DNA from: a virus
Lineage: Duplodnaviria; Heunggongvirae; Uroviricota; Caudoviricetes
Strand: one strand, 5' to 3'
DNA length: 64,000 nt
IMG/VR virus record: IMGVR_UViG_3300037466_003757
Location: 54,680-118,679 of that record
Shown here: piece after piece, positions 1 through 64,000 of the stretch
Numbering within the stretch: position 1 is the stretch's first letter
How the letters are laid out: each line of letters begins with the position of its first letter
Translations under genes and position numbers: made by a program
Notes under the pieces: generated by a model
What the model was told of the DNA's origin: nothing
Database searches by the model: none
The model's input: the letters and a program-made list of their open reading frames with translations, nothing else

Positions 1-239
1 GAAGCGGACTGTCGCCGTTGACATAGACGGTACGGTTCAAACCGAGAAGGTCAACGACCTGATCTAACGAGTACCCGGGGTCCGCTGCCTCGTCCGCCAA
101 GTCCGCGGGGGCATTCACGGTTTCCTCTGTTTCGTTTCCAGCCGACATGTGATATATTCGACCTGTCTGTGTCGACAATTTTCACCAGCCGCGGTCGCGG
201 CAGTGATCCCGAGACCCCGCCAGAAGCGTCCTGGCGGGG

Positions 240-300
240 TTTCATTTTGTCTGTGTCTGTGTCTGTGTCAGTGTCGAATGTCGGTGTCGTGTCGGTGTCG
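240..300. repeat. TGTCTG/TGTCGG tandem repeats
   Basis: gtctgtgtctgtgtctgtgtcagtgtcg...; similar TGTC-rich tracts lie upstream of minus-strand starts at 21040-21110, 23780-23830 and 26340-26400. Confidence 0.5.
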
Positions 301-309
301 AGATAGCGA

Positions 310-810
310 TCAAATACGATCGTGAAGCGTCTTCCAGTCATCGTCAGAGAATGTGACGGGCGTGAAATTCGGTACACACGGCACGTAGAACGCGGTACCG
401 AGTCCTTTTTCAATATCGTTATCCTCGTCCCAGATAACATCGTGATCTCTCCATCCGAACGCGAGTTCGCCACGACCTCGTGCGAGTGCTCGAACGGTTC
501 CGGCAATCCCGAGATGATCATCGTTTTCCGGTATGACGAGTTCATTCGGATAGAAAAGCCAAATCAAACCGCGATGCGCCAACGTGCCGAGAAACGCAGT
601 GACATCGTCGCCTTCGATATCCGCATATCCGACCGGCGAGTGTAGCGCCAGTTCCATCGTGAGACCGACGATGAAATCCGGACAAACCGCGCCGATTTTC
701 TCGCGCTGTTCCAGACCCAAATCCCATATTTTTTGATTGATCGATTCATCCGCCGTCGTCACTTGTCGTTCTCCATCGCTCGCATCATGTCTGTGAACGC
801 CACCGCCCAA
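310..810 (-). CDS. hypothetical protein
   Basis: 166-aa ORF with protein-like composition; overlapping plus-frame ORFs are Arg-rich. Confidence 0.4.
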   Translation of the reverse strand: MGGGVHRHDASDGERQVTTADESINQKIWDLGLEQREKIGAVCPDFIVGLTMELALHSPVGYADIEGDDVTAFLGTLAHRGLIWLFYPNELVIPENDDHLGIAGTVRALARGRGELAFGWRDHDVIWDEDNDIEKGLGTAFYVPCVPNFTPVTFSDDDWKTLHDRI

Positions 811-892
811 TAGCCGTTCAGAAAGTCCCGTACCGCCAAAGGTCCCAGTATCGCCACTTCGTACGGAATCTCCGGATCGTGCTCCGAGATGA

Positions 893-1429
893 TCATCGTT
901 CGTTCCTGTTTTCCATGTGTTGTCTCGCGCCGTCCATCGCCAGCGACATCATGTGCTGCAATCGACTCTGATCCTCCGGCTCCCACTGCTCTGTCCGCAG
1001 TCGCTCGCCCTCACGCTCGATTTTCTCGAGATCGCTCTGCGTCAGAAAGGCGACCGCGTTCGGCGCGACGATCGCATACCACATCGGCGCTGTATTCATG
1101 AAACCACTCACGGCACTGTCACGAACTCTAGCGTCGTTGCTCTTACCCGCGCCCAACGCGAGTTTGCCCTGGAACCGTGCGTTCGCCAGTAACGCGACCG
1201 TACGCTCGCCGGGCGAATCCGTCGTCAGCATGTCCTTCACGGCGTCCCGATTGAACGTCCACAACTGCCCGCGCTCGTACATCATGTACAGAATCCAGGC
1301 GATGCTGTCTTCGTTGACGCCGTCCGGCGAGGCGATGGCGATCTCCACGGTCACGAGATCGTAGAACGCCGTATTCGTCTCCTGAATGACGCGGGAGATG
1401 TCGAACATACGACCGATGTAGTCGATCAC
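893..1429 (-). CDS. hypothetical protein
   Basis: 178-aa ORF; 4-bp overlap with the downstream gene. Confidence 0.5.
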   Translation of the reverse strand: MIDYIGRMFDISRVIQETNTAFYDLVTVEIAIASPDGVNEDSIAWILYMMYERGQLWTFNRDAVKDMLTTDSPGERTVALLANARFQGKLALGAGKSNDARVRDSAVSGFMNTAPMWYAIVAPNAVAFLTQSDLEKIEREGERLRTEQWEPEDQSRLQHMMSLAMDGARQHMENRNER

Positions 1430-1803
1430 TTGTCATTGTCCTTGTCTGTATTCGTTGTCATGCGTGCCGCGCGGGGATCCACGCGTCCACGGTTCATATA
1501 GGCGATGAGTTCGCTGCGGCGGTACATGATCGTCGGCGAACCGTTCGACCTGAGCCGTTCCGAATCCTCGTAATACGGCGGTCCGATGCCACTCTTTCGC
1601 CATCTGAAGAGCGTCGGTTGTGAAACCGAGAGGAATCGGCATGTCTCCGCTACCGTCATGAAGCGATCCTCGGAATCGGCTTCATCGCTGCTTTCGTGGT
1701 TGGAAGTCACGATCATTGTCGACACGAGCGCTCTTTCTGGGTATTTGAACAGATCGGTGCGAATTGACATAAATTCGAACCGCGTTCGGAAATCGTACGC
1801 CAC
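1426..1803 (-). CDS. helix-turn-helix DNA-binding protein (Xis/MerR-like)
   Basis: GTG start; HTH motif ETCRFLSVSQPTLFRWRKSG. Confidence 0.55.
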   Translation of the reverse strand: MAYDFRTRFEFMSIRTDLFKYPERALVSTMIVTSNHESSDEADSEDRFMTVAETCRFLSVSQPTLFRWRKSGIGPPYYEDSERLRSNGSPTIMYRRSELIAYMNRGRVDPRAARMTTNTDKDNDK

Positions 1804-1855
1804 AAGTTTTCATCACGAAACCCGTCAATGGCTATTCCCGGAATACGATTCCGTC

Positions 1856-2320
1856 ATGCCCGAAAATTCCGTGCACTCTCGTCTGCACTCCATCGCAGCC
1901 TTTCTCTCCTCGGCGAAGGTGCAGGGCATTTTCCACCTGTGCGGTCTCGTCGTATTCCTCGCGCTCGTCGCACCGTCCGTACTGTGGTGGTCCACCTCCG
2001 TTCCATACCTCGTCTATCTGTCCGTGTACGCGGTCGTCGTCGCCCACTGGGCGGGAGCTGTCGCCGCCCTCAGCGCTCTCCGGACCGAGCAAGCGAACGG
2101 AACGGATCACAACGACTCACAACGCTCGCACGACGCGCCAGGTTCGACGTGCTCGCATTGCGGGCGTTCGGACGATGACGAATCCCGAAACAGCGATGCA
2201 ATACGGGAGAAACGACTACAGCGTCTTTCGAGATACAAGCGCGACGACGATCCCGGCATCGTCAGTCCGATCGAACGGATGCGACCCACAGACGACGGCG
2301 ATCTCGACCCACTTCGTTAG
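1856..2320 (+). CDS. membrane protein
   Basis: Internal Met of the 1586 ORF chosen to avoid overlap; several predicted TM helices. Confidence 0.35.
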   Translation: MPENSVHSRLHSIAAFLSSAKVQGIFHLCGLVVFLALVAPSVLWWSTSVPYLVYLSVYAVVVAHWAGAVAALSALRTEQANGTDHNDSQRSHDAPGSTCSHCGRSDDDESRNSDAIREKRLQRLSRYKRDDDPGIVSPIERMRPTDDGDLDPLR

Positions 2321-2322
2321 TG

Positions 2323-2351
2323 TTTACATACCTGTACTCATGTGATACGAT
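2323..2351 (+). promoter_or_regulatory. sigma-A-type promoter TTTACA-N17-TACGAT
   Basis: Member of the conserved promoter family; extended TGA before the -10 element. Confidence 0.6.
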
Positions 2352-2396
2352 ACGTCATAACGGAACGAACGAACACCGACACCGACAGGACAGACG

Positions 2397-2591
2397 ATGA
2401 CCAGCAAGACCACCATCTTCGTTCTCATCACCCTCGTCGTCACCACCGCGATCTTCGGTGCCGTGAACGGTTGGGCGTTCGCCGGACTTTATTACAGCGT
2501 CGACGGCATGACCTTTCGCGCGATCGTCGCAATTCTGACGGATATCGCCGCGTTGATCGTGACGATCATCGCCGCGAAAAACCTCGACTGA
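2397..2591 (+). CDS. small membrane protein
   Basis: 64 aa, hydrophobic; lies downstream of a family promoter. Confidence 0.5.
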   Translation: MTSKTTIFVLITLVVTTAIFGAVNGWAFAGLYYSVDGMTFRAIVAILTDIAALIVTIIAAKNLD

Positions 2592-2719
2592 CTCGTTCTG
2601 GGCGTCGCACACGCGGCGTCCGGTTCGCTCGAACAGAACAAAAACGGAACACAGACAATGACAATTGTAGCCGCAATCAATTACGCCGTCATGGCCACAA
2701 TAGTTTGGATGTGCTTTCA

Positions 2720-2986
2720 ATGACCAAAACGAAACTCGTCATTCGTCTCGTCTTGTTCGGTTTGACCGTCGTCGGCACGGTCATCGGCGTTCTGTTGACG
2801 ATCATGTGGGCCTGTATTCTCGCCTTCGGTCACCGGAATATCGCCGATTCCTTGTTCTTCGCGATCGTGTCGTGCTCCGTGGCGTGGCTGTGCGCGTTGC
2901 GCGCCCTGGATCTGTGGGAGCAGTATCAACACGAACGCACACAGTTCGAACGTGAGAACGAGTACAAACGCGGATATCAACGATAA
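2720..2986 (+). CDS. small membrane protein
   Basis: Internal Met MTKTKLV... of the 2342 ORF; N-terminal part of that ORF is Arg-rich junk. Confidence 0.45.
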   Translation: MTKTKLVIRLVLFGLTVVGTVIGVLLTIMWACILAFGHRNIADSLFFAIVSCSVAWLCALRALDLWEQYQHERTQFERENEYKRGYQR

Positions 2987-3033
2987 AAACGTAGCAATGC
3001 GACAACGACAACGACGAAGACAGGACACAGACA

Positions 3034-3477
3034 ATGCCAGCGATCAACACGTCCATGCACACCGTCGCGTCCAGTTATCTGGATACGGGCGTGACCATGC
3101 TTCCCGTGTACGATGTCAGTATTCTCATTCCGCACGAGGTCGAACCGGGCGATTTGTTCGCGACGATCGGTGGTTACGTCAACAGCGAGGATCCCGTGAG
3201 CGTCACCGTGACGTTCGTACGTAACGATCCGAACGGTCTGTTCCGCGTGAATCTTTCCGGCGGATGGAATACGCTCGGAACGTTATTGACCGATATATTC
3301 CAGTACGCGGGATTTTTCGACGACAAATCCGCTAAGTCTTCCGAGGCGCGTGCCGCGTCGATGATGGTCATGCAGACATCGGTCGAGAACGAAAGTCACG
3401 TTCTGATCAGTCGTGCGGGTCGCCTCGAAATGATCACCAAGATCGAATACGACAACATGACAAGGGCAATGAAATGA
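3034..3477 (+). CDS. hypothetical protein
   Basis: 147-aa ORF preceded by a purine/ACA-rich leader. Confidence 0.5.
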   Translation: MPAINTSMHTVASSYLDTGVTMLPVYDVSILIPHEVEPGDLFATIGGYVNSEDPVSVTVTFVRNDPNGLFRVNLSGGWNTLGTLLTDIFQYAGFFDDKSAKSSEARAASMMVMQTSVENESHVLISRAGRLEMITKIEYDNMTRAMK

Positions 3478-3809
3478 CCGAGCGATTCACGTATCCGTCG
3501 CACACCATTTTCGACGTGACGATCTATCCGCAGAACATCGACTATCTGGGTAATATCGTGACCGATCTCGCTCGTGCGGGCGAACATGCCCAATGGTCGG
3601 TCACGCCCACCGATGCGTCGTCCCGGCAGATCCAGATCCAGTTGCGGGGTACGTACCGCAATCTGCTGGACACGATCACACAGATGTTCGATCATCCCGG
3701 TATGTTCACGGGTGAGGAACCGTTGAAGAGTCACGAGGCGATTCTCGCCGCGAACGCGGTCATGGTGACCGCGCGCCGCGTCGTGACCATTCACGAGGAG
3801 ATCGCATGA
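3474..3809 (+). CDS. hypothetical protein
   Basis: 111 aa; 4-bp overlap suggests translational coupling. Confidence 0.5.
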   Translation: MTERFTYPSHTIFDVTIYPQNIDYLGNIVTDLARAGEHAQWSVTPTDASSRQIQIQLRGTYRNLLDTITQMFDHPGMFTGEEPLKSHEAILAANAVMVTARRVVTIHEEIA

Positions 3810-4027
3810 ACATACGTACTCGAATCCTTCTGCTGAAGGCGTTTTCGTGGGGACTCTGGATCGTTTACTACTTTCTCATGTGCTATTCGGTGACCGAACT
3901 GTTCTTGAACGCGTCGGATTGGGCGACCTGGGTCATCGTGACCGGCATCACCAGCGCAATCGTGTTCGTCGTCGGTTCGTTCGTCTCCGGTGCCATCACC
4001 CATCTCGAGAAAAGCGACAAGAAATGA
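3806..4027 (+). CDS. small membrane protein
   Basis: 73 aa, hydrophobic. Confidence 0.5.
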   Translation: MNIRTRILLLKAFSWGLWIVYYFLMCYSVTELFLNASDWATWVIVTGITSAIVFVVGSFVSGAITHLEKSDKK

Positions 4028-4221
4028 AAGATATGCGGTATTACATCGCCGTTCTCAAGATCTACGGGCTTTTTCTCATGATTCTGAACACGGCGACGTT
4101 CATCGCTTGGGTCACGAACCCGCACGATCACAAGGTGCTTCTGTTCGTCACTCTCGGTCTGGATCTGCTCACGGTCGCCGTGGCGATCATCGACGCGATC
4201 GTGGAAAACGCCCGTGACTAG
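4024..4221 (+). CDS. small membrane protein
   Basis: MKDMRYY... internal start of the 3847 ORF; TM helices. Confidence 0.4.
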   Translation: MKDMRYYIAVLKIYGLFLMILNTATFIAWVTNPHDHKVLLFVTLGLDLLTVAVAIIDAIVENARD

Positions 4222-4414
4222 TCAACGATGGCGTTTGCTCTCCCAGATGACTCTGATCATCTCGATTTTCGCGTCCGTTTTCACGCTCACCTCGATGGCG
4301 ATTCATCCGAATCTGTCCACGTGGCCGTGGACACTCACATCGATGTGCGTCGCCGTCGTCTCGTTGGTGATTTTCGACTACGCCCGCGAACGTGCGAAAG
4401 ACGAGGACGCGTGA
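4214..4414 (+). CDS. small membrane protein
   Basis: 66 aa, hydrophobic. Confidence 0.45.
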   Translation: MTSQRWRLLSQMTLIISIFASVFTLTSMAIHPNLSTWPWTLTSMCVAVVSLVIFDYARERAKDEDA

Positions 4415-4788
4415 TGATCACTTCGTTTAGTTTTCGCGAATTGAGACAGTACCGCAAATTGAACAAAGCCGATCGCGTGTTCATGCAGTCGAAAATCTCG
4501 GGCGTCATCGGATTGCTGGCTGCCGTCGTACTCGTCATCATTGTCATATTCAATCCGTATGGCGTGAACGGCGTGATGGTGTATGTTCTGCTCGGTGTCA
4601 CAGTCACGATGATCGCGGGACTGTGGTCGGCGGACATGCTGGCGATGAAAGCGATCGAATTACATCGAGAGACTCGCGATCGATTGTGGGACGCATATTT
4701 CAATGTCAACGCCACAAGTAACGATCTGAGCGACGATCTGAGCGACGAAAAAAGTTCCGACGATAGTTTTCCCGACCGCGACGTGTAA
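4414..4788 (+). CDS. membrane protein with acidic C-terminus
   Basis: MITSFSF... start inside the 4228 ORF; TM helices followed by a D/S-rich tail. Confidence 0.45.
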   Translation: MITSFSFRELRQYRKLNKADRVFMQSKISGVIGLLAAVVLVIIVIFNPYGVNGVMVYVLLGVTVTMIAGLWSADMLAMKAIELHRETRDRLWDAYFNVNATSNDLSDDLSDEKSSDDSFPDRDV

Positions 4789-4863
4789 ATCGCTCAGCGT
4801 TTAACTGAGACGTCAATAGCGACGTTTTGCGAATACGACAACGACAAGACGAAAGACAAAACG

Positions 4864-5319
4864 ATGACCGACAAGATTTATCTGACTCCCGAACCGCCAC
4901 GTTTCGGTTCACCGTTACTGCCTCCGCCGATGCCTTCATCGAATGCTCCCGAATCGGAACTTTCGGAGAACGAGCCGGAAAGGCGTCGTCAAGAGCGAAC
5001 ACAGGCGATCTCCGAATTCAATTGGCGCGTACGGATCACCGTCGCCGACGATCGTCATCTTCCGGAGGAAGTGATCCGTATCCTCGGTAGCCGTGATTTC
5101 GAGGGATTGGATTGGACGTTGTCCAGTTCACCGATTTGTTTCGGAATGTTTCAGCTCACAGTGACCGACGAATTCCCGACCGTCAAGCATTTTTTGCGCA
5201 CGTTGACGCTCAAAACGGGCGTGATTCGACACAGTCCGCCGTTGACTATCGCAGAAGCAGATATTGCCGCGACCACGCTGATGCTGACCGCAGAACGCGT
5301 CGATCCGAAGGACAAGTGA
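4864..5319 (+). CDS. hypothetical protein
   Basis: 151-aa ORF with an ACA-rich leader. Confidence 0.5.
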   Translation: MTDKIYLTPEPPRFGSPLLPPPMPSSNAPESELSENEPERRRQERTQAISEFNWRVRITVADDRHLPEEVIRILGSRDFEGLDWTLSSSPICFGMFQLTVTDEFPTVKHFLRTLTLKTGVIRHSPPLTIAEADIAATTLMLTAERVDPKDK

Positions 5320-5320
5320 C

Positions 5321-6205
5321 ATGCAACTCGGTGAAAACTGGCAGTGCGAACCCCAGGATAACGTCACCGCGAGCGACGCACGGCATTTCTACGTATTTGC
5401 TGCCGCGTTGGATCTTCTCGAAGAGAAACCGAACCTTCTCGGGGATCAACGTGTCTACGAAGAATGTATGAAGATCCAGGAACTCGTCTGCGGTCTCACT
5501 CCCGACAGAATCATGCAGACCTGGCTGTCGATCATCAATAATCGTGACATCGAATCGCTGGAACAGATCTTCGTGGACGAGAGCGACGAAGCCATGTACA
5601 TGCGAAAACTGTCGCCGCTCGGCGTACTTTTCGACCATGACATCATGTCTGCGTGCAGTCGGCGTGCGATCAATCGCGAAATGATCAAGCACCGGGAGCG
5701 GAAGGAGATTTTCTCGCGCGAACGTGAAAAAGCGGCGGAGATTGCGCGTAAGTTCGATGAGCGGGAAAACGATTATCCGCTCACTCGTACGACTTCGGAG
5801 GATGATATGTCCGATACCGACGACATCCGCGACAGCGCCGACATTCTCGACGACGGCGACGACATTCAATCCGTCGTTCATCCCGCCACACCGTGGATCC
5901 CACCGGTTATTTCCGACCGGACTCGGAAACTGGTCCGGCAGATCCTGAAGTCGGACACCGGTAAGGGTACGTACCGCGCCAGTCTCACCCTGGACGAGCA
6001 TCGTGACTTGATGGATGCCGCGCGGGAACTGAAGCTCGTTCACGGGCACGTCATCGAGACGATCACGTCCTACGATACTTCGGATCCGAACGCGATGTAC
6101 GAGACCAAGGCGATTGCGACGGCGTCCGGTCTCACCGCGTTGCTGATCTACAAGCACGAGATCGCCAAATTCCGCGGTCACATCAAAACGAACGACGCGA
6201 AATGA
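5321..6205 (+). CDS. hypothetical protein
   Basis: 294-aa ORF. Confidence 0.55.
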   Translation: MQLGENWQCEPQDNVTASDARHFYVFAAALDLLEEKPNLLGDQRVYEECMKIQELVCGLTPDRIMQTWLSIINNRDIESLEQIFVDESDEAMYMRKLSPLGVLFDHDIMSACSRRAINREMIKHRERKEIFSREREKAAEIARKFDERENDYPLTRTTSEDDMSDTDDIRDSADILDDGDDIQSVVHPATPWIPPVISDRTRKLVRQILKSDTGKGTYRASLTLDEHRDLMDAARELKLVHGHVIETITSYDTSDPNAMYETKAIATASGLTALLIYKHEIAKFRGHIKTNDAK

Positions 6206-6732
6206 GCGAGATCTTCGAAGTATCAGCTCCCAGTGGCAGGGACGGCGCGCTCGTACTCGGTCACACCAACGGTGACATTGCGGAGGACACCAAACTCAAA
6301 ATGCGTTTGATGCGTGAATTGACGCGCATCGTCGGAAGCGATCCGGTCAAATATCCGCTGACGTTCACGTTGACTGGCGACACGAATCATCCCGGTGAAT
6401 GGCTGATCGAAATCAAGGGTCCGCACAGTACTATCATCGATGCGCTAACCAAGGCGACCGCTGCCGCACGTTTCGACGAGAAAAACGCAAACGTACCGGA
6501 ACCGCCGAAAACGTACGCGGAACGGACTGAACGGCGAGTTTCGCAACGTGACGCGATCACGCGAGTCATCAATGCCGTCGACCGTTATCAGCACGCGTAT
6601 GCGTCCGATGATCCCGCATGGGCCGACGAAGAAAGTTATGCGGAAGAACTCATTTGCACCGCGGCGCGTGAACTCGTCGAGACAACCGATGCGGTGCATC
6701 CGAATGATCAGCCAATAGGATGGAAGAAGTGA
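6202..6732 (+). CDS. hypothetical protein
   Basis: 176-aa ORF; 4-bp overlap with the upstream gene. Confidence 0.55.
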   Translation: MSEIFEVSAPSGRDGALVLGHTNGDIAEDTKLKMRLMRELTRIVGSDPVKYPLTFTLTGDTNHPGEWLIEIKGPHSTIIDALTKATAAARFDEKNANVPEPPKTYAERTERRVSQRDAITRVINAVDRYQHAYASDDPAWADEESYAEELICTAARELVETTDAVHPNDQPIGWKK

Positions 6733-7184
6733 CCAAGGGACGTTTCAGCGCGGTTCGTTACGCGAGTCGAGTCGCGGAGGAGACCGCGCTGGCCACGCTC
6801 GAACGGTTTTACGACGGACCGTGGTATCCCATTCTGCCGTCCCATTTGCTGCGATCCGCCCAGGTCACTACGACACCGGAAGCACAGCGACGGTTCGTCC
6901 GCGAGACGTACAACTGCTGGGACGTCACGACTCGGCAGAAATGGTACGACTACTATTGTTGCGCTAAGCACGGCGACATGGTTGTCGGTGGGCCGAATCA
7001 CGGTCGCTGCAATTCCTGTATCGCCGAACGACAGATTCCGTCACCGGATCCGCGCATGATGTTCGAGACGATCACCGTGATTAACGAATTGATCGAGACC
7101 GGCGACATCAAAGACACGCCTATGCCTGATGATCTCGTTCTGCTGATTCAGCTCTTGACGGGACAGAACGGAGACAGCGTATGA
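6720..7184 (+). CDS. Cys-rich (zinc-binding?) protein
   Basis: CC...H...C..C cluster. Confidence 0.5.
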   Translation: MEEVTKGRFSAVRYASRVAEETALATLERFYDGPWYPILPSHLLRSAQVTTTPEAQRRFVRETYNCWDVTTRQKWYDYYCCAKHGDMVVGGPNHGRCNSCIAERQIPSPDPRMMFETITVINELIETGDIKDTPMPDDLVLLIQLLTGQNGDSV

Positions 7185-7390
7185 GAGAAATTGATTGCCG
7201 TGTCGATATTTATACCGGTGCCGGTTCGTCCATGCGAATCGTTCACGTACCGACAGGTCTCACCGTTACCGGAGAGATCACGAAATCTCAGCTCTTGACC
7301 AAAACGCAGTTGATGAACGAATTGGCCGCTCGTCTTGTACAGCATTTGGCGTCTGAACGTGACGCTGACGAACTGGGAGACGAATATTGA
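7181..7390 (+). CDS. hypothetical protein
   Basis: 69 aa. Confidence 0.45.
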   Translation: MREIDCRVDIYTGAGSSMRIVHVPTGLTVTGEITKSQLLTKTQLMNELAARLVQHLASERDADELGDEY

Positions 7391-7890
7391 CGAATATTTC
7401 GACAAGACTGACCGAGGCGCTCGATATGATCGCCAAACGCGGAATGATCGGGTCGCACGAACCCGTGTATTCCGTTAATTACGATGATCTGATCAGTATC
7501 GTCGTGCGTGACGTCGCATTGACTCGTGACGAACATCCGACGATTATGCCGGTAGCGGTATCGAAGATGAGCATGACATCCGAACACGCGGAGAATTGGA
7601 TCAAAGGTCTCGCATTTCCTCCGGTGTCGTGGTTCGAAGAAATCCGGCGTCTCATCGAAAACGAGTACATGACATCGAGTGCGTTATTGTCACAATTCCG
7701 CGGTATCATCGATTTCCGTCCGGACGTCGCACCTTCACGTCTTTTACGAACCGCAATGTTCGATTGCAGTGGTATCGTTGATCACGAAATCGCGCATTTT
7801 CACTGGCGACAAGCGAATACACGAAAATTTATCGCGAATGTCGATCGTGCGCTTCAATTCGTCGCGTTGCACGAATTGAGGTCGAACTGA
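7387..7890 (+). CDS. hypothetical protein
   Basis: 167 aa. Confidence 0.5.
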   Translation: MTNISTRLTEALDMIAKRGMIGSHEPVYSVNYDDLISIVVRDVALTRDEHPTIMPVAVSKMSMTSEHAENWIKGLAFPPVSWFEEIRRLIENEYMTSSALLSQFRGIIDFRPDVAPSRLLRTAMFDCSGIVDHEIAHFHWRQANTRKFIANVDRALQFVALHELRSN

Positions 7891-8345
7891 TGGCGCTGCG
7901 GATCAGGAGAGGACTCCATCCGCTATCCGATCACATCGGTGATAGTAATCCGTACGGTCACAATTCTCCGTACGATCCGTTTGTTCCGTATGATTCGCAC
8001 AACGGTCATGATCCGAACGATCCCAACGATATCTGTGCGATAGAAAGCACGGTTCGTCTGACTCGATATCGTGAGATTATTCTCAGACAAATAGACAACG
8101 ATATCGACGAGATCAAGCATTGTGAGCCGTTAACACGTGACTTCGGTATACTTCACATCAGTATCCAGGCCGCCGTTCAAGAAGCTGCTTGGGTGATGCG
8201 CGCATTGAATCAACCGTTGGGAGTTCGTATACATTTTCGCAAACGTATCCAGGCAGAGCTGGACGCTCTTATCACGCCGCATTATCTCGCGAAAGCCGCG
8301 ATACGTGAATTGCGCGGCGATTACGGACCGTTGCCATGTTCTTAG
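7890..8345 (+). CDS. hypothetical protein
   Basis: 151 aa. Confidence 0.5.
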   Translation: MALRIRRGLHPLSDHIGDSNPYGHNSPYDPFVPYDSHNGHDPNDPNDICAIESTVRLTRYREIILRQIDNDIDEIKHCEPLTRDFGILHISIQAAVQEAAWVMRALNQPLGVRIHFRKRIQAELDALITPHYLAKAAIRELRGDYGPLPCS

Positions 8346-8542
8346 AAACCGAGTTCGCACGAGTCGCGGTCACGATCAAACGTAAAGACGGTTCGCTTCA
8401 AACCATCGTGTATCGTGACGGAACGGTTCGTATCGAGAACGGTCAAGTCCGTATCACATCCGAGTCCATATCTGATAATCACATAATCGATGACGATACG
8501 GTGTCAGCCGACATCGCCATGGACGAAATACGACGAATTTAA
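8336..8542 (+). CDS. hypothetical protein
   Basis: 68 aa. Confidence 0.4.
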   Translation: MFLETEFARVAVTIKRKDGSLQTIVYRDGTVRIENGQVRITSESISDNHIIDDDTVSADIAMDEIRRI

Positions 8543-8559
8543 CCGACAAGGACAACGAC

Positions 8560-8913
8560 ATGCAACTGCCGTATCGCTTCAATCTCTGGTATCGTTATCG
8601 GGATTCGACCTGGCCGTTGAGAATCAAGGTGATCCGCGAAGCATTCACATGGGACGACGACGGTGACGTCGAGCGTCTCACGTTCATGACCGATCGTCGG
8701 TTCTTCGATTATGCGTGTCAACAGGCGGAAATGCGCGGTAAACTCGATGTCATTTCGGAAATGCCCGCGTATATTCGTGACAATCTCACGCATCAGCAGA
8801 TTCGTGAATTGATCGCTGCATGGGGCGAAGGTGTCGAAAACGTGATGCAATTGGTCAAGAAATCGTATTTGAATCGCGACGGCAAGTATTTCTATATCGG
8901 TGACGATAAATGA
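8560..8913 (+). CDS. hypothetical protein
   Basis: 117 aa. Confidence 0.5.
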   Translation: MQLPYRFNLWYRYRDSTWPLRIKVIREAFTWDDDGDVERLTFMTDRRFFDYACQQAEMRGKLDVISEMPAYIRDNLTHQQIRELIAAWGEGVENVMQLVKKSYLNRDGKYFYIGDDK

Positions 8914-9284
8914 CATTCATGTATCGGTATTCGCCCGGAATGCTCAAGGGTACGCGATTCTATACGTTGGCTAAAGATACCGATGACTATATCGAAAACG
9001 AAATTATCACCAACGCTGTATTTCATGCGTTGGACTTATCAAATGCATTCGAGTTATTGCGTAAAGGCCATAAGGCATCGTATGATTTCGTCCAATTATT
9101 GATACATGAAACTCGTTTAGATCGTGAATTCATCAATGCGATAGAAAATCATTATCTCAAACGTATCGAATGGGCTGAGCATCAAATTACGGCAGATCTT
9201 CAGCACAAAGCGATGCAACGAAGAAATTCGGTAAATCAAGCAGTTACGCCGGATATCGCGATGAAAGCGATGCGATCCGGTTAG
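8910..9284 (+). CDS. hypothetical protein (C-terminal VTPDIAMKAMR motif)
   Basis: 124 aa; its C-terminus is paralogous to that of the next gene. Confidence 0.5.
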   Translation: MTFMYRYSPGMLKGTRFYTLAKDTDDYIENEIITNAVFHALDLSNAFELLRKGHKASYDFVQLLIHETRLDREFINAIENHYLKRIEWAEHQITADLQHKAMQRRNSVNQAVTPDIAMKAMRSG

Positions 9285-9299
9285 AACAAAGGACACGAT

Positions 9300-9818
9300 A
9301 TGACATGGCACGATGATGATGATCTATCATCGGCATCCGGCAAACTCATCATTCCCGGTGATCCTCTCTATATGAAACGATATTTGTCTGCTGATGTGCC
9401 AGACAGTATCGATATCGTTCGCCATTGTCTGGATAGACCCTCTTCGGCGTATAAGCATCAACCGGGGCATCCGCAATATTCTCCTGAACAGTTGAAAGAC
9501 TCTTTACATTATGAAACTGCGGTAAGTCTCGATAAATTCGTAAGGGATCAAGTCGAATTCGCGAAACAACACGCAGAAGACAAGACCAAACAGGCGAAAT
9601 CGTATTTGCGATATGCGCGATCCGCCGTCCGTCAATTCACCGGTACATTGATCGCTGACTGCGATTATACAGGTTCATTCATCATGCGAATAGCGAACCA
9701 CTACGGTCATCTGTTGCAAGAGGGTTATGATGCGATCAAACCGTACGACGAGACACCGGTGACACCGGATATCGCAATGGCTGCATTGAGAGGCGAACGT
9801 AATGGCGGGACCGCATAA
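9300..9818 (+). CDS. hypothetical protein (C-terminal VTPDIAMAALR motif)
   Basis: 172 aa. Confidence 0.5.
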   Translation: MTWHDDDDLSSASGKLIIPGDPLYMKRYLSADVPDSIDIVRHCLDRPSSAYKHQPGHPQYSPEQLKDSLHYETAVSLDKFVRDQVEFAKQHAEDKTKQAKSYLRYARSAVRQFTGTLIADCDYTGSFIMRIANHYGHLLQEGYDAIKPYDETPVTPDIAMAALRGERNGGTA

Positions 9819-9986
9819 ATCATCGGGCTACACTATCGCCGAGGTACAGGCCATTCGTAACGGCTTCGCCTTGTTGAAAATCGAGATAGATCCGGACGAG
9901 ATCATGAAGAGTATCGCCGGCTTTCTCGGCGAGCACAACATGGCAGCTCTGGTCATCTACGAGTTGAGAAATTCGTAATCGAACTG

Positions 9987-10015
9987 TTTACATACCACGA
10001 TCTAGATGATACGAT
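9987..10015 (+). promoter_or_regulatory. sigma-A-type promoter TTTACA-N17-TACGAT
   Basis: Conserved family member. Confidence 0.6.
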
Positions 10016-10021
10016 AGATAC

Positions 10022-10309
10022 GTGACAACGACACAGACACCCGAACGTCTCACCGTTCGTACCGCCCGAGACCTCGGGTACAAGGCATTCATCAATTCTC
10101 CGTCTACTCCTCGTATACCCGACAAAGATCCGTCGTTTCGTGAGAAATTCGTCGCATCCGCACCGTACGGCGACGGTTTCACGTACGGAATGATGCGTGC
10201 TTGGACTGCCGGGTACGACGCTGCGCGGATCAGCGTCAATCAACGCGACAACGACAAAACCGACACCGACGTACTGTCCCAGATTCCGAAGGTAAAGGCA
10301 GCAATATGA
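10022..10309 (+). CDS. hypothetical protein
   Basis: 95 aa, downstream of a family promoter. Confidence 0.45.
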   Translation: MTTTQTPERLTVRTARDLGYKAFINSPSTPRIPDKDPSFREKFVASAPYGDGFTYGMMRAWTAGYDAARISVNQRDNDKTDTDVLSQIPKVKAAI

Positions 10310-10599
10310 GTACTTCGCCCAGCCGCTCGTACGCCGTTGTGCGAGTGGCGGGCGATCGTTCCGCATGGTCGTCCGTTTTGAACGGTGCATTGACGCAGCA
10401 ACAGCATCGTGACGTGGCGGACTCGATCGCGAACGTACTCGACGGACTTCACTACGCGACACCGGACGATGCCGCTGTGAAAATCGTACAAACACTGCTG
10501 GACGAGGGATATTGTCTGGACGAAATGTGGAAAAAGAAACATTATCGTCCACACCCAATCTTCGATGACGCTTCTACCGAAGAAAAAGAGCCTGAATGA
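10306..10599 (+). CDS. hypothetical protein
   Basis: MSTSPSRSY... start inside the 10201 ORF; AAGG-type RBS. Confidence 0.45.
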   Translation: MSTSPSRSYAVVRVAGDRSAWSSVLNGALTQQQHRDVADSIANVLDGLHYATPDDAAVKIVQTLLDEGYCLDEMWKKKHYRPHPIFDDASTEEKEPE

Positions 10600-10805
10600 A
10601 AACTAGCAAGTACGGCGTATTGGCACTGCTGATCGCGATTGGACTCGTCGTACTCGTGACTATAGCCATATGGTTCTCCGACGATACCGAAGATGCTGAG
10701 TCATTGGTCATGTTCGGTTTGACGCTCGTCGGTGTGTGTTTTGTCGCATTGGCATTCGCGATATCACTCGGCAATAAAGACAATGACGAGAAAGATGACA
10801 AGTGA
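10596..10805 (+). CDS. small membrane protein
   Basis: 69 aa, two TM helices. Confidence 0.5.
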   Translation: MKTSKYGVLALLIAIGLVVLVTIAIWFSDDTEDAESLVMFGLTLVGVCFVALAFAISLGNKDNDEKDDK

Positions 10806-11248
10806 AATACGACTATCGCGATCGTGATACGTTGTTTCGTGTCGCTGTCGCAGCATCCACCGTTGGTTGCACCATCGGCACCGCGGTCAAATTTCGCGAC
10901 TTTACGCAATCGATCGGTCCGGATACTCAGATTTCGACCATATTCTGGCGTGCGGGTTTCGCCCTCACCTTTTTGTTGTTCACGATCGCGGGAATACTGG
11001 TGCTGGTCGCCACACGTTCCGCGCAATATCGTGAATCCGATGGCGACGACTTCGCATCTTTGTTCGGAGGTCACGACATGAGTTCACGTATCATTCGCTG
11101 CAGTGTCAACGGCTGCACCAAGATCGCGACTCTGGACATGACCGACGACGGTTGCCTCAGTCTCGTGAACGCGACAGGTTGGGAGTTCGGTCGCGACGAG
11201 ACATCCAAGTGGACCTGCCCGGAACACTCCATCGCTCCGGCGATCTGA
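10802..11248 (+). CDS. membrane protein with C-terminal zinc ribbon
   Basis: TM segments plus a CSVNGC...CPEH motif. Confidence 0.5.
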   Translation: MKYDYRDRDTLFRVAVAASTVGCTIGTAVKFRDFTQSIGPDTQISTIFWRAGFALTFLLFTIAGILVLVATRSAQYRESDGDDFASLFGGHDMSSRIIRCSVNGCTKIATLDMTDDGCLSLVNATGWEFGRDETSKWTCPEHSIAPAI

Positions 11249-11274
11249 AGTCGTCAAGAACTTTCACGAAACCA

Positions 11275-11303
11275 TTTACATACCCGTCTTAAAGCGATAC
11301 CAT
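11275..11303 (+). promoter_or_regulatory. sigma-A-type promoter TTTACA-N17-TACCAT
   Basis: Conserved family member. Confidence 0.55.
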
Positions 11304-11309
11304 AGCAAC

Positions 11310-11720
11310 ATGGCGCTTTACGACAGGAACCCGGAAAAGACCCCGGATGAGCGCCTCTGTGGCATCAAACGACCCGTTCCGAAGAAGGGTTGGGCGACCG
11401 AAGAAGAGGCAGAGCTCGCTCTCCGAAGAATTCACTGGGAGAACCGGAACGCAATCGACTTCGCCGCGAACACGGCGACTCGACAGCATCGGCATCCCAA
11501 TCAAACAAACAGAGACCGTTATTTCGGTGGACGCGTCGCGCCCGTCACGTATTACAAGTGCGACGATTGCGATCTCTGGCATCTCACGACCCGCTTGACC
11601 GCCGACAATCCGAGACGATTGAAAAACGCCCGTCTCGGAGCGTGGGATCCGCCTCCGGACCTCCGGAGTCTTCGCACAACGTCTCCAACGTCCGTTGGGG
11701 CGAGTCAGGAAAGGAACTGA
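11310..11720 (+). CDS. hypothetical protein (CxxC pair)
   Basis: 136 aa; overlapping frame 11390 is Arg-rich. Confidence 0.45.
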   Translation: MALYDRNPEKTPDERLCGIKRPVPKKGWATEEEAELALRRIHWENRNAIDFAANTATRQHRHPNQTNRDRYFGGRVAPVTYYKCDDCDLWHLTTRLTADNPRRLKNARLGAWDPPPDLRSLRTTSPTSVGASQERN

Positions 11721-11797
11721 ACAGCAATGGAGCTGTCGCTCTACGATGTGATCTTGGAGTGGCTGTGGAAGCACGCGCCCCGTGGCGGGAGGCCGAT

Positions 11798-12313
11798 GTG
11801 ACCGCGGACATCGATCCGGGTGAGCCGGAAACGGAACGGTACAAAACCACGTCTGTTCTCGCGGTCGAAAACGATTTGATCAATCTCGGACTTCCGGCTG
11901 ACACGATCAACCGGATCTTCGAAATCCTGGACGATCACAGTTGGCGACCGCGGACACGTTTCGCAGCACGCGGTCCGTACAAGATTCACTGCGTCTGGAC
12001 TCCTGACGGATACAAGGTCGACACGCGCATCGTGGAGATCGAGGTACCGGCGAACCGGATTCCGTCGGACACCAGTCTTCTGCAGGGCGAATGGACGATC
12101 AGTCCGTTGTTGCGGGAACTGGCGCCCGCTACGCGCGAGATCGCCAAACTGTATGCGACACTGTCGGCGATCGTAAAGGCGGATCCGAATCTCTGGGACG
12201 GATCACCAATCGGCGAACGTAAGGTCATCGACACTTACGGCGACGCCGGACGCAAATTGCGTGAAGCGTTTCTCAACATCCATTCATCCACCGACATCAA
12301 GGACTCGGAGTGA
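11798..12313 (+). CDS. hypothetical protein
   Basis: GTG start, with a GGGAGG RBS 5 nt upstream; the upstream part of the 11390 ORF looks non-coding. Confidence 0.45.
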   Translation: MTADIDPGEPETERYKTTSVLAVENDLINLGLPADTINRIFEILDDHSWRPRTRFAARGPYKIHCVWTPDGYKVDTRIVEIEVPANRIPSDTSLLQGEWTISPLLRELAPATREIAKLYATLSAIVKADPNLWDGSPIGERKVIDTYGDAGRKLREAFLNIHSSTDIKDSE

Positions 12314-12609
12314 ATCTTTTCGGACTTTTCGATCGTCAAAGTAAACACGTTCGCGTAGTCTCCGTTTTCCTGGAGAATCCGCATTCGTTACATCACGCCG
12401 ACGATGTCATGCAGAAGGCGCACGTCGGATCTGGATTCTTCTATCAGTGGGCGGCGGACGCCGAAGACAAGGGCTGGATTCGTAAGGGTCACGATGCGCC
12501 CGAGGAAGAGAACAAACCGTCGCCGGTGCACTATAGACTGACCGAACTCGGTCAGGAGATTCTGACGGCGGAATGCGATTGCGACTGCGGTCACGATCAT
12601 GCCGTTTAG
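12310..12609 (+). CDS. hypothetical protein
   Basis: 99 aa. Confidence 0.45.
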   Translation: MNLFGLFDRQSKHVRVVSVFLENPHSLHHADDVMQKAHVGSGFFYQWAADAEDKGWIRKGHDAPEEENKPSPVHYRLTELGQEILTAECDCDCGHDHAV

Positions 12610-12877
12610 CGGTACCGGCTCTGTTCAAGAGCCGGTTCTGTCCCTGCTTACAGACGAACGACCACGTACGCTCCGCGAGATTCGCGTCGAATTGAACAAA
12701 TACGGTTTCAATCGTCATCAGATACAGAAGGCGTTGACCGGCATGTACGGCAGTCAACTGGTGGATCGCGACGGAGTACCGTTTCAATATTGGATTACCA
12801 AGGCCGGTCACGTTCGTCTGGATCAGCACAAAACATGGCTGGAACTTCGCGGATCGGATGAAGAATTTGAGCGATAA
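12599..12877 (+). CDS. hypothetical protein (possible wHTH)
   Basis: 92 aa. Confidence 0.45.
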   Translation: MPFSGTGSVQEPVLSLLTDERPRTLREIRVELNKYGFNRHQIQKALTGMYGSQLVDRDGVPFQYWITKAGHVRLDQHKTWLELRGSDEEFER

Positions 12878-13067
12878 ACGCGACAAACGCGCATATTACG
12901 CGCACTGGTCACCGCACGATCGTCAATGGGTCGGTACGTGTTCCGATTATTCGTATCTGTCGTGGCTGGACGATATTCCGTCTGGTGCGTTATTCGGTAT
13001 CAAACTTCTGTCCGACGAAGCCGACGCCGATCTCGAACTGGAAGCCCAAGACCTTCTCGACAACTGA
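12858..13067 (+). CDS. hypothetical protein
   Basis: 69 aa. Confidence 0.4.
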   Translation: MKNLSDKRDKRAYYAHWSPHDRQWVGTCSDYSYLSWLDDIPSGALFGIKLLSDEADADLELEAQDLLDN

Positions 13068-13107
13068 CAATCGAAACGTACAACAGAAATGACAAGGAGA
13101 ACCGAAG

Positions 13108-14122
13108 AATGACACGACAGAGCGAATTGATGGCGCCCGTCACCCACGTCGCGCTCGTGATCGACGAGAGCGCAAGTATGGGCCGGCATCGGGAAACCGT
13201 CGTGAAGGTGGTGGATTCTCAGATCACGTATCTCGCCCAACGATCGCGGGATCTCGATCAGGAAACCCGTATTACGGTTTACGTGTTCGGATCCCGGGAC
13301 CGAAATCGTTGTTTGGTTTACGACAAGGACGTGCTGCGTATGCCGTCGATCGCCAAGCTGTATCGACCGTCCGGTATGACCGCGTTGATGGACGCCACCG
13401 CTCTGATGCTGAACGATCTGGCGATGACGCCGACCAAATACGGCGATCACAGCTTTTTGGCGTTCGTGATCACGGACGGTTTGGAAAATAATAGCTTGAT
13501 CTCTCGAACCGATTTCCGGGACAAGGTATCCGCATTGCCGGAGACCTGGACCCTCGGTATTCTGGTTCCGGACGCTATGGGCATTCACGAGGCGAAGTCG
13601 CTCGGATTTCATCCCGGCAATATCTCGATTTGGTCCACGACATCGAGCACCGGTGTCGAGGAGGTCGGCGAATCCATTCGTCGCGCGACCGATACGCACA
13701 TGACCACGATCTCGAAGGGTCTGCGTCCGGACGGACGATCGTTGTTCGTCGCCGACGTGGATCCCAAGGAGATCTCGAGCGTTTTGACTCCGCTCACGTC
13801 GGGTTCGTATCAGCTTCTCGACGTCAAGGAGGATTCGCGCGCCGACGATTTCTCGCGATTGTACGCCAATCGATTCGTACTCGGACAGGTATTTTACCAG
13901 CTCGGTGACAAGTCGGTCAAGATCCAACCGCAGAAGGAAATCGCGATCTTGAAGGACGGAAAGGTTTTCATGGGTCGCGCGGCTCGCGATATGCTCGGTT
14001 TGCCCTCCGATAAGGAGGTGCGTGTACGTGCCGGTCAGCACAAGAACTACACGATCCTGGTGCAGAGTACAGCGCCAAACAGGAAACTGCTGGCGGGTAC
14101 CAAGGCGCTCATTCTCCGTTGA
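13108..14122 (+). CDS. von Willebrand factor A (vWA) domain protein
   Basis: Start at MTRQSEL... with an AAGGAGAA RBS; MIDAS motif VIDESASMG. Confidence 0.6.
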
Positions 14123-14406
14123 CCGATATGAGCGACGACAATTATCGGAAAAAGACCGAGCAGGGACGATGGCGTACCGCCGATATCATCGGCAGCAGTC
14201 CACGTACGTGCTGGACCGATTTGTGCTGGTGGGTCATCAACGGTTACACCGAAGATCACGGTTTCGAGGATGTGGGTATGCCGGAAGTCGACGGATTCAA
14301 GGCACGTCAGTGTCGGCAAGACTCGCTCGACGTCAACGACTCGTCGTGCTATTGCGGTAAGTTCCGTAACGGACGCGTACAACCGCGAACGGATACGACG
14401 CTGTGA
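14119..14406 (+). CDS. hypothetical protein
   Basis: 95 aa. Confidence 0.4.
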   Translation: MTDMSDDNYRKKTEQGRWRTADIIGSSPRTCWTDLCWWVINGYTEDHGFEDVGMPEVDGFKARQCRQDSLDVNDSSCYCGKFRNGRVQPRTDTTL

Positions 14407-15218
14407 GTGATCTGCGTCGTTTCGCTGAGGATCTCGTGAATACGATCGCCGATGACGAGAAATTCATGAACGATAAATGGCCGATCGTTCCGTCGGGCGT
14501 CAAGCCACCCGGTTTCGTATCCGGTGCGAATCGGCTCGGTTGTGTCACGATCCACGCGACCGTGGACATGAGGGCTGTTGTTCAGTCGCTCAGCGAACGG
14601 TGGTCGATTCACGAAGCGAACGACGCAGATCCAACGGGGGATATAACTTCGACGCTTCTAAGCCACAGGAGCGATGGAGAAGGGCATTGTGTATGCGGCA
14701 ACGACGAATGGGCAAGTGAGTCGTGGTCTGAGGCATATGCGTCGCATTTGGCAAGCGCGATAGTTGCCCAGCTGGGTAAGGTGACAGGTCCGACAATGAC
14801 GTCGGGCACGAGACAGGAGATACGACAAATGAATGACAACGAATGCGTGTACGTTCCTCTGAGCGACGCGAACAGCCGCGAGGATCTGTACGGCAGCATT
14901 CCCTGGGTGTCGCTTCTTCCGCGGCATCCGGAACGCAAATGCACCGCTTATCGCTCCGGACGACCGTTGTACGCAACGTTCCTCACCCGTCGTGAGGAGA
15001 TCACTGGTCAGCGTGATCCGGAACTCGAGAAGCGGCGCAAGGAAATCAACGAAAAGTATGCCTGTCAAGGACGCGCCAAGTGGGTCTACGTCCATTTGGA
15101 CGGTAACGTGTCCTTCTTCTGTACGTCGCATCTCAGCGCAAGCGGATTCGAAGGTTCGCGCGAGGACTACGATCGCTTCGAAACGTGGCTCAATCGACAT
15201 GTGCTCAAGGAATTCTGA
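14403..15218 (+). CDS. hypothetical protein
   Basis: 271 aa. Confidence 0.5.
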   Translation: MSDLRRFAEDLVNTIADDEKFMNDKWPIVPSGVKPPGFVSGANRLGCVTIHATVDMRAVVQSLSERWSIHEANDADPTGDITSTLLSHRSDGEGHCVCGNDEWASESWSEAYASHLASAIVAQLGKVTGPTMTSGTRQEIRQMNDNECVYVPLSDANSREDLYGSIPWVSLLPRHPERKCTAYRSGRPLYATFLTRREEITGQRDPELEKRRKEINEKYACQGRAKWVYVHLDGNVSFFCTSHLSASGFEGSREDYDRFETWLNRHVLKEF

Positions 15219-15577
15219 TGAACGGTCGAAATTATCATCAACGTCTTGCGGTTGCTGAGGACACGGTCAATGTTCTCGAATACCGTATCAAACGAATGAG
15301 ACGAACGATGATGTGGACCATTTTCGGAACCGTCGGTCAAATCGGTGTCGCGTTTTTCTTTCTCGAGCTGGCGAATCATTATAATATTCCCGGTGCAACA
15401 CGAACACCTGCTAGTGTGGGATGGAGCGCGTTCGCATTCGGTGTCACCGTGCTCATCATCGCGTTTTCGATGACGTGGATCTGTATTCGATTCAGACAAC
15501 TCGATCATCTCGACATCGAACGTTTCGAAGCGTCAATAGCACGTGATCGCATTCTGCTTGAACGTACGTTTGACTGA
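15218..15577 (+). CDS. membrane protein
   Basis: MNGRNYH... start inside the 15185 ORF; TM helices. Confidence 0.4.
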   Translation: MNGRNYHQRLAVAEDTVNVLEYRIKRMRRTMMWTIFGTVGQIGVAFFFLELANHYNIPGATRTPASVGWSAFAFGVTVLIIAFSMTWICIRFRQLDHLDIERFEASIARDRILLERTFD

Positions 15578-15609
15578 GACACGACACGCGTGATACGCCG
15601 ACGACAGCT

Positions 15610-16125
15610 ATGACACAAGATCCGCCGCAAAGCGTAAAAGCAGCGCGGCGGGTCTTCTCGTATACCGAGCGGTACGTTCTAGGATACGCCAGGACGCGCG
15701 AAACTGCAGGTTTTTTTGTGAGTACGTATTTACGAGATACGACATTCGTGATATATTCAGACGTATCGCGGCGAAACCCCGCCGCAGACGTCGACACACA
15801 ACAGAACAGGTCGCAGACCGTCATGAGTATCCAGGACTATCCAAAGGCCGGTATCATGAGTCGGTTCAGAACCGACGATCGACTTCTCGACGCAAAGCTG
15901 GTCACGGTGGATTTACCGATGATTCGCGGCGAGAACTGGAGCGTGAGGGTCACACCGAGGGGTCATCGTATCCCCGCTGTGGCGTACGGATTTCGCGACT
16001 ATCGTCTCGGAGTTCGTTTGACGGAAGCAATCAACGCGGGCGTCGCGTTTCATGACAACGACCCTCACAAACCGTTGTTCAACATGACCACTCTCGCCCG
16101 AGATCTGGACAGATTGGGGTATTGA
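15610..16125 (+). CDS. hypothetical protein
   Basis: 171 aa. Confidence 0.45.
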   Translation: MTQDPPQSVKAARRVFSYTERYVLGYARTRETAGFFVSTYLRDTTFVIYSDVSRRNPAADVDTQQNRSQTVMSIQDYPKAGIMSRFRTDDRLLDAKLVTVDLPMIRGENWSVRVTPRGHRIPAVAYGFRDYRLGVRLTEAINAGVAFHDNDPHKPLFNMTTLARDLDRLGY

Positions 16126-16340
16126 TCATGCAGTGGAATGGTTGGGATGGCGGAACTGTCACCGTTTTCAATTATACAGACGCCGTCATGGACGGCAAGT
16201 CGCTCGTTGGACTGCGTGTCACCACCGTTTCCACAGAAACCGACGCTCCAGACAAGTCCGTTTTCATTTTGCTCACCACAGAGCAACTGATTCAAATCGC
16301 TATGCACGCCGCGATCGGCGACAAACTCTCCGGACTGTGA
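16122..16340 (+). CDS. hypothetical protein
   Basis: 72 aa. Confidence 0.4.
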   Translation: MIMQWNGWDGGTVTVFNYTDAVMDGKSLVGLRVTTVSTETDAPDKSVFILLTTEQLIQIAMHAAIGDKLSGL

Positions 16341-16379
16341 TTCGGTTCGGTCGATACTGACAAAAGGATATCGGGAGTC

Positions 16380-17057
16380 ATGGCTCTCCACGAAAAAATC
16401 ACCGAAAACTATTGGCACGGCGCGGATTTGAGGCATCCGTGGGCGAAGATGCGTGTGCCACGTCTTCGTTCGTATTGGGCAGAAGCTAATTTCGAAGCGG
16501 CAGTCGTCGTTAGTCTCAGCGACGAATTGTGGGGTCATCTCGAAGTGATCGAACCCACCGAAGCTGAAGGTCGAGCAATCGCATCGTTCATCGAATACAA
16601 GATGACGTATTACAACGAGGGCTGGGCCGCGAAGATGCGGGAGAAGCCGTTCGATACGGACGACACGACAAATCCGTTTCTTCTGTACAAGACCGCCAAG
16701 GGATGGCGTTACCGACTTTGCTCGTGGAAACTGTCGGAACTCAGTCAGAAGACGTGGTCGCCCGATTTGCGAGGTCTGACCGATTTGCTGATGGAAGTCA
16801 ACGTCTACGGACGTTTTCCGGAATGGGCGGCCAGTCACGCAGATATTTTCGCAGCCGATAATACGTCCGACGGCGTCACAATCGCTGATCTTCCCGAAGA
16901 ATTGTCGACGTTTGCAGTCCCACCAGGGACGACATTCGGACCCGATTACGTGCGAGAATGTCGTAACAAGGCAAACGCACGCGCTGAAGAGCGGCGACGA
17001 TTGACGGATACAGTGCTCACGGCGCTCTCGGCTCAAAACCAGGAGGCTAAGGCGTGA
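16380..17057 (+). CDS. hypothetical protein
   Basis: 225 aa. Confidence 0.5.
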   Translation: MALHEKITENYWHGADLRHPWAKMRVPRLRSYWAEANFEAAVVVSLSDELWGHLEVIEPTEAEGRAIASFIEYKMTYYNEGWAAKMREKPFDTDDTTNPFLLYKTAKGWRYRLCSWKLSELSQKTWSPDLRGLTDLLMEVNVYGRFPEWAASHADIFAADNTSDGVTIADLPEELSTFAVPPGTTFGPDYVRECRNKANARAEERRRLTDTVLTALSAQNQEAKA

Positions 17058-17226
17058 GCGAGGTACCCCGTGTAGGCGTTTTCATCAATGTGGAAACCGA
17101 TAACTCCACCGTTGTGACGGTCGTGGCAGAGGCGTTTCGGCAATTGGGATCCACGCTTCTCACCGTCGCGGATATCGGCGATACGACAGTTACGATGACG
17201 ATCGGCGACGAAAAAGTGGAGCTTCA

Positions 17227-17520
17227 GTGAAAATTTTCGGCAAGCACGGAAATGATCAGGAACTTTCGACGTTCGTTCCTCTCGATTGGGAGACGTTGAC
17301 CGGATGTATACATCCGAAACCCACCCTCGATGACGTAACGGTCGTCGGCGAAGGTTACGTTCCGATTGGCGCGGTTTGTGATAGTTGCAATCATCTCGCG
17401 GGACGTCATTCCGGTATTCGTTGCGCATGGAACATCTGTGAATGCGAAGGATTCGAATGGGACGGCAAGAAATGGATCGTTCCGGAAATGGAGACCAGTC
17501 ACGAGAAACAGCGTATCTAA
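17227..17520 (+). CDS. zinc-finger protein
   Basis: CDSCNH...CAWNICEC cluster. Confidence 0.45.
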   Translation: MKIFGKHGNDQELSTFVPLDWETLTGCIHPKPTLDDVTVVGEGYVPIGAVCDSCNHLAGRHSGIRCAWNICECEGFEWDGKKWIVPEMETSHEKQRI

Positions 17521-17547
17521 ACGCGTATAAGACGATCTAATAGATTC

Positions 17548-17577
17548 GGGACGAAAACCATTCGTCCCGTTTCTGTG
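17548..17577. terminator. intrinsic terminator on the plus strand
   Basis: Hairpin GGGACGAA-AACCA-TTCGTCCC followed by GTTTCTGTG. Confidence 0.55.
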
Positions 17578-17666
17578 AACGTCCAGAGGCGTCATGGCGT
17601 ACGTTATGACGTTACAGACGAAGTACGAACGACACAGACGATGAAGAAAGAGACAGTAGACACCGA

Positions 17667-19274
17667 ATGACTGATATGGACGAAATCATGGCCAAACTGC
17701 CTCCGGCTGCGCTACGTCCCCCGGGACCGTTGCCGTCGCAGTTGCCACCCTCGAGACGAGGAATGGTCGTTCCGGACGCGTTCGAGACCGACAATGAACC
17801 CGATATCGAGGATTGGTTTCAAGGTATAAGTAAATCGACGCCTCCCGCAGTCGCCGAACAGATCAAATTTCCCAGTGTTCTCGGTGGTTCGTATTCGTTC
17901 AATGACGACGTGCCGCAAGCGTTCAAGATCGCTCAGTCGGCCGGTGGAATGATGGGCAGCGTTCTCGCTCTTCGCAATGCGATGAAGAACGGCAGCGGAA
18001 CCAACAAGTTGATGGCTGCCATCACGTTCGTCAATGCGGGATTCGAGACGTACGGTCGCGGACGTGAAATCTATCGGGCGATCAAAAACTGGCGTGAAGA
18101 GCGAACCGCGCCGGACCGGTGGCATCTCGTCATCAAGTCGGACAGCGATCTCTATGCGCTCGCACTCAGTACGTTGCACGATTTGCGTGTCGATGACGAC
18201 GACAGCCGAATCCGTGACTGGATTCTGTCGGAGAACAACGACAACGAGCTGATCACGGAACACAACGTGGACCGTCCGTTCACCGCGTATATCGACGGTC
18301 ACGAAGTCGTGTTCCGGAATTCCAAAAAGGAACCCGATCATCTCAAAGGTGCCGGTGGTAGCGATTACGACGAATACGAGATGGCTCCGGGTTACCGGAA
18401 TGGATGGTCCACGATTCACGAACTGCACGTCTATCTGCGAAGCGCCGAGGGATTCGCCGCGTTCCAGACCAAAATGCAGGAGATTCTGAACGCTCAGAAA
18501 CGCGCGAGTCGCCGACCTCCGGAGATTTACGTATTCAGCAGTTGGGGTTGGGATCGTACGTCGACTCCGTTGCGTCCGTTGCGGACAGTCGTTCTCGATG
18601 CCGGATTGAAGGACTCGATCATCACGGACGTTCAGCGATTCCTGGACTCCGAAATGGACTACGTCGTTCGCGGTATTCCGTGGCATCGCGGTTTGATGTT
18701 CTACGGTCCGCCGGGAACCGGTAAGACTTCGTTGGCCAAGGCGTTGGCGGAGCACTTCGGTATCGACACGTTCTTCTTGACTCTCGACAGCATCAAGTCC
18801 GATCAGCAGCTGTTCGAACGGGTACGGGACATCAAACAGAAGTCGATTCTCGTACTGGAGGATATCGATTCGACGTTCGCGGCCAACGATCGGAACACGC
18901 GCGGATCGTCCGACAAGGAAACCGGTATCAGCAGTCAGGCGCTGCTCAGCGTTCTCGACGGACCGCATACTCCGCACGGTACGATCATCATTTTGACCAC
19001 CAATTATCCAGATCACCTCGATCCCGCGATCGTCCGTCCGGGACGGGTCGACTTGAAGATCAAGCTCGATTGGTGCACGTCGGCGCAGGCGAACGAGTTG
19101 TATCGGACCTTTTACGAGCGCGAGCCCAAAAAGACGTTCACGATCGCCGAGGGCGTCGAAGTTTCGACTGCAGACGTCACCGAGCTGTTCAAACAGCGTC
19201 TTTATGAACCGGAAGACGCGGAAAGCGCGCTCCATGCGCTTCTGAGCGACGGAAAGCGCACTGACGCTTCGTAA
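17667..19274 (+). CDS. AAA+ ATPase (Bcs1/FtsH-like module at the C-terminus)
   Basis: Walker A GPPGTGKT, Walker B ILVLEDID, SRH and PGRVD motifs; ~300-aa N-terminal region unknown. Confidence 0.75.
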   Translation: MTDMDEIMAKLPPAALRPPGPLPSQLPPSRRGMVVPDAFETDNEPDIEDWFQGISKSTPPAVAEQIKFPSVLGGSYSFNDDVPQAFKIAQSAGGMMGSVLALRNAMKNGSGTNKLMAAITFVNAGFETYGRGREIYRAIKNWREERTAPDRWHLVIKSDSDLYALALSTLHDLRVDDDDSRIRDWILSENNDNELITEHNVDRPFTAYIDGHEVVFRNSKKEPDHLKGAGGSDYDEYEMAPGYRNGWSTIHELHVYLRSAEGFAAFQTKMQEILNAQKRASRRPPEIYVFSSWGWDRTSTPLRPLRTVVLDAGLKDSIITDVQRFLDSEMDYVVRGIPWHRGLMFYGPPGTGKTSLAKALAEHFGIDTFFLTLDSIKSDQQLFERVRDIKQKSILVLEDIDSTFAANDRNTRGSSDKETGISSQALLSVLDGPHTPHGTIIILTTNYPDHLDPAIVRPGRVDLKIKLDWCTSAQANELYRTFYEREPKKTFTIAEGVEVSTADVTELFKQRLYEPEDAESALHALLSDGKRTDAS

Positions 19275-19344
19275 CCCTTCAAAACGTTGATAGCGCGTCA
19301 GGATCGATTCTGGCGCGCTATTTTCGTGGGAATTTCCGTTATGA

Positions 19345-19373
19345 TTTACACGTTATAGCTTTCGTGGTACCAT
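19345..19373 (+). promoter_or_regulatory. sigma-A-type promoter TTTACA-N17-TACCAT
   Basis: Conserved family member. Confidence 0.55.
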
Positions 19374-19402
19374 AGACGTACCGAACGGAGAACGAGAAAA
19401 AT

Positions 19403-19437
19403 ATGGACGATCTGGACGATCTGGACGATCTGGACGA
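19403..19437 (+). repeat. tandem 9-mer GACGATCTG x3 (encodes DDLDDLDDL in a possible 41-aa acidic ORF 19403-19528)
   Basis: Direct repeat downstream of the promoter at 19345. Confidence 0.45.
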
Positions 19438-19524
19438 ATACGATGCCGACGAGCTCTATCGCAAAGAACGTGCCCTATACGGCGATGACGACGATTATCA
19501 AAAATACGAAAATCAGGGGCCATC

Positions 19525-19947
19525 ATGACCAGAAAGTACTACGACGAGTCCAAATGGACACCGCTCATGAAGCTGGCCGTCGACTCGCTCATCGCGCGGA
19601 AGCGTCTGGGCGAAAATCAGTGGTCGTTCGACTCCGACTCGAACACGACCCGCGCGCTGCGTAAGCTCGAAAATCTCGGCGTTGTCTATATGGACAGCGG
19701 TATCCTGGAAAAGACGTTCGATGTCGCGTTGACCGGTCAATATTGGGACTCGATCAAAGACAACTACAACGCACCGATCTTCAAGGGCGGCGAACGTCAG
19801 TTCGGTGTCAAGATTTTTCTCGACGGCGAGTTTCCGATCGTGGAAATGTCGTTGGAAAAAGCGTTGAAGGTCGCCAGGAAGCTTCAAGAATCCGTCTACG
19901 TTCGTGACACGACGGCGTGGCGAAAGACTCTCCGCTCTGATCTCTGA
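19525..19947 (+). CDS. hypothetical protein
   Basis: 140 aa. Confidence 0.5.
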   Translation: MTRKYYDESKWTPLMKLAVDSLIARKRLGENQWSFDSDSNTTRALRKLENLGVVYMDSGILEKTFDVALTGQYWDSIKDNYNAPIFKGGERQFGVKIFLDGEFPIVEMSLEKALKVARKLQESVYVRDTTAWRKTLRSDL

Positions 19948-20004
19948 CCGTACGCACGAAAATGCCCCAGCATCATCGGAATGCCGGGGCATTTTCTGTA
20001 TGAA

Positions 20005-21036
20005 CTACTCCGCGGCGCTGAATACCGGTTGCGGAACCGATTCGTCTGTTGCGGACGATTCAGTATCTGCTGCAGCCTCAGCGACCGTATCGACAACATC
20101 GCCGTCGGTCTGGGACTTAGGCTTGCGACCGCGGCCCGGAGTCTCGAACGGAATCCGAGTACCGTCCAACCAGAGACCACCCTTGTCGTCACGCGTCAAC
20201 TGCGGACCTGCTGCAGCGCCCGGACCACGCTTGGCGAATACGCGACCCAAAGCCTGACGACGCAAACCACGAACCGGAATATCACCGGTGACATGACCGA
20301 ATTCGATCACAGCCCATGCTTCGTCCGAGAAACGCTCGTAGTATTCGCGGGTGATGATCTGTCGGCGTCCCCATACGACAGCGATGAAATCGCCGTTATC
20401 GGTCAATCCGACGACAGGAACGGCCGTCAGACCGGCAATACCACCGCCGCGGTTTTCGATGCTCCATACCGGCGGTTCGATGTCCTGGTTCGCGCTCGAA
20501 CCGACAGTCTGATACCACCCCTGGAATTTCTTGTAGACACGGATACCGATAACCGACCAACCCAGCGCGCGAACGGTACGCTCGAGCTCGTCCGCGTCGC
20601 GAACCTTCAGGGATGTATAACCGGCGATGTACTGAATGCTACCGTCAGAAGCAGCCAGACCTTCCTCCAGCCAGTACTGCAACGCATCGTGAATACGGAT
20701 ACCCTTGACCGAATCGTCCGAATCGGTACCGTTCCAGCCGCTGGCCGCGGCGAAATCCCGTTTGACGTCGGTGTCGGTGAAATCCACGAACTTGCCGTGG
20801 GCAGCACGCGCCGCGACAAGACCGTTGGCGAATGCCGCGAAAACGGCGTCCGGAGTCGTATCCGATCCGAATACACCCCAGCGATTCACGATCGCTCCGG
20901 GGTTCACCAGTGAAGGCTGACCGTCCGCGTCCTCCACTGTTTGAAGGAAGTACCGCAGACGAACCGCATCCTTGGAATTGTCGCGGTCGTACGGCAACTT
21001 GCCGATCTGTGCACCGCGAGGTACGAAACGTGGCAT
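20005..21036 (-). CDS. hypothetical protein
   Basis: 343-aa ORF with an acidic C-terminus. Confidence 0.5.
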   Translation of the reverse strand: MPRFVPRGAQIGKLPYDRDNSKDAVRLRYFLQTVEDADGQPSLVNPGAIVNRWGVFGSDTTPDAVFAAFANGLVAARAAHGKFVDFTDTDVKRDFAAASGWNGTDSDDSVKGIRIHDALQYWLEEGLAASDGSIQYIAGYTSLKVRDADELERTVRALGWSVIGIRVYKKFQGWYQTVGSSANQDIEPPVWSIENRGGGIAGLTAVPVVGLTDNGDFIAVVWGRRQIITREYYERFSDEAWAVIEFGHVTGDIPVRGLRRQALGRVFAKRGPGAAAGPQLTRDDKGGLWLDGTRIPFETPGRGRKPKSQTDGDVVDTVAEAAADTESSATDESVPQPVFSAAE

Positions 21037-21480
21037 AGCCAGTCACCTTCTTGTCTTGTTCTGTTGCTTGTCTGTCGCCGCTTGTCGCTGTCGCTGTCCG
21101 TCGTGACGCGTCCAGACATTTTAGCCTCAGACGATATCATTTCGAGCTCTACGGGTCAGTTTATGGCTAGAGCAGCAGGTTTCATCGTATACTAAACTAC
21201 CCGGAGTGATAACACCCCGGGCAGAATAGATTGTGAGAAACTGCTCGCTAACAGTATTCTACACACGCATACGGCGCGCGGATCATCGTTGTCGGATCGA
21301 TGCCGATAACGGTCGCGGCCTCGACCGACATGGAGACTCGACACATTTTCTCGTCCAATCGTTGAACGGAAAACGAAATAGCGACGTCAGAATACTGCAT
21401 GGAATTGATGAATCGTCGTGACCATATCACGGCCAAACTGCGTGGAATGTCACGAACGATCGGCATCTCCGCACATTCGA

Positions 21481-21837
21481 TCATGATTCCGTTCCTGTCG
21501 ATTGAAGTTTGTTGTTGGCGGTTGCACGCTCGATACGTCGTTGATCGCGCAGTTCACGACGCGCACGTGCATCGTCACGTTGTTTCATGGTCGTCACGAT
21601 TTCTCGCGCGACCGTGATTCCCGACGCCGTAAGAGTATATCGACCGATCTCTCGACCCACTCGTTTGACCGATTCACGGGTCAAACTTCCCTCTTCTTCG
21701 AGACGTTTCAGCATCGGATACACAGTTCCGCTGCCCAATCCCGTTGTTTCCATGATCGTGTTTCCCTGAAGCGACCTCTCCGGATTCTCCAAAAATAATC
21801 CGAGGATAATAGCCGCCGCGTGCGTAACCCGAGTCAC
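21481..21837 (-). CDS. PadR-family transcriptional regulator
   Basis: wHTH region GSGTVYPMLKRLEEEG matches the PadR signature. Confidence 0.6.
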   Translation of the reverse strand: MTRVTHAAAIILGLFLENPERSLQGNTIMETTGLGSGTVYPMLKRLEEEGSLTRESVKRVGREIGRYTLTASGITVAREIVTTMKQRDDARARRELRDQRRIERATANNKLQSTGTES

Positions 21838-21853
21838 TTCTCTCCCGTCATTC

Positions 21854-22432
21854 TCACCTTATAGACACCGAAGTGAGCTGCGCCCCGTGCACAGTCACGT
21901 TGTGTTCATACGCGTGTCTGCGCGCAGTTTTATAGTTGACGACCCGTCTGCTCGTGAATTTGTTGCATTCACTGCATTCGGATCGCCATACCCACTCGTG
22001 CGGATAGAATTTCGCACTCGTCGTCGGAATATGAATGACATGTGCGAGTTTTTTACCGCGTTTACCGATCGGAGTTTTCGGTAAAGGTTCGAGTGTGTCC
22101 CGTAGCGGGATATCTTTCCAATCGCCCCAGTCACCACAATTGGGCGAACGTGGACCGTATCGCCGGAACGACGCGTCACCGTCAAGACCGTGCGGAATCC
22201 ACATTCGCCGAACGTAGCCGTATTTCATGTCGATGTCGAGACTATATACGTGTCCGTCCGCTGTGACGTACACTCCGGGATCCTTCGGCTCTGGATCGAT
22301 CGGAGAACCGTCGGTATCACCTACGTGCGCGGCGATTGCCTCCACCGCGATACGTTCGCCGCTGATCGTGACAGGATAACCACGCCATTCGATCGTGACG
22401 GTGACATTCCAGGACGTATCAAAAGTTGTCAC
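21854..22432 (-). CDS. hypothetical protein
   Basis: 192 aa. Confidence 0.5.
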   Translation of the reverse strand: MTTFDTSWNVTVTIEWRGYPVTISGERIAVEAIAAHVGDTDGSPIDPEPKDPGVYVTADGHVYSLDIDMKYGYVRRMWIPHGLDGDASFRRYGPRSPNCGDWGDWKDIPLRDTLEPLPKTPIGKRGKKLAHVIHIPTTSAKFYPHEWVWRSECSECNKFTSRRVVNYKTARRHAYEHNVTVHGAQLTSVSIR

Positions 22433-23049
22433 GCTGCTCGCGTGAGCAGACGTTGCCCTTCATCGGTCAGCATTCTGCTCACGAGAACGTGAACAGTCAG
22501 AACCTGAGGACGGGTGATACCGCGATCCATCCACTCCTCGAGCTGCGCGACCGAAACCGTCGGGATCCGGTGCCGTCCGCTGGAGAAATGTTCGGCCAGA
22601 TAGTAATCTGCGAAGTCGATAAACGAAGAAGCCGCACGCTGCATCGCGCTACGTGCGGTCTCCCACGCCTTTCGAACGGAAGATATCTTCATTGATACGT
22701 TGTACCTTTCCTGCTCGCGAAAATTCAGCGCGAAACGTTTCGTAGCTGCTTGTCCAGAGTCTCGATGTGATGACGACCGGCTCGTGTATTCCACACGAAC
22801 TTCCAGCTGTTCCGATTCTTGAAGTTGATCGAGAATCCGATTACGCGGGTAATCTCCCATTTGGGATCGTAACCCCAGATTTTGGTCACACGTTCGCCGC
22901 GATATTTGGGCGTGTGGGAGATTCGACTCGAAAAAACGCGCATTTTCGCTCTCCGTATAGTTTCGTCCGACGATGAAAATCGCCGGACGTCGGTGTCGTG
23001 TCGTATCAGTGTCGAACGTCGATCTGTAGCAGCAAATCGTTGAGTGCAC
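22429..23049 (-). CDS. hypothetical protein
   Basis: 206 aa. Confidence 0.5.
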   Translation of the reverse strand: MHSTICCYRSTFDTDTTRHRRPAIFIVGRNYTESENARFFESNLPHAQISRRTCDQNLGLRSQMGDYPRNRILDQLQESEQLEVRVEYTSRSSSHRDSGQAATKRFALNFREQERYNVSMKISSVRKAWETARSAMQRAASSFIDFADYYLAEHFSSGRHRIPTVSVAQLEEWMDRGITRPQVLTVHVLVSRMLTDEGQRLLTRAA

Positions 23050-23224
23050 CGGATTTGCCTGTGAAACGAACCGTCACACCTTCGCTGGTCCGCGATACGA
23101 CGCCCTCATTACGGGTTTTAGTACGTGCGGCCCACTTGTTTGCGACGTAATTGACAAGATCGTCCGACATCGGTCGGAACTCGACGTCAGCGAAATTCTT
23201 GGTGGTGGTATCCGATTCGTTCAT
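23006..23224 (-). CDS. hypothetical protein
   Basis: 72 aa; a family promoter lies immediately upstream. Confidence 0.4.
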   Translation of the reverse strand: MNESDTTTKNFADVEFRPMSDDLVNYVANKWAARTKTRNEGVVSRTSEGVTVRFTGKSGALNDLLLQIDVRH

Positions 23225-23230
23225 ATGTCT

Positions 23231-23259
23231 ATAATATCACGTATGGTATTAGTTGTAAA
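23231..23259 (-). promoter_or_regulatory. sigma-A-type promoter TTTACA-N17-TATTAT
   Basis: Conserved family, minus strand. Confidence 0.55.
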
Positions 23260-23319
23260 CGCTATGAGGCACGAAAAACGGCGATCACCGAAGCAATCGC
23301 CGTCGTTCGTCGTGACAGA

Positions 23320-23778
23320 TCAGTTGTTGACGGTGTCCCATCGGGTGGTGTGCGGCTGCGCAGTCAGGGTTCCGAGAGCGTCAGCTCCGGCGATGACCAG
23401 GGTCGGGCCACCGGCGACGATGGTGCCGACCACGCCGCCAGCGGCTGCGCCCAGCGCCAAACCGCCGAGGCAACCAGCCGGAGTTCCGATCAAAGCTGTC
23501 GGCAAGGCGATAACACCCGCGCCCACCAGGCAGCCGACGCCAGCTCCGATAACGGTACCCGTGAGGCTACCGACGGCGATGGCGGTGCTGAGCTGCGTAC
23601 CGAGGTTGGCCATGGCCGCGTGATCCTCCATCGGAGACGCCACCGGAGTGACAGCGACGGGTACGTCGGCAGACGCGATTCCCACCGTGGCGACCGACGC
23701 ACCGGCAGCTCCGATGGTGGAAGCGATGGCCAATCCAGCGATGACCCGAGTAGCACGGGCGCGAGTGTTGATGATCAT
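23320..23778 (-). CDS. Gly/Ala-rich membrane protein
   Basis: N-terminal TM segment followed by GAG/AAG low-complexity sequence. Confidence 0.45.
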   Translation of the reverse strand: MIINTRARATRVIAGLAIASTIGAAGASVATVGIASADVPVAVTPVASPMEDHAAMANLGTQLSTAIAVGSLTGTVIGAGVGCLVGAGVIALPTALIGTPAGCLGGLALGAAAGGVVGTIVAGGPTLVIAGADALGTLTAQPHTTRWDTVNN

Positions 23779-24042
23779 TTTTTCGTCTCTTTCTATGACT
23801 GTTGTCTGTTGTCTTCGCTCCTTAACTGTCTGTTTTGGAGCTCTATGAGCGTTGTACTATGACTATATCGTATATTTTACGGTTTTTATTTCCGGAATCG
23901 AGAAAAGAATCTGGACCACGATCCAACGTATCTGCAACCGCATCCGAGAGTACAACCGAAGGGCCCGTGAAACTGAAACAAATGTCCGCATGTACACATT
24001 GTGTCTGTATCCTTGTCTGTATCTGTATTGGATCTGTATCAA

Positions 24043-24453
24043 TCAAACGGTGACGGTTACCGGCGGGGTCGGTACACCAACGAGACGTGCCGATGGCCAG
24101 CCTCGATATGCACGAAGAACGGATCCGCAACCGCACCCTCTGGCAGGTGTAACGACTAAAAGCTGTCCAGTATTCAATACCAATTGAATACTCGATGTCG
24201 TAAACGTCGTGATGCGTTGAACCTGTTCGGCGACTGTGACAGGCGGAGTTCCGCCCGTCTGACTACCGACCCATACGATCGCGACCCACGATGACGGATC
24301 CGCCGGATCACTTGGGCCGTCCGGTCCCGGAATCTGCGCCATTGCGAATCGTGCCGGTGACACGCCCTGGGAATCCAGGACAACTTGTACCGGAAAACGC
24401 GATGCAGCGACGCGGACGACACCATCGCTCACCAGCGAATCGAGATCGTACAT
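24043..24453 (-). CDS. hypothetical protein
   Basis: 136 aa. Confidence 0.4.
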   Translation of the reverse strand: MYDLDSLVSDGVVRVAASRFPVQVVLDSQGVSPARFAMAQIPGPDGPSDPADPSSWVAIVWVGSQTGGTPPVTVAEQVQRITTFTTSSIQLVLNTGQLLVVTPARGCGCGSVLRAYRGWPSARLVGVPTPPVTVTV

Positions 24454-24454
24454 G

Positions 24455-26389
24455 TCAGTTTCCGTCCATCAAATAAGAGTCGTTACCCGAACGAGCTCCG
24501 AGTTGTTTCGGTCCGGACAGCATGTCAAGCACGATTTCCGGTTTATTCAAGCACATCCACAGCAACGGTTTGCCACCGAACGAAGCCGGTCGGTCGTATC
24601 CATCCGGTTGTTCGGTCTCATCCAGCCATTTGTCGATTGCATCCTTGATCGCTGGAGTCAAGAATATGGTTAGTGCGTGATCCAGTCCGTCGGATTTGTC
24701 CGTCATTACAACGTCGATGTCCTGATCGCTGTGATCGCGGAAACTCGCGTGAACCAGATGCTGCGTCGTCCATGCGGGCGCCCAATGATACGAAACGGAT
24801 CCGAAACCGGGTCGTCCGGTTCCGTCCTTGTCGTCCGAATCACGATTCCATTGAGCCGTTGCCTGCATGAGCAAGACTTCGGAGAACAAATTGCCGTTTT
24901 TCCATTCACTACGTGGCATCACGGACGGATACCAATAGCGATCTACTCCGTATACAGCAGCGGCGAAATCACGATCCTGCAACGCCGCATTGAGTGGAAT
25001 GCTCTTACGCTGTCGCAGCGATTCGAGCATTTTGTCGCATCGCGCGATCAATTTCTCACGGTCGCTGGAGATCGATACGGGCTCGTATCCGCTCTTACCC
25101 GCTGCAGACTTGATCACGTTCATCACCGCGCTGGGTGCGCATGTGTCCAATTTCATCAACTTCGCGACATCGGCGTTGACCGGCGCCGTGAGCGCATAAA
25201 CGTTGACGACCGGAGATTGATTATTCTCGGTCGCTTCGTGAGTTTTGACCTGCAGTAAGATATCGCCGCCAGTTCCCTGTGAACGCAGACGTTGACATAC
25301 GGTCATACGCTTCAACAGACGTGCATCGGCGTACAGCCAACTGTCATCGGTCTCGTTTTCGCTGTGAGCGATGTCACGAGGAATGAAACACCGAACCGCA
25401 TGTACGAGATCATCGACCGGTGCCCAAACTCCGTCGCCTTCCGGCGCGTTTTCACCAACGGTCATCGATCGTTCGAAACGCGCGAATACGGCACGATGTG
25501 TGACACCCATACACATAGCCAAGTTCTGCGCGGTCATTCCGCGACGAAGAAGCAGATCTAGCATCAGATCCAGAACCCACGAACAAACTTGTTCTTCCAG
25601 GGTCGATTTCGCACCACGTGACTTGTACGAGACACGCCATAGTGCACGCATCGCAGTCGCAATTTCTTGCGGAGGAAGTGCGACGACCTTCCGAAGAACA
25701 AGGCCGGATCGTTTCGTTCGGAAATCGGACGTTCGAACATCGAGAAGTGCTCGACCGCTGGCTCCATCGGTATCAGATGCCGTATGCGGCACGTTCGCCG
25801 CAGCGTTCAACAACGCTTCTTCTTGCTCGCTGACTGGTTCGTTGATGTGCGTCATGACCCACTTATTGACGGTGGGTCGTGATACGTCCAGGATATCGGC
25901 GATAGTTCGAACTTGCCAGCCCAGCTCGGTGAACAAAACCGACATCACAGCTCCCGCACGCGATCGTGACGGGAACGACGCGTAGACCGCGTCCGCGTAA
26001 GCTCTGTGGTAACTCCGAACATCGGTGACCAGATCGGGCTGTCCATCGGGAAGAAGACGAATACAGACGCTAGGCGCTTCTGCGTTGTCGACCCCGGCGG
26101 ACTTGTCGTACTCGTTCGTGAACTGTCGAATCTCGTTGTCTTCGTACGGCGTGTTATCGGCGCGTACGAGCGCATAGCTCGGGATTCTCCCAGAAGCAAG
26201 TAAGATTCGAACGCTCGAAACGAGCGGCTGGTCCCAGGTCAGTTTGGTCAAGTTGACCGCACTGATCTCATCGATGTCGGGTGTTTCTAGCCGATTATTG
26301 TCGACTGCTGTGCCCGCGTCCATGTCTATCTCACTCTCTCCTGCGCATGCATCTCCGTGTTTGTGTGTCAGCGTCCATGTCTGTATCAC
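24455..26389 (-). CDS. large DNA-binding protein with two HTH motifs
   Basis: IADILDVSRPTVNKWV and LAMCMGVTHRAVFARF HTH motifs; 644 aa. Confidence 0.55.
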   Translation of the reverse strand: MIQTWTLTHKHGDACAGESEIDMDAGTAVDNNRLETPDIDEISAVNLTKLTWDQPLVSSVRILLASGRIPSYALVRADNTPYEDNEIRQFTNEYDKSAGVDNAEAPSVCIRLLPDGQPDLVTDVRSYHRAYADAVYASFPSRSRAGAVMSVLFTELGWQVRTIADILDVSRPTVNKWVMTHINEPVSEQEEALLNAAANVPHTASDTDGASGRALLDVRTSDFRTKRSGLVLRKVVALPPQEIATAMRALWRVSYKSRGAKSTLEEQVCSWVLDLMLDLLLRRGMTAQNLAMCMGVTHRAVFARFERSMTVGENAPEGDGVWAPVDDLVHAVRCFIPRDIAHSENETDDSWLYADARLLKRMTVCQRLRSQGTGGDILLQVKTHEATENNQSPVVNVYALTAPVNADVAKLMKLDTCAPSAVMNVIKSAAGKSGYEPVSISSDREKLIARCDKMLESLRQRKSIPLNAALQDRDFAAAVYGVDRYWYPSVMPRSEWKNGNLFSEVLLMQATAQWNRDSDDKDGTGRPGFGSVSYHWAPAWTTQHLVHASFRDHSDQDIDVVMTDKSDGLDHALTIFLTPAIKDAIDKWLDETEQPDGYDRPASFGGKPLLWMCLNKPEIVLDMLSGPKQLGARSGNDSYLMDGN

Positions 26390-26425
26390 GTCGTGATGGA
26401 TACTGTCTGCGACCCATCTATACTT

Positions 26426-26455
26426 ATAGTATCACGTTATGATAAGAAATGTAAA
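26426..26455 (-). promoter_or_regulatory. sigma-A-type promoter TTTACA-N18-TACTAT
   Basis: Conserved family member. Confidence 0.5.
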
Positions 26456-26521
26456 TGGGTAGATTACTAGATGTTCGCTACATCACATTAGAATGCCTAA
26501 ACGGCGTGAAAACGACGCTTT

Positions 26522-28279
26522 TTAACGAGAAAAATGAGTTGGCGGACGATATAAACGGTTATCGAGAGCTCGTAGACTGGACGAACCCATCGTAGACGGA
26601 AGATTCATCCGAGACGGTCGTCCGGCCTTCCGTAATTGCTTGTGAGCGTCTTCGTCTTCATCGATATACGGTTCGAGATCACTTTCCGGAATATCGGTCG
26701 CGACACGAAGACGTTCCTTGATCTCTTTTTTGCTCTTACCGGATGTGCCCCATCGCGACGAAACGTGATGACCGGTGAGCGGATCGTGATCGCGAACCGC
26801 GGCAAGATGACGTTCGGAGAGATCCGCTGCCATCTGCACCTTGCCCAGCCAGCCTTTCGGTGATTTGACGAGCAATGCGGTGAGACCGTGAACGGTAGCG
26901 TCCAAACGGTCAGGAGATGCGAGACCATGACCAGGAGCCCAACCGGTCCATTGGGATTCGAGCATACCGAACGCCATGTTGTCACCGCAGTGATGTATAC
27001 GTCCACGCTGATACGCTGCCGCAACCGGCTCGGCACGTTCGAACTTGGACACTCCCGCATGAACGAGCAATACCGGCACACGCGGATCGATACCCTGAAT
27101 GACCATACGTACCATCTCGCCACCTTGATTCGCCTCAGCGATGACGGGTGCGCGGTATTTACGGGCGAGTTTGACGACGCGACTAGCCCACATTTCGGGA
27201 GGACCGAGCAAACTACCGTCTTCGAGAACGAATCCCTGACGTGCGTAGAGTTTTTTCTCGCCGGTTGCACCGACCGCGACGATACCGCATTCATCGTTCG
27301 GATGTGCCGAAACGGACGGGTCGACACCGATCGCGCGGAACGGAAGCGTCTTCCAGAACTCGGGCGCGTGTTCGAGCGAGAAATGCACTGTACGTGAATC
27401 ATCGATAACGCTCTGTGTGAGAAGCGCGCCATCGACGTCAGTGAGAAGTTCACCCTCCAGCTCTTGCTTGCCGAGCGTGGTACCCTCATAGAGACCAGCG
27501 ACCGTGGCCTGATAGTCGACAGACAAATGCCGGTTCGCGTACGTAGAACCACGAATCAACAAAACGCTGTCAGGATTCTCTTCGGCCTGTTTGACTAAAC
27601 CGAGGGTGACTTCGTTGCGTTTCGGCGTGGTCGCGACCCAAATCTGCGGATGAGAACCGAGACGCGTGGAGAGCTTGATCTGATCGAAAGCGTTGATCAA
27701 TCCGGAGTTCGCATTGGAACGATACGAACTGATTTCGTCCAGAAAGCTAGCGTGTTGCTGCGAACCACGGATGGCGTCGGGTCGTTCCGCGGAGAACGTA
27801 ATTGCTTCAGATCCGTTCTTCCATACGAGACGTCGGACCATCGGTTTGAATTCGGGACGTTCGGCCGGATCGATGACATTCATGATTCCACTGTCGCCGA
27901 GGATCATAACGTCACGTACGTCGGCGCTGGTACGTCCGACAAGCGCAAGACGCGATCCAGGATGATCCATGGCGTATTTGTGGATCGTTTTCGACAGCGC
28001 GAACGACTTGCCCCAACCACGACCGCAGAGAACCGCTGTGAGCGTTGCTGTCGAATTGATGAATTCGAGCTGAGAAGGCCGACACCAGAATCCGTTATCG
28101 TAAATCAGACCTTCGAAATTTTGTCCCGCAAGAATTTCTTCTTGCTGTTCTTGCGGAAGCATTGCGACTTTGTCGGCGAGCGACATGTCTTCTTCGGGCG
28201 AATAGTATCTGCCCAGGCCCTTTGCGGGAACGTACGCTTGCCGTGTACGCGGCGGCGCTTCGTCACTCGAATAAGCCAT
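26522..28279 (-). CDS. terL: terminase large subunit
   Basis: Walker A LCGRGWGKS; C-terminal RNaseH-like nuclease region VDPSVSAHPNDECGIVAVG; 585 aa. Confidence 0.85.
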   Translation of the reverse strand: MAYSSDEAPPRTRQAYVPAKGLGRYYSPEEDMSLADKVAMLPQEQQEEILAGQNFEGLIYDNGFWCRPSQLEFINSTATLTAVLCGRGWGKSFALSKTIHKYAMDHPGSRLALVGRTSADVRDVMILGDSGIMNVIDPAERPEFKPMVRRLVWKNGSEAITFSAERPDAIRGSQQHASFLDEISSYRSNANSGLINAFDQIKLSTRLGSHPQIWVATTPKRNEVTLGLVKQAEENPDSVLLIRGSTYANRHLSVDYQATVAGLYEGTTLGKQELEGELLTDVDGALLTQSVIDDSRTVHFSLEHAPEFWKTLPFRAIGVDPSVSAHPNDECGIVAVGATGEKKLYARQGFVLEDGSLLGPPEMWASRVVKLARKYRAPVIAEANQGGEMVRMVIQGIDPRVPVLLVHAGVSKFERAEPVAAAYQRGRIHHCGDNMAFGMLESQWTGWAPGHGLASPDRLDATVHGLTALLVKSPKGWLGKVQMAADLSERHLAAVRDHDPLTGHHVSSRWGTSGKSKKEIKERLRVATDIPESDLEPYIDEDEDAHKQLRKAGRPSRMNLPSTMGSSSLRALDNRLYRPPTHFSR

Positions 28280-28322
28280 GCGATCATGGTAAATCCGAAA
28301 CGAAGTTGAACGAGCTCTCCCG

Positions 28323-28514
28323 TTAGACCCCAGGATCTAATTCGATATCACCGGGTTCACAACGTGTCGCCCATAATTCTCCGGGAACACGAACGAAAGC
28401 CCATTTCATATTGACCGAATGAATCGTACCGTGGCGACCTATGAGCGAACCGGACGTGATCGTGACGGGTTTACCGAGCGAACGTTGCGCTTCGACCATG
28501 TCTTTCACGATCAC
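28323..28514 (-). CDS. hypothetical protein
   Basis: 63 aa. Confidence 0.4.
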   Translation of the reverse strand: MIVKDMVEAQRSLGKPVTITSGSLIGRHGTIHSVNMKWAFVRVPGELWATRCEPGDIELDPGV

Positions 28515-28531
28515 GATCCGTTCTCGAGTCG

Positions 28532-28822
28532 CTACTTTTTGGCATCCTTTTTACGGGCCAACTTCGCGGCCATAGCCACAGCCGTATCGTTGTTCTTGTT
28601 TGCCCACGAAAGAACTTTGGAGATAACCGAACCAGGATCCGGTGCGTGTCCCCGCAATTTTAACGCGGAACGTGCGCTTTTTCTGTCGAATACGGGAAAT
28701 GAACCGGGTCGCATTCCCTTCGATCCGCTTTTCGCTCCGAATTTACTACGTGCCGCTTGCGTCACGTTTCCTTTGGACCGCATTACGTCGTCTGCCACGA
28801 GAGCTCCCCGAATTGGTTGCAA
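28532..28822 (-). CDS. small basic protein
   Basis: 96 aa, Lys/Arg-rich; a small terminase or DNA-binding role is possible. Confidence 0.45.
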   Translation of the reverse strand: MQPIRGALVADDVMRSKGNVTQAARSKFGAKSGSKGMRPGSFPVFDRKSARSALKLRGHAPDPGSVISKVLSWANKNNDTAVAMAAKLARKKDAKK

Positions 28823-28876
28823 CGTCTCGTGAAGAATCTTACGCTGTTGTGAATGATGACGTGTAATGCGACAGAA

Positions 28877-29167
28877 TTACGTCCAGTCGTCGGGAACGAA
28901 TACCAGATCACATTCGCCGCAGGTGCATGGGCGATCGTCACTATGACGTGTATACGTAATCGACAAAAGAATAACGATGAACGACGAGATGGCCATTCCG
29001 AATGACCAGTGCTTTCCCATGACGTACGCGCCTGTGGCATAACCGCAAATGAATGAAGCCAGACCTGCTACAAAGCCGCCGCGTAAGAATGCGGCGGCCG
29101 AAGCAAGATTCTGGCGATCTTCGTCAGTCATCGGTGTCGGTATCCTCGGGTCCCTTGCGGAGAACAT
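28877..29167 (-). CDS. membrane protein
   Basis: TM helices. Confidence 0.45.
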   Translation of the reverse strand: MFSARDPRIPTPMTDEDRQNLASAAAFLRGGFVAGLASFICGYATGAYVMGKHWSFGMAISSFIVILLSITYTRHSDDRPCTCGECDLVFVPDDWT

Positions 29168-29326
29168 CGTTCATGTAATCGTTGAGCTCGGGATCGAACT
29201 CGTCGGTCTCGTCCCAATAGCGGGAATCGTTCCGGTGAAGCGTATCCATACCGTACATTTCGGGTCTCCTGTCGCCGTTCGTTCCTATCGTATCGTATAA
29301 CGTCAGGATCGTAAACACTATTCCCG

Positions 29327-29659
29327 TTAGTCGAGTTCTTTTCCGTACGCCCAGTCCAATGCCTGATCGCTGTCATCGAACTCTTTCATTCGCGGATATC
29401 GCTGAATAGGATCGTCGTCCTGCCATGCGACTCCCACTGACGATTGAACACCGCTGCCCCAGGTGTCAGCACGAATAAAAACGTGTGTCTCGTCAGAGAT
29501 TTTGACGACCTGATAATAGTCTGTGTTTTTGACCTTGTACGCGAGACGTACCAGAATCCACGCGATCCAGTATCGAAATCCGAATTCTTTGATACACCAA
29601 TATTCGGGATACACGCGGAGAGAGGAGTACTCGAAACTCACGAACGTCAAACGCCGCAT
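29327..29659 (-). CDS. hypothetical protein
   Basis: 110 aa. Confidence 0.45.
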   Translation of the reverse strand: MRRLTFVSFEYSSLRVYPEYWCIKEFGFRYWIAWILVRLAYKVKNTDYYQVVKISDETHVFIRADTWGSGVQSSVGVAWQDDDPIQRYPRMKEFDDSDQALDWAYGKELD

Positions 29660-29754
29660 CCCGATTAGCAGTCGGGTCCCAGCCCTGCTGGGTTCACTCT
29701 CCTCAGCGGCGAGCGGAGGTCCCGACCCCCATACAGTCTCCCGTACGTACCGCT

Positions 29755-29782
29755 TTCAAAACGGTCTCGCGCACCCGCGCGA
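29755..29782 (-). terminator. intrinsic terminator after tRNA-Gln
   Basis: Hairpin TCGCGC-GGGU-GCGCGA followed by GACCGUUUUG on the minus strand. Confidence 0.45.
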
Positions 29783-29808
29783 TTCGCTCGCCATGTTCAG
29801 TTATCAAG

Positions 29809-29879
29809 CTCCCGGTGACGGATTCGAACCACCATTTTCCGTTCCAGAGACGGACGTCTTGCCATTAGACGAACCAGGA
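29809..29879 (-). tRNA. tRNA-Gln(CTG)
   Basis: Cloverleaf: acceptor TCCTGGT/ACCGGGA, anticodon loop CTCTGGA, T-loop TTCGAAT. Confidence 0.7.
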
Positions 29880-29965
29880 TTGGCTATTCAGTTACTGTCC
29901 ATCCAACGTGACCAGATTTGTTCTGATGCTTGTTGATTTCCGTTGGAGTTTATTTAATTGTTAAG

Positions 29966-30036
29966 CTGCCCCGCCAGGATTCGGACCTGGGCTAACTGAA
30001 CCAAAGTCAGTCGTGCTGCCGCTACACTACGGAGCA
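29966..30036 (-). tRNA. tRNA-Gln(TTG)
   Basis: Acceptor TGCTCCG/CGGGGCA, T8A9, anticodon loop CTTTGGT, T-loop TCCGAAT. Confidence 0.65.
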
Positions 30037-30085
30037 TTGCGTTCGTTTTCTACGGTATCACGAAACGCGCTGAGATGAAACTCAA

Positions 30086-30415
30086 TTACGATCGCGAATT
30101 GCGACGACCGCGAGTCCCGACGAGTCCGATTTTTTCACCACGCGCGACACGAACGCGGAGATCGAGCAGATCGCGATGAGCTTTCGTCATCGACGTCACG
30201 GCGCGTTCGTACGCCTGGTCGTGGGTTTCGTTCGCTCCGGCGAGAGTGATCGCCGAATAAACCGACGTACCGTTTTCCTTGATGTCCCAGAAAAACGAAC
30301 CCTCACGCGGCGAATCGATCGTGAAATTCCACTCGTTCGTGGTTTCGTCGTACACGGTGCTCATCTTCGTCTCCTGTCTCGTATACCGACGGACGGAAGG
30401 CAGCATTCCCTCCAT
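30086..30415 (-). CDS. hypothetical protein
   Basis: 109 aa. Confidence 0.45.
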   Translation of the reverse strand: MEGMLPSVRRYTRQETKMSTVYDETTNEWNFTIDSPREGSFFWDIKENGTSVYSAITLAGANETHDQAYERAVTSMTKAHRDLLDLRVRVARGEKIGLVGTRGRRNSRS

Positions 30416-30511
30416 CTCGGGTCGAATGACTTACCCGATGCGATTTCATGGGGCGCTTTGTCCCGGTCTCTGTGCTTTCGGGATTTGACCTTCCAATCCG
30501 TCGATACGTCT

Positions 30512-30540
30512 ATCGTATCACACAGAAGACAACTTGTAAA
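30512..30540 (-). promoter_or_regulatory. sigma-A-type promoter TTTACA-N17-TACGAT
   Basis: Conserved family member. Confidence 0.6.
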
Positions 30541-30589
30541 ATCTTTCGATTCTCGAGTACTTTGTCCGATTTGAGTAAGAAAAGTCTGT

Positions 30590-30665
30590 CTCTAGAAACG
30601 ACTCAGACGCGCTTTCGGATCGAAGTCGATAAAATTATCGTCAACGTATTGTCAGCGCGTCTGAG
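30590..30665 (-). terminator. long hairpin, possible terminator
   Basis: 11-bp inverted repeat CTCAGACGCGC/GCGCGTCTGAG followed by UCGUUUCU. Confidence 0.35.
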
Positions 30666-30681
30666 ACGTACCTGGACGTTA

Positions 30682-31437
30682 CTACCTGAATCCGCCGTTG
30701 AATCCCGCCCTACGAACCGTGGAGAGCCAGTATTTGGCGAAATTCCCGTCCGGCTCTTCGGGAAGAACGGTGGGACTGTCGAATACGGACTCATATTCGC
30801 CGACCGCGTCGAACAATTTCTTGTTCGTGGTGTCTCGAGCGCACGCCTCGCCGAATGCATGATACGCGTCGGGATCGGACACGCGAACGCTCATGTCACC
30901 GGTCGTCCAAAGACTCTTACCACATTCCATGAGACGTAGTATATGCTTGGCATGCTTCGCCCGTCGGCGATCGTTCGGGTCAGTGTGACGATCGGTTACG
31001 AGACGAACCTGCTGGTTCATGAATCCCAGATACGAGTTACGAACCGACGGTGCGCTGAGAAACGATTGACGTTCCTGAACCAGCATGTCGCCGAGACCGG
31101 TGACAAACGATCGGTCATCGTCCGCTGCCCACAGTACTTCCAGCATCGTGGGATTACACTTCAGCGCCAGCCGGCAAAACTTGCCCGCCTCGTGAAAGGC
31201 GAAGTCTTCGTGTTCGCCGTGCTCGCTCCATGTCTGATCACGTTCGCTGGGTGGAAACAGCCCGTCCAATACTCCGGGCGGTTCGGCGAATACGCCGTGC
31301 CAGTCCATGTCCGACTCCGGCGTATTCGTTCCGTACGCGTGGGAGCCGCAGAGGACCTGCAAGAGCATTTGACTATCGCGGGGTCGTGCGCTCCTCATTG
31401 TCCTTGTCCTTTCAGTCTTTCGGATCGCGTAGGTCAA
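30682..31437 (-). CDS. nucleotidyltransferase (pol-beta superfamily, ANT/minimal-NTase-like)
   Basis: LCGSHAYGTNTPESDMDWHGVF matches the GS...SDxD NTase signature. Confidence 0.6.
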   Translation of the reverse strand: MTYAIRKTERTRTMRSARPRDSQMLLQVLCGSHAYGTNTPESDMDWHGVFAEPPGVLDGLFPPSERDQTWSEHGEHEDFAFHEAGKFCRLALKCNPTMLEVLWAADDDRSFVTGLGDMLVQERQSFLSAPSVRNSYLGFMNQQVRLVTDRHTDPNDRRRAKHAKHILRLMECGKSLWTTGDMSVRVSDPDAYHAFGEACARDTTNKKLFDAVGEYESVFDSPTVLPEEPDGNFAKYWLSTVRRAGFNGGFR

Positions 31438-31520
31438 ACCAACGCTTGATACCGTACCAAACCGCGCATACCGCGAGGATTAACGGTATTATTTCCAACA
31501 GTTTGACGATCATTTTATTC

Positions 31521-32441
31521 CTACCGAGGACCGACAATGACCGGAGAACCGGCCGGAACGGGTACAACACCGCTGATTTTGCCGTCTTTGATCGCCTGAA
31601 GAAGCACGTATGCATTGACGTCGCCACCGAGTGCTGCGATCAACGGTCGGATACCGTCCGCCTCGGACAGAATCTGCGCGTTTCGCTGCAGCTGCGCCGC
31701 GTTGTCGGCTTGAGCGCGTGCGAATGCCTCAACGGATTTACGCAGATCGTCCGGAATACCCGGCTTCTGCAGAACGGTTCCACTGATAGTGAAGTAACTG
31801 TCACCCATCGCCTGGTCGACCAGACCTTTGACCGCGGGGATTTTGCCGTCAGGAGAAGCAGGCGTGCCCTTGAGCAGGGTCTCCACTTCGGCGGACCACT
31901 TGTTCATGGCGTCACCGTTATTGGTGTACAGATCGGTCCACTTGTACTTCTGCGTAGCCTGCGTGACAGCCAGCTTGATTGCGTGCGCCAAATACGTCTG
32001 GAGCAGCTTCTCCCAATCCTTACCGTTATCGAACTTGATACCGATCTGCTCGTGGAACTTCTGCAGTTTCTTGCAATCGGACGTCAACTCGAACTGAACC
32101 TGGCCGCTCACCGCCAATTGAACTTGATCCGACGACGGAGCGAGCAATGCGGACGTATCGCCGATCAGATCACCGTCCGGCTTGTTGTCCTTTCGTTCGT
32201 CCGAGAAAACATACGTTCGCTGACCGGCGGGATAGATGGATGCGTTCTTGGTCACCGACTCCACTTTACGAGTGGATGGATCCACGCAATTGGAGAACGT
32301 TTTGGACGTCGCCATACCACCGCTGTAAACCACTGCTCGCTCGTCCGGCGCGGTACTCACCACCGTACAACCGGTGACCGCGACCGTCACACCCACAGCA
32401 GCGATTGCGGCGAAACCGCCACGCTGAATCTTGTTGTTCAC
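31521..32441 (-). CDS. lipoprotein
   Basis: Signal peptide with lipobox VTGC. Confidence 0.55.
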   Translation of the reverse strand: MNNKIQRGGFAAIAAVGVTVAVTGCTVVSTAPDERAVVYSGGMATSKTFSNCVDPSTRKVESVTKNASIYPAGQRTYVFSDERKDNKPDGDLIGDTSALLAPSSDQVQLAVSGQVQFELTSDCKKLQKFHEQIGIKFDNGKDWEKLLQTYLAHAIKLAVTQATQKYKWTDLYTNNGDAMNKWSAEVETLLKGTPASPDGKIPAVKGLVDQAMGDSYFTISGTVLQKPGIPDDLRKSVEAFARAQADNAAQLQRNAQILSEADGIRPLIAALGGDVNAYVLLQAIKDGKISGVVPVPAGSPVIVGPR

Positions 32442-32482
32442 TGATTTCCTCGTTTCCTGTTCGGTTTCAACTTCGTGTCAGA

Positions 32483-32524
32483 AAGTTTGTGAGACGAAAA
32501 CGGCGCGACTCCCACAATACGAGC
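32483..32524 (-). terminator. intrinsic terminator downstream of the Ro60 gene
   Basis: AACGGCGCG...CGCGCCGTT stem followed by TTTCGTC. Confidence 0.5.
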
Positions 32525-32705
32525 GCCGCGCCGTTCATCGATTGTTACTTCGCGTGATGCCGAAGCCAAAGCTCCAACAATAGTGATCTGACAACCGGAT
32601 CACCATCGCCGGTCTCATTGATCGGATGATAGTGATTTTCGAAAATGTAGGCCATCAACGCTTCTGCGTCGACAACTTTTCCTCGAAGTTCCGGATATTT
32701 GACCA

Positions 32706-34367
32706 TCAGATACGACCGAGTGCGAAGTCGGCCATCAACTGGGGTGTCGCCGTATCGAAACCGGCGACGTTCAACGAACCCGGATCCTTCGGATCCGCGA
32801 TCGTCCAGTCGGTTGCGGTCATTCCCACAACGATCAATCGTGCATTCGGATTGATCTTGTTGCGGTACATTTCGAGTGCCTTGTGTGGATGAACGTCACC
32901 CGCCCAGTTTTCGCTGTCCGTATAGATCGTGAAAACGTCGATCTTCGTCTTGGTCTCCAACGCCCACCGCATCGGCAACGCGCAGTCGGTTCCACCCGCA
33001 CGTGTACGACCGACGACACTAATGGCGTCCGTCAGTCGCTGATGCGGCGAAATACCCAACGGAGCGATGCCCCAGTCACTGTAATAGCTACGTCGCGACG
33101 ACTTAGTACTCGGAGTCCAGGTGTGACCCGCAAGACCAGACGAGAACGCCGTGATCACGTGCTCCGGTTCGACCTTCGCCGTGACGAGAGCCATGACAGT
33201 TGCCGCGTCACGAGGCGTGATCGACATTTTGGCGATGTTGTCCCAAGTCATCGATCCGGAGACATCGATCGCCAACATGTGCGTCTTGCCGGTGGACTCG
33301 ACCGTATCGAACGATGCGTAGAACGCGGCGTCGAGTGCGTCCACGATCCGTTGAACCGGAGTCCAACGATTCGAGCCCTTCTCGCCGTGACCACGCTCGT
33401 AGACCCTCATCGCGTTGAGAATGGAAAGCGGATGTACGCGCGCCTTCTTCAAACGTTCCGGATCGGTGAGCTGATCGCAGACACGCTGCGTCCATTCGGC
33501 ACCGACCTGCGCAACGAGACCGACGTTCGTCAACGTGGGCAGATTACGCAAGAGCGCAGTCTGTGGCATACCCGATTCGAGCAATGCCTCCCATACGTCC
33601 GGACGCTTCAACGCATCGGTGGGTACCATTTCGCGAACGAGACGATACTCACGAACTATTTGCGCCACCTCGCTGGGCTTCGCCGCACGTGCTTTCTGGA
33701 AACCCTCCACGATACGGATACCGTCGCCCGACCAGTTCGGATCGTAACCCAGTGCCCATCGGAACAAACGACGCTGCTGCTCGTCCTTCGGCTTCGGGTG
33801 ATCGAGCTGGATGATTCGCCGCGGCGTCCAGTCGTTCCGATTGCGATACTTGGTGATTTGATACGCGGTCTTGTTCGTGTCCTCGGTCAGCCACTTCTCG
33901 ATCGCGCGCTTGAACGCCGTACTACCGACACCGCGCATCGCCTTCGAGTAACCCATAAACGTGTACAGCGCCGTAGCGGTACGCGCCACCTGAGGCAGAG
34001 CGGCGAGTGCAGCGCGTCGACCTTCGACATCCGAGGATGCGGCTGCGGCTGCGAGAGCGAACAGAGCGGGTTCCTGCTTCGCCGCGCGACCGCTGACGGA
34101 CACGTCCACGGCTGCGTTGACGAGCTTGATCGGATTCTTCTCTGCGAGTTCGCGAACGATCTTGACGTTCTCGATCGCCAGATCACGGGCCTTCACATAA
34201 TACGTGCCGCCCTCGACTCCGAGAATCAGGAAACGGTTGAGACGCGCGTCCTCATCGACGGTGAATACGTAACCACCGGCGTTGTTCTTGACCTGGGCAG
34301 GATCCACCTTCTCGGTCGCGGGAACCGTGCGTGTGACCGCTTCGGTGAGTGCGTCGAATGTCGCCAT
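32706..34367 (-). CDS. rsr: Ro60/TROVE-domain ribonucleoprotein with C-terminal vWA domain (Rsr-like)
   Basis: TROVE-like N-terminal two-thirds; C-terminal MIDAS motif AIDVSGSMT; 553 aa. Confidence 0.75.
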   Translation of the reverse strand: MATFDALTEAVTRTVPATEKVDPAQVKNNAGGYVFTVDEDARLNRFLILGVEGGTYYVKARDLAIENVKIVRELAEKNPIKLVNAAVDVSVSGRAAKQEPALFALAAAAASSDVEGRRAALAALPQVARTATALYTFMGYSKAMRGVGSTAFKRAIEKWLTEDTNKTAYQITKYRNRNDWTPRRIIQLDHPKPKDEQQRRLFRWALGYDPNWSGDGIRIVEGFQKARAAKPSEVAQIVREYRLVREMVPTDALKRPDVWEALLESGMPQTALLRNLPTLTNVGLVAQVGAEWTQRVCDQLTDPERLKKARVHPLSILNAMRVYERGHGEKGSNRWTPVQRIVDALDAAFYASFDTVESTGKTHMLAIDVSGSMTWDNIAKMSITPRDAATVMALVTAKVEPEHVITAFSSGLAGHTWTPSTKSSRRSYYSDWGIAPLGISPHQRLTDAISVVGRTRAGGTDCALPMRWALETKTKIDVFTIYTDSENWAGDVHPHKALEMYRNKINPNARLIVVGMTATDWTIADPKDPGSLNVAGFDTATPQLMADFALGRI

Positions 34368-34379
34368 GTCGTGTCTTCT

Positions 34380-35330
34380 TTCGTGGATGGAGTGTGAACG
34401 AGTCTGTTGACGAACGGCTGTTTATTCACTGTGGTGGAGTGGGTTCGATAACCGTACATCGGGAGTTCACACCGACATTCCGTTCGAGACGGGCAGTCGG
34501 AAAAGACGAACGAGTCAGGCGTGTCCGGAATTGACGTCCGGGAGTTACCCGAGAACGTATTGGATTCGAACCAATAATACCAGCGATAACCGGAACACAA
34601 AGAGTTCGTTTTATCCCACTGTCCGTTTCAGAATGGGAGACGTAGAAAGTAGACGATATCGAACGAAAACGCATGCCAATCGGGTTTGTGTGCTCCCAAT
34701 AGCGATAACCGACTAACAAATGAGTTCGATATCGACTGCCTCCTACGTCCATAAATCGAACGTTTATCGTGTGATCGGGAGAGCCGAACGAATCGGGCGC
34801 TGCTCGGATCTGGTGTCTGATGCTCTGCCAATTGGAGCTACCGACTTGCGTCGGACGGGACTCGAACCCGTAACCATCGGATTTGATTCGATAACCGAAC
34901 AACAAAGAGTTCGACTCTCCGAATCACACGATAAGGGAGGCGGGACGCGAAAGAGGAGCAACGCCGAACGAAACGGGTGCATTGTCGGGGTTTAGAGCTT
35001 TACCAATTAAGCTACCGCCCCATGAGCGGAGCGGACCGGACTCGAACCGGTATCCCTCGTTTTCTAGACGATAACCGACTTCGCGGGGAGTTCGGCGCTG
35101 CTCGTCTTCAACGTCCCTTATTCAATTGTCAACGTACGTAATAAGGATGGGGATTCGAACGAATCGATGATAACCGATGAATTGTATTAGCAGTACGATA
35201 ACCGGAAATCGGGAGTTCGAATCCCTCTAGCCCTTACCCATCTAGTTCGTTCTAACGCCTTTGCGATCCTGGAGGAGCGTTTTTTGGCGTTTCGATCGAA
35301 CGAGATTTATCGTATCACGCTTCAGTCGAA
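34380..35330. repeat. array of tRNA-like repeat units (CGATAACCG ... GAGTTCGA) and tRNA half-like fragments
   Basis: Six or more units with GATAACCG followed 8-12 nt later by a GAGTTCGA-type T-loop; canonical 5'-half and 3'-half tRNA sequences in non-canonical order. Confidence 0.5.
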
Positions 35331-35378
35331 AAGCGAAATCTTTTTTCTGAAGTTCTATTGTTCGACGTAGAAGCGTTT

Positions 35379-35783
35379 TTACAAACCGAGTGAGGCCTTC
35401 CATGCCTCATCGGAACCTTTGAACCAGACGGGTGCATCTTCGAAATCGTTGAAGTCGGGATTGTCCGCGACAGATACGTCCTCCACGAATTCGATCAATC
35501 GTGCCGCGATATCCGGATGACTAACAGACATCAATTTGGCGAAGTGATGCACGCCGGTTGCTGTACGCGTCCCTGCCTGACTCAACACATCGAGTGACTC
35601 GATCCACGTCAGAAGCTTCTCCGCCGTCGAAAGCGGAAGAACGACACGCTGATTATCGGCACCCTTGCTTTCACGATCCTTCGCCTGGTCGATTTCTTCG
35701 CGCAAACGTCTCGTCGCACGAAATCCATTGAGTACGGTCGGACCGTCGGGATGAATGTTAGTCATTGTCCTTGTCCTTGTCAT
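35379..35783 (-). CDS. hypothetical protein
   Basis: 134 aa. Confidence 0.45.
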   Translation of the reverse strand: MTRTRTMTNIHPDGPTVLNGFRATRRLREEIDQAKDRESKGADNQRVVLPLSTAEKLLTWIESLDVLSQAGTRTATGVHHFAKLMSVSHPDIAARLIEFVEDVSVADNPDFNDFEDAPVWFKGSDEAWKASLGL

Positions 35784-36441
35784 TGTCCTTGTTCTTGTCC
35801 TTGTCCTTGTCCTTGTCCTGTCTCTCTTTGATCATTTTGACGATTTCGCCCAACGGAACTGGACCCATACCCCATGCGTCCGGACCGACGTTGATCTCAC
35901 GATCGGTGGTCCATGGTTCGGACTGATGCGTATGACCGTGCAACAGATAGTGATTGACGGTCACAACGTGTCGCAATCTCCACTGCAAATCACGTGCCTC
36001 GTCGGTGTGATCCGCCTCCAGGGGATAATGCGATAATACGAAACGAATTCCGTCGCTTTTCACCATCGCCTCGGTACCGATCCATTCGAACGCTCCGCTT
36101 TCGACGTACGTCTTCCACCAGACGAACGAACGAGATCCATGGCGAGGGTGCGGTCCGTCGTGGTTACCCAGAATCAACCGTTTGGATCCTGGCAACGTCA
36201 CCATGATATCCAAAGCGTGCTCTTGCGCCCGTGCACCGCCGGCAGACAGATCACCCAATACGTAGATCGTATCGGACGGCTGAATACGTTTACGCCAGAA
36301 GTGCTGCAACGTTCGATCGTGCGCTTCGATCGTCGAGAATCCGCGATGCTCGACCGCTACTTTCTCATGACCGAAATGCAGATCGGACGTGACCCAAATT
36401 GCCATTGTCGTCTCATTTCGCATGGCGTGGTCGATGACCAC
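35758..36441 (-). CDS. metallophosphoesterase (calcineurin-like) with KD-repeat tail
   Basis: DLHFGH and GNHD motifs; C-terminal DKDKDKDKNKDNDKDKD encoded by GACAAG repeats. Confidence 0.7.
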   Translation of the reverse strand: MVIDHAMRNETTMAIWVTSDLHFGHEKVAVEHRGFSTIEAHDRTLQHFWRKRIQPSDTIYVLGDLSAGGARAQEHALDIMVTLPGSKRLILGNHDGPHPRHGSRSFVWWKTYVESGAFEWIGTEAMVKSDGIRFVLSHYPLEADHTDEARDLQWRLRHVVTVNHYLLHGHTHQSEPWTTDREINVGPDAWGMGPVPLGEIVKMIKERQDKDKDKDKNKDNDKDKDND

Positions 36442-36733
36442 GTTCGATCTCGCTCGCTACTGGCTGCAATTGTCCGCCGATCCACTGGAAACCGGGAATA
36501 CCGGATCCACCGTGCATGTAATCGTCGTCGCCTTCATCGGCACGTGCGGACAGCGCCTCGATCTGCTTACGTGCTTCTTCGCGTTGCGCATTGATTTTCG
36601 CGCGATGCTTGCGCCAGAGCTTCCAGGCGACGTACAGCGCGATGAAAAGCAGAATCCAGAGCCAAAATCGGATGACTGCGTAAAGCGTCAGGGCACCGAT
36701 GAAGATCAGGATGCCTATTGCTGTCTTTCGCAT
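36413..36733 (-). CDS. membrane protein
   Basis: Two TM helices. Confidence 0.45.
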   Translation of the reverse strand: MRKTAIGILIFIGALTLYAVIRFWLWILLFIALYVAWKLWRKHRAKINAQREEARKQIEALSARADEGDDDYMHGGSGIPGFQWIGGQLQPVASEIERGHRPRHAK

Positions 36734-36829
36734 CGTATCTCCTTCAGTGATCCCGTTGTTATACCAAAAAGACGTCGGATTTAACGCCTTACCGTACGTA
36801 TATCGCCGTATTTCGCGGTTTTATTCCAG

Positions 36830-37372
36830 CTACGCTGTCAGATCGCCGTGGCGCTTTTCGACCAGTTTCCAGATATAACGCTGGAGCTTGTCATCGTACT
36901 TCGGAATACGGGGCGGCCATAACAAAAGCATACCGGCTTCCTCGGGCGTACGGTCCGCCTTACCCTCGTTACACGGCGAACACGCTGCGATCAAGTTGAT
37001 CCAAGTATCCTTGCCGCCACGCGACTTGGGAATGATGTGATCGACGGTCGCAGCGAACTCGCCGCAATAGCCGCACTTGCTCTTGTCACGACGGAGAACG
37101 CCGATGGGCGTCGCCTTCGAGTTCTCATCGATGATCACGTGATGCTTGACCACCACGTAATTGAGCATTCGGATGACTTTGGGAAGCAAGATCATTTCGT
37201 GCTGTGAACGAATCGGAAACTCGGGTACGTAATCCTCCAGTGACTCCGCCTGACCCAGTCCGAGCAATACGATCGCTCGCGTTGCCGGTATTCGCTCCAG
37301 TGGTTCGTATGTGGCGTTCACGACGACGACCTCAGCAGTCATCCAGTTGGACGCGTTCAGCCTTCTACTCAT
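36830..37372 (-). CDS. HNH endonuclease
   Basis: CGYCG...VDHIIP...N...CSPCN HNH motif. Confidence 0.7.
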   Translation of the reverse strand: MSRRLNASNWMTAEVVVVNATYEPLERIPATRAIVLLGLGQAESLEDYVPEFPIRSQHEMILLPKVIRMLNYVVVKHHVIIDENSKATPIGVLRRDKSKCGYCGEFAATVDHIIPKSRGGKDTWINLIAACSPCNEGKADRTPEEAGMLLLWPPRIPKYDDKLQRYIWKLVEKRHGDLTA

Positions 37373-37409
37373 CTCGCCTCCCTCCGTTCATCTCGTAGTT
37401 GTTGAATCT

Positions 37410-37438
37410 ACTGTATCGTGATTGAGCGAATGTGTGAA
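37410..37438 (-). promoter_or_regulatory. sigma-A-type promoter TTCACA-N17-TACAGT
   Basis: Conserved family member. Confidence 0.5.
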
Positions 37439-37439
37439 T

Positions 37440-37772
37440 CTATTTCGTATCTCGTTCGCCGCGGAACCATTGCCGCAGTCGCTGACGCGCATCCTCGGGA
37501 ATGTCATCGCGACTGTACGTATGAGACCGCGAAAGACCCAACTGAACGGCGATATCTTCGTAGGTCGCTTCCTTGGGATCCACCCAATAAACCTCCATGA
37601 GACGATTGTGCTCGCCGATTCGCGTCGAAATCGCTTCACGCGGATCCTGACCGCGTTTGATATTGATCGGAAAATCCTCGTGATCCCACGTATCGCAGGC
37701 GACGAGCATGTGGGTCGAGTCTTGTCTACGTGCCTCATCGATCCATACGGCGATGTCTTCTTGTGTTGTCAC
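37440..37772 (-). CDS. hypothetical protein
   Basis: 110 aa. Confidence 0.45.
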   Translation of the reverse strand: MTTQEDIAVWIDEARRQDSTHMLVACDTWDHEDFPINIKRGQDPREAISTRIGEHNRLMEVYWVDPKEATYEDIAVQLGLSRSHTYSRDDIPEDARQRLRQWFRGERDTK

Positions 37773-37781
37773 GACGACCTC

Positions 37782-38300
37782 CTATTTGGTCTTGGTGGGT
37801 ACGCTTCCTCGAAGCTGACGAGTCGTCGGTGCGGAATTGGCCGCGGTGGTCTTGGGAGCCGGTGCTTGAGTCGTGGTCTTCGCTGGTGCCGTCGTGGTCA
37901 CCGCCGCGGTCGTCGTCTTCGGCGGAACGCCGAGTCCACCGCGTGTCACCTTACCGCCGTTTTCGGGCGCGCCACCCGGCTGAACCGACGGCGTCTTGCC
38001 GTTCGTGGCAGGCGGCGGATTGAAGATGTTGACCGTCTTGTTGTTGATGACGGTCGTTTGCTGCACTGCGGCGTTCATTCGCGGTACGGTCGCGCCGACC
38101 GGATAATAACTCCAACGATCGCCGTAGTTACCGCGACAGAACGAGTCCGGAATACGGGTCATCGTGACCGGATTCACGCAAACCTCCACGTAATCGTAGG
38201 AGGCACCGGACGACGGTGGCGTTTTGCACGCCGCCGTTCCGCTGATCATCGCGGCTCCTGCGACGACCGCGAAGACCGTGTTCCTCATCTGATGTGTCAT
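37782..38300 (-). CDS. Thr/Pro-rich secreted lipoprotein
   Basis: Lipobox GTAAC; TTAAVTTTAPAKTTT low-complexity region. Confidence 0.5.
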   Translation of the reverse strand: MTHQMRNTVFAVVAGAAMISGTAACKTPPSSGASYDYVEVCVNPVTMTRIPDSFCRGNYGDRWSYYPVGATVPRMNAAVQQTTVINNKTVNIFNPPPATNGKTPSVQPGGAPENGGKVTRGGLGVPPKTTTAAVTTTAPAKTTTQAPAPKTTAANSAPTTRQLRGSVPTKTK

Positions 38301-39430
38301 GTCTGTTTCTCTGCTTCCTTCTCGTAGATATCCCTGGACGCAATCCAGATATCCTTCAGAATCGTCTTGGCGACGTATCGGACGGCGCGTGCGTGCTTGT
38401 GACCGTCGGACAATGGGGAACCCGGTTGTGCCGGTTTACCGGACGGACCGCAACGAATGCACATTGTCGCGTGTTCGGCGTCCGCGTACTTGACGCGCGC
38501 TTCCCGATAAATCGTCTCGTAGTGACTTCCCGGGAATTTCGGCATCGCCGATGCGATCACCCAGATCCGTTTACGAGCCGTCTCCGACCAGTTGGATTGG
38601 TGACCGCGTCGCCGTCGCGGCGCCGTACCGTCGCCGGTGACGTGCAATCCGCAATACGCCCACAATTCGCGAACAGTTCGTGGACGACCATCGAAGTCGT
38701 GCCAATACGGATCGCCGATCGCGGCGAGCAATCGCGCCATTTGCTTCTCGCCGAGACCCTTGTGTTTCTTCTGAAATTCGATCAACGGGTGACCACGCAT
38801 TGCGCGTTGCAAGTTCAACGTGGCTTCGTGTTCGAGCTTTTTCATTTGCTCGACCAACGCCGCGGTCTTGGCGACGGCGATGTGATCATCGCTGAGACCG
38901 TATCCCTTGGGATCTCCGTTCTCGTTCACTTCCGTTCTGGTCAATGCCAGATAGCGATTCGAATTGGCGATACGAACACCTTCGACATCATCCAATATTT
39001 CCGCGGCGATCGTCAAGAGAGGATCGCGAAGAAAACCGCCGAAGCTAGTGTATGCATGGCTATCACCTTTTGCATGAACTTCGACGGGGTTGGATTCGCT
39101 GCGTCCAGTAGTGGGGTGGCCATCAGGTGTACCATGGGACGCAGCGAAGTTGGAGCCGTTGCCGACAGAGCCACTTTGGCTATCAACCGCGATATGATCG
39201 ACAACGGAGTTTGAACCGTCGAGCTCACTAGTGTTATGGCTATCACCTGTAGCATGGAGTTCGACGGAGTTGGAACCAGCGACAACATAAGTGTGTTGGC
39301 TAACAGCAGTGCGGTGGTCGTCGCTGGGGCTGAATCCGTCGTTGACAATGGTGCGGTGGCTATCAAACCTACTATGGTCAACGACGGAAATCTGTGTGGC
39401 GAGCTGAGCTCGAGCCGAAAAGTCTGTCAT
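38297..39430 (-). CDS. protein with IS110-family transposase-like C-terminal HhH domain and His/Ser-rich repeats
   Basis: GLGEKQMARLLAAIGD...YCGLHVTGDG...RRRRGH resembles the IS110 C-terminal domain; the N-terminal half is repetitive (HATGDSHNTSELDGSNS). Confidence 0.45.
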   Translation of the reverse strand: MTDFSARAQLATQISVVDHSRFDSHRTIVNDGFSPSDDHRTAVSQHTYVVAGSNSVELHATGDSHNTSELDGSNSVVDHIAVDSQSGSVGNGSNFAASHGTPDGHPTTGRSESNPVEVHAKGDSHAYTSFGGFLRDPLLTIAAEILDDVEGVRIANSNRYLALTRTEVNENGDPKGYGLSDDHIAVAKTAALVEQMKKLEHEATLNLQRAMRGHPLIEFQKKHKGLGEKQMARLLAAIGDPYWHDFDGRPRTVRELWAYCGLHVTGDGTAPRRRRGHQSNWSETARKRIWVIASAMPKFPGSHYETIYREARVKYADAEHATMCIRCGPSGKPAQPGSPLSDGHKHARAVRYVAKTILKDIWIASRDIYEKEAEKQT

Positions 39431-39578
39431 GTCGTGTCCCCTGAGACCCCGCCAGCCGCACTAACGTTGGATATACATGCGTTGTAGACTGACGGGGTCG
39501 ATAGAGTTCTCGCTGACCATGCACCATATGATTATTCAAAATGGTGTTGGATCGATGAGAACGTTCGGTGGTCGCGGA

Positions 39579-40286
39579 TTAGACCGCGAGGGCGTTGAAA
39601 TCCTTTTCGCTCAGTTGCGAAACGGTATCCACTTTTTTGCTTTTGAGCAGTTCGGCGATTGCTTCCAGCCGGCTCGCCATCAGAAGCGAATCCGAAGCCT
39701 GTTCACGACGAACTTTCGCAGCCGCGAGAAGATCCTTCACGTCGCAATCCGCGACGCGCTTCCATCCGGCATCGCCGACGAGAATACTCGACGATAGCAT
39801 CTGCTGCCACCAATTCTTGACGGTGACCTGCTTCGCCGAACGATTTGCGGGACGAATTGCCGGACGATGCACCGGCTCGACCACGATCGGCTCGGGCTCG
39901 GACTCGAGCTCGATTTCCAAGTCATGAATCGGTTCGCGGAAAAGCGACGGTGCTCCGGGGTGAATCTTCGGACCCGTGGGTGCCAAAGGCGGAGACGGAG
40001 GACGTACGACTGGACGGTGAATGATGGGAGCGGGCTCACTGGACTTCGGTTCGTCCGATACCGGAATACCCGCAATCATGGCCCGGTTACGGAATGTACC
40101 CATGAGATTCCGTGTATATGGAACGAGCAAGGTCATGAACCACTCTTCACGTTGTTCGGTCGTGAGCGATTCGTTCACCTTCGCCGCGATGGCGGAAGGA
40201 TCGCTGAGGTTCGTGGTCTCGATGACTCGTTTGATCGCCTGATACGGACTGAGTTGAGTATCGATTCCGGTGTTTACTTCTGCCAC
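39579..40286 (-). CDS. hypothetical protein
   Basis: 235 aa. Confidence 0.45.
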   Translation of the reverse strand: MAEVNTGIDTQLSPYQAIKRVIETTNLSDPSAIAAKVNESLTTEQREEWFMTLLVPYTRNLMGTFRNRAMIAGIPVSDEPKSSEPAPIIHRPVVRPPSPPLAPTGPKIHPGAPSLFREPIHDLEIELESEPEPIVVEPVHRPAIRPANRSAKQVTVKNWWQQMLSSSILVGDAGWKRVADCDVKDLLAAAKVRREQASDSLLMASRLEAIAELLKSKKVDTVSQLSEKDFNALAV

Positions 40287-40317
40287 CGTTTCTCCTGTCG
40301 TGTCATATTTTCGCCGA

Positions 40318-40569
40318 CTATCCGACGACGTTCACCCGTATCCGAATCGGACGGGGTAATTGCATGGACGGCAGCAATTCGATCGTGTTGATATCGACGT
40401 ATTGAACAGCGAACAACGTCGATAAATCGTTGTTCTCGTTCGGAACGTCCACGCCGTAGATTCCGAGAACTACGTTGACAACGCCGAGATCGTGCTTGAC
40501 GGTGACCACTTGGTCGCCTGCGGCGATCGTGATGATGTCGCTGTATTTTCGAACCACCATATCGTCCAT
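40318..40569 (-). CDS. hypothetical protein
   Basis: 83 aa, directly downstream of a family promoter. Confidence 0.45.
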   Translation of the reverse strand: MDDMVVRKYSDIITIAAGDQVVTVKHDLGVVNVVLGIYGVDVPNENNDLSTLFAVQYVDINTIELLPSMQLPRPIRIRVNVVG

Positions 40570-40576
40570 GAGATTT

Positions 40577-40605
40577 ACAGTATCACACTACGAGACGTAT
40601 GTAAA
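40577..40605 (-). promoter_or_regulatory. sigma-A-type promoter TTTACA-N17-TACTGT
   Basis: Conserved family member. Confidence 0.55.
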
Positions 40606-40701
40606 CACATTCGTGTCATTCGTCTGTAGATACGACAACGGGGCACGACCATCGTCGTACCCCGTCGAAACGTTGTTCGTTCGTCTACGAGCGTCTCAGC
40701 G

Positions 40702-41337
40702 TCACTTTCCCGACGCTTTGGACCGGAATTCGTCGCTGAACATCACGTCGTGTGTCGATCCACCGGAACGGATCGACGTGGTGACGTCAGAGATCGCGGC
40801 GAACGCCACCGGCGCTGCATCGGAGTTGTAGCTCATCGCACGATTACGACTGATACCCAGATCGCCCGCCGTTTCGACTGCGTCCAGCGTTGCGCCCAAG
40901 AAGAGGAACGTCCAGTCGTAGTCGGTCTCTTGCTGCTTGATCAGTTTCTTGACTGCGTCCCGAGTCCACTCTCGCGAGGCATTTTCGTGTCCGTCGGTCA
41001 TCGTCACGACGATCACCTTACCGGGACGGTCGTTCTCGTCCATACCGGCGAGAATTCGACCGGTATCTGTGACCAGTTTGCCGATCGCATCGTGCAACGC
41101 GGTCATGCCGCGGGGTGACAGTTTCAACGGAGGAACCTTGTCGAGTTCCATATTCGAGTACACGATCTCGAACTTGTCATCGAACTGTGCGAGCGTGACA
41201 TTCACCTCACCGTCCGTATTCTTGCGCTGTTCGGCGATGAAACTGTTGAAACCGCCCTCCGTATCGTCCTTGATGCTCTGCATCGAACCGGAACGGTCCA
41301 AAAGCATCGCGATAAGTGTCTTGTTCGGGTTTGTCAT
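40702..41337 (-). CDS. vWA domain protein
   Basis: MIDAS motif LLDRSGSMQS; 211 aa. Confidence 0.6.
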   Translation of the reverse strand: MTNPNKTLIAMLLDRSGSMQSIKDDTEGGFNSFIAEQRKNTDGEVNVTLAQFDDKFEIVYSNMELDKVPPLKLSPRGMTALHDAIGKLVTDTGRILAGMDENDRPGKVIVVTMTDGHENASREWTRDAVKKLIKQQETDYDWTFLFLGATLDAVETAGDLGISRNRAMSYNSDAAPVAFAAISDVTTSIRSGGSTHDVMFSDEFRSKASGK

Positions 41338-41419
41338 TCGTCCACGTCTTTCTCGAATAATCGATACGAAAAACGCGAATGATCACGCCGCGCGGGCGAT
41401 CACATTCGCGCTCTCGTTT

Positions 41420-41448
41420 ATCTTATCACGAACACGTGAGTTCGTGAA
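41420..41448 (-). promoter_or_regulatory. sigma-A-type promoter TTCACG-N17-TAAGAT
   Basis: Conserved family member. Confidence 0.5.
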
Positions 41449-41456
41449 CCGGTCTG

Positions 41457-42302
41457 TCAGGCCGGAATTGCTGCGCAGATGCTCGGAAGAGCCATCTTGA
41501 TCGTGTCCAGAATCGGACCGCTGACGTGCAACTTGCTCTCGATGACGTCGACCGCGGTTTCCCGTGCGAAGTCTTCGACAGTGTAGCAGCCTTGCTTCAG
41601 GGTCGCCGGAACACCGAGACTGCCGGCAGCAGCGAGACACATTCCGTGTACGACTCCTGAGGTTATCAGAGTCGCGCCTTCGATAAGAGTTCCCGCGGCA
41701 GGACCCACCAAGAATCCCGCCAGACCGACGGCGTTGATGGATGTCTGCAGATCGTTGCAGAACGACTCCAACGACTGCGGTACCGCGTTGTTCGACGGCA
41801 ACGGTGTAGCGGCGCGAGGACCGACCGTTCCGTTCCCGTCCAGAGTCACCAGAACGGCGATCGAACTGCAACCGTCGCACATCGGCGTCGCGTTGATCAG
41901 TTCGGATTTACCGTTCAAATTGTGACTTCCGCAGATACCGCTGACACCGTAGTTGCCGGGTTCGAGTCCGGAAAACGTGGCACGACCGGAACCACCGGGC
42001 AACGGAACGAACTGTTCCTTGTAATGTCCGCCCAGAACCACCAGACATCCACCGCCGGTCGGTCCCGATGTTCCGATCGCGTCCGAACGTCCCGTGATAT
42101 CCACGATGATCGTTCCGCCAGGCGCGGTCGAAACGGATACGCCGCCCATACCCACGCCTGCGGGTGCGTGATAATCGCTCGGTTGCACCGAATCGGCGTG
42201 CGCCAACGCAGGTGCGACAGCTCCGATACCCAGAGCAGACACGGCGATCACCGCACCCACCCCGATACGCACCCAATTGAGGGCTTTCTTACGCATTGTC
42301 AC
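41457..42302 (-). CDS. secreted protein
   Basis: N-terminal signal peptide; Gly-rich; 281 aa. Confidence 0.5.
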   Translation of the reverse strand: MTMRKKALNWVRIGVGAVIAVSALGIGAVAPALAHADSVQPSDYHAPAGVGMGGVSVSTAPGGTIIVDITGRSDAIGTSGPTGGGCLVVLGGHYKEQFVPLPGGSGRATFSGLEPGNYGVSGICGSHNLNGKSELINATPMCDGCSSIAVLVTLDGNGTVGPRAATPLPSNNAVPQSLESFCNDLQTSINAVGLAGFLVGPAAGTLIEGATLITSGVVHGMCLAAAGSLGVPATLKQGCYTVEDFARETAVDVIESKLHVSGPILDTIKMALPSICAAIPA

Positions 42303-42305
42303 TTG

Positions 42306-42761
42306 TCAATTTCCTTTCTGATCTCCGTGTACGACACGAAGTTCCAAGTGTTCCATCAGCAACGTGAACAATTCGATCTCGTTCGCTGGGAACCGGAAAA
42401 CACTGAATGCGTTTCCGTGAGTCTCATGCGACCACAATGTCTCGTTTACGTCGTACGACGGAATATCGACAGGGTCTGAATCCGGTTCGTGAATACGCTT
42501 CAGGGCGTAACCGAAGCGATAGTACAGCGGAGGCCATTGAAACAGAATGAGACCGTATTCGATCGTGTCGAACAATCGCCGAACCGTATCCACACCGTGG
42601 AACGCGATATAAGCGCGTTGCTCGGTTTCGCCCTGACACGAAAACGCGGTCTTGAATCCCGCCGTATTCAGTGCCTCCAATAGTTTTTGCAGACGTTCGT
42701 CCACTGTTACGCCTGGCCATCGCTCACCGAGTGGCACCTGTACGTGATTGTGCGTATGCAC
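42306..42761 (-). CDS. hypothetical protein
   Basis: 151 aa. Confidence 0.5.
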   Translation of the reverse strand: MHTHNHVQVPLGERWPGVTVDERLQKLLEALNTAGFKTAFSCQGETEQRAYIAFHGVDTVRRLFDTIEYGLILFQWPPLYYRFGYALKRIHEPDSDPVDIPSYDVNETLWSHETHGNAFSVFRFPANEIELFTLLMEHLELRVVHGDQKGN

Positions 42762-42850
42762 GATTCGTGTCCTCCGTCGTTGTCCGTATCGTGTGGGTAC
42801 GAGAAAACGCCCCGCCGGTCGATACCGACGGGGCGTTTCGTCTCAGCTTG

Positions 42851-43066
42851 TCAGGCGTCGCATTCGTGATCGCCGTTCAACGGCTGGACCATAAAGCAAC
42901 GGGTGCAGATCGGGCCTTCGCGACGCGCCTGCTCCAGCTTGATGTGACGCCAGTGCGGCTTGTTCACGCTCGTGGGGTTCGGCTTTTCGCCGAAACGGTG
43001 GTAGTTCGCCGCGCGCTCGTGGTCCTTCAGACCGTCGAAGCGACTGAAATCGGTGCGAACGCTCAT
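42851..43066 (-). CDS. small Cys-containing protein
   Basis: Internal Met with an AGGAGAG RBS; a family promoter lies ~40 nt upstream. Confidence 0.4.
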   Translation of the reverse strand: MSVRTDFSRFDGLKDHERAANYHRFGEKPNPTSVNKPHWRHIKLEQARREGPICTRCFMVQPLNGDHECDA

Positions 43067-43116
43067 CGTTCTCTCCTGCTCTTGCGGGGGCGACCCTATT
43101 TCGCCCCGATACGTAT

Positions 43117-43145
43117 ATAGTATCACGGCTTGAGCAGCTTGTAAA
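43117..43145 (-). promoter_or_regulatory. sigma-A-type promoter TTTACA-N17-TACTAT
   Basis: Conserved family member with an extended TGn. Confidence 0.6.
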
Positions 43146-43370
43146 CCCCTTGCGCATACTCGATAGAGTGAGCTTTGAACGTTGGAGCGGCGTTGCAGCT
43201 TCTCGGGCGTTGAACCACGCCCCTGGTTCGCCACCTCCACTTTGCGCTCGAAGCGCAGCAACGCCGTCCGCAGCGACCGTTGGTCTTGACGTCGATACTA
43301 CGGAAGCTTTCTCGACGCCCATTGACAAGACTCAGACCGAACGTGCCGTGTTCGGTCCGAATCGCTTCCG

Positions 43371-43458
43371 AGGCACTGGCGGGATTCGAACCCGCATGAC
43401 CCGTTGCCGGGTACTGACGGTTTTGCAGACCGTTGACTAGCCATTCGCCCACAGTGCC
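43371..43458 (-). tRNA. tRNA-Cys(GCA)-like with long variable arm
   Basis: Acceptor GGCACTG/CAGTGCC, anticodon loop CTGCAAA, U73; 88 nt, with an extra 5-bp hairpin in the variable region and a poorly folding D-arm. Confidence 0.45.
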
Positions 43459-43595
43459 AAACGCGAGAACGCCTACGATCGCCGATCATAACCGGAACGA
43501 ACGAATCAAAACGACGATCGTTCTTCCAGACGTTCTCGCTAAGCGTCACGACTTTCGAATTCGGACAGGAAATACGAAATCGGTCGAGACACTCG

Positions 43596-43668
43596 AGCGG
43601 ATGACGGGGATCGAACCCGCGACCTTCACCATGGCAAGGTGACGCGCTACCAGCTGCGCTACATCCGC
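43596..43668 (-). tRNA. tRNA-Gly(GCC)
   Basis: Perfect cloverleaf; anticodon loop TTGCCAT. Confidence 0.75.
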
Positions 43669-43839
43669 ATGATTCGACGAATAACTTCTGGATAAGTTTT
43701 CGACGAATCGTTCCACGTCAGTACGCCACGTGGTAAAGGATCTTTCGATCCGCGACCGCTTATCGCCTATATGCGGCCTCGACGGCTGTGAACACCCACA
43801 CAGCTTGGGCTTACAGATACATCCAGTTCTCTGTATGCG

Positions 43840-43912
43840 AGCTCCTTGCCGGAGTCGAACCGGCGACCTGAGTCTTACGAGGACCCTGCTCTGGCCATCT
43901 GAGCTAAAGGAG
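43840..43912 (-). tRNA. tRNA-Thr(CGT)
   Basis: Cloverleaf; anticodon loop CTCGTAA. Confidence 0.7.
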
Positions 43913-43940
43913 CATTTCCGGACTACAGTCCGGATGTCGG

Positions 43941-44252
43941 TTATCCCCGGAGTTGCTTGAGCGCGTCGTGACGACCCCCGATGATGGCGACCATCACGTC
44001 GTTCGCGTGCGCGTTGTACTTGAATCCGAGTTGAACCGCGATGTCCAGGTCGTCTTGTTCCACTTTTCCGAGATAGTGGAGACGTGAGACGTGCTGAAGC
44101 TGTCGCATCGCCTTCAGAAACTCCCGGCGATTGACGATGATGTCGTATCCGGTTTCCTGATACGTCTGATAACCGTCACGCGCGTAGTTGATGATGTTCT
44201 GAAGTTCGTTCTGATCGATCTTTGTCGATGTCGATGTCGTTGTCGTCGTCAT
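43941..44252 (-). CDS. hypothetical protein
   Basis: 103 aa, downstream of a family promoter. Confidence 0.5.
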   Translation of the reverse strand: MTTTTTSTSTKIDQNELQNIINYARDGYQTYQETGYDIIVNRREFLKAMRQLQHVSRLHYLGKVEQDDLDIAVQLGFKYNAHANDVMVAIIGGRHDALKQLRG

Positions 44253-44258
44253 ACGTTA

Positions 44259-44287
44259 ATGGTATCACAACTTCAGTGTCGTGTAAA
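44259..44287 (-). promoter_or_regulatory. sigma-A-type promoter TTTACA-N17-TACCAT
   Basis: Conserved family member. Confidence 0.55.
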
Positions 44288-44302
44288 CACTTCTCGACAT
44301 TG

Positions 44303-44374
44303 AGCTCCATGGAGGACTCGAACCCCCGCCACCAGTTTACAAGACTGGCGCACTGCCTGTTGTGCTAATGGAGC
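44303..44374 (-). tRNA. tRNA-Thr(TGT)
   Basis: Cloverleaf; anticodon loop CTTGTAA. Confidence 0.7.
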
Positions 44375-44781
44375 AGGGTCCCCGACCGCGTAGCCTACGG
44401 CCGGGGCGCTTCAATGAGTACGGTATAACGCACGACGATAGCATTTAACTCGGGAGATGAATCTAATACCATGATGTTCTGCCATTGAACTACCGGACCA
44501 TGATAGCGGTCCGGACGGGACTCGAACCCGTACGTATATGGTGTCGTCTCCGTCGGTCGATCCGTCGTGCACCGACAGGTTGCTGAGACTAGAGCAATAA
44601 CCTGAGCCTGATACGGCCCGTCTGCCTCTACCGAGTTGGGCTACCCTCGCATGGAGTGCGAAGGGCAGGATTCGAACCTGCACTGGGACGGGATACGTGT
44701 GAGCTTGAGTTTAATTCTCAGTCTCTGCCCCAACATCGTGGGGCAATCCGGGTGCTCTACGCCCGGAAATCTATGAGTCGA
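44375..44781 (-). ncRNA. cluster of degenerate tRNA-like fragments (T-arms, D-arm-like 5' halves, palindromic GGTCCGGACC)
   Basis: Two good T-arms (ACGGG-TTCGAGT-CCCGT and GCAGG-TTCGAAT-CCTGC) and a GGTCCGG-TA-GTTC-AATGGCA-GAAC 5'-half, but no acceptor pairing in any canonical order. Confidence 0.35.
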
Positions 44782-45591
44782 TTACTCGACTGTTGCGTCC
44801 TTCGCCGCATTGATCGGAGCGAACATATAGTCGAGCAGTGGCTGTGCGACCTGGTAGTCGTTTACCTCTACGTTGTTCGCTTCCTCGCGGGCGAATTTCA
44901 CCGCGTTACGTAGCTTTTCGATCCGTTCGGCAGTCTCGGCGACCGTGTCGTACGGAAGACCACCGGACAAGTTGATCTGCGACCACGTACCCTGAACGAC
45001 GTCCTCGTGAATCAACTGCACCTGAGCCGGATGCTTGTCCGTCGCCGGCGACAATTGGAACGATTTGGGCTCCTTCTTGGTCTTGAACGTCTCGACCTTG
45101 TCGGAAATCCAAACGCCCTTGGCAGCGTCGTACGTCCACGACTGTTCCGGATCGAGAACCGGGAAGTTGGAAATGAACGTAGCGAGATCGGTCAACTGTT
45201 TCTCGAGAAACAGCATGTATGTGACCGGTACGTCCGTCGCCAACGTCTGACCGTCCACGACGATGTCGGCTTTCGCGCCAGCGTTCGCTACCTCGTGGGT
45301 GAAAACAAGGTCGAACAACCGGGTGAGGAGCTTCGTGACCTCGTCCATGACGACCGCGGAACGAACCTGCACGAGCTGCGATTCGTTCGGGAAAACGTCG
45401 CCGTCCTCGGTCTTCGGCTTGTACGTCCGAATCCGACCCTTCCAGAGACCGTCCTTACTGAGGGTCCGGTAGAGTTCGGTCCATCGCGTGGTCGTCTTGT
45501 GCTTGACACCCTTCTCGACCGACACGATCTGATTCAGTTTTGTCAAGGTTTTTCCTGTCTTGTCTGATTTTCGTATCTCATATTCGCCCAT
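44782..45591 (-). CDS. hypothetical protein
   Basis: 269 aa. Confidence 0.55.
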   Translation of the reverse strand: MGEYEIRKSDKTGKTLTKLNQIVSVEKGVKHKTTTRWTELYRTLSKDGLWKGRIRTYKPKTEDGDVFPNESQLVQVRSAVVMDEVTKLLTRLFDLVFTHEVANAGAKADIVVDGQTLATDVPVTYMLFLEKQLTDLATFISNFPVLDPEQSWTYDAAKGVWISDKVETFKTKKEPKSFQLSPATDKHPAQVQLIHEDVVQGTWSQINLSGGLPYDTVAETAERIEKLRNAVKFAREEANNVEVNDYQVAQPLLDYMFAPINAAKDATVE

Positions 45592-45613
45592 GCCCTCAAA
45601 GGGATCGGGTCAG

Positions 45614-45685
45614 AGCTCTCTGCGAGGATCGAACTCGCGACCTATTGCTTACCATGCAATTACGCTACCACTGCGCCAAGAGAGC
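45614..45685 (-). tRNA. tRNA-Thr(GGT)
   Basis: Cloverleaf; anticodon loop ATGGTAA. Confidence 0.7.
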
Positions 45686-45785
45686 ATAGACGTCACAATA
45701 GCAAGATGGATATACCATGGGTGTTATGGTGACGTCAAACGTCGCATTTCTCGGTTGGATAACCAATATTTTTATGGCGACGTAG

Positions 45786-45860
45786 TAATCCCGAGTGGAT
45801 TCGAACCACCAACCTTCGCAGTCTGAGTGCGACGCCTCTGCCAAATTGGGCTACGGGATC
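45786..45860 (-). tRNA. tRNA with Leu anticodon CAG, class-I shape (short variable loop)
   Basis: D-arm GCC-CAATTTGGCAGA-GGC, anticodon loop CTCAGAC, variable AGGTT, A73. Confidence 0.55.
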
Positions 45861-45861
45861 G

Positions 45862-45934
45862 TGTCCACGGTGAGATTCGAACTCACAACAACCGACTTTT
45901 GAGATCGGCGCCTCTGCCGTTGGGCTACGCGGAC
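45862..45934 (-). tRNA. tRNA with Leu anticodon CAA, class-I shape
   Basis: D-arm GCC-CAACGGCAGA-GGC, anticodon loop CTCAAAA, A73. Confidence 0.55.
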
Positions 45935-45947
45935 TTGATAAAAAAAG

Positions 45948-46020
45948 TAGTCACGGTGGGATTCGAACCCACAACATCTTCCTTTTAAGGGAAGCGCCTC
46001 TGCCGTTGGGCTACGCGACC
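45948..46020 (-). tRNA. tRNA with Leu anticodon TAA, class-I shape
   Basis: Same D-arm architecture; anticodon loop CTTAAAA; A73. Confidence 0.55.
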
Positions 46021-46253
46021 AAAGTTATTCGAAGCATCCCGTGTCTGGGGCTACGCGTCGGTCTTCCACCGAACTTCGAATAACGATCAAGAATACAAGC
46101 GACGGTCCGGTCTATTCACTCCACTGGGTGCTTCCAGATTGCTCTGGATCTCCTGACGCTCTGCAACCGTTCTCATCTAGTGCAAGGCTCGTATTCCGTT
46201 GAAGGAAGCTGAGAACTTTGTCGCGACGACTCAGTCCACCCCTCAGCTTCCAG

Positions 46254-46326
46254 TGCGACCGGCGGGATTCGAACTCGCAATGACCTGCTTAGGAGGCAGG
46301 CGCCTTATCCGTTTGGCTACGATCGC
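46254..46326 (-). tRNA. tRNA-Arg(CCT)
   Basis: Cloverleaf; anticodon loop CTCCTAA. Confidence 0.65.
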
Positions 46327-46332
46327 TCACAG

Positions 46333-46406
46333 CACCGCCGACAGGATTCGAACCCGCATATTAACCGGAGTAGAAATCCGGGGCATTTCCGTTATGCTAC
46401 GGCGGT
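46333..46406 (-). tRNA. tRNA-Arg(TCT)
   Basis: Anticodon loop TTTCTAC; A1-U72 pair; D-arm GCAT-AACGGAA-ATGC. Confidence 0.6.
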
Positions 46407-46560
46407 AGGTGCCGACCCCCAGATGACCACTCCCTGGAATCCTTCCGATTATGAGTCGGATGCTCTTTCGTCTTACGAGGCGTGTGCGCGCAATCTCGTA
46501 ATCCTTGGTCAAACTTACCGTCGCCGCACAGCTTGGCAAGTAGTTTGAGCTAGACCGGCG

Positions 46561-46632
46561 TGCGCCTAAAGGGATTCGAACCCCTGACCTCTTCCTCCGG
46601 AGGGAAGCGCTCTTCCGCTGAGCTATAGACGC
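46561..46632 (-). tRNA. tRNA-Arg(CCG)
   Basis: Perfect cloverleaf; anticodon loop CTCCGGA. Confidence 0.75.
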
Positions 46633-46710
46633 GAAATATATGACGGTATCGAACTTCCACATCCGATACCGTCCGCCTCGCCACCGTGATTATGGAAAGC
46701 AAAGGCTAAG

Positions 46711-46783
46711 TGCGCCCGGAGAGATTCGAACTCCCAACCTTCTGATCCGTAGTCAGACACTCTATCCGTTGAGCTACGGGCGC
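46711..46783 (-). tRNA. tRNA-Arg(ACG)
   Basis: Cloverleaf; anticodon loop CTACGGA. Confidence 0.7.
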
Positions 46784-47388
46784 AGTTCCCCATCCAGTGT
46801 CCCGATGGACGGGGGTTTAACTTAGTACCGGTACACGAGCGAATGTGTGGGTCGCTCGCCATCCCCACATGAAACCGGTCGGGAACTAGCGGAAGACGGA
46901 GGTCTTGATCCCCAAGCCTGTGACAGCTCGTTCCGCTTTCGAAACGGACCCGGGCACCTACCCGGTTCGTCTTCCAGACCGCCACAGCCGTTTCAGGGGG
47001 GATTAACGGCTGTGGCGAACGATCGTAGTATAGGGCGCGCGGTGTCGGGTCGCGCACTACGATCGTCGCGGAGAATGGAGTACTCGAAACCCAAGCGGTC
47101 TATGCCACTCGTACCGCCTTCCAAGCGGCCTCTGACACCTGCCAGATTCATTCTCCAGAGCCCCCATCAGTTTGCGTCTCAGGGGCGGGAGACGTCGAAG
47201 CCGACGCACAAACCCGGGCATGTGGTCGCTGTCAGATGATTTCCCATGGTTCCCACCACGTCCGAAACTGTTGCAGAATCTGCTCGGATCCAATAACGAA
47301 ACGAAACTGCAATTTCCGCTTCTAGGAGGCTTTACGTTCGCCGACAACGGGACAATGGCCATCATCCATAGTTTGGTCAACGAACTGG
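46784..47388 (-). ncRNA. 600-nt non-coding region packed with long perfect hairpins (candidate structured RNA)
   Basis: No tRNA and no convincing ORF; 10-11-bp perfect inverted repeats at ~46978-47011 and ~47034-47080 plus other hairpins. Confidence 0.3.
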
Positions 47389-47461
47389 AGCGGATGACCG
47401 GCCTCGAACCGGCGACATTCTGCTTGGAAGGCAGACGCTCTACCAACTGAGCTACACCCGC
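47389..47461 (-). tRNA. tRNA-Gly(TCC)
   Basis: Cloverleaf; anticodon loop CTTCCAA. Confidence 0.7.
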
Positions 47462-47562
47462 ATGGTGGAATCGGAGTCCAACCCGAAACCATTTCGATGT
47501 AGGTCGCGATGACCTGGCGGTTCCTCTGCCAAAAACACCGTGCTCAGTGGTGCCCATCGAAG

Positions 47563-47644
47563 CTCCGGTACCTGGATTCGAACCAAGATAGAGGTTTCCC
47601 TCACGGATTAACAGTCCGCTGCATTGCCATTATGCTATACCGGA
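47563..47644 (-). tRNA. tRNA-Asn(GTT)-like with 15-nt variable arm
   Basis: Acceptor TCCGGTA/TACCGGA, D-arm GCAT-AATGGCA-ATGC, anticodon loop CTGTTAA, extra GAGG-GAAA-CCTC hairpin. Confidence 0.5.
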
Positions 47645-47767
47645 TTAACGCGGGGGTCGCCTACTACGACCGCAGTCAGATCTTGCATCGGGAGAGCCGC
47701 GACGCGGTTCACCGAAGTTGGCCTCCAACTGCCCGAGCGGAGTAAGGGTTTCCGCAGGCATCCGCCG

Positions 47768-47840
47768 TGCTCTCGAGAGGATTCGAACCTCCACTGACCG
47801 CCACCTCATGACGGCGCCTCTGCCGTTGGGCTACGAGAGC
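47768..47840 (-). tRNA. tRNA with Leu anticodon GAG, class-I shape
   Basis: D-arm GCC-CAACGGCAGA-GGC, anticodon loop ATGAGGT, A73. Confidence 0.55.
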
Positions 47841-47939
47841 AGATATGGACGACTAGGAGACGATCGCCGTCCATGCCCCTTACGGGGTTCACGCTCAGAC
47901 CTGAACGGGGATTGGAACCCTGTCTCCTCTGAACGATAG

Positions 47940-48012
47940 TGGAGCTAGGGAGAATCGAACTCCCGACCTTCTCGATGCGAACGAGACGCGCTACCAACTG
48001 CGCTATAGCCCC
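47940..48012 (-). tRNA. tRNA-Ala(CGC)
   Basis: G3-U70 wobble, A73, anticodon loop TTCGCAT. Confidence 0.75.
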
Positions 48013-48144
48013 ATTGACTGCGACTAGGAAACCATCGTCGCAATCGCTCCTCGTGGATGGTGAGAGTTGTCCACTTGTGTTTGGGAGGAGCAACGTTCGT
48101 GTGGTGACGGAGAGGAACTATCGGTGTGTTTCCCACGAACGTGG

Positions 48145-48217
48145 TGGAGTTACGGGGAGTCGAACCCCGGACCTTCTGCGTGCCGTGCAGACGCGCTACC
48201 ACCTGCGCTATAACCCC
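48145..48217 (-). tRNA. tRNA-Ala(GGC)
   Basis: G3-U70, A73; anticodon loop ACGGCAC has an unusual C33. Confidence 0.6.
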
Positions 48218-48273
48218 ATACGCGGAAGGGACGTCACACTTCCGCTAAATCGTTACGTGATTTTACTTCGGTC

Positions 48274-48345
48274 GCGCTTCGAAGGGACTCGAACCCCTAT
48301 TTTCCGTTTAATAAACGGATGTTCTTCCCGTTGAACTACGAAGTT
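48274..48345 (-). tRNA. tRNA-like, anticodon ATT? (possible pseudogene)
   Basis: Good D-arm, anticodon arm and T-arm, but two acceptor mismatches and A34. Confidence 0.3.
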
Positions 48346-48352
48346 AGCAACG

Positions 48353-48426
48353 TGGACCTGATCGGATTCGAACCGACAACATTCTGCATGCAAAGCAGAC
48401 GCTCTACCAATTGGAGCTACAGGCCC
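48353..48426 (-). tRNA. tRNA-Ala(TGC)
   Basis: G3-U70, A73, anticodon loop TTTGCAT. Confidence 0.75.
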
Positions 48427-48554
48427 GCAGTGCTCAGTGAACGGATCGTACGCTTCCGAACTTCGGCGATCGAATTACCGGGCGTCCCCGAATGTCTCGA
48501 TTTCCCAGGTGCGAACACACCACCTGTTTCTTCACGTTGTCGCTTGGGAGTCGA

Positions 48555-48644
48555 ACCCAGTCTCCGGTACTACCCGGCGCATTCCCGTTATGCTATACGA
48601 CTATGAAGATAGTACCCCCGGCAGGATTCGAACCCGCCGAGTAG
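48555..48644 (-). pseudogene. tRNA pseudogene fragments (D-arm plus defective anticodon arm, then an isolated T-arm)
   Basis: GCAT-AACGGGA-ATGC D-arm, then a 4-bp stem with a 6-nt loop and no acceptor pairing; separate GCGGG-TTCGAAT-CCTGC T-arm at 48621-48645. Confidence 0.35.
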
Positions 48645-48716
48645 TAGGCCCCCAGGGACTCGAACCCTGTTCTGCTGATTAAGAGTCAGCGGTTTTACCT
48701 GTTATACTAGAGGCCC
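48645..48716 (-). tRNA. tRNA-Lys(CTT)
   Basis: Acceptor with two G-U pairs; anticodon loop CTCTTAA; T-arm CAGGG-TTCGAGT-CCCTG. Confidence 0.55.

Positions 48717-64000: not shown

Follow-up and report, generated by a model that had tools for sequence, protein, structure and literature searches.

Does the small group of RNA-related genes in the genome of this uncultured, presumed actinobacteriophage form a working module for the maintenance of RNA, or are its members merely neighbours by descent? The window (the whole 64,000-nt stretch of DNA analysed) had been read in an earlier note as carrying genes for a Ro60 protein, a nucleotidyltransferase (NTase) and a metallophosphoesterase (MPE) within 6 kb, around a tRNA-like array and bounded on one side by two tRNA-Gln genes. 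All three ORFs lie on the minus strand where that note had placed them, the block from NTase to MPE spans 5.76 kb, and both tRNA-Gln genes (CUG and UUG) were found. The range assigned to the set, 32706-36441, contains Ro60 and MPE but leaves out the NTase it describes, and the gene set, although right in its three members, lacked a Band-7/SPFH gene between Ro60 and the NTase. Promoter and terminator scans gave background levels only. The genes are as follows:

29808-29879, tRNA-Gln(CUG), on one flank of the block
29965-30036, tRNA-Gln(UUG), on the same flank
30682-31437, minus strand, Pol-beta NTase of the RlaP family (PF10127), probable true start 31368
31521-32441, minus strand, predicted SPFH/Band-7 lipoprotein between Ro60 and RlaP (PF01145, E 4.3e-7)
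32545-32706, minus strand, 53-aa ORF with a start that shares one base with the Ro60 stop
32706-34367, minus strand, Ro60/Rsr orthologue of 553 aa, with a TROVE HEAT-repeat ring and a vWA domain with MIDAS
35379-35783, minus strand, 134-aa ORF between MPE and the Y array
35758-36441, minus strand, MPE (PF12850/PF00149), probable true start 36405

We consider the locus to be, with fair probability, a phage-encoded Ro60–Y RNA ribonucleoprotein (RNP) module with an attached RNA 3'-end nucleotidyltransferase. This type of module, a phage Ro60–Y RNA RNP with RNA-repair accessories, is already known and its core is ordinary; the main point is that the Ro60–RlaP pairing is seen again in unrelated phages.

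The Ro60 protein matches PF05731 (TROVE) in its ring (E 2.9e-40) and PF25045 (vWA_Ro60) in its vWA domain (E 1.3e-54), which bears out the earlier description of a Ro60/TROVE protein with a C-terminal MIDAS-containing vWA domain. It also matches phrog_850 (E 4e-83), Deinococcus radiodurans Rsr (PDB 2nvo, E 4.5e-111) and Xenopus and human Ro60 (E about 1e-101), and its closest relatives are 51-57% identical. The MIDAS is intact, with D368, S370, S372, T460 and D484 invariant in a 16-sequence alignment.

The 1,011-nt gap between Ro60 and the MPE side (34368-35378) is filled by tRNA-like repeats. These exceed chance: the window has 17 copies of the motif GGTTATC where 5.9 would be expected, and seven of the 17 fall within 34447-35203. 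The earlier note had seen an array here but not its identity: judged from sequence and predicted folds, it is a set of six Y-RNA-like genes, the predicted Y RNA partners of Ro60 and the core of the module. The units occupy 34400-35235, on the same strand as Ro60 and 33-868 nt upstream of its start, and thus lie within the distance used to define YrlA (less than 4 kb from Ro60, same strand):

34400-34480, minus strand, unit F, weak, short and Ro60-proximal, with GGUUAUC at 34447-34453
34481-34621, minus strand, unit E, a degenerate copy of the YrlA type that has CGAAC and GGUUAUC as well as a perfect T-arm-like hairpin
34639-34749, minus strand, unit C, short and YrlB-like, with a closing stem and CGAAC...GGUUAUC but without a tRNA-like domain
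34764-34934, minus strand, unit B, YrlA-type, with a 26-nt inverted repeat (I1) and GUCGAAC
34942-35117, minus strand, unit A, YrlA-type, with closing stem, GCCGAAC, GGUUAUC, T arm, AS hairpin and D arm
35140-35235, minus strand, unit D, short, with two GGUUAUC motifs (35169-35175 and 35197-35203)

Units A and B are clear tRNA mimics of the YrlA type, in which a long putative Ro60-binding stem with GNCGAA and GGUUAUC is followed by a permuted tRNA-like domain consisting of a T arm, an acceptor-like (AS) hairpin and a D arm. This domain is backed by Rfam alignments, by the MFE fold and by covariation in the T, AS and D helices. Unit A contains a 28-nt inverted repeat (I2) and folds with an MFE of -78.8 kcal/mol (z -4.6); for unit B, whose MFE fold includes the T, AS and D hairpins, the values are -74.3 kcal/mol and -6.0. 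Against Rfam YrlA, whose gathering score is 69 bits, unit A scores 34.9 bits over model positions 1-114 and unit B 42.4 bits (E 1.3e-7). Sub-threshold YrlA matches are the only Rfam matches within the gap, and the gathering score is reached nowhere in the window or in eight related loci. Our own CM (R1) gives units A and B 97 and 89.9 bits, respectively, both being part of its training set, and detects unit E, which lies outside that set, over the full model length (27.2 bits, E 1.6e-7). The tRNA-like part of unit E is the T arm only, and the unit folded by itself is not significant (z -1.1).

Of the short units, C has a 26-nt inverted repeat (I3) and an MFE of -45 kcal/mol (z -6.4), and its architecture is also present at other phage Ro60 loci; D has an 11-bp perfect inverted repeat (I6, GGGAUUCGAAC/GUUCGAAUCCC; z -2.9). 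Unit F does not fold significantly (z -0.5); 87 nt separate its GGUUAUC from the Ro60 start downstream, and seven other loci (L004, L006, L002, L003, L037, L071 and L052) have a short unit at -76 to -113 nt from that start. An alignment of 24 units, 22 of them from other phage Ro60 loci, revealed compensatory changes in 22 of 28 pairs. At loci outside its training set, R1 found full-length units upstream of Ro60 in L021 (101.5 and 82.7 bits), L172 (99.2), Cali (98.7), L010 (90.1) and L049 (121, 117 and 72). The 5' motif, compared with GNCGAAN0-1G, reads GCCGAAC in A, GUCGAAC in B and AUCGAAC in C, with the final G absent, and GCGAA.G or GCCGGAG in L004/L006 and other phages. GGTTATC modules number from zero to five at each of 74 other phage loci, and the independent locus L048 has five units of the YrlA type. 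Two more orphan tRNA-like domains were observed at 44475-44681.

The NTase, noted earlier for its GS...SDxD signature, has the Pol-beta catalytic motif G31-S32...D43-x-D45 together with D78; G31, S32 and D43 are invariant among homologues, and D45 and D78 are retained in at least 90% of them. It belongs to RlaP, an RNA-repair family, and not to the ANT, CCA-adding or CD-NTase classes: PF10127 is matched with E 9.9e-18 (65.2 bits, cut-off 23) and no other NTase family is matched in Pfam, all 57 homologues carry PF10127, and phrog_388 is matched with E 2e-32. The gene probably comprises 30682-31368 (the JGI gene call begins at M24), and its AF2 model has a pLDDT of 95.8. Characterised RlaP enzymes, all from Pseudomonas, add one or two NMPs to RNA 3'-OH ends, and RlaP is required for the restoration of heavily damaged tRNA (PMC12776372).

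The calcineurin-like phosphoesterase reported at 35758-36441 is equally present. Its gene is probably 35758-36405 (the JGI call begins at M13), phrog_547 is matched with E 1e-46, the active site is complete with invariant DxH/GD/GNHD/H/GHxH motifs, and the AF2 model has a pLDDT of 96. The closest fold is Aq_1665 (1xm7, E 1.4e-11), a protein without known function; MJ0936, LpxH, PptH and YfcE are also near, neither Pnkp nor lambda phosphatase is among the 50 fold matches listed, and the only NCBIfam match is LpxH, below threshold. The family is very broad (1,165 phage records from many hosts). In L172, in L004/5 and in the independent L048, MPE is found on the upstream side of the Y array. Its link to Ro60 is weaker than that of RlaP, being repeated in a single other independent lineage and involving a fold of generic type, and its role in the module is proposed by inference only. 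The earlier suggestion that NTase and phosphoesterase together supply 3'-end healing or tailing thus gains from the RlaP assignment but not from the generic MPE fold.

The Band-7 protein (phrog_200, 'lipoprotein') is conserved in L172 (67%) and L004 (55%), and SPFH genes near Ro60 occur in the lineage of the window and in L010 and L012. All these proteins have a predicted signal peptide and a lipobox Cys, which predicts an exported lipoprotein here and argues against a role as a cytosolic scaffold; membership of the module is uncertain. Homologues of the 53-aa ORF directly follow Ro60 in L004/5 (58%), L006/7 (53%) and L009 (54%); the ORF is missing from L172 and matches no family in Pfam or PHROGs. 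The 134-aa ORF has no match in Pfam, PHROGs, NCBIfam or PADLOC and no homologue at any related locus. A 106-aa ORF at 36413-36733 shows a weak match to DUF4381 and may span the membrane.

Conservation of the neighbourhood, to which the earlier note had tied its reading, is present: the block keeps its gene order in three related phages, likewise uncultured (L172, L004/5 and L006/7). However, own-lineage synteny says little about function because in L172, L004 and L006 collinearity extends over the whole region between HNH and terminase, also for genes unconnected with RNA, and by itself it shows shared descent only. It is accordingly possible, if rather unlikely, that only Ro60 and the Y RNAs form a functional unit and that RlaP, Band-7 and MPE are unrelated accessory genes whose order was kept by descent. 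Like most Ro60 phages, Sixama, BearBQ, Cali, prophiGD43A-5 and prophiT37-1 have no adjoining NTase or MPE, and many phages with no Ro60 carry a member of the MPE family. A 43% identical RlaP of another actinophage (P0127) directly follows a PF09414 RNA ligase, overlapping its stop, with no Ro60. RlaP is missing near Ro60 in 39 of 44 divergent phage Ro60 lineages and at 79 of 80 bacterial Ro60 loci (mostly Nocardia), so Ro60 does not need it. What speaks against descent is the recurrence of the pair: five of the 44 phage lineages (that of the window included) have RlaP on the strand of Ro60 and downstream of it, a pairing confirmed by Pfam, and between clusters the paired Ro60 proteins are 41-51% and the RlaP proteins 23-48% identical. 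Within 1.21 Mb of phage Ro60 flanks, all 11 RlaP ORFs lie 0.3-2.05 kb downstream of Ro60 and none was found elsewhere. The link looks functional because it recurs in five lineages and RlaP is absent from the rest of the flanks. Within a Mycobacterium abscessus prophage-type cluster, one and the same site holds RlaP in some members but not in others, which looks like a cassette travelling with Ro60, and L048 repeats the order MPE, Y array, Ro60, RlaP among other neighbours, including PolA.

Two further explanations concern single components, and we regard each as very improbable. The NTase might act outside RNA repair, either as a maker of a signal or polymer of the HalB type (perhaps a counter-measure that supplies oligodeoxyadenylate) or as a small-molecule adenylyltransferase of the ANT type. 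Hailong HalB (9dbh) is indeed the first Foldseek match (E 4.9e-6, TM 0.48-0.50) and ANT(4') the next (E about 4e-3, TM about 0.38, 8-11% identity), in a searched PDB set containing no RlaP structure. The identity to HalB is nevertheless only 13-16% with an rmsd above 11 A, a 40-sequence RlaP profile detects neither HalB nor any ANT, no ANT family is matched in Pfam, and PADLOC gives no match for the NTase. No channel-type (HalA-like) partner was matched by Pfam, PHROG or PADLOC among the scanned neighbours, though the 106-aa ORF at 36413-36733 may be a membrane protein; the P0127 homologue shares its operon with an RNA ligase, and RNA is the substrate of the RlaPs characterised so far (PMC12776372). 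The array, in turn, might serve mainly to mimic tRNA, as a set of decoys or sponges for host nucleases that attack tRNA or enzymes that modify it, with Ro60 as a mere stabiliser and the enzymes irrelevant. The tRNA-like arms of A, B and E (only the T arm in E), the expansion of the array here and in L048, and the two orphan domains would fit this idea, as would the known action of tRNA-modifying enzymes on YrlA (PMC4201824). Against it, only three of the six units possess a tRNA-like domain, and the YrlA domain lacks the anticodon loop that anticodon nucleases would need (PMC4201824).

Under the preferred reading of a Ro60–Y RNA module with RlaP attached, the Y RNAs would bind the Ro60 ring, control access to its cavity and link Ro60 to a host RNA enzyme, by analogy with the Rsr–Y RNA–PNPase complexes of D. 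radiodurans and Salmonella and the Ro60–Yrl–PNPase complex of Thermus phage phiLo; decay or surveillance of structured RNA would thereby be redirected during infection. RlaP (30682-31368) may work with the Ro60 RNP, as family biochemistry and recurrent adjacency suggest, and add one or two nucleotides to the 3'-OH ends of damaged RNA. Its most plausible substrates would be tRNAs that host anticodon nucleases or toxins have nicked or trimmed, since the phage has 42 tRNAs of its own. More speculatively, MPE might convert 2',3'-cyclic-phosphate or 3'-phosphate ends to 3'-OH for RlaP.

Resealing would need a ligase, which might be host RtcB or be encoded in the ~100 kb of genome outside the part examined; or else the module may serve quality control and decay and not ligation. 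Pfam detected no RNA ligase, polynucleotide kinase or cyclase among 20 minus-strand ORFs of at least 110 aa at 37-64 kb, a scan that skipped a few overlapping ORFs (e.g., 57580-58086). None of the three was detected in 10 kb past one window end either (74 kb of the 173-kb genome in all), the scanned neighbours of RlaP include no RNA ligase, and the adjacency of RlaP to a ligase, from which the family takes its name, was not seen there either. The earlier proposal of an RNA-maintenance module is supported in part, by the RlaP family and the Ro60–RlaP recurrence, and is weak on the side of MPE and the ligase.

For 254 bacteria and 22 phages, YrlA is on record as a neighbour of Ro60 (PMC4201824), and bacterial and phage Ro60–YrlA/YrlB systems (PMC4201824; RF02553) likewise combine a Ro60 orthologue with same-strand Y RNA genes less than 1 kb away. 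Units A and B share with YrlA the Ro60-binding stem, the YUAY-containing GGUUAUC, the T arm, the AS hairpin and the D arm (PMC4201824), and the short units lack a tRNA-like domain, as Salmonella YrlB does. They differ in number, since one or two Y RNAs are typically reported (PMC4201824), in their position upstream of Ro60, in the missing final G and in their scores below Rfam gathering. The Ro60 of Thermus phage phiLo, described as binding two phage Yrl RNAs and host PNPase, likewise pairs a phage Ro60 with phage Y-like RNAs, presumably for capture of a host RNA enzyme; RlaP, MPE and Band-7 neighbours go unmentioned in that paper's Discussion (PMC12135203). The sequences are very distant (TROVE chains of 9l5y/9kop, E 1.7e-6), and the host here, inferred from LysB, is an actinobacterium with mycolic acids.

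Burroughs and Aravind reportedly described in 2016 RtcB/RNA-ligase-centred repair systems with RlaP, Rot/TROVE, SPFH/Band-7 and cognate ncRNAs, for which they are said to have proposed a 'syntax'. This syntax is matched here by RlaP, an end-modifying phosphoesterase, Ro60 and Band-7 scaffolds and tRNA-like ncRNAs, but not by the defining RNA ligase within the 74 kb examined; moreover, Band-7 is here a predicted exported lipoprotein and the phosphoesterase is generic. As relayed in bioRxiv 10.1101/312249, Burroughs & Aravind (2016) proposed that Rsr/Y RNAs, and Band-7 together with a tRNA-like RNA, act as cofactors of RNA ligation, and ROT/TROVE and RlaP have been listed as parts of phage RNA repair (Iyer et al. 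2021). The RNA ligase–RlaP pairs of phages (T4 NrdC.11 family, jumbo phages; PMC7824862) involve the same PF10127 family; in those pairs RlaP follows the ligase, whereas here and in four other lineages it follows Ro60.

The ORF at 32706-34367 encodes the Ro60 protein described in the earlier note: it matches PF25045 (E 1.3e-54), PF05731 (E 2.9e-40) and D. radiodurans Rsr (2nvo; E 4.5e-111), and its MIDAS residues are intact. Ro60, its Y RNA units and three neighboring genes are all encoded on the minus strand, and the two tRNA-Gln genes reported beside them are present:

35758-36441 (-), metallophosphoesterase (MPE)
34400-35235 (-), Y-RNA-like units A-F
32706-34367 (-), Ro60
31521-32441 (-), SPFH/Band-7 lipoprotein, between Ro60 and RlaP
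30682-31437 (-), nucleotidyltransferase (RlaP)
29808-30036 (-), two tRNA-Gln genes
26522-28279 (-), terminase

The array upstream of Ro60, previously described as tRNA-like, consists of Y-RNA-like genes. The tRNA-like description holds for units A and B and for the degenerate unit E, but not for units C, D and F, which are composed of a stem and a motif with no tRNA-like domain, as is also the case for Salmonella YrlB. Ro60 is separated from the next ORF by a gap of 1,011 nt, which contains two Rfam YrlA matches (42.4 and 34.9 bits) below the gathering score of 69, a threshold at which Rfam detected no YrlA in the window or its relatives. Three inverted repeats of 26-28 nt enclose units of 111-176 nt in this gap, with fold z-scores of -4.6, -6.0 and -6.4 versus shuffled controls. 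GGTTATC occurs seven times in the gap and 17 times in the whole window, compared with 5.9 expected, and lies downstream of CGAAC in most units. BearBQ, Cali and many uncultured phages also have the GGUUAUC module upstream of Ro60, often with a GGGUUCGAAUCCC T arm after it. When units A and B were aligned with 22 counterparts at further phage Ro60 loci, the consensus comprised an outer stem, inner stem, T arm, acceptor-like hairpin and D arm, in which 22 of the 28 pairs are backed by compensatory changes. A YrlA-type covariance model trained on these units (R1) matched full-length units upstream of Ro60 in the non-training loci L021, L172, Cali, L010 and L049 (72-121 bits) and scored unit E at 27 bits. 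The array comprises six units (seven motifs) in the window, two modules in L172, four in L004 and five YrlA-type units in L048, an independent lineage. It is very likely that the Ro60–Y RNA unit is real.

In many unrelated lineages (the window, at 34400-34480, and L004, L006, L002, L003, L037, L071 and L052), the Ro60 start codon is preceded at 76-113 nt by a short GGUUAUC unit, which may also serve the Ro60 mRNA as a leader or autoregulatory element. RNAalifold yielded no consensus for the short units, since MAFFT cannot align their variable loops, and a register search was ambiguous; these units were judged from per-sequence folds. Promoter and terminator scans remained at background level. 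An rne5 match at 35141-35333 was rejected (16 bits versus a gathering score of 180), as were most R1 matches inside the tRNA array, which are tandem-tRNA junctions, a source of false positives of which Chen et al. warned (PMC4201824). Two orphan permuted tRNA-like domains, at 44475-44531 and 44623-44681 (-), gave 48.5 and 40.5 bits against the YrlA-type model. They contain a T arm, hairpin and D arm, have neither GGUUAUC nor a Ro60-binding stem, overlap no ARAGORN tRNA and are positioned just downstream of a DUF7873 gene; the AS loop of the former resembles that of unit A.

The ORF at 30682-31437 carries the G-S...D-x-D signature noted before and belongs to Pfam family PF10127 (RlaP; 65 bits versus a cut-off of 23), as do 57 out of 57 database homologues; the JGI gene call begins at M24. 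The earlier note had named a small-molecule, ANT-type nucleotidyltransferase as the competing identity. The AF2 model (pLDDT 95.8) is nearest in fold to Hailong HalB (E 4.9e-6, TM about 0.5, 13-16% identity) and next to aminoglycoside ANT(4') (E about 4e-3, TM about 0.38); the PDB copy searched held no RlaP structure. A 40-sequence RlaP-family profile detected neither HalB nor ANT(4'), and PADLOC returned no match for RlaP. A homologue with 43% identity is encoded on a different actinophage contig, where its gene overlaps the end of one for a PF09414 RNA ligase. The distance of both folds, the profile result, the PF10127 assignment and this ligase-linked homologue therefore argue against an ANT-type enzyme. 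Pseudomonas RlaP enzymes add one or two NMP to RNA 3'-OH ends, prefer damaged RNA and are required to restore aminoacylation of over-damaged tRNA (PMC12776372).

The earlier note had made its reading of these genes as a module depend on synteny in related phages. Three related uncultured lineages are indeed collinear with the window over the whole HNH-to-terminase stretch, in the order HNH, ~105-aa ORF, MPE, Y array, Ro60, (53-aa ORF), (zinc-finger protein), Band-7, RlaP, ..., tRNA-Gln pair, ..., terminase. As evidence of function this synteny fails: unrelated genes are equally collinear, so that it reflects shared descent. Homologues of the 53-aa ORF were taken from BLAST only, since an iterative HMM was contaminated by Ro60 ORFs and discarded.

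Identity of proteins of the three related lineages to those of the window
L172: Ro60 57%; RlaP 56%; Band-7 67%; MPE 56%
L004/5: Ro60 51%; RlaP 46%; Band-7 55%; MPE 49%
L006/7: Ro60 51%; RlaP 44%; Band-7 –; MPE, locus begins just upstream of Ro60

For comparison across lineages, 80 IMG/VR Ro60 loci and annotated phages were sorted into 47 clusters at 75% Ro60 identity, 44 of which had a downstream flank of 2.5 kb or more. Five clusters contain RlaP, namely the window, L004-7, L021, L048 and a M. abscessus prophage-type cluster (5 out of 15 members); Ro60–RlaP elements of the M. abscessus type are L049, L060, L064, L069 and L088. Each of the 11 RlaP ORFs shares the strand of Ro60 and is located 0.3-2.05 kb downstream of it, and none was found elsewhere in 1.21 Mb of phage Ro60 flanks. 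Between clusters, identity is 41-51% for Ro60 and 23-48% for RlaP, and the neighboring genes differ (e.g., PolA in L048); this divergence supports a real Ro60–RlaP association. Among bacterial Ro60 loci (mostly Nocardia), RlaP adjoins Ro60 in 1 out of 80, and it does not adjoin Ro60 in Sixama, BearBQ, Cali, prophiGD43A-5 or prophiT37-1. On balance, we lean slightly towards RlaP being a functional part of the module.

Several other genes recur near phage Ro60. The M. abscessus prophage-type cluster encodes, 1.4-3.6 kb downstream of Ro60, homologues of the 110-aa ORF at 29327-29659 (-; phrog_4319), with 30-38% identity across a short segment; this ORF is a second gene recurring near Ro60 in an unrelated lineage. 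A tRNA-Asn(GUU) lies directly downstream of Ro60 in two unrelated phages, the Gordonia phage Sixama (L001 7819-7892) and L048 (11766-11841); in Sixama it is followed by a tmRNA, and two full-length YrlA-type matches lie among the tRNAs downstream of Ro60. A BrnT-like RNase toxin is encoded just upstream of a 1.4-kb Y RNA gap and Ro60 in the M. abscessus prophages prophiGD43A-5 (L089 4335-4577) and prophiT37-1 (L173 2344-2586). In the former, it is accompanied by an annotated antitoxin, and the 'tRNA-Thr' annotated in the gap may be part of a YrlA.

The metallophosphoesterase is as described earlier, and its catalytic motifs are all invariant across 40 homologues. The best fold match of its model (pLDDT 96) is Aq_1665 (1xm7, function unknown), followed by MJ0936, LpxH, PptH and YfcE; RNA end-healing enzymes are absent from the matches listed. 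Position is the sole argument for a possible role of MPE in RNA 3'-end healing. Its family occurs in 1,165 phage records from many hosts, mostly without Ro60. Apart from the lineage of the window, L048 is the only one with MPE upstream of the Y array, at 4 kb from Ro60; a few other loci have it at a distance of 7-10 kb. It is doubtful that MPE belongs to the module. Its C-terminus (35758-35830) forms a low-complexity Lys/Asp tail (KDKDKDKNKDNDKDKDND) that is missing in homologues, and the ORF at 35379-35783 overlaps its end by 26 nt.

SPFH genes also occur near Ro60 in L010 and L012. Band-7 with a tRNA-like RNA was proposed by Burroughs and Aravind as an alternative to Rsr/Y RNA in RtcB systems, according to a summary in bioRxiv 10.1101/312249. 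The SPFH proteins linked to Ro60 in this analysis all carry a signal peptide plus a lipobox cysteine, which makes a cytosolic scaffold role questionable, and membership of Band-7 in the module is improbable. PADLOC found no match among the module proteins except a weak PDC-S15 for Band-7. Pfam searches of 20 minus-strand ORFs of at least 110 aa at 37-64 kb, excluding a few overlapping ones (e.g., 57580-58086), detected no RNA ligase, kinase or cyclase, nor did the precomputed annotation of the 10 kb past the window end; window and extension together represent 74 kb of the ~173-kb genome.

The window belongs to a JGI metagenome contig of 172,958 bp, and Logan run SRR35106392 contains the same phage. 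Megablast of 30000-37400 against 50,697 deposited phage records gave no match and no near relative; the IMG/VR relatives were reached by an alignment query, a single-protein scan of IMG/VR having found none. The first 26 kb (1-26 kb) resemble a structural module that includes portal and terminase; in L172, the genes homologous to 24455-26389 and 24043-24453 sit downstream of the terminase. All 42 tRNA genes of the window are on the minus strand; the set is near-complete apart from its unusual members, namely a four-base anticodon call (GUAC), two tRNA-Ile(UAU) and one tRNA-Asn(AUU). Other features of this region are:

51159-51234, 42553-42646 and 52022-52091 (-), unusual tRNA calls
54045-54821 (-), LysB-type PE-PPE/cutinase esterase, which points to a host with mycolic acids
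44782-45591 (-), DUF7873 protein inside the tRNA array (PF25283, E 2.8e-91)
38297-39430 (-), 377-aa ORF matching the TIGR-Tas RNA-guided endonuclease family NF052498

The DUF7873 protein has no PDB, NCBIfam, PHROG or PADLOC match, and its homologues occur in 75 phage records from very different hosts (Vibrio, Gordonia, Rhizobium, and jumbo Klebsiella/Serratia phages). The TIGR-Tas match (E 1.6e-64; 218 bits versus a cut-off of 100) is confined to residues 140-366, and three ~39-nt direct repeats (39056-39274; spacing 120 and 60 nt) overlap the first ~140 codons; they may represent a TIGR guide array instead of coding sequence. A TRF search at these repeats found nothing, and L172 has no homologue of the ORF at this place. 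In a 10-kb extension of the same phage (L090), a Macro-domain protein is encoded at 2983-3726, ~7 kb past position 64000, and Prim-Pol, thymidylate synthase and a second cutinase-like gene also lie just beyond the window end. Macro domains are sometimes linked to RNA 2'-phosphate and ADP-ribose processing (Iyer et al. 2021).

Y RNAs of D. radiodurans and Salmonella are established to bind the ring of Ro60 and to tether it to a host enzyme such as PNPase (PMC4201824), and in phage phiLo the Ro60–Y RNA complex attenuates PNPase (PMC12135203). By analogy with these families, the Y RNAs of the window would bind the Ro60 ring and tether it to such an enzyme, and RlaP would restore one or two nucleotides at damaged RNA 3' ends. 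During infection, damaged tRNA or another structured RNA could then be a joint target of the Ro60 RNP and RlaP, with 3' phosphates possibly cleared by MPE and repair completed by a host ligase or a distant phage ligase. An extended version would be a ligase-independent Ro60–Y RNA–RlaP machine of actinobacteriophages, in which the ring, carrying one of several specialized Y RNAs, captures damaged or misfolded tRNA 3' ends, MPE cleans them and RlaP restores them, serving as counter-defence against tRNA-targeting host toxins, with an array expanded for diversity of targets or partners; we regard this as unlikely.

The sole phage Ro60 biochemistry found in the literature searched was published in 2025, and the first report of RlaP activity came at the end of that year. 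The recurrence of Ro60 followed by RlaP in divergent actinophages, sometimes with a phosphoesterase and expanded Y arrays, yields a testable hypothesis, that in infected cells damaged tRNA is handled jointly by Ro60 RNPs and a 3'-end-restoring enzyme. Tractable models are M. abscessus prophage-type elements with and without RlaP and several cultured Gordonia and Mycobacterium phages with Ro60. If RlaP and Ro60 are independent, the locus represents another case of the known phage Ro60–Y RNA pair.

YrlA adjoining Ro60 was described in 254 bacteria and 22 phages (PMC4201824), and the window units fit this description with two exceptions, the lack of the final G of the GNCGAAN0-1G motif and scores under the Rfam threshold. 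Both phage RlaP and the combination of phage Ro60 with Y RNAs are already known. A general RNA-repair 'syntax' of nucleotidyltransferase, end-modifier, scaffold and ncRNA was reportedly formulated by Burroughs and Aravind in 2016. Relative to the literature searched, what appears to be new is the position-specific order of Ro60 then RlaP in several actinophage lineages with no adjacent ligase, together with Y arrays of five to six units.

What the first reader, a model, noticed from the sequence alone, without database searches (positions are those of the whole stretch)
34380..35330. Array of tRNA-like repeat units immediately upstream of the Ro60 (TROVE) gene: candidate Y-RNA-like / tRNA-mimic RNAs
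At least six units share the architecture CGATAACCG, then 8-12 nt, then GAGTTCGA(A/C/T). Several have perfect T-arm-like hairpins, for example GGGAGTTCGAATCCC at 35206. Between them sit canonical-looking tRNA 5' halves (GGGGCGG-TA-GCTT-AATTGGTA-AAGC; GTCGG-TA-GCTCC-AATTGGCA-GAGC) and 3' halves (ACCGG-TTCGAGT-CCGGT-CCGCTCC; ACGGG-TTCGAGT-CCCGT-CCGACGC). No complete cloverleaf can be assembled in the normal order. In one case the 3' half directly precedes a 5' half whose acceptor strands are complementary (GGGGCGG/CCGCTCC with G3-U70). The array begins 13 nt from the start codon of the Ro60/TROVE-vWA gene. In bacteria, Ro60 orthologs are known to bind tRNA-like Y RNAs (YrlA) encoded next to rsr. 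This array could therefore encode phage Y-RNA-like partners of the phage Ro protein. Alternatively it could be a family of tRNA-mimic decoys, or degenerate or permuted tRNAs. I could not match it to any family I know.
Basis: partly seen in the sequence, partly recalled or inferred. Interest (0 to 1): 0.85.

Follow-up and report, generated by a model that had tools for sequence, protein, structure and literature searches.

The report
Six Y RNA genes before phage Ro60
The repeats are a tightly packed row of six small non-coding "Y RNA" genes, two of them carrying a tRNA look-alike domain, that sit on the same strand just upstream of the phage's Ro60 gene. This is a known kind of RNA-protein partnership, here in an unusually large and divergent version.

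Summary
The motif pair occurs six times in 64 kb, with none expected by chance. It must be read on the minus strand, which also carries Ro60 and all 42 tRNAs. Each unit reads: long terminal helix ending in CGAAC, then UC, a second helix ending in CGG, UUAUCG, a variable apical module, and UCGUUCG closing the terminal helix.

Units B and C carry a T arm, acceptor-like stem and D arm in permuted order, which is the YrlA architecture. A covariance model built only from Y RNAs of other phages and Nocardia finds B at 94.4 bits, C at 65.6 and E at 21.1. A second such model ranks the short units A, F and D first. Partner-swap tests support both helices, and an 18-sequence alignment shows compensatory pairs.

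Related uncultured phages carry 4-5 such units before Ro. ET08 has 3, BearBQ 2 and Nocardia 2. The class is already known (Chen 2014; Thermus phage phiLo 2025), so this is a new, divergent, unusually large member.

Side finding: two further permuted tRNA-like RNAs at 44.4-44.7 kb follow a DUF7873 gene. That pairing recurs in 9 of 9 loci checked, including a phage without Ro.

The parts
35309..35338 (-). Candidate promoter of the array-Ro operon. The -35 is TTTCGC (35338-35333), followed by an 18-nt spacer. The extended -10 is TG (35317-35316) plus TACGAT (35314-35309).
   Evidence: The block AAAA-GTTTxx...N...TGATAYxxT is conserved at the head of the Ro-upstream gap in L128, L132, GMA2 and Mareelih, and TGATA..T is invariant. 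The generic sigma-70 scan did not pick it up. This is inferred, not shown.
35239..35308 (-). Leader hairpin containing the same GUUCG/CGAAC duplex in flipped order (UCGUUCG on the 5' side, ACGAAC on the 3' side). It lacks the CGGUUAUCG motif.
   Evidence: MFE -23.0 kcal/mol, z=-3.99, 0 of 200 shuffles fold as well. Function unknown. It is not counted as a unit.
35138..35238 (-). Unit A: short Y RNA (YrlB-like) with no tRNA-like module. The terminal helix is GGGAUUCGAAC/GUUCGAAUCCC plus an outer extension. A second, degenerate CGGUUAUCA lies in the apical part.
   Evidence: Motif hit. Fold z=-3.21. Best hit in the whole window of the leave-out short-Y model R3: 18.7 bits, full model.
34942..35117 (-). 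Unit B: YrlA-type Y RNA. It has a terminal helix of about 26 bp, CGAAC, helix 2, a UUAUCG/V hairpin, a T arm (CCGGUUCGAGUCCGG), an open 7-bp acceptor-like stem (CCGCUCC-GCUCAU-GGGGCGG) and a D arm (GCUUAAUUGGUAAAGC).
   Evidence: Rfam YrlA 34.9 bits, E=1.4e-5, full model. Leave-out model R2 94.4 bits, E=5.7e-29, full model. z=-4.59.
34764..34934 (-). Unit C: YrlA-type Y RNA. It has a 25-bp terminal helix, and its acceptor-like stem is 5 bp closed by a GCAA tetraloop.
   Evidence: Rfam YrlA 42.4 bits, E=1e-7. R2 65.6 bits, E=1.6e-19, full model. z=-5.98; the MFE fold shows helix 1, helix 2, V, T, acceptor and D.
34636..34750 (-). Unit D: short Y RNA with a terminal helix of about 25 bp (3 G-U pairs in the outer part) and a 10-bp helix 2.
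   Evidence: Motif hit. z=-5.87. R3 14.9 bits, third-best hit of a 4-kb unfiltered scan.
34487..34627 (-). Unit E: Y RNA with a T arm only (AUUGGUUCGAAUCCAAU) plus a small hairpin. It has no D arm.
   Evidence: Motif hit. R2 21.1 bits, E=6.4e-5 over the full model. z=-2.63. L131 unit 5 and Nocardia unit 2 have the same T-arm-only design.
34385..34481 (-). Unit F: short Y RNA with UGAAC instead of CGAAC. It ends 17 nt before the Ro start codon.
   Evidence: Motif hit. R3 16.0 bits, second-best hit in the window. z=-1.83, the weakest unit.
32706..34367 (-). Ro60 (Rsr) gene, 553 aa, the presumed protein partner.
   Evidence: Pfam TROVE 2.9e-40 and vWA_Ro60 1.3e-54. PDB 2NVO Rsr E=4.5e-111 and Xenopus Ro60 1YVP E=6.4e-101.

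Best explanation
The region is a polycistronic array of six Y RNA genes, transcribed on the minus strand together with the Ro60 gene that follows them.

Each RNA pairs its 5' and 3' ends into a long helix. The top of that helix carries the conserved Ro-recognition motif: CGAAC on the 5' strand, paired here with GUUCG on the 3' strand. An internal loop follows, then a second helix ending in CGG/CCG, then the actinobacterial Y RNA signature UUAUCG. The apical 'effector' module differs between units:
- a full tRNA-like domain in B and C (YrlA type);
- a T arm only in E;
- a small variable hairpin in A, D and F (YrlB type).

Inferred mechanism, by analogy with Deinococcus, Salmonella, M. smegmatis and Thermus phage phiLo:
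- The precursor is cut between the stems.
- Phage Ro60 binds the CGAA helix of each RNA.
- The apical modules gate Ro's cavity and/or tether it to other factors, such as host PNPase, during infection.

Shown here: the motifs, the helices with compensatory support, homology to Ro-linked Y RNAs, and co-orientation and synteny with Ro. Inferred: transcription, processing, Ro binding and function.
For: 1. Six motif pairs, 0 expected by chance.
2. Helix 1: consecutive pairs outward from GAAC/GUUC sum to 39 for true partners. Across 265 partner swaps the mean is 7.8 and the maximum 12, although the flanks differ between units.
3. Helix 2: duplex energy is -65.8 for true partners against a best swap of -59.1.
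4. Folding z-scores run from -1.8 to -6.0, and four units are below -3.
5. Rfam YrlA hits C and B. These scores fall in the same range as the published phage ET08 YrlA (37.4 bits), Mareelih (52.1) and GMA2 (43.1), all of which are also below the gathering score.
6. Leave-out model R2, built with no window sequence, gives B 94.4, C 65.6 and E 21.1 bits, each over the full model. tRNA-tRNA junction artefacts score 28.7 or less.
7. Leave-out short-unit model R3: its only two hits in 64 kb are A and F. The top three in an unfiltered 4-kb scan are A, F and D.
8. On an 18-sequence MAFFT alignment that includes B and C, 92.4% of cells are paired, against 73.5% when shuffled and 32-49% when slid. 19 of 27 pairs show compensatory change.
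9. The same gap before Ro holds 4 units in L128, L129 and L132, 5 in L131, and 3 in L133 and ET08. BearBQ, Phabba and Nocardia hold 2. All carry GGUUAYC.
10. The neighbour is a genuine Ro60.
11. ORFs overlapping the array match no Pfam or PHROG family.
12. Literature: YrlA lies next to Ro in 254 bacteria and 22 phages (PMC4201824). phiLo Ro60 binds two upstream CGAA-motif Y-like RNAs and host PNPase (PMC12135203).
Against: - There are no expression data, and no close relative of this phage. The nearest Ro is 51-52% identical, and blastn against phages finds nothing. Support for the short units therefore rests on paralogue comparison and weak model scores (14.9-18.7 bits, E 0.005-0.3).
- Both Rfam YrlA hits are below the gathering score of 69.
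- The published motif GNCGAAN0-1G is only partly met. CGAA is present in 5 of 6 units, G at -2 in 2 of 6, and the trailing G in none.
- Folding energy does not tell the strands apart: -326.5 (minus) against -334.4 (plus).
- The promoter is inferred from conservation only, and the consensus scan missed it.
- Unit F is weak (z=-1.83, UGAAC).
Confidence: 0.85

Rival explanations
1. The stem-loops are cis-acting elements of the Ro60 mRNA leader rather than stable RNAs. Ro60 would bind its own 5' UTR to autoregulate translation or stability. The last unit ends 17 nt from the start codon, next to the ribosome-binding site.
For: The array and Ro share a strand with no convincing terminator between them. 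Terminator-like sites are not above shuffle expectation. Unit F abuts the Ro start. This reading is not exclusive of the main explanation.
Against: Homologous units in other phages lie far from Ro or downstream of it, for example the Mareelih YrlA 1.1 kb downstream among tRNAs, and those of GMA2 and Sham. In M. smegmatis and phiLo such RNAs are stable and Ro-bound (PMC4201824, PMC12135203). Full tRNA-like modules with conserved T and D loops are hard to explain as leader structure.
Confidence: 0.08
2. The array consists of tRNA-mimic decoys that act independently of Ro, for example by soaking up host tRNA-directed defence enzymes. Their position next to Ro would be incidental.
For: The phage invests heavily in tRNA biology: 42 tRNAs and a RlaP RNA-repair nucleotidyltransferase two genes after Ro. 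A second set of permuted tRNA-like RNAs in the window is linked to DUF7873, not Ro.
Against: Only 2 of 6 units carry a full tRNA-like domain. All six share the CGAA-type helix that defines Ro binding sites. The linkage to Ro is conserved across every Ro locus examined. No unit has an anticodon loop.
Confidence: 0.04
3. The region holds decayed or rearranged tRNA genes (pseudogenes, or true circularly permuted tRNA genes that are re-joined into functional tRNAs).
For: Units B and C have canonical T loops, D loops and U8-A9. Rfam's tRNA model reaches 27.5 bits, but only by bridging B's 5' half to C's 3' half across 119 nt.
Against: There is no anticodon stem-loop anywhere. The helix at that position runs on into helix 2 and helix 1. 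The permuted order and the closing helices are conserved with compensatory changes in 18 sequences from distant phages and Nocardia. ARAGORN finds nothing. Four units have no tRNA-like domain.
Confidence: 0.02
4. The repeats are DNA-level elements (iterons, operators or other protein-binding sites), not RNA genes.
For: Short conserved motifs are repeated at 120-185-bp intervals in a non-coding gap.
Against: The sequences flanking the motifs differ between units but are complementary within each unit. This is expected for RNA helices, not for DNA sites. G-U pairs occur in the helices, 2-11 per unit. The units are homologous to YrlA.
Confidence: 0.01

Closest known systems
YrlA (Y RNA-like A; Rfam RF02553; Chen et al. 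2014, PMC4201824), including the mycobacteriophage ET08 and M. smegmatis examples
   Same: Encoded next to Ro60 on the same strand. The 5' and 3' ends pair into a stem with a CGAA-type motif on the 5' strand. The apical tRNA-like domain runs T arm, closed acceptor-like stem, D arm. The UCGGUUAYC motif after the Ro site is shared with ET08, BearBQ, Mareelih and Nocardia, and probably with M. smegmatis, whose published YrlA-5' probe is complementary to UUACCACUU.... Unit B has a 7-bp open acceptor stem like M. smegmatis YrlA, which is cut by RNase P and CCA-tailed.
   Different: The scores are below Rfam's gathering threshold. The motif reads CGAACUC and is fully paired with a conserved 3' UCGUUCG; in Salmonella and M. 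smegmatis only the 5' strand is recognisable. The spacer to GGUUAUC is longer (8-12 nt against 5-7). Two YrlA-type RNAs sit in one array.
YrlB and other short bacterial Y RNAs (S. Typhimurium YrlB, M. smegmatis YrlB, D. radiodurans Yrn2)
   Same: Units A, D and F (and E, with a T arm only) are short Ro-site-bearing stem-loops encoded beside a YrlA, as YrlB is. M. smegmatis YrlB also has a T arm.
   Different: There are four such units here instead of one. They share no sequence with the named YrlBs beyond the Ro-site region.
Thermus phage phiLo Yrl1/Yrl2 with phiRo60 (PMC12135203, 2025)
   Same: Phage-encoded Y-like RNAs with a CGAA motif lie directly upstream of the phage Ro60 gene. That study showed experimentally that they bind the phage Ro60 and host PNPase.
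   Different: phiLo has two RNAs, and the paper never mentions a tRNA-like domain. Its Ro is only distantly related (E=1.7e-6 to 9KOP).
Metazoan Y RNAs (RF00019) and D. radiodurans Yrn1
   Same: The stem-loop-stem design is the same, with Ro bound at a conserved helix formed by the RNA ends. The motif is related to GGUCCGA.
   Different: There is no Rfam Y_RNA hit even at E up to 10. No bulged-C helix is present. The tRNA-like module is in the YrlA orientation, not the Yrn1 orientation.
Circularly permuted tRNA genes (e.g. Cyanidioschyzon merolae; from my own knowledge)
   Same: The 3' half (T arm plus 3' acceptor strand) precedes the 5' half (5' acceptor strand plus D arm).
   Different: No anticodon stem-loop exists to be re-formed. 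The termini are sealed into a long Ro-binding helix.

Membership tests
YrlA / bacterial-phage Y RNA | Encoded within about 4 kb of a Ro60 (TROVE) gene on the same strand | tested here: met
   All six units are on the minus strand, 17-870 nt upstream of Ro60 at 32706-34367.
YrlA / bacterial-phage Y RNA | 5' and 3' ends pair into a terminal helix that carries the Ro-binding motif | tested here: met
   Each unit has a terminal helix of 9-26 bp. Complementarity is partner-specific: 39 against a maximum of 12 in 265 swaps.
YrlA / bacterial-phage Y RNA | GNCGAAN0-1G motif near the 5' end | tested here: inconclusive
   CGAA is present in 5 of 6 units (UGAA in F). G at -2 occurs only in B and C. CGAA is followed by CUC, not N0-1G. 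The sister clade has CGAA(A/U)UG. This is a variant of the motif.
YrlA / bacterial-phage Y RNA | tRNA-like domain in the order T arm, acceptor-like stem-loop, D arm, with conserved T-loop and D-loop residues | tested here: met
   Met for B and C. Partly met for E, which has a T arm only. Absent from A, D and F, which therefore fit the YrlB-type or short Y RNA class rather than YrlA.
YrlA / bacterial-phage Y RNA | Score at or above Rfam RF02553 gathering threshold (69 bits) | tested here: not met
   The scores are 42.4 and 34.9 bits. In the same test the phage ET08 locus that Chen et al. list as having a YrlA scores 37.4, Mareelih 52.1, GMA2 43.1 and Sham 35.4. The Rfam threshold therefore excludes phage and actinobacterial members in general.
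YrlA / bacterial-phage Y RNA | Recognised by a model of Ro-linked Y RNAs from other organisms (leave-out test) | tested here: met
   R2 gives B 94.4, C 65.6 and E 21.1 bits, each over the full model. R3 gives A 18.7, F 16.0 and D 14.9 bits as the top hits.
YrlA / bacterial-phage Y RNA | Physically bound by Ro60; stable small RNA in vivo; tRNA-type modifications | not testable with these tools
   Needs RIP or EMSA, Northern blots or RNA-seq, and modification mapping.
Canonical tRNA | Cloverleaf in normal order with an anticodon arm | tested here: not met
   ARAGORN finds none in 34380-35330. Rfam tRNA reaches 27.5 bits, below 29, and only by joining parts of two units across 119 nt.
Circularly permuted tRNA gene | Both halves present, including a re-formable anticodon stem-loop | tested here: not met
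   The helix at the anticodon-stem position continues into helix 2 and helix 1, and there is no 7-nt anticodon loop.
Metazoan Y RNA (RF00019) | Match to the Rfam Y_RNA model | tested here: not met
   No hit at E up to 10 in 34200-35500.

The most novel reading that the evidence does not exclude
The six RNAs are not redundant copies. They are a diversified set of Ro60 adaptors, and each apical module directs the phage Ro60, and any host nuclease it recruits, to a different partner or substrate. Unit B, with an open 7-bp acceptor stem and a short linker, would be cut by RNase P and CCA-tailed like M. smegmatis YrlA, yielding a two-piece tRNA mimic with a free acceptor end. Together with the 42 tRNAs, the RlaP repair enzyme and a second, Ro-independent set of permuted tRNA-like RNAs linked to DUF7873 in the same window, this would amount to a phage toolkit for protecting or policing the tRNA pool against host tRNA-directed defences.
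Probability: 0.15. Interest if true: 0.65.

Novelty: new member of a known kind. Interest (0 to 1): 0.4.

Why it matters
- It adds the largest Ro-linked Y RNA array seen in this comparison: six units, against 2-5 in 13 other loci. The array comes from an uncultured actinophage lineage that current Rfam thresholds miss.
- Phage annotators mis-call these RNAs as ORFs or tRNAs. Mareelih's 'tRNA-Leu(gag)' overlaps its YrlA.
- Three architectural classes coexist in one operon, which makes this a compact system for asking what the apical modules of Y RNAs do.
- The conserved UCGGUUAYC junction and the fully paired CGAAC/GUUCG helix give concrete mutational targets for mapping Ro60 recognition.
- The side observation, DUF7873 followed by permuted tRNA-like RNAs in 9 of 9 loci including bacteria and a Ro-less phage, may point to a second, undescribed protein partner for tRNA-mimic RNAs.

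Tried and rejected
- The viral-contig scan with GAACTC-N8-12-CGGTTATCG returned only single chance hits; loci L003-L122 are useless.
- blastn of the array against 50,697 phage records found no match.
- The search for related loci with Ro in viral contigs found none.
- Strand choice by folding energy was inconclusive: -326.5 (minus) against -334.4 (plus). The strand call rests on the tRNA-like modules, model hits, synteny and the promoter.
- The generic promoter/terminator scan gave nothing above shuffle expectation.
- I considered that the G3:U70 pair in unit B marks alanine identity, as in tmRNA. The pair recurs in L128 unit 3 and L130 unit 2. However, L132 unit 3 has A3-U70, X1 has G3-C70 and X2 has U3-A70, and B's discriminator is G. 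I rejected the idea as unsupported.
- A seventh unit suggested by UCGUUCGA at 35303 turned out to be a leader hairpin without GGUUAUC.
- ORFs over the array match no Pfam or PHROG family.
- The supplementary tables of Chen 2014 and the 2020 Annual Review were not available.

Full report
**Setting.** The window is part of a 172,958-bp JGI metagenome contig. It has phage hallmarks: a large terminase, 42 tRNA genes all on the minus strand and HNH endonucleases. The ORF at 32706-34367 (minus) is a Ro60 orthologue. It has Pfam TROVE (2.9e-40) and vWA_Ro60 (1.3e-54) domains. It matches D. radiodurans Rsr (2NVO) at E=4.5e-111. Its nearest relatives are only 51-52% identical: uncultured contigs and Nocardia. 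The best isolated phage is Gordonia phage BearBQ at 48.7%. The finding lies in the 1-kb gene-free gap between a metallophosphatase operon and Ro.

**The observation.** It occurs six times between 34446 and 35218, with none in 100 shuffles. Each copy is followed 40-110 nt later by UCGUUC(G/A). The quoted tRNA halves are all present on the minus strand. Small corrections are listed under the observation check.

**Anatomy.** Every unit folds the same way:
- A long terminal helix (helix 1) has CGAAC at the top of its 5' strand, paired to GUUCG on the 3' strand.
- A small internal loop follows.
- A second helix of 8-10 bp (helix 2) ends in CGG/CCG.
- The conserved UUAUCG follows, then a variable apical module.

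With their outer stems the units fill the gap almost completely, separated by 5-20 nt:

| Element | Coordinates (minus strand) |
|---|---|
| Leader hairpin | 35308-35239 |
| A | 35238-35138 |
| B | 35117-34942 |
| C | 34934-34764 |
| D | 34750-34636 |
| E | 34627-34487 |
| F | 34481-34385 |

The Ro ATG follows 17 nt after F. Folding z-scores are -3.2, -4.6, -6.0, -5.9, -2.6 and -1.8 for A to F.

Units B and C carry a V hairpin, T arm, acceptor-like stem and D arm in that order. B has an open 7-bp acceptor stem with a GCUCAU linker. C has a 5-bp stem capped by GCAA. E has a T arm only. A, D and F have short variable hairpins.

**Is the structure more than chance?** No close relative exists, so I used the six paralogues as each other's controls.
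- Helix 1: counting consecutive pairs outward from GAAC/GUUC gives 39 for true 5'/3' partners. Across all 265 derangements the mean is 7.8 and the maximum 12. The flanks themselves share only 2-6 of 12 positions between units.
- Helix 2: true partners give -65.8 kcal/mol in total, against -59.1 for the best derangement.
- Folding energy does not discriminate the two strands. The strand call rests on other evidence.

**What family is it?** Rfam's YrlA model hits C (42.4 bits, E=1e-7) and B (34.9 bits, E=1.4e-5, full length) on the minus strand. Both are below the gathering score of 69. Known phage loci do no better in the same test: ET08 37.4, Mareelih 52.1, GMA2 43.1 and Sham 35.4.

Reading the Ro-upstream gaps of other loci showed the same unit design everywhere: a stem, then G(C/G)CGA/CGGA/CGAA, then 5-12 nt, then (U)CGGUUAYC. 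The counts of units were:

| Locus | Units |
|---|---|
| ET08 | 3 |
| BearBQ | 2 |
| Phabba | 2 |
| Mareelih | at least 3 |
| Nocardia | 2 |
| L133 | 3 |
| L131 | 5 |
| L128, L129, L132 (syntenic uncultured relatives) | 4 |
| L130 | contig starts inside the array |

**Covariation and leave-out tests.**
- A MAFFT alignment of 18 tRNA-like Y RNAs, including B and C, gave an RNAalifold consensus of helix 2, T, acceptor and D stems. 15 of 23 pairs were compensatory.
- With the V hairpin added, 92.4% of cells pair. This compares with 73.5% in shuffles (0 of 500 as high) and 32-49% when partners are slid. 19 of 27 pairs show double changes.
- Model R2 was built from the 16 non-window sequences only. 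It finds B at 94.4 bits (E=5.7e-29), C at 65.6 (1.6e-19) and E at 21.1 (6.4e-5), each over the whole model including helix 1. tRNA-tRNA junction artefacts, which Chen et al. warned about, score 28.7 or less.
- Model R3 was built from 12 short units of other phages, where 11 of 15 pairs are compensatory. Its only two hits in the whole window are A and F. It ranks A, F and D first in an unfiltered 4-kb scan, with noise at 8.4 bits or less. These scores are modest, so the short units are the least secure part.

**Expression signals (inferred).** A block with an invariant TGATA..T (extended -10, TG-n-TACGAT) and a weak -35 heads the gap here and in L128, L132, GMA2 and Mareelih. It sits at 35338-35309. 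No convincing terminator separates the array from Ro. I therefore infer one promoter, a structured leader, six Y RNAs and the Ro mRNA on one precursor, released by processing between the long stems.

**Mechanism and comparison with the literature.**
- Chen et al. 2014 (PMC4201824) found YrlA next to Ro in 254 bacteria and 22 phages. [quoted passage not shown] They also showed that M. smegmatis YrlA, which has a 7-bp acceptor stem, is cut by RNase P and CCA-tailed.
- In Thermus phage phiLo, two CGAA-motif Y-like RNAs upstream of the phage Ro60 bind it and host PNPase (PMC12135203).
- Iyer et al. 2021 list TROVE proteins with a tRNA-like partner, and RlaP, among jumbo-phage RNA-repair genes. This window has RlaP two genes after Ro.

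The most likely function is therefore a phage Ro60-Y RNA ribonucleoprotein set. What differs here is:
- the copy number: six;
- three module classes in one operon;
- a CGAACUC variant of the Ro site that is fully paired to a conserved 3' strand;
- divergence beyond Rfam's threshold.

This makes it a new member of a known kind.

**Rivals.** Four alternatives are scored separately: a purely cis-acting Ro mRNA leader, Ro-independent decoys, decayed or permuted tRNAs, and DNA repeats. None explains the unit-specific complementarity, the conserved Ro linkage and the YrlA homology together. The autoregulatory reading may hold in addition to the main one.

**Beyond the finding.** Both structural models also hit two elements in the tRNA cluster, X1 (~44724-44610) and X2 (~44572-44428), both on the minus strand. 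They have the same permuted T-acceptor-D order and open 7-bp acceptor stems. They directly follow a DUF7873 gene at 44782-45591.

The same gene is followed by one or two such elements in all nine loci examined:
- this window;
- Gordonia phages Phendrix and Ziko;
- Arthrobacter phage Mimi;
- a Thermomonosporaceae chromosome;
- a Nocardia chromosome;
- cyanophage Pam2;
- Rhizobium phage RHph_Y65;
- Vibrio phage D470, where the hit is weak.

Further points on this module:
- Ziko's complete genome has no Ro.
- In 11 aligned elements the 7-bp acceptor stem is never broken, and 12 of 15 pairs show compensatory change.
- Rfam has no family for these RNAs, and no paper mentions DUF7873.
- The predicted fold (pLDDT 87) matches nothing informative.

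X1 and X2 are therefore probably not Ro partners. They may mark a separate, undescribed protein-RNA module.

Noticed in passing
window 44428-44724 (minus) and 44782-45591 (minus); also L136, L137, L138, L141, L142, L143, L144, L145: Two permuted tRNA-like RNAs, X1 (~44724-44610) and X2 (~44572-44428), lie directly downstream of a DUF7873 gene inside the tRNA cluster. Each has a T arm, an open 7-bp acceptor stem with a short linker, and a D arm, closed by a long helix. The gene-plus-RNA pairing recurs in 9 of 9 DUF7873 loci checked, covering actinophages, two actinobacterial chromosomes, a cyanophage, a rhizobiophage and a vibriophage (the last hit is weak). Gordonia phage Ziko, one of these, has no Ro gene. 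There is no Rfam family, no paper on DUF7873 and no informative fold match. This is possibly a new protein/tRNA-mimic RNA module.
   Followed up: partly
window 35239-35308 (minus): A leader hairpin between the candidate promoter and unit A contains the same GUUCG/CGAAC duplex as the Y units, but with the strands in the opposite order and without GGUUAUC. It folds well (z=-3.99). A related UCUGUUCGACCGA leader is present in L128 and L132. Its role is unknown; it could be a Ro site, a processing signal or chance.
   Followed up: partly
L002 5221-5375 (Gordonia phage Mareelih); L138 2491-2700 (Ziko gp126); L123 2291-2464 (ET08 gp219): Public phage annotations call tRNAs or small ORFs over these RNAs. 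Mareelih's 'tRNA-Leu(gag)' (5221-5309) overlaps its YrlA (Rfam hit 5261-5360). Ziko gp126 lies over the DUF7873-linked RNAs. ET08 gp219 overlaps Y RNA units 2 and 3.
   Followed up: partly
window 30682-31437 (minus) and 31521-32441 (minus): Downstream of Ro lie an SPFH/Band-7-like gene and a RlaP (RNA-repair-pathway Pol-beta nucleotidyltransferase, Pfam 9.9e-18) gene. L130 also has RlaP after Ro. This suggests a conserved Ro/Y RNA/RlaP RNA-repair neighbourhood in this phage lineage.
   Followed up: no
window 35028-34997 (unit B), L128 unit 3, L130 unit 2, L132 unit 3: Within the sister clade, tRNA-like Y RNAs come in two conserved forms. In one the acceptor stem is capped by a UUCG or GNRA tetraloop. 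In the other it is an open 7-bp stem followed by a discriminator and a CUCAU-type linker. The open form has a G3-U70 wobble in 3 of 4 cases and A3-U70 in the fourth.
   Followed up: partly
window 51159-51234 (minus) and 48274-48345 (minus): ARAGORN reports a tRNA with a 4-base anticodon (gtac) and a tRNA-Asn with the unusual anticodon ATT in the 42-tRNA cluster. Neither was examined.
   Followed up: no
L124 4985-5041 (Gordonia phage GMA2): A Pistol ribozyme hit above Rfam's gathering score (56.8 bits against 34.5) lies between a tRNA-Trp and a tRNA-Gln in GMA2's tRNA cluster, near its YrlA and tmRNA.
   Followed up: no

What the first reader, a model, noticed from the sequence alone, without database searches (positions are those of the whole stretch)
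44375..44781. Zone of tRNA debris with apparently inverted half order and a palindromic acceptor element
Between tRNA-Thr(TGT) and a 269-aa gene there are two excellent T-arms, a D-arm-containing 5' half (GGTCCGG-TA-GTTC-AATGGCA-GAAC) and the palindrome CCGGACC-N8-GGTCCGG. No acceptor stem can close in the canonical order. The only 7-bp acceptor pairing for the 44657 T-arm (CCTTCGC with GCGAAGG) would require a 149-nt molecule beginning inside the upstream CDS. The recurring pattern of a 3' half followed by a 5' half here and at 34.8-35.0 kb raises the possibility of circularly permuted or split tRNA genes. Tandem recombination scars are the alternative.
Basis: inference. Interest (0 to 1): 0.7.

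Follow-up and report, generated by a model that had tools for sequence, protein, structure and literature searches.

The report
Two tRNA-mimic RNA genes, not debris
The "scrambled tRNA pieces" are two intact, conserved genes for small RNAs that mimic tRNA (the Y-RNA-like YrlA type), and they always sit next to the same uncharacterised protein gene (DUF7873) in many phages and some bacteria.

Summary
No canonical tRNA is present.

This is not debris, and these are not permuted or split tRNA genes. The region holds two tandem ~141-nt structured RNAs, here called D-type (44585-44725) and C-type (44430-44570). Both have the topology of YrlA Y-RNA-like tRNA mimics. Where a tRNA has its anticodon loop, each has a long conserved basal stem.

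The same pair, in the same order, follows the DUF7873 gene in distant relatives (27-59% protein identity). These include isolated Gordonia, Arthrobacter, Rhodococcus, Pseudanabaena, Ralstonia and Klebsiella phages, and actinobacterial chromosomes. Covariation is strong: 92-97% of cells are paired, against 33-50% in slid controls.

The window also encodes Ro60 with its own array of Y-RNA-like units 10 kb away. However, Gordonia phage Ronaldo carries the DUF7873 cassette and has no Ro60.

Best reading: these are tRNA-mimic scaffold RNAs of a DUF7873-linked cassette that I found neither described nor annotated. The protein partner and the function are inferred, not shown.

The parts
44782..45591 (-). 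DUF7873 protein gene (269 aa). It lies directly upstream of the RNA pair and is the conserved partner gene of the cassette.
   Evidence: Pfam PF25283, E 2.8e-91. Homologs are followed by the same RNA pair in phages and bacteria.
44747..44767 (-). Hairpin H1, TCCGGG-CGTAGAGCA-CCCGGA, just after the stop codon. The loop contains TAGAGC.
   Evidence: Read. The same hairpin, CCCGGG-ACTAGAGCC-CCCGGG, is present in L022, L023 and L024.
44726..44745 (-). Hairpin H2, TGCCCCA-CGATGT-TGGGGCA.
   Evidence: RNAfold. A hairpin of different sequence sits at the same position in L022, L023 and L024.
44585..44725 (-). D-type tRNA-mimic RNA. Basal stem GAGACTGAG/CTCTAGTCTC; closing stem CCCGTC/GACGGG; T-arm 44665-44681; acceptor-like hairpin 44644-44664; D-arm 44624-44641.
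   Evidence: Single-sequence MFE forms all arms, z = -3.25. Rfam YrlA partial hit, 23 bits. Own model R2 scores 154.5 bits here (this sequence is a training member) and 44-114 bits in non-training relatives. Covariation.
44430..44570 (-). C-type tRNA-mimic RNA. Outer stem GCACGACG/CGTCGTGC; invariant 5' block ATCGACCGAC (44552-44561); T-arm 44515-44531; acceptor-like hairpin CCGGACC-N8-GGTCCGG (44493-44514); D-arm 44476-44490; 3' block CGAGTTAAA (44444-44452).
   Evidence: Rfam YrlA full-length hit (model positions 1-114), 38 bits, E 1e-6. Own model R1 scores 148.6 bits here (training member) and 44-96 bits in most non-training relatives, down to 35-36 in L004 and L238. Covariation: 23 of 31 pairs have double changes and 28 of 31 on 16 sequences.
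44380..44406 (-). Terminal GC-rich hairpin H3, CCCCGGCCG-...-CGGTCGGGG, just before tRNA-Thr(tgt).
   Evidence: Read. An equivalent hairpin is present in L022, L023, L024, GodonK, Mimi and the bacterial locus L239; the first five share a loop containing GG(A/C)TATG, and L239's loop differs.
32706..34367 (-). Ro60 ortholog (context). It is a possible second protein partner, 10 kb downstream on the same strand.
   Evidence: Pfam TROVE plus vWA_Ro60, E 1e-54. PHROG 850, RNA-binding protein.
34440..35250 (-). Array of six Y-RNA-like units directly upstream of Ro60 (context). Two units carry full T/acceptor-hairpin/D domains (34967-35081 and 34819-34878).
   Evidence: Rfam YrlA, 34.9 and 42.4 bits. 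The GGTTATCG motif occurs six times here. Sequence read.

Best explanation
The interval holds two adjacent genes for ~141-nt structured non-coding RNAs. Each folds into a tRNA-like L-shaped domain (T-arm, closed 7-bp acceptor-like hairpin, D-arm). The 5' and 3' ends of each RNA emerge where a tRNA has its anticodon loop, and they pair into a long basal stem that carries invariant internal-loop sequences. This is the architecture of YrlA, the Y-RNA-like tRNA mimics.

The two RNAs (D-type, then C-type) form a conserved cassette with the upstream DUF7873 gene.

Proposed working (inferred, not shown):

1. The RNAs are transcribed with DUF7873 and the tRNA array.
2. They are cut out by tRNA-processing enzymes.
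3. They then act in trans as protein scaffolds. The basal-stem motifs would bind a dedicated protein, most likely DUF7873 and, in this phage, possibly also Ro60. The tRNA-like elbow would recruit a tRNA-recognising factor.

Because both acceptor-like stems are 7 bp, RNase P cleavage in the acceptor-hairpin loop followed by CCA addition is plausible. This has been shown for M. smegmatis YrlA.
For: Shown here:

- Rfam YrlA is the only family that matches. The C-type match is full length.
- A mycobacteriophage Cali match just upstream of Ro60 scores 36 bits. Chen 2014 reported YrlA in this kind of phage, so sub-threshold scores are normal for phage YrlAs.
- Both modules show A at tRNA position 15 and U at position 48, consistent with the Levitt pair, by direct reading.
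- The same pair, in the same order, occurs between DUF7873 and the next tRNA in L022, L023, L024, L218 and GodonK.
- Covariation on MAFFT alignments: C-type 94.5% of cells paired, 23/31 pairs with compensatory double changes, 0/500 shuffles as high, slid controls 35-49%. D-type 96.7% paired, 9/25 pairs, slid controls 33-50%.
- On 16 and 18 sequences aligned to the models: 28/31 and 21/25 pairs with double changes.
- Model matches directly after DUF7873 in 18 of 20 IMG/VR loci and in phages Mimi, NiceHouse, Pam2, RHph_Y65, Ronaldo, LPKP23 and phiRSL1. They also occur in Thermomonosporaceae and Nocardia chromosomes.
- An RNA-first search recovered only loci with DUF7873 upstream.
- In L006 the pair lies on the opposite strand to DUF7873, so there it cannot be that gene's 3' UTR.

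From the literature: YrlA topology, RNase P cleavage and CCA addition, and the unknown effector (PMC4201824; 10.1101/312249).
Against: - No expression, processing or binding data exist for this phage.
- Scores are below the Rfam gathering threshold (38 and 23 bits against 69).
- The D-type lacks the GNCGAA(N0-1)G motif. The C-type has a two-mismatch variant, AUCGACCG.
- The pair lies 10.4 kb from Ro60, outside the 4-kb criterion of Chen 2014.
- The single-sequence fold of the C-type is not better than shuffles (z = -1.46), and its MFE does not form the T-arm.
- The DUF7873 model has no fold or family match that would indicate RNA binding. The protein-RNA link rests on gene neighbourhood alone.
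- The model-fitted alignments lean towards the modelled structure.
- Hits in the most distant loci cover only the T/acceptor-hairpin/D core, which tandem tRNAs can imitate. I checked phiRSL1 and LPKP23 by eye.
Confidence: 0.8

Rival explanations
1. They are classical Ro60-dependent Y RNAs (YrlA proper). Ro60 is the only partner, supplied by the phage or the host. The DUF7873 neighbourhood is conserved gene order without functional meaning.
For: - The topology is YrlA, and Rfam YrlA is the only match.
- The window and L022 both encode Ro60 on the same strand.
- The cyanophage Pam2 C-type has an exact GUCGAAG at the position of the proposed Rsr-binding motif.
- Sixama has a YrlA-like RNA inside its tRNA array, 1.3 kb from Ro60.
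Against: - The complete genome of Gordonia phage Ronaldo carries DUF7873 plus both RNAs and has no Ro60.
- The host-genus lists of DUF7873 phages and Ro60 phages barely overlap.
- Bacterial loci show the cassette alone among unrelated genes.
- The Ro60-adjacent units in the same window use a different stem motif (NCGAACTC...GGTTATCG), which is absent from the C and D types.
- Host-encoded Rsr was not examined.
Confidence: 0.12
2. They are cis-acting elements of the polycistronic transcript. tRNA-like 'punctuation' would recruit RNase P or RNase Z to release and stabilise the DUF7873 mRNA 3' end and the downstream tRNAs. They would have no trans function.
For: - No promoter-like or terminator-like site lies inside 44375-44781.
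- The position is always right after the DUF7873 stop codon.
- The 7-bp acceptor-like stems suit RNase P.
- Conserved hairpins H1-H3 flank the pair.
Against: - The invariant basal-stem and internal-loop sequences, and the covarying ~25-bp stems, are unnecessary for RNase P punctuation.
- Two different conserved module types are always kept.
- In bacterial chromosomes no tRNA follows the pair.
- In L006 the pair is on the opposite strand, 1.2 kb from DUF7873.
Confidence: 0.06
3. They are circularly permuted or split tRNA genes whose halves are joined into a functional, chargeable tRNA.
For: The 3' half precedes the 5' half, and the acceptor strands are complementary.
Against: - I saw no anticodon loop, no anticodon and no bulge-helix-bulge motif when reading the sequence; no dedicated scan was run.
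- The ends continue into long helices that are conserved, and that covary in their outer and inner stems.
- The D-type 3' end abuts the C-type 5' end.
- Permuted tRNA maturation needs the archaeal/eukaryal splicing endonuclease (established knowledge; not searched for here).
- ARAGORN, which detects permuted tmRNA, finds nothing. No tmRNA family is hit at E up to 10.
Confidence: 0.01
4. They are tRNA debris: recombination or deletion scars of tandem duplicated tRNAs.
For: The region lies inside a 42-tRNA array that has other orphan T-arms. The YrlA model also hits junctions of adjacent true tRNAs.
Against: Both modules are conserved in position, order and architecture across hosts of several phyla. 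They show compensatory changes in every helix except the D-arm of the six-sequence D-type alignment, which does not vary there. No relative has intact tRNAs at the site.
Confidence: 0.01

Closest known systems
YrlA, Y-RNA-like tRNA mimics (Rfam RF02553; Chen et al. 2014, PMC4201824; Wang et al. 2018, 10.1101/312249, PDB 6cu1)
   Same: - Same order: T stem-loop, closed acceptor-like stem-loop, D stem-loop.
- The RNA ends pair in place of the anticodon arm.
- tRNA-type T-loop and D-loop residues are present, and positions 15 and 48 are A and U.
- The acceptor-like stem is 7 bp, as in M. smegmatis YrlA.
- YrlA also occurs in actinobacteriophages.
   Different: - The gene linked to these RNAs is DUF7873, not Ro60, and the cassette exists in a phage without Ro60.
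- There are always two distinct module types in tandem.
- The basal-stem motifs differ: AUCGAC(C/U)GA...UUAAA and GAGAYUGAG...UAUCGCUCUAG, instead of GNCGAA(N0-1)G.
- Scores are below the Rfam threshold.
Ro60-adjacent Y RNA arrays (D. radiodurans Yrn1/Yrn2, Salmonella YrlA/YrlB, mycobacteriophage YrlA)
   Same: The window has such an array at 34.4-35.2 kb, directly upstream of Ro60. It mixes units that carry tRNA-like domains with plain hairpin units, as in the YrlA/YrlB pairs.
   Different: The element under study lies 10 kb away and lacks that array's NCGAACTC...GGTTATCG / CGTTCG stem motif.
Circularly permuted tRNA genes of Cyanidioschyzon merolae, and split tRNAs of Nanoarchaeum (from my own knowledge)
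   Same: The 3' half is encoded upstream of the 5' half.
   Different: Those genes produce real tRNAs with an anticodon, by way of bulge-helix-bulge splicing. Here there is no anticodon loop and none can be formed.
Two-piece (permuted) tmRNA; viral tRNA-like structures such as the TYMV TLS; mascRNA
   Same: All are tRNA mimicry by a non-tRNA.
   Different: There is no tag reading frame, no free CCA end is encoded, and no Rfam or ARAGORN match to these families was found.

Membership tests
YrlA (Y RNA-like; Chen 2014 / Rfam RF02553) | T-like stem-loop with the tRNA T-loop consensus | tested here: met
   ACGGG-TTCGAGT-CCCGT and GCAGG-TTCGAAT-CCTGC. The stems covary and are 100% paired in the six-sequence alignments.
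YrlA (Y RNA-like; Chen 2014 / Rfam RF02553) | [quoted passage not shown] | tested here: met
   Both modules have 7-bp hairpins. In the C-type, 6 of 7 acceptor-hairpin pairs show compensatory changes and 100% of cells are paired. In the D-type, 3 of 8 pairs do, rising to 7 of 8 on 18 sequences.
YrlA (Y RNA-like; Chen 2014 / Rfam RF02553) | D-like stem-loop with GG in the loop, a preceding U8-A9 equivalent, and a 15:48 Levitt pair | tested here: met
   TA-GTTC-AATGGCA-GAAC and TA-GCCC-AACTCGGTAGA-GGC. Position 15 is A and a U precedes each T-stem (direct reading).
YrlA (Y RNA-like; Chen 2014 / Rfam RF02553) | The 5' and 3' ends pair into a stem that replaces the anticodon arm | tested here: met
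   Outer and inner basal stems covary. In the C-type, helices 1 and 3 have 6/7 and 5/5 pairs with double changes. The D-type basal stem is supported and by the MFE fold.
YrlA (Y RNA-like; Chen 2014 / Rfam RF02553) | GNCGAA(N0-1)G motif near the 5' end (the proposed Rsr/Ro60 site) | tested here: inconclusive
   The C-type has an invariant AUCGACCG (two mismatches). Its cyanophage homolog has an exact GUCGAAG. The D-type has no such motif.
YrlA (Y RNA-like; Chen 2014 / Rfam RF02553) | Encoded within 4 kb of a Ro60 ortholog, on the same strand | tested here: not met
   Same strand, but 10.4 kb away. Homologous pairs exist in Ro60-less phage Ronaldo.
YrlA (Y RNA-like; Chen 2014 / Rfam RF02553) | Score at or above the Rfam gathering threshold (69 bits) | tested here: not met
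   38 and 23 bits. The Ro60-adjacent match in mycobacteriophage Cali also scores only 36 bits, so the threshold excludes accepted phage members.
YrlA (Y RNA-like; Chen 2014 / Rfam RF02553) | Bound by Ro60/Rsr in vivo | not testable with these tools
   Needs immunoprecipitation or EMSA.
Circularly permuted / split tRNA genes | The halves can be joined to give a complete cloverleaf with a 7-nt anticodon loop (bulge-helix-bulge at the junction) | tested here: not met
   The module ends continue as long conserved helices, whose outer and inner stems covary, with no loop. The modules abut each other. This rests on reading the sequence; no dedicated bulge-helix-bulge scan was run.
tRNA pseudogenes / recombination scars | No selective conservation; relatives carry intact tRNAs or nothing at the site | tested here: not met
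   The same two modules are present at the syntenic site in all relatives examined, with compensatory substitutions.
tmRNA (including permuted two-piece forms) | tRNA-Ala-like acceptor plus a tag-peptide reading frame; detected by ARAGORN or Rfam tmRNA models | tested here: not met
   ARAGORN finds no tmRNA in the window. No tmRNA family is hit at E up to 10 in 44200-44900.

The most novel reading that the evidence does not exclude
DUF7873 and the two tRNA-mimic RNAs constitute an undescribed, Ro60-independent ribonucleoprotein cassette. It is shared by phages of Actinobacteria, Cyanobacteria and Proteobacteria and by actinobacterial chromosomes. DUF7873 would be a new dedicated partner of YrlA-type RNAs. 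It might even be the long-sought factor that reads the conserved tRNA-like elbow or the basal-stem motifs. For a phage this would be a portable module that acts on tRNA/RNA metabolism or on tRNA-targeting host defences.
Probability: 0.35. Interest if true: 0.8.

Novelty: new variant of a known kind. Interest (0 to 1): 0.62.

Why it matters
- YrlA-type tRNA mimics have so far been defined by their adjacency to Ro60, and the factor that recognises their tRNA-like domain is unknown. Here the same RNA architecture appears as a fixed tandem pair tied to a different, wholly uncharacterised protein family. That family has 3,486 homologs at E <= 1e-40 in the protein search.
- At least one complete phage genome has the cassette and lacks Ro60.
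- This gives a concrete, testable candidate partner in culturable phages (GodonK, Ronaldo, Mimi, NiceHouse).
- It explains recurrent unannotated gaps and doubtful annotations in GenBank phage records: small ORFs drawn over the RNAs, and an annotated 'tRNA-Stop(tta)'.
- For genome annotation it is a warning that orphan T-arms in phage tRNA arrays need not be debris.

Tried and rejected
- Megablast of 44200-45700 against phage genomes found no match.
- An exact-motif scan of IMG/VR for the C-type core found no match.
- The looser motif ATCGACCGAC-N(15-40)-GGTTCGANTCC gave 3 hits in IMG/VR, at least 120 in metagenomes and 84 in genomes. All but L027/L028 and L218 were chance or ordinary tRNA neighbourhoods: they failed the acceptor-hairpin/D-arm filter and model R1. 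The metagenome loci were only screened with the Python filter, not with R1.
- Single-sequence folding of the C-type and of the two 35-kb units was not significant (z = -1.5, -0.6 and -1.0). Only the D-type was (z = -3.25).
- The promoter/terminator scan found nothing inside the interval.
- DUF7873 function could not be assigned:
  - PDB sequence search, 0 hits.
  - PHROGs, PADLOC and NCBIfam, 0 families.
  - Foldseek against PDB, nothing at E <= 1e-3.
  - No paper mentions DUF7873.
- Considered and rejected: canonical tRNA with an intron (neither tRNA tool supports it), permuted tmRNA, and a tandem-tRNA junction artefact of the YrlA model. That artefact is real elsewhere in the window, at 45827-45894, 50052-50116 and 50354-50412, but there are no flanking tRNAs here.

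Full report
**1.

The window is a phage-like genome. Its source contig is 172,958 bp. It carries 42 tRNA genes on the minus strand.

Between tRNA-Thr(tgt) at 44302-44374 and a 269-aa ORF at 44782-45591, neither ARAGORN nor the Rfam tRNA model finds a tRNA. Read on the minus strand, the interval nevertheless contains two units:

- Unit 1 (44476-44531): T-arm ACGGG-TTCGAGT-CCCGT, then CCGGACC-GCTATCAT-GGTCCGG, then TA-GTTC-AATGGCA-GAAC.
- Unit 2, upstream (44624-44681): T-arm GCAGG-TTCGAAT-CCTGC, then CCTTCGC-ACTCCAT-GCGAGGG (7 bp with one bulged U), then TA-GCCC...GGC.

There are therefore two complete units in the order T-arm, closed acceptor-like hairpin (AS below), D-arm. The T-loop motif GGTTCGANTCC is expected 0.44 times per window by chance.

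**2. What the units resemble**

A permissive Rfam scan of 44200-44900 returns one relevant family besides the tRNA-Thr: YrlA, the Y-RNA-like tRNA mimic (RF02553).

- The match at 44448-44553 is full length (38 bits, E 1e-6).
- The match at 44624-44682 is partial (23 bits).

Both are below the 69-bit gathering score. Two calibrations matter here.

- The YrlA model also gives 25-33-bit partial hits at junctions of adjacent true tRNAs in this window. Chen et al. described this artefact themselves (PMC4201824). Partial hits alone therefore prove nothing.
- A mycobacteriophage Cali match just upstream of Ro60 scores only 36 bits, and Chen et al. reported YrlA in this kind of phage. A Sixama element scores 47 bits. 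Phage members are therefore normally sub-threshold.

The published definition of YrlA is a T, AS and D stem-loop in exactly this order, with the RNA ends paired where a tRNA has its anticodon arm.

**3. Anatomy**

The whole intergenic region is filled with structure.

- Two hairpins follow the stop codon: H1 (44747-44767) and H2 (44726-44745).
- The D-type RNA spans 44585-44725. Its basal stem is GAGACUGAG/CUCUAGUCUC, with further short stems and then CCCGUC/GACGGG closing the three-armed tRNA-like core. The single-sequence MFE forms all of this, with z = -3.25.
- The C-type RNA spans 44430-44570. Its outer stem is GCACGACG/CGUCGUGC. An internal region carries AUCGACCGAC on the 5' side and CGAGUUAAA on the 3' side, followed by an inner stem and the core.
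- A terminal GC hairpin, H3, spans 44380-44406.

The single-sequence fold of the C-type is not significant (z = -1.46) and misses the T-arm. Its case rests on comparison with relatives, not on thermodynamics. In both units tRNA position 15 is A and a U precedes the T-stem, which fits the Levitt pair (direct reading).

**4. Comparative evidence**

No close DNA relative exists in the phage collection. The nearest DUF7873 proteins are 57-59% identical.

Their contigs L022, L023 and L024 are syntenic. L022 even keeps the order DUF7873 ... metallophosphatase - Ro60. In each contig the gap between DUF7873 and the next tRNA-Thr contains the same two modules in the same order, plus the flanking hairpins. 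The same is true of two further loci:

- a Micromonospora assembly contig with a phage-like array of 36 tRNAs (L218);
- the isolated Gordonia phage GodonK. There a small minus-strand 'hypothetical protein' is annotated over the C-type RNA.

On plain MAFFT alignments of six lineages, against the RNAalifold consensus structure:

| Module | Cells paired | Pairs with compensatory double changes | Shuffles reaching this (of 500) | Slid-partner controls, cells paired |
|---|---|---|---|---|
| C-type | 94.5% | 23 of 31 | 0 | 35-49% |
| D-type | 96.7% | 9 of 25 | 1 | 33-50% |

I built covariance models R1 (C-type) and R2 (D-type) and used them to collect 16 and 18 diverse members. On those sets, 28/31 and 21/25 pairs carry double changes. 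These alignments are fitted to the models and lean towards the modelled structure.

Decay scars would not behave like this.

**5. The conserved neighbour is DUF7873, not Ro60**

R1 and R2 find matches directly downstream of the DUF7873 gene in 18 of 20 IMG/VR loci that were retrieved by the protein alone.

- The exceptions are L013 (no match) and L015 (the contig ends).
- In L006 the pair lies on the opposite strand, 1.2 kb away.

Matches also occur after DUF7873 in these phages:

| Phage | D-type (bits) | C-type (bits) |
|---|---|---|
| Arthrobacter phage Mimi | 114 | 78 |
| Rhodococcus phage NiceHouse | 101 | 71 |
| Cyanophage Pam2 | 47 | 44 |
| Rhizobium phage RHph_Y65 | 18 (core only) | 35 |
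| Gordonia phage Ronaldo | 62 | 62 |

- Two T/AS/D cores follow the DUF7873 homologs of Klebsiella jumbo phage LPKP23 and Ralstonia phage phiRSL1. In LPKP23 an annotated 'tRNA-Stop(tta)' lies in the same gap and overlaps the second core. I checked both phages by eye.
- The Vibrio phage hit is weak (16 bits).
- In ordinary chromosomal contexts of a Thermomonosporaceae genome and a Nocardia genome, DUF7873 is again followed by the D and C types, at 102/96 bits and 26/66 bits.
- In the reverse direction, an RNA-motif search of three collections recovered genuine full-length C-types only at loci that have DUF7873 immediately upstream.

**6. Relation to Ro60**

The window does encode a Ro60 ortholog at 32706-34367 (Pfam E 1e-54). 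Directly upstream of it lies an array of six units that share NCGAACUC...GGUUAUCG on the 5' side and CGUUCG on the 3' side.

- Two of these units carry full T/AS/D domains.
- L022 has the equivalent array, with CGAGC/GCUCG in place of CGAAC/GUUCG. That is a compensatory change in the putative Ro60-binding helix.

The C and D pair is different in three ways.

- It lies 10.4 kb from Ro60.
- It lacks that stem motif.
- It has homologs in the complete genome of phage Ronaldo, which has no Ro60 by annotation or by tblastn.

The host-genus lists also barely overlap. DUF7873 phages are mostly from Vibrio, Gordonia, Rhizobium, Klebsiella, Serratia and Arthrobacter. Ro60 phages are mostly from Mycobacterium, Streptomyces, Gordonia and Microbacterium.

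One link remains. The invariant C-type block AUCGACCG sits where YrlA has GNCGAA(N0-1)G, and the cyanophage homolog reads exactly GUCGAAG. The C-type is therefore probably a true evolutionary relative of YrlA. Binding by a host or phage Ro60 cannot be excluded.

**7. DUF7873 itself**

The AlphaFold model is confident (pLDDT 82). It shows long helices packed on a beta-sheet. Nothing informative matches it:

- PDB by sequence;
- PHROGs, PADLOC and NCBIfam;
- Foldseek against PDB;

No paper in the searchable library mentions the family. The protein-RNA partnership is inferred from neighbourhood alone.

**8. How it most likely works**

Shown:

- The two RNAs are conserved.
- They have tRNA-like cores and covarying basal stems.
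- They are linked to DUF7873.
- There is no internal promoter or terminator consensus.

Inferred from the YrlA literature:

- The cores fold into the tRNA L-shape.
- They are recognised by tRNA enzymes such as TruB and Dus.
- With 7-bp AS stems, they may be cleaved by RNase P in the AS loop and receive CCA.
- The basal stems act as a protein platform, and the elbow recruits a second factor.

My commitment is that these are trans-acting scaffold RNAs whose dedicated partner is DUF7873. Their effect on phage RNA or tRNA metabolism is unknown. A purely cis role, as processing punctuation, is less likely for three reasons: bacterial copies have no downstream tRNAs, L006 is on the opposite strand, and the invariant stem motifs exceed what RNase P needs.

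**9. Verdict**

- The finding is real.
- The permuted or split tRNA gene reading and the debris reading are both rejected.
- The element belongs structurally with YrlA but fails two membership criteria, Ro60 adjacency and the Rfam threshold. It defines a DUF7873-linked tandem variant that I could not find described.

Limits of this work:

- No expression or binding data exist.
- The distant hits cover the core only.
- Linkage was surveyed on about 45 DUF7873 loci, not on all ~3,500.
- Absence from the literature was tested only in the open-access library.

Noticed in passing
window 34440-35250 (minus strand), upstream of Ro60 at 32706-34367: Six tandem Y-RNA-like units, each with 5' NCGAACTC..GGTTATCG and 3' CGTTCG. 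Two carry full T/acceptor-hairpin/D domains, one carries a lone T-arm (~34560-34575), and the rest are plain hairpins resembling YrlB. The array in relative L022 (17260-17810) has CGAGC/GCTCG instead of CGAAC/GTTCG, a compensatory change in the putative Ro60-binding helix.
   Followed up: partly
window 49580-49720 (minus strand): Three consecutive T-arm-like hairpins (GGTTCGATTCC, GGTTCGACTCC, GGTTCGATTCC), bracketed by GATCGAGAT...CGATCTTG. They lie outside any called tRNA and have no Rfam match. Another lone T-arm sits at about 49911.
   Followed up: no
window 48540-48640 and 49330-49368 (minus strand): A tRNA-Lys-like 5' half (GCCTCCGTAGCTGAGATGG...CTGACTCTT) is followed by a 201-aa ORF (48707-49312). 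Next comes an intact tRNA-Lys(ctt). After that come a lone T-arm with an acceptor 3' strand that could pair with that 5' half, and an odd tRNA-like sequence with a 6-nt 'anticodon' loop. This looks like an interrupted tRNA or an insertion.
   Followed up: no
window, whole tRNA array 29808-53008: No tRNA-Ser is called among the 42 tRNAs. Several tRNAs are over-long: Ile-tat 94 nt, Cys 89, Glu-ttc 88, Asn 83 and Tyr 83. One call has a 4-base anticodon (gtac, 51159-51234).
   Followed up: no
window 45827-45894, 50052-50116, 50354-50412: The Rfam YrlA model gives 25-33-bit partial hits across junctions of adjacent genuine tRNAs. These are false positives of the kind Chen et al. warned about, and a useful negative control.
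   Followed up: yes
L234 (GodonK) 4018-4146; L247 (Ronaldo) 2232-2345 and 2492-2701; L245 (Klebsiella phage LPKP23) 2330-2413: GenBank annotations drawn in or over the RNA gap: small 'hypothetical protein' ORFs in GodonK (gene 151, overlapping the C-type) and Ronaldo (gp125, overlapping the D/C pair; gp124, in the gap upstream of it), and a 'tRNA-Stop(tta)' in LPKP23. They are probably annotation artefacts.
   Followed up: partly
L233 (Gordonia phage Sixama) 5910-6008: A full-length YrlA-like RNA (46.8 bits) lies inside the tRNA array, 1.3 kb downstream of Ro60, between tRNA-Gln and tRNA-Ile. It is unannotated. A tmRNA lies at 5004-5425.
   Followed up: partly
L022 19585-20774; L236 (NiceHouse) 2874-3729: A Band-7 protein gene, and in L022 an RlaP-family nucleotidyltransferase gene, follow Ro60. 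In NiceHouse a Band-7 gene follows the DUF7873 cassette. This may be a wider RNA-repair or quality-control neighbourhood.
   Followed up: no

Follow-up and report, generated by a model that had tools for sequence, protein, structure and literature searches.

Four arm-less leucine-anticodon tRNAs in a probable actinophage share a type I scaffold that is ordinary in Actinomycetota and common in phages

The identity set used by leucyl-tRNA synthetase (LeuRS) comprises A73, the tertiary core and anticodon-independent recognition, and the long variable arm defines a structural class without being needed for Leu identity (PMC9976931). In Streptomyces coelicolor, the single LeuRS, which is of bacterial type, leucylates a type I tRNA-Leu(CAA) with a kcat/Km of 6.25 s-1 uM-1 versus 14.2 s-1 uM-1 for a type II species, and this type I tRNA carries the sole CAA anticodon among the five tRNA-Leu species of the genome (Fan et al., NAR 2019, PMC6614811). 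The same study reported that E. coli LeuRS does not charge Streptomyces type I tRNA-Leu, so that acceptance of the type I form depends on the enzyme, and that human mt-tRNA-Leu(UUR) is not a substrate of S. coelicolor LeuRS (PMC6614811). Animal mitochondrial tRNA-Leu is also type I, its variable loop being short and A73 and A14 acting as identity elements (PMC9976931), but it is served by a different, mitochondrial LeuRS and resembles the genes described here in arm length only. In Mycobacterium tuberculosis, only tRNA-Leu-2, -3 and -5 are named as long-looped in a numbering that reaches at least 5 (PMC11541572). An arm-less Leu(TAG) is also found in the mobile tRNA clusters of Mycobacterium mucogenicum and M. 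phocaicum, where it lies in a multi-tRNA array with HNH endonuclease genes and coexists with a normal long-arm chromosomal isoacceptor (PMC6582537). The literature that we searched treats arm-less tRNA-Leu as a rarity of S. coelicolor, and our full-text search for arm-less tRNA-Leu in phages returned the S. coelicolor study and reviews and no paper on phage genes.

We analysed a 64-kb stretch of viral DNA (hereafter the window) in which four tRNAs with leucine anticodons had been predicted to lack the long arm. ARAGORN, which the original prediction had proposed as a check, and Rfam (RF00005) agree on all four genes, which are encoded on the minus strand as tRNA-Leu(CAG) at 45785..45860 (76 nt, 56.5 bits), tRNA-Leu(CAA) at 45861..45934 (74 nt, 56.6 bits), tRNA-Leu(UAA) at 45947..46020 (74 nt, 61.5 bits) and tRNA-Leu(GAG) at 47767..47840 (74 nt, 47.3 bits). 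Each match spans the whole RF00005 model (positions 1-71 of 71), for which the gathering score is 29 bits, and ARAGORN assigned all of them to tRNA-Leu with no long arm and no non-Leu identity. A fold with a long arm in an alternative register was produced by neither program and is rejected. Class II tRNAs have a variable region of more than 10 nt that forms a stem-loop, whereas all four window genes have 5-nt loops. Specifically, the parsed cloverleaves show a 3-bp GCC/GGC D stem in every gene, enclosing the D loop CAATTTGGCAGA in the CAG gene and CAACGGCAGA in the CAA, UAA and GAG genes, with the respective variable loops AGGTT (CAG), TTGTT (CAA), ATGTT (UAA) and TCAGT (GAG), the last of which is the commonest form among cellular genes. 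The Leu anticodon (NAG or YAA) sits in a 7-nt loop with U33 in all four, the loop being CUCAAAA in the CAA gene and CUUAAAA in the UAA gene, with A37 in the CAG gene and G37 in the GAG gene. All end in A73-C74, with C74 encoded and the full CCA not encoded. Thus the D arm that had been described from the sequence (GCC-CAAyGGCAGA-GGC with a 3-bp stem), together with A73 and the CAG, CAA, UAA and GAG anticodons, is what the cloverleaves contain. Note that the motif GCCCAA(N1-5)GGCAGAGGC has exactly four matches in the window versus none in 100 shuffles.

Along the direction of transcription the UAA, CAA and CAG genes form a tandem with tRNA-Leu(UAA) first, and there is no spacer between the 3' end of the CAA gene and the start of the CAG gene. 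The four genes are not contiguous, as four tRNA-Arg genes, one tRNA-Gly gene and one tRNA-Asn gene lie between the UAA and GAG genes. Every Leu tRNA called by ARAGORN in the window is type I (4/4), and ARAGORN calls no tRNA-Ser in the 64 kb. Long arms are present on the Cys, Asn and Glu tRNAs of the same window, and the set includes one tRNA with an 8-nt anticodon loop. An ARAGORN call of a 94-nt tRNA-Ile(TAT) at 42553-42646 is doubtful, given its poor fold and no Rfam support even at E<=0.5.

We next compared the four genes with the identity elements of LeuRS and of other synthetases. U8, a D loop of the form C-A-A-(y)n-G-G-C-A-G-A and a U at the last position of the variable loop are present in all four, as is the A73 discriminator, which is also found in 273 of the 274 unique members of the wider type I family among the matches listed. 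The core elements U8:A14, the A15:U48 Levitt pair, G18G19 and A20a were scored by the bases present, so that the tertiary pairs are predicted. These elements differ in how far they single out leucine tRNAs. A15:U48 is also found in 303 of 851 non-Leu tRNAs of the pooled loci and was therefore rejected as a Leu-specific marker, whereas a D loop ending in GGCAGA, which class II tRNA-Leu shares, occurs in only 1 of these 851. On this sequence comparison the specific feature is the GGCAGA ending of the D loop and not A15:U48. Elements of other synthetases are absent: the 3:70 pairs are U-A, C-G, U-A and U-A, thus excluding the AlaRS element G3:U70; the long variable arm and G73 that specify SerRS recognition are missing from all four genes; and the parsed cloverleaves have no G-1, the His element.

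When set beside the known forms, the window genes share with the S. coelicolor type I tRNA-Leu(CAA) a 74-77 nt size class, a 5-nt variable loop, A73 and a Leu anticodon, and they differ, when compared by description, in having U48 where C48 (ACAGC) is reported for S. coelicolor (PMC6614811). The M. mucogenicum and M. phocaicum array, also likened by description, lies in a bacterial genome and involves one anticodon only. Class II bacterial tRNA-Leu has much in common with the window genes, including the 3-bp D stem, the D loop RAA..GGCAGA, U48, A73, Leu anticodons and anticodon-independent LeuRS recognition (PMC9976931). However, its variable region forms a stem and measures 11-25 nt rather than 5 nt, and it has G9, R13 and a GYG/CRC D stem (GYG-RAAyyGGCAGA-CRC among the pooled loci) in place of the A9, C13 and GCC/GGC of the type I form.

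The four genes had been thought to be a coherent paralogous family, and this is borne out by their mutual identity of 67-76% and by their outside neighbours. When compared with ~1300 pooled tRNAs covering all isotypes, each window gene has type I Leu tRNAs as its nearest neighbours, at 77-91% identity. The CAG gene is closest to type I Leu at 78-80%, the CAA gene to type I Leu tRNAs from Gordonia phage Boopy (84%) and from cellular genomes (80-82%), the UAA gene to Gordonia phage GodonK's type I Leu(CAA) (91%), and the GAG gene to the chromosomal type I Leu(UAG) of Nocardioides (80-83%). These values also bear on whether the genes could be anticodon-shifted paralogues of a tRNA of class I. One such gene, the neighbouring tRNA-Arg(CCT) at 46253-46326, was considered as an ancestor because its 3-bp D stem is similar (GCC-AAACGGATAA-GGC), and its core is 69-71% identical to the cores of three of the Leu genes. 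Descent from this gene is very unlikely and is rejected, since the Leu genes are closer to each other and to outside type I Leu than to any non-Leu tRNA, and since the Arg D loop ends in GGATAA and does not contain the GGCAGA that is so rare outside Leu. An A in that loop may correspond to A20, a known ArgRS element.

The phage itself probably infects an actinobacterial host. A megablast search of positions 45500-48200 against 50,697 phage records gave, apart from one spacer match, only short matches of tRNA size, and with no close nucleotide relative in the phage collection we compared at the level of the family in place of gene-by-gene covariation. Distant protein similarity to Gordonia phages (about 25% identity), a LysB-like PE-PPE/cutinase ORF in the window and a phage Ro60 protein that is closest to Nocardia suggest that the window belongs to an actinophage, with a host that is probably among the mycolic-acid-containing Mycobacteriales.

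For the family comparison, we took as members tRNAs of 73-79 nt that carry the D-arm motif TAGCCCAA(N1-5)GGCAGAGGC, have A73 and end their 5-nt variable loop in U, and the four window genes have all of these features. The motif occurs in at least 120 cellular-genome contigs, mostly Actinomycetota chromosomes, and in at least 120 viral contigs. Among the matches listed, 227 of 228 motif-bearing tRNAs have a Leu anticodon and all are 73-79 nt long, comprising 113 of 114 in IMG/VR (all 73-79 nt) and 114 of 114 in GTDB species genomes (all 74-78 nt). The GTDB matches listed are mostly from Actinomycetota, including Gordonia, Nocardia, Mycobacterium, Rhodococcus and Corynebacterium; 97 of these loci have a single tRNA within 8 kb, and the flanks are ordinary cellular genes. 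Thus many Actinomycetota have, as an ordinary chromosomal gene in single copy, a type I tRNA-Leu with exactly such a D arm. This overturns the premise of the original prediction that all bacterial tRNA-Leu are type II, as does the leucylation of the type I form in S. coelicolor (PMC6614811).

The chromosomal genes have a D arm (GCC-CAAyyGGCAGA-GGC) and U48 identical to those of the window. In GTDB, the chromosomal matches listed are single-copy genes that mostly carry UAA, CAA or UAG anticodons, whereas the window phage has four paralogues that include CAG and GAG. Among the cellular matches listed, 8 of 11 type I CAG or GAG versions lie in tRNA arrays. The A37 of the window CAG gene, which contrasts with the G37/m1G37 typical of CUN readers, is likewise found in 12 of the 18 CAG genes of type I. 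NNGTT is the variable loop of three window genes, and G26 is present in all four, whereas the chromosomal genes mostly have NNAGT and A26, and therefore the window genes are not simple copies of host genes. Many of the family genes labelled viral show the cellular NNAGT/A26 signature, and some of the IMG/VR matches may be host tRNA genes at prophage ends.

Across the 274 unique family members among the matches listed, stem positions are 90-100% paired with 4-6 pair types each, and two features that lie outside the search pattern are nearly invariant, U48 being present in 271 of 274 and the 5-nt variable loop in 255 of 274. This strong covariation over hundreds of genomes makes it exceedingly improbable that the window genes are decaying, non-functional tRNA-like sequences that lost their arm by deletion. 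Nothing specific speaks for such decay beyond the GAG gene having the lowest Rfam score of the four, and all scores are well above the gathering threshold, every stem is intact and each T loop is the canonical UUCGAAU.

The architecture is not peculiar to the window phage, being abundant in IMG/VR and already annotated in many deposited phages. Short tRNA-Leu genes are annotated in Gordonia phages Boopy and GodonK, Mycobacterium phage LeBron, Streptomyces phage Tomas and Rhodococcus phage Francesca, and also in Cronobacter phage S13, Vibrio phage V07 and Pectobacterium phage POP15. Like those of the window, these genes form a cloverleaf in which the D arm is identical or nearly so to that of the window, the variable loop has 5 nt with U48 as its last base, and the discriminator is A73, and the T4-like phage S13 even has the UAA-then-CAA tandem order. 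In these phages the Ser and Tyr tRNAs retain long arms, and GodonK and Francesca also keep one longer Leu tRNA (82 and 89 nt), whereas the Leu genes of the window are all type I. What had been called an unusual tRNA architecture is thus commonplace in Actinomycetota chromosomes and in phages.

Under standard wobble pairing, the codons read by the four anticodons are CUG, CUC/CUU, UUG and UUA/UUG, which agrees with the earlier estimate of five of the six Leu codons. They cover ~96% of the Leu codons in a crude set of ORFs taken from the window, and TTG and CTT make up 23% and 16% of the Leu codons of the phage. These two codons are rare in high-GC hosts. The meaning of the codons was examined in the phage Ro60 gene, which was aligned to 119 homologues. 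The aligned residues are Leu at 85% for CTC, 77% for CTG and 89% for TTG, which is the same level as for Leu codons overall (0.81); the test covers these three codons, as TTA is absent from the gene and CTT is present in only two columns. CTC, CTG and TTG therefore mean Leu in this phage, and their recoding is rejected on this alignment. The original prediction had left a choice between miniaturised Leu acceptors and tRNAs charged with something else, the latter implying that Leu codons are reassigned or blurred. Only the missing class II arm and an unusual complement of tRNAs (the 8-nt anticodon loop, Cys, Asn and Glu tRNAs with long arms, and the lack of tRNA-Ser in the window) could point to such mischarging, which we regard as highly improbable given the codon alignments, the complete LeuRS identity set, the missing Ala, Ser and His elements, the leucylation of this scaffold in S. 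coelicolor (PMC6614811) and its presence as a single-copy chromosomal UAA or CAA gene in many Actinomycetota. The identity elements, family membership and codon alignments favour the first option.

Overall, the four genes are very probably functional leucine acceptors on a type I scaffold that belongs natively to Actinomycetota and is widespread among phages. The Leu-aligned CTC, CTG and TTG codons and the leucylated type I tRNA of S. coelicolor both suggest that the window tRNAs are leucylated, and we infer that the genes are expressed, charged by the host LeuRS and used in codon supply. For the CAG and GAG versions charging is extrapolated by analogy, because the chromosomal scaffold mostly carries UAA, CAA or UAG and the CAG and GAG versions are mostly in arrays. 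The host LeuRS would ignore the anticodon and dispense with the long arm, recognising instead the core (U8:A14, A15:U48, G18G19 and the following D-loop C-A-G-A) and the 3' end with A73/C74. The LeuRS of Actinobacteria already accepts the type I tRNA-Leu encoded in its own chromosome. In the phage, the scaffold may have spread across four anticodons by duplication and anticodon change, and the resulting genes would supply readers for nearly all phage Leu codons, including TTG and CTT.

A selective rationale could be added to this leucine-acceptor explanation, without replacing it, if all Leu anticodons had been placed on an arm-less scaffold to escape toxins or nucleases that recognise the class II long arm. 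The M. tuberculosis toxin MenT3 anchors on the long variable loop, since modification is lost once the loop is deleted and tRNA-Met becomes modified when the loop is grafted onto it (PMC11541572), and a preprint infers a preference for class II tRNAs by the abortive-infection toxin AbiEii (bioRxiv 10.64898/2026.01.19.700257). The concentration in arrays and phages of type I forms of the CAG and GAG readers, for which chromosomes normally use class II, and the exclusively type I Leu tRNAs of the window are consistent with such a role. We nevertheless consider it unlikely, since many phages with type I Leu also retain class II Leu, Ser and Tyr tRNAs, the long-armed Cys, Asn and Glu tRNAs of the window argue against a general avoidance of the arm, inheritance from a host-type scaffold accounts for the data without defence, and our analysis identified no defence system that targets tRNA-Leu via the arm. 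There is accordingly only a slim chance that phages and arrays have moved the whole Leu decoding set to the arm-less scaffold and so made the phage Leu-tRNA pool invisible to MenT- or AbiEii-type toxins or tRNases. If this were true, the family members in T4-like, KVP40-like and rV5-like gammaproteobacterial phages, whose hosts presumably have only class II Leu, would represent a horizontally spread anti-defence tRNA cassette.

Returning to leucine acceptors on a host-type scaffold, that short scaffold is extended here to putative CUG and CUC/CUU readers, and annotation pipelines already label such short genes as tRNA-Leu. Two testable questions follow. The first is why the short scaffold is confined to UUA, UUG and CUA readers in chromosomes while serving every Leu anticodon in phages and arrays. 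The second is how such tRNAs would be charged in enterobacterial hosts, since E. coli LeuRS reportedly refuses Streptomyces type I tRNA-Leu. The arm-less Leu tRNAs of the window are real yet ordinary, because this form is normal in actinobacterial chromosomes and common in phages, and the four genes would be normal Leu tRNAs of a type already used by the likely host clade. Finally, in regards to the common textbook belief, it should be corrected in that arm-less tRNA-Leu is routine across Actinomycetota chromosomes and frequent in phages, including those of enterobacteria and vibrios.

The ARAGORN program called 42 tRNA genes in the window, every one on the minus strand and within 29808-53008, and four of these carry leucine anticodons on a short scaffold: tRNA-Leu(CAG) at 45785-45860 (76 nt; Rfam 56.5 bits), tRNA-Leu(CAA) at 45861-45934 (74 nt; 56.6 bits), tRNA-Leu(UAA) at 45947-46020 (74 nt; 61.5 bits) and tRNA-Leu(GAG) at 47767-47840 (74 nt; 47.3 bits). 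All four match the Rfam tRNA model (threshold 29 bits) over its full length, and neither ARAGORN nor Rfam gave an alternative-register fold with a long variable arm. Cloverleaf drawings and a position-by-position parse show a 3-bp D stem (GCC/GGC), a D loop that reads CAACGGCAGA in the CAA, UAA and GAG genes and CAATTTGGCAGA in the CAG gene, 5-nt variable loops (AGGTT, TTGTT, ATGTT and TCAGT), a UUCGAAU T loop, and an A73 discriminator followed by an encoded C74 but not by a complete CCA. The window contains exactly four copies of the D-arm motif, and 100 shuffles yielded none. The original prediction of four leucine-anticodon tRNAs that lack the long arm, with a 3-bp D stem, a 5-nt variable loop and A73, is thus accurate and the finding is real.

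The accompanying claim that every bacterial tRNA-Leu is type II is false, as type I forms exist in phages, in Actinomycetota chromosomes and as a published Streptomyces coelicolor tRNA. Nor is the architecture unusual, since 74-78-nt tRNA-Leu genes built in the same way are already annotated in many deposited phage genomes. Specifically, there are three in Gordonia phage Boopy, two each in Gordonia phage GodonK, Mycobacterium phage LeBron and Streptomyces phage Tomas, and three in the T4-like Cronobacter phage S13, with further examples in Rhodococcus phage Francesca, the KVP40-like Vibrio phage V07 and the rV5-like Pectobacterium phage POP15. The tRNA-Ser and tRNA-Tyr of these phages retain their long arms. 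The type I tRNA-Leu of S13, V07 and POP15, which are phages of Gammaproteobacteria, have the D arm of the actinobacterial family, and a Streptomyces type I tRNA-Leu is reportedly not charged by Escherichia coli LeuRS (PMC6614811).

Searching with the pattern TAGCCCAA(N1-5)GGCAGAGGC matched at least 120 viral contigs in IMG/VR and at least 120 contigs in GTDB species genomes. Among the matches listed, a Leu anticodon is present in 113 of 114 pattern-bearing IMG/VR tRNAs (all 114 being 73-79 nt long) and in 114/114 from GTDB (74-78 nt). The listed GTDB matches are mostly from Actinomycetota, including Gordonia, Nocardia, Mycobacterium, Rhodococcus, Tsukamurella, Corynebacterium, Streptomyces, Amycolatopsis, Arthrobacter, Microbacterium, Nocardioides and Acidimicrobiia, with a minority from Planctomycetota and other phyla, and at 97 of the listed loci the type I gene is the sole tRNA within 8 kb. 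The proteins encoded next to it, looked at in one Nocardia chromosome and one Mycobacterium contig, are ordinary cellular ones (Ppx/GppA, a POT transporter, an ABC/FtsX transporter and a FAD monooxygenase). Published work agrees: the S. coelicolor type I tRNA-Leu(CAA) has a 5-nt variable loop and is leucylated by the single LeuRS of that organism (PMC6614811), long variable loops are listed among M. tuberculosis tRNA-Leu for tRNA-Leu-2, -3 and -5 only (PMC11541572), and a mycobacterial tRNA gene cluster contains a short-variable-loop tRNA-Leu(TAG) (PMC6582537). The four genes are therefore type I tRNA-Leu, a form known from an actinobacterium and annotated in many phages, and are not exceptional.

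When each window gene was compared with about 1300 tRNAs of all isotypes, its best matches (77-91% identity) were type I tRNA-Leu from phages or from actinobacterial chromosomes, the highest being the UAA gene against GodonK Leu(CAA) (91%). Across 274 non-redundant family members all stem positions are 90-100% paired with 4-6 pair types each, a signature of selection on the cloverleaf, and three features outside the search pattern hardly vary, namely A73 (273/274), U48 (271/274) and the 5-nt variable loop (255/274). This family and long-arm tRNA-Leu (GYG-RAAyyGGCAGA-CRC) have in common a 3-bp D stem with the loop x-A-A...G-G-C-A-G-A, and a D loop ending in GGCAGA was found in one of 851 non-Leu tRNAs. 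Bacterial LeuRS reads A73, U8:A14, the A15:U48 Levitt pair, G18G19 and A20a, while the anticodon and long arm are dispensable and a minimal arm-less tRNA-Leu is still charged (PMC9976931, citing Asahara 1993, 1998 and Larkin 2002). The bases of these elements are present in all four genes, and the parse found neither of the marks for other anticodon-blind synthetases, G3:U70 or a long arm with G73. Furthermore, against 119 homologues of the phage Ro60 gene, 85% of residues aligned to CTC, 77% to CTG and 89% to TTG are leucine (81% over all Leu codons), indicating that these three codons mean leucine in this phage. Of the two readings first offered, miniaturised Leu acceptors are consequently favored over anticodons charged with something else. 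Three rival readings (mischarging or recoding, an origin in another isotype, and decay to pseudogenes) are each contradicted by the family, identity-element, covariation and codon data, and even taken jointly are highly improbable.

The window has a G+C content of 54.5% and carries genes for a T4-type large terminase, an AAA ATPase and two further proteins, one Ro60/TROVE and one DUF7873. One large ORF is ~25% identical at the amino acid level to proteins from four Gordonia phages (Sixama, GMA2, Forza and Boopy), and a search of 50,697 deposited phage records gave no close nucleotide relative. A 172,958-bp JGI metagenome contig encodes an identical Ro60 protein, and the cellular homologues nearest to this protein come from Nocardia (about 50-52% identity). 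An ORF at 54045-54821 (minus strand) with PE-PPE and cutinase-like domains resembles LysB, the mycolylarabinogalactan esterase found in phages of mycolic-acid bacteria, and this suggests a host in the Mycobacteriales. Together, the Ro60, LysB-like and Gordonia-phage likenesses assign the window to a large, tRNA-rich actinophage that probably infects mycolic-acid-containing bacteria of the Mycobacteriales.

The four genes would supply leucine acceptors on a host-type short scaffold, charged by a host LeuRS that would already have to cope with type I tRNA-Leu from the host itself. The UAA, CAA and CAG genes follow one another in tandem, 12 and then 0 nt apart, and encode no CCA, an arrangement suggesting that they would be co-transcribed, released by RNase P and 3'-end processing, and completed with CCA by a host enzyme. 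Phage Leu codons in a crude set of 70 ORFs are CTC 28%, CTG 24%, TTG 23%, CTT 16%, TTA 4% and CTA 4%; by wobble the four anticodons read all but CTA, which bears out the predicted coverage of five of six. An additional benefit, supplementing rather than replacing this explanation, could be escape from toxins that grip the long arm. Toxin MenT3 provides a mechanistic precedent (PMC11541572) and AbiEii possibly another (bioRxiv 10.64898/2026.01.19.700257), but MenT3 favors tRNA-Ser above tRNA-Leu, many phages retain long-arm tRNAs and this window has even added long arms to its Cys, Asn and Glu tRNAs, so we regard such an anti-defence role as unlikely.

What sets this phage apart from chromosomes in the use of the short scaffold is anticodon range. 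Among the matches listed, single-tRNA chromosomal loci carry UAA (64), CAA (17), UAG (15) and CAG or GAG (3), and 8 of 11 type I CAG/GAG genes of cellular genomes are within multi-tRNA arrays. The NNGTT variable loop (3/4 window genes) and G26 (4/4) are uncommon in chromosomal type I genes, which argues against recent copying from a host and places the window genes in a mobile-element branch of the family.

The array contains other unusual tRNAs. Cys, Asn and Glu tRNAs are normally class I, and those at 43370-43458 (tRNA-Cys(GCA), 89 nt, U73, 52.9 bits), 47562-47644 (tRNA-Asn(GUU), 83 nt, 59.0 bits) and 52834-52921 (tRNA-Glu(UUC), 88 nt, 38.2 bits), all minus strand and above the Rfam threshold, have stem-forming variable regions of 15-21 nt, the opposite oddity to the short Leu genes; IMG/VR loci likewise hold scattered cases of a long arm on Asn, Cys and other class I isotypes. 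The tRNA-Cys has a Leu-like 3-bp D stem (GGC/GTC around GAATGGCTA). The tRNA-Arg(CCU) at 46253-46326 (minus strand) has the GCC/GGC stem of the short Leu family around AAACGGATAA and is 69-71% identical in its core to three of the four Leu genes, a likeness in sequence that may reflect scaffold exchange inside the array. At 51159-51234 (minus strand; 51.3 bits) an 8-nt anticodon loop, UGGUACCG, is read by ARAGORN as a four-base GUAC anticodon, Tyr/Val ambiguous, and this tRNA could be frameshift-type or otherwise aberrant. The anticodon AUU is unusual in bacteria; the tRNA-Asn(AUU) at 48274-48345 (minus strand) has an A34 that looks unmodified and a slightly truncated Rfam match (52.2 bits, model positions 3-68). 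ARAGORN called no tRNA-Ser gene within the 64-kb window, the 42 genes covering the 19 other amino acids, and serine accounts for ~7.7% of the codons of the crude ORF set. In Streptomyces phage Tomas, a 72-nt tRNA-Tyr(GTA) annotated in GenBank at 2381-2452 beside a normal 82-nt one may be arm-less; ARAGORN gave no Tyr call there. Finally, ARAGORN repeatedly called a 92-96-nt 'tRNA-Ile(TAT)' with a conserved CYAGATT motif in its variable region, in IMG/VR contigs L016, L052, L078, L088, L094, L101 and L117 and in an Elusimicrobia MAG contig (L186), which could represent a separate family of long-arm tRNAs or tRNA-like genes in phage and other arrays; the 94-nt call in the window (42553-42646) is without Rfam support.

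Between tRNA-Leu(GAG) and tRNA-Asn lies a 122-nt spacer (47645-47766, minus strand) that is 83% identical to the Boopy tRNA-Val/tRNA-Thr spacer, whereas proteins of the two phages are only ~25% identical. It has a conserved predicted multi-hairpin fold, in which both sides changed in 10 of 34 pairs, no Rfam match, and similar elements between tRNA genes of IMG/VR contigs L253, L249 and L251, and is an unannotated structured RNA of tRNA arrays. The Ro60/TROVE gene (32706-34367, minus strand) and YrlA (RF02553) matches just upstream of it (34819-35081) and inside the tRNA array (44448-44553), both minus strand and below threshold (34.9-42.4 bits, where the family's gathering score is 69), suggest a phage Ro60/Y-RNA module like that annotated beside the Boopy tRNA array.

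Taken beyond this phage, the pattern that is under-appreciated in the literature is the Actinomycetota-wide occurrence of chromosomal type I tRNA-Leu, together with the extension of this scaffold to every Leu anticodon in phages and arrays and the fact that phages of Gammaproteobacteria have it too, and this pattern may merit a census.

What the first reader, a model, noticed from the sequence alone, without database searches (positions are those of the whole stretch)
46784..47388. 600-bp ORF-poor, hairpin-dense spacer inside the tRNA cluster: candidate structured RNA (tmRNA-like or other)
There is no tRNA and no convincing CDS, but several 10-11-bp perfect inverted repeats (CCACAGCCGTT...AACGGCTGTGG; CGATCGTAGT...ACTACGATCG) and other GC-rich stems. 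Related large phages with big tRNA sets often also carry a tmRNA. I could not locate a tRNA-like 3' end with CCA or a recognisable tag reading frame, so the identity is open.
Basis: seen in the sequence. Interest (0 to 1): 0.6.

Follow-up and report, generated by a model that had tools for sequence, protein, structure and literature searches.

The report
Two hidden non-canonical serine tRNA genes
The "empty" 600-bp gap in this phage's tRNA cluster holds two serine tRNA genes of an unusual but already described shape (8-bp acceptor stem, 4-bp T stem) that standard tRNA finders miss, plus two spacer hairpins; it is not a tmRNA.

Summary
The claim "there is no tRNA" is wrong.

**What the gap holds.** On the minus strand it carries two ~87-nt genes, 46890-46975 (anticodon CGA) and 47069-47156 (anticodon GGA). 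Each folds into the "(8/4)" tRNA-Ser / allo-tRNA cloverleaf described by Mukai et al. 2017:
- an 8-bp acceptor stem and a 4-bp T stem;
- a tRNA-Sec-like 6-bp D stem with a tetraloop;
- a long variable arm and G73.

**The rest of the set.** Two more copies (UGA, GCU) lie at 29707-29792 and 29616-29702. Together the four supply the only amino acid missing from the 42 tRNAs that ARAGORN called.

**Support for the fold.** A covariance model finds 45 relatives in phages, and further relatives in bacterial genome assemblies. Across the 45, 95.9% of cells are paired and 25 of 27 pairs show compensatory changes. The eighth acceptor pair holds in 44 of 45 sequences. The fifth T-stem pair that a canonical 7/5 fold would need holds in 4 of 44.

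**Other readings excluded.** There are no tmRNA, RNase P or intron hits.

**The spacer hairpins.** The two perfect hairpins (46980-47017 and 47019-47066) fill the spacer between the two tRNAs. They are unique to this genome, and similar structured spacers are common across the cluster. Their role (processing or folding insulation) is inferred only.

**Verdict:** a new member of a known, rarely annotated kind; modest interest.

The parts
46890..46975 (-). tRNA-Ser(CGA), (8/4) architecture. Acceptor GGAAGACG/CGTCTTCC (8 bp), linker AA, D stem CCGGGT/GCCCGG (6 bp) with loop AGGT, anticodon loop TTCGAAA, variable stem-loop GAGC(T)...(G)GCTT, T stem GGGG/CCTC (4 bp) with loop ATCAAGA, and discriminator G73 followed by C (no CCA).
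   Evidence: CM R1 103 bits. Family CM R2 93 bits with filters off. ARAGORN -ps calls tRNA-Ser(cga). MFE fold z = -3.0.
47069..47156 (-). tRNA-Ser(GGA), (8/4) architecture. Acceptor GGAGAATG/CATTCTCC, D stem TCTGGC/GTCAGA with loop AGGT, anticodon loop TTGGAAG, variable stem GAGTGG/CCGCTT, T stem GGGT/ACTC with loop TTCGAGT, and G73 followed by C.
   Evidence: CM R1 103.7 bits. R2 79.1 bits. ARAGORN -ps85 calls tRNA-Ser(gga). MFE fold z = -3.35.
46980..47017 (.). Perfect 13-bp hairpin (CGCCACAGCCGTT / AACGGCTGTGGCG) with a 12-nt C-rich loop on the RNA strand (AAUCCCCCCUGA). It ends 4 nt before the 5' end of tRNA-Ser(CGA). No U tract follows it.
   Evidence: Not listed as terminator-like. No copy elsewhere in the window.
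47019..47066 (.). Perfect 11-bp hairpin (ACGATCGTAGT / ACTACGATCGT) enclosing an inner GCGCG/CGCGC stem. It starts 2 nt after the discriminator of tRNA-Ser(GGA).
   Evidence: No copy elsewhere in the window. No match in phage records.
47157..47385 (-). 229-nt spacer between tRNA-Gly(tcc) and tRNA-Ser(GGA). It has a hairpin directly after tRNA-Gly (about 47336-47385) and a small leader hairpin CGTCTC-AGGGGCGG-GAGACG (47175-47194). The loop of the leader hairpin resembles the loop of the 13-bp hairpin (direct repeat CGT[T/C]TCAGGGG, spacing 186). Overall the fold is not better than shuffles.
   Evidence: z = +0.8 and -1.1; z = -0.76. No Rfam hit, no R2 hit, no phage match.
46784..46889 (-). 106-nt spacer between tRNA-Ser(CGA) and tRNA-Arg(acg). 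Its ends pair (AGUUCCC/GGGGAACU) around small hairpins. The fold is weakly significant.
   Evidence: z = -1.2; z = -2.2. No Rfam, CM or blast hit.
29707..29792 (-). tRNA-Ser(UGA) of the same (8/4) shape, outside the finding. Part of the same isoacceptor set.
   Evidence: R1 80.4 bits. R2 84.8 bits. ARAGORN -ps85 calls tga.
29616..29702 (-). tRNA-Ser(GCU) of the same (8/4) shape, 4 nt downstream of the UGA gene. It has one U-U mismatch at acceptor pair 7.
   Evidence: R1 65.3 bits. R2 74 bits. ARAGORN -ps calls gct.

Best explanation
The gap is not empty. On the minus strand, the same strand as all 42 called tRNAs, it encodes two serine tRNAs, tRNA-Ser(CGA) and tRNA-Ser(GGA), with the non-canonical '(8/4)' cloverleaf of the allo-tRNA / (8/4) tRNA-Ser class.

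**Shape (shown).** Each has an 8-bp acceptor stem plus a 4-bp T stem. That is still a 12-bp acceptor branch, as in the canonical 7+5. Each also has a tRNA-Sec-like 6-bp D stem with a tetraloop, a long variable arm and G73.

**Set (shown).** With two more genes of the same shape at 29.6-29.8 kb (UGA, GCU), they form the phage's complete serine-decoding set.

**How they likely work (inferred).**
- They are transcribed within the polycistronic tRNA array.
- RNase P cuts the 5' end (U at -1 for both).
- The 3' end is trimmed after G73-C74 and completed by a CCA-adding enzyme, as for nearly all other tRNAs of the cluster.
- The host SerRS charges them through the long variable arm and G73.
- EF-Tu and the ribosome accept them because the acceptor/T helix keeps 12 bp.

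**The hairpins (inferred only).** The two perfect hairpins between the genes, and the closed stem-loops in the flanking spacers, are lineage-specific spacer structures. Many spacers of this array have structures of this sort. They most likely act as self-contained folding or processing modules of the precursor. They keep the two 82%-identical tRNAs from mispairing and define cleavage sites. They are not a separate functional RNA gene.
For: **No other Ser tRNA.**
- ARAGORN tRNAs covering every amino acid except Ser.

**Detection of the four genes.**
- CM R1, built from the two elements, finds exactly two further copies in the window, with UGA and GCU anticodons.
- Family CM R2 with filters off gives 74-93 bits for these four. 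The next best hit is 36 bits or less and is a canonical tRNA.
- ARAGORN at relaxed thresholds independently calls all four as tRNA-Ser cga, gga, gct and tga.

**Covariation on 45 family members from 13 sources.**
- 95.9% of cells are paired, against 42-50% when partners are slid.
- 25 of 27 pairs show double changes.
- The eighth acceptor pair is paired in 44 of 45 (GC 35, AU 5, CG 3, UA 1).
- The fifth T pair needed for a 7/5 fold is paired in only 4 of 44.

**Anticodons and ends.**
- 44 of the 45 have Ser anticodons.
- All four window genes have G73 followed by C, as do 37 of 38 other tRNAs of the window. Only 4 of those 38 encode a full CCA.

**Fit to codon use.**
- TCG and TCC, read by CGA and GGA, are the commonest Ser codons in 16 phage ORFs.

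**Literature.**
- Mukai et al. 2017 (PMC5389517) define this class, report it in phage tRNA clusters, and show that allo-tRNAs insert Ser in E. coli.

**Hairpins.**
- Searches show them.
- 12 of 28 spacers in this array fold with z < -3.
- 6 of 26 do so in the related Gordonia phage GodonK.
Against: - No expression, processing or aminoacylation data exist for this genome.
- The Rfam tRNA and tRNA-Sec models do not reach even E <= 10 on the two genes, and default ARAGORN misses them.
- The family alignments were fitted to the model's structure, which favours pairing counts. This is mitigated by the slide controls and by the direct 8/4-versus-7/5 test.
- tRNA-Ser(CGA) has an unusual T loop (AUCAAGA, A at the usual T54 position). 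Many family members share this.
- The anticodon stem is 5 bp, not the longer stem the paper describes for allo-tRNAs in general.
- For the hairpins there is no comparative evidence at all. No close relative of this phage was found.
Confidence: 0.9

Rival explanations
1. The gap encodes a tmRNA or another known structured RNA (RNase P RNA, a group I/II intron, a riboswitch).
For: The region is hairpin-dense and ORF-poor and sits inside a large phage tRNA cluster. Some large actinophages carry a tmRNA (general knowledge).
Against: - ARAGORN's default run (tRNA and tmRNA genes) and its tmRNA-only mode at a relaxed threshold (-m -ps85) find nothing.
- Rfam 15 at gathering score over the window gives only tRNAs.
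- At E <= 10 over 46600-47600 there are only chance-level hits.
- About 29% of the gap (174 of 602 nt) is accounted for by two tRNA-Ser genes. The remaining pieces have no tRNA-like end or tag frame.
Confidence: 0.01
2. The two tRNA-shaped elements are not translational adaptors. They would be pseudogenes, or tRNA-like decoy or regulatory RNAs, for example bait for host tRNA-targeting nucleases or ligands of the phage Ro60 protein.
For: - Standard detectors miss them.
- No CCA is encoded, and one copy has an odd T loop.
- Mukai et al. found some allo-tRNA groups (UAU type, polycistronic irregular forms) inactive in E. coli and suggested regulatory roles.
- The phage encodes Ro60 and Y-RNA-like tRNA mimics elsewhere.
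Against: - All five helices are intact in all four copies, and the family shows abundant compensatory change.
- The four anticodons are exactly the set needed to read all six Ser codons.
- No canonical tRNA-Ser exists in an otherwise complete set.
- They share the G73-C74 ends of the other tRNAs.
- Allo-tRNAs with Ser identity are active in translation in E. coli (PMC5389517, abstract).
- The YrlA-like hits lie next to the Ro60 gene, 12 kb away.
Confidence: 0.06
3. The two perfect hairpins (46980-47066) are the functional feature. They would be a transcription terminator or attenuator of the U-tract-less ('I-shaped') type proposed for actinobacteria, or an RNase III site, or a small stable RNA like the species 1 and 2 RNAs of the T4 tRNA region.
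For: - Both are perfect stems, 13 and 11 bp; the whole window has 13 such hairpins against 1.45 expected from shuffles; the spacer fold has z = -7.8.
- They abut the tRNA ends with only 2-4 nt to spare.
- The host is probably a mycolic-acid-containing actinobacterium (LysB-like esterase, Gordonia-phage-like TerL).
Against: - No U tract follows on either strand, and the terminator scan does not list them.
- No homolog exists in any phage record and no second copy in the window.
- Equally stable spacers are common in this and a related array, which argues for a generic spacer property.
- In other phages the (8/4) tRNA-Ser genes are only 4-10 nt apart with no hairpins, so the hairpins are not needed by the tRNAs.
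Confidence: 0.2
4. The hairpins and flanking spacers are non-functional leftovers, for example of the ~180-bp tandem duplication that produced the two tRNA-Ser genes, or a small palindromic insertion.
For: - The two tRNAs are 82% identical with a start-to-start spacing of 179 bp.
- About 30 nt of their leaders still align (CCCCTGA[A/G]ACG ... G[G/C]TCT).
- The spacers are unique to this genome.
Against: Perfect 13-bp and 11-bp complementarity is not what decay leaves behind. Hairpins of this kind are about 9-fold enriched over shuffles across the window.
Confidence: 0.25

Closest known systems
(8/4) tRNA-Ser, a subgroup of the (8/4) allo-tRNAs (Mukai et al. 2017, Nucleic Acids Res 45:2776, PMC5389517)
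   Same: - 8-bp acceptor stem plus 4-bp T stem (12-bp branch).
- tRNA-Sec-like long D stem with a tetraloop ending in a pyrimidine.
- Long variable arm, G73 and serine anticodons.
- Location in phage tRNA gene clusters.
- Direct sequence homologs (R1, 50-82 bits) in Caulobacter, Ruegeria/Roseobacter, Phaeobacter and Mesorhizobium phages, the host groups named in the paper.
   Different: - This genome is related to Gordonia phages (TerL 52-56% aa identity) and has a LysB-like esterase, so the host is probably an actinobacterium. The paper's main text names alpha-proteobacterial phages.
- All four Ser isoacceptors are of this shape.
- The tRNA-His here appears canonical (7/5 with G-1:C73, hand pairing, not covariation-tested), not the (8/4) tRNA-His that co-occurs in the alpha-proteobacterial phages.
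- The anticodon stem is 5 bp.
- The two genes in the gap are separated by two perfect hairpins instead of a few nucleotides.
Bacterial tRNA-Sec (selC)
   Same: 8-bp acceptor stem, 6-bp D stem with a 4-nt loop, long variable arm, G73, and charging by SerRS.
   Different: - tRNA-Sec has a 13-bp acceptor branch (8/5) and a UCA anticodon.
- Here the branch is 12 bp (8/4) and the anticodons are CGA, GGA, UGA and GCU.
- There is no Rfam tRNA-Sec hit.
Canonical class II bacterial tRNA-Ser (7/5)
   Same: Long variable arm, G73, G1:C72 and G2:C71, the same anticodons, and the same presumed function.
   Different: - Canonical tRNA-Ser has a 7-bp acceptor stem, a 5-bp T stem, and a 3-bp D stem with a large loop.
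- The fifth T pair is absent here (paired in 4 of 44 family members).
- L013, a distant relative by the DUF7873 marker (31% aa identity), carries canonical 7/5 tRNA-Ser (hand pairing of the GCU gene).
Small stable RNAs and structured spacers of phage tRNA clusters (for example T4 species 1 and 2 RNAs; my own knowledge, not checked here)
   Same: Non-tRNA structured segments embedded between the tRNA genes of a phage array.
   Different: There is no sequence or family relationship, and no evidence here that the hairpins accumulate as RNAs.

Membership tests
(8/4) tRNA-Ser / (8/4) allo-tRNA | 8-bp acceptor stem | tested here: met
   GGAAGACG/CGTCTTCC and GGAGAATG/CATTCTCC. Across the family, the eighth pair is paired in 44 of 45 with 9 double changes.
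(8/4) tRNA-Ser / (8/4) allo-tRNA | 4-bp T stem (12-bp acceptor branch), not 5 bp | tested here: met
   The T stem is 100% paired over 4 pairs. The would-be fifth pair is paired in 4 of 44. It is a U-C mismatch in all four window genes.
(8/4) tRNA-Ser / (8/4) allo-tRNA | tRNA-Sec-like long D stem with a tetraloop (Y at position 20) | tested here: met
   6-bp D stems with loop AGGU in both genes. All 6 pairs covary in the family, 95.9% paired. Numbering the last loop base as position 20 is my inference.
(8/4) tRNA-Ser / (8/4) allo-tRNA | Long variable arm and discriminator G73 or U73 (SerRS identity elements) | tested here: met
   Variable stem-loops of 18-20 nt. The 4 stem pairs are 98.9% paired with double changes. 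G73 is present in all four window genes.
(8/4) tRNA-Ser / (8/4) allo-tRNA | Serine anticodon (this separates (8/4) tRNA-Ser from other allo-tRNAs) | tested here: met
   CGA and GGA in the gap, UGA and GCU at 29.6-29.8 kb. 44 of 45 family members have Ser anticodons.
(8/4) tRNA-Ser / (8/4) allo-tRNA | Anticodon stem longer than canonical (stated for allo-tRNAs as a group) | tested here: not met
   The stem is 5 bp in both genes. The outermost modelled pair is paired in only 20 of 45 family members. The paper's consensus drawing for the (8/4) tRNA-Ser subgroup (its Fig. 1C) could not be read, so it is unclear whether this feature applies to the subgroup.
(8/4) tRNA-Ser / (8/4) allo-tRNA | Charged with serine and active in translation | not testable with these tools
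   Inferred from the identity elements and from the E. coli assays on other allo-tRNAs in PMC5389517 (abstract).
tmRNA | tRNA-Ala-like domain formed by the 5' and 3' ends, a tag reading frame, and pseudoknots | tested here: not met
   ARAGORN's default run (tRNA and tmRNA genes) and its tmRNA-only mode at a relaxed threshold find none. No Rfam tmRNA hit at gathering score or at E <= 10.
tRNA-Sec (selC) | 13-bp acceptor branch (8/5 in bacteria) and UCA anticodon | tested here: not met
   The branch is 8+4 = 12 bp. The anticodons are CGA and GGA. There is no Rfam tRNA-Sec hit.
Canonical tRNA (Rfam RF00005, 7/5 cloverleaf) | 7-bp acceptor stem and 5-bp T stem; score above the Rfam gathering threshold | tested here: not met
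   No RF00005 hit on either gene, even at E <= 10. The 7/5 alternative fails at the fifth T pair.

The most novel reading that the evidence does not exclude
The perfect twin hairpins, and the many other closed stem-loop spacers of this array, may be purposeful RNA elements rather than filler. They could be folding insulators or processing guides needed when near-identical non-canonical tRNAs are transcribed in tandem, or small stable RNAs released from the precursor.

Alternatively, or in addition, the use of the 8/4 shape for the whole serine set may be an adaptation that makes the phage's serine decoding independent of, or resistant to, host factors that target canonical tRNA-Ser.
Probability: 0.15. 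Interest if true: 0.55.

Novelty: new member of a known kind. Interest (0 to 1): 0.3.

Why it matters
**Practical point.** A 'hole' in a phage tRNA array can hide real tRNA genes.
- Default ARAGORN and the Rfam tRNA model miss all four serine tRNAs of this phage.
- Homologs are unannotated in the GenBank records of at least seven cultured phages: REQ2, CcrColossus, BL57, DSS3_MAL1, DSS3P8, MD18 and Cp1R7A-A1.
- Counting them changes the picture from 'no tRNA-Ser' to a complete 20-amino-acid set. That matters for studies of phage tRNA repertoires, codon adaptation and host prediction.

**Biological point.** The (8/4) tRNA-Ser class extends to a relative of Gordonia phages. It also occurs in tRNA arrays or tandem sets in Nocardia, Pseudofrankia, Polyangium, Roseibium and Planctomycetota assemblies. 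This supports the view that the shape is a widespread, mobile alternative solution for class II tRNA-Ser. It does not open a new kind of system.

Tried and rejected
**Known RNA families.**
- tmRNA, RNase P and introns were rejected: Rfam at gathering score and at E <= 10, and ARAGORN's tmRNA detection.
- A Y-RNA (YrlA) reading of the gap was rejected. The only hit in the gap region overlaps tRNA-Gly at E = 1.6. The real YrlA-like hits lie next to the Ro60 gene at 34.8-35.1 kb.

**Protein coding.**
- All ORFs in the gap overlap tRNAs or are at most 26 aa.

**Repeats and homologs of the non-tRNA parts.**
- A repeated or mobile palindromic element was rejected: neither hairpin arm nor any spacer piece recurs in the window.
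- No homolog of the non-tRNA parts exists in cultured phages (blastn, E <= 1).

**Further hidden tRNAs.**
- There are no further 8/4 tRNAs in the gap or elsewhere in the window: R2 with filters off shows a clean drop from 74 to 36 bits.

**Search for close relatives, needed to test hairpin covariation.** All attempts failed.
- The DUF7873 marker in IMG/VR gave at best 54% aa identity, which is Gordonia phage GodonK.
- TerL in IMG/VR gave no confirmed relative.
- A generic 8/4 tRNA-Ser pattern in IMG/VR gave nothing.
- A pattern specific to tRNA-Ser(CGA) in JGI metagenomes gave nothing.
- The DUF7873 marker in metagenomes gave at most 49% identity.
- The only contig carrying the exact protein is a 100% identical Logan assembly contig from SRR35106392.

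**Other checks.**
- No sigma-70-like promoter and no copy of the array's repeated TTTACA-N17-TACGAT motif lies in the gap.
- (8/4) tRNA-His: by hand pairing (no covariation test), the window's tRNA-His (50005-50081) reads as canonical 7/5 with G-1:C73 (sequence).
Full report
**1. The observation**

The interval 46784-47388 is exactly the gap between two ARAGORN calls on the minus strand, tRNA-Arg(acg) 46710-46783 and tRNA-Gly(tcc) 47386-47461. The window carries 42 called tRNAs, all on the minus strand.

- 46980-46992 / 47005-47017 is a perfect 13-bp stem with a 12-nt loop.
- 47019-47029 / 47056-47066 is a perfect 11-bp stem enclosing a second GC stem.

The 93 nt that hold them fold at -49.7 kcal/mol, z = -7.8. 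Perfect hairpins of at least 11 bp with loops of 3-60 nt number 13 in the window, against 1.45 +/- 1.26 in 40 dinucleotide shuffles. They are therefore not chance.

No ORF in the gap is credible. The long ones (144, 166 and 130 aa) run through tRNA genes, and the others are at most 26 aa.

**2.

The ARAGORN set covers every amino acid except serine. The repeat finder also reported two things:
- a 29-nt direct repeat with 179-bp spacing (46889-46917 and 47068-47096);
- two 8-bp terminal inverted repeats about 70 nt apart (GGAAGACG...CGTCTTCC and GGAGAATG...CATTCTCC).

Read on the minus strand, each ~87-nt unit is a cloverleaf with these parts:
- an 8-bp acceptor stem, then AA;
- a 6-bp D stem with loop AGGU;
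- a 5-bp anticodon stem with loop UUCGAAA (anticodon CGA) or UUGGAAG (anticodon GGA);
- a variable stem-loop of 18-20 nt;
- a 4-bp T stem with a 7-nt loop;
- G73.

The MFE folds recover the acceptor, D, anticodon and variable helices, with z = -3.0 and -3.35.

**3. Tests**

*Detection.*
- A covariance model of the two units (R1) scores them at 103-104 bits. It finds two more copies in the window: 29707-29792 (80 bits, anticodon UGA) and 29616-29702 (65 bits, anticodon GCU).
- A family model built from 45 members (R2), run over the whole window with filters off, gives 74-93 bits for these four. Nothing else exceeds 36 bits, and the lower hits are the canonical tRNAs.
- With its threshold lowered (-ps, -ps85), ARAGORN calls the same four loci as tRNA-Ser cga, gga, gct and tga. 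Its tmRNA mode still finds nothing.

*Known families.*
- Rfam shows nothing but canonical tRNAs at gathering score.
- In 46600-47600 at E <= 10 it shows only chance-level hits. There is no tmRNA, RNase P, intron, tRNA or tRNA-Sec hit on the two units.

*Ends and codon use.*
- All four genes have G73 followed by C. So do 37 of the 38 Rfam-delimited tRNAs of the window, and only 4 of those encode a full CCA. The 3' ends therefore look like those of the neighbouring tRNAs.
- TCG (24.3 per 1000) and TCC (16.2 per 1000) are the commonest Ser codons in 16 likely phage genes. These are the codons read by CGA and GGA.

**4. Relatives and covariation**

*Where homologs occur.*
- blastn of the CGA gene against cultured phages finds full-length, unannotated homologs in these records:
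  - Rhodococcus phage REQ2
  - Caulobacter phages CcrColossus and BL57
  - Roseobacter/Ruegeria phages DSS3P8 and DSS3_MAL1
  - Phaeobacter phage MD18
  - Mesorhizobium phage Cp1R7A-A1
- In Gordonia phages GodonK and Phendrix the homologs are annotated as plain tRNA-Ser.
- R1 finds 45 members at E <= 1e-5 in the window plus 12 phage or metagenome loci. Of these, 44 have Ser anticodons.

*Pairing counts on that alignment.*
- The 8/4 structure is 95.9% paired, against 42-50% when partners are slid by 1-3 columns.
- 25 of 27 pairs have changes on both sides.
- The covariation score is 0.687, against 0.188 in shuffles.
- The eighth acceptor pair is paired in 44 of 45 (GC 35, AU 5, CG 3, UA 1).

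*The canonical alternative.* In the 7/5 fold the same 3' base must pair with the base before the T stem. That pair forms in only 4 of 44 sequences.

*Caveat.* The alignment is fitted to the model. However, the two alternatives use adjacent, unambiguous columns, and the slide control keeps relatedness.

*Bacterial genomes.* A scan of one genome per bacterial species with a 3'-half pattern, followed by R1, shows the same family. It typically occurs in tandem sets of 2-5 or inside tRNA arrays. The hosts include:
- Polyangium, Myxococcales and Planctomycetota assemblies
- Roseibium
- Nocardia sp. CC227C
- Pseudofrankia

**5. What it is in terms of the literature**

Mukai et al. 2017 (PMC5389517) describe 'allo-tRNAs' with an 8/4 or 9/3 split of the 12-bp acceptor branch, a long variable arm, a tRNA-Sec-like long D stem with a tetraloop, and G73 or U73. 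They state the following:
- (8/4) tRNA-Ser co-occurs with (8/4) tRNA-His in tRNA clusters of alpha-proteobacterial phages.
- SerRS accepts 8/4 and 9/3 substrates.
- Allo-tRNAs insert serine efficiently in E. coli.

The two genes in the gap meet every structural criterion I could test, except the 'longer anticodon stem' given for allo-tRNAs as a group. Here it is 5 bp.

They differ from the paper's examples in context:
- TerL is 52-56% identical to that of Gordonia phages Sixama, GodonK, Phendrix and GMA2.
- A LysB-like PE-PPE/cutinase protein is present, so the host is probably a mycolic-acid-containing actinobacterium.
- By hand pairing, the tRNA-His is canonical (sequence).

**6. The rest of the gap**

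*The hairpins.*
- They occupy the whole 93-nt spacer between the two tRNA-Ser genes. They start 2 nt after G73 of the GGA gene and end 4 nt before G1 of the CGA gene.
- No U tract follows either hairpin on either strand, and the terminator scan does not list them.

*Origin by duplication.*
- The two tRNAs are 82% identical.
- About 30 nt of their leaders still align, including the C-rich loop motif CCCCUGA.
- This suggests an old tandem duplication of about 180 bp.

*Uniqueness.* Neither hairpin, nor the 106-nt and 229-nt flanking spacers, recurs in the window. None matches any phage record or any Rfam family.

*Not required by the tRNAs.* In other phages the (8/4) tRNA-Ser genes sit 4-10 nt apart without hairpins. 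The window's own UGA/GCU pair is 4 nt apart.

*A general property of the array.*
- 12 of 28 spacers in this array fold with z < -3.
- 6 of 26 do so in GodonK.

I therefore read the hairpins as lineage-specific spacer structure of the precursor, serving folding insulation or processing. This is inference only. No close relative of this phage could be found to test conservation. The only other contig carrying the exact marker protein is 100% identical.

**7. Mechanism**

*Shown:*
- sequence, fold and covariation;
- the anticodon set;
- shared 3'-end features;
- the match to codon usage.

*Inferred from established tRNA biology and from PMC5389517:*
- co-transcription with the array;
- RNase P cleavage (U at -1 in both genes);
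- 3' trimming and CCA addition;
- serylation by the host SerRS through the variable arm and G73;
- EF-Tu and ribosome compatibility, because the acceptor/T helix keeps 12 bp.

**8. Verdict**

The finding resolves into two genuine but non-canonical tRNA genes of a class described in 2017, plus spacer hairpins of unproven function. It is a new member of a known kind. The interest is mainly practical, because these are hidden tRNA genes that annotation pipelines skip. There is a small residual chance that the hairpin modules, or the all-8/4 serine set, have a specific role.

Noticed in passing
window 32706-34367 (-), 34819-34878 (-), 34967-35081 (-), 30682-31437 (-): The phage encodes a Ro60/Rsr ortholog (TROVE plus Ro60 vWA domains, E 1e-54). 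Two sub-threshold YrlA (Y-RNA-like tRNA mimic) hits lie just upstream on the same strand (42.4 and 34.9 bits against a gathering score of 69). An RlaP 'RNA repair pathway' nucleotidyltransferase lies nearby. This looks like a likely phage Ro60/Y-RNA module.
   Followed up: partly
window 29616-29702 (-) and 29707-29792 (-): Two further (8/4) tRNA-Ser genes (GCU, UGA), 4 nt apart, lie next to the tRNA-Gln pair. Default ARAGORN and Rfam miss them too.
   Followed up: yes
GenBank phage records JN116823 (REQ2) 48487-48572; JX100810 (CcrColossus) ~62633-62719; PQ287320 (BL57) 52295-52381; MN602268, KT870145, MT270409, MT188704: (8/4) tRNA-Ser homologs sit in stretches with no annotated feature. There are usually 2-5 per phage, in tandem inside the tRNA cluster.
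   Followed up: partly
window, - strand: 53166-53138, 52805-52777, 49878-49850, 44287-44259, 43145-43117: A promoter-like motif, TTTACA-N17-TAC(G/C/T)AT with an upstream TG, recurs five times inside and at the edge of the tRNA array. This suggests several transcription units. None lies in the gap studied.
   Followed up: no
window 49808-50004 (-): This spacer folds into a tRNA-like shape: acceptor UCCGCC/GGCGGA, T arm GGGGUUCGAUUCCCC, and a 4-bp D stem with a tetraloop. However, its anticodon-arm loop is only 4 nt and it has a long extra hairpin. No tool calls it. It may be a tRNA-like RNA or a disrupted tRNA.
   Followed up: no
window 51933-52021, 45686-45784, 43459-43594, 51671-51855, 48013-48141 (-): Other spacers in the tRNA array have very stable folds (z -4 to -6.8) and long, nearly perfect stems. 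Their identity is unknown.
   Followed up: partly
window 46642-46673 (-): A 13-bp hairpin followed by a T-rich tail lies between tRNA-Arg(acg) and tRNA-Arg(ccg). It is the best intrinsic-terminator-like site of the array.
   Followed up: no
all tRNA genes of the window: In 41 of 42 tRNAs examined (38 Rfam-delimited plus the four Ser), the discriminator is followed by C. Only 4 encode a full CCA. C74 is therefore conserved and encoded, and CCA completion is implied.
   Followed up: partly
window 51159-51234, 48274-48345, 42553-42646, 52022-52091 (-): ARAGORN makes some odd calls: a tRNA with a 4-base anticodon (gtac), a tRNA-Asn(att), and two tRNA-Ile(tat), one of them 94 nt long. These may be frameshift-suppressor-like, intron-containing or mis-assigned tRNAs.
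   Followed up: no
window 48707-49312 (-) and 44782-45591 (-): Two protein genes are embedded in the tRNA array: an endonuclease-like protein (phage endonuclease I / Holliday junction resolvase families) and a DUF7873 protein. The DUF7873 protein is conserved in tRNA-rich phages of Gordonia, Arthrobacter, Rhodococcus, Rhizobium, Vibrio and cyanobacteria.
   Followed up: partly
L053 6394-6470 (-), metagenome contig WUUC01142999.1: A 77-nt hit to the 8/4 model has a GCA (Cys) anticodon and only a very short variable region. It may be an 8/4-type tRNA-Cys.
   Followed up: no
L125 (Pseudofrankia asymbiotica NZ_MOMC01000047.1) 4162-6960: A dense bacterial tRNA array holds 23 ARAGORN tRNAs in 2.8 kb. 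It also contains an (8/4) tRNA-Ser at 5451-5537 that ARAGORN does not call.
   Followed up: no
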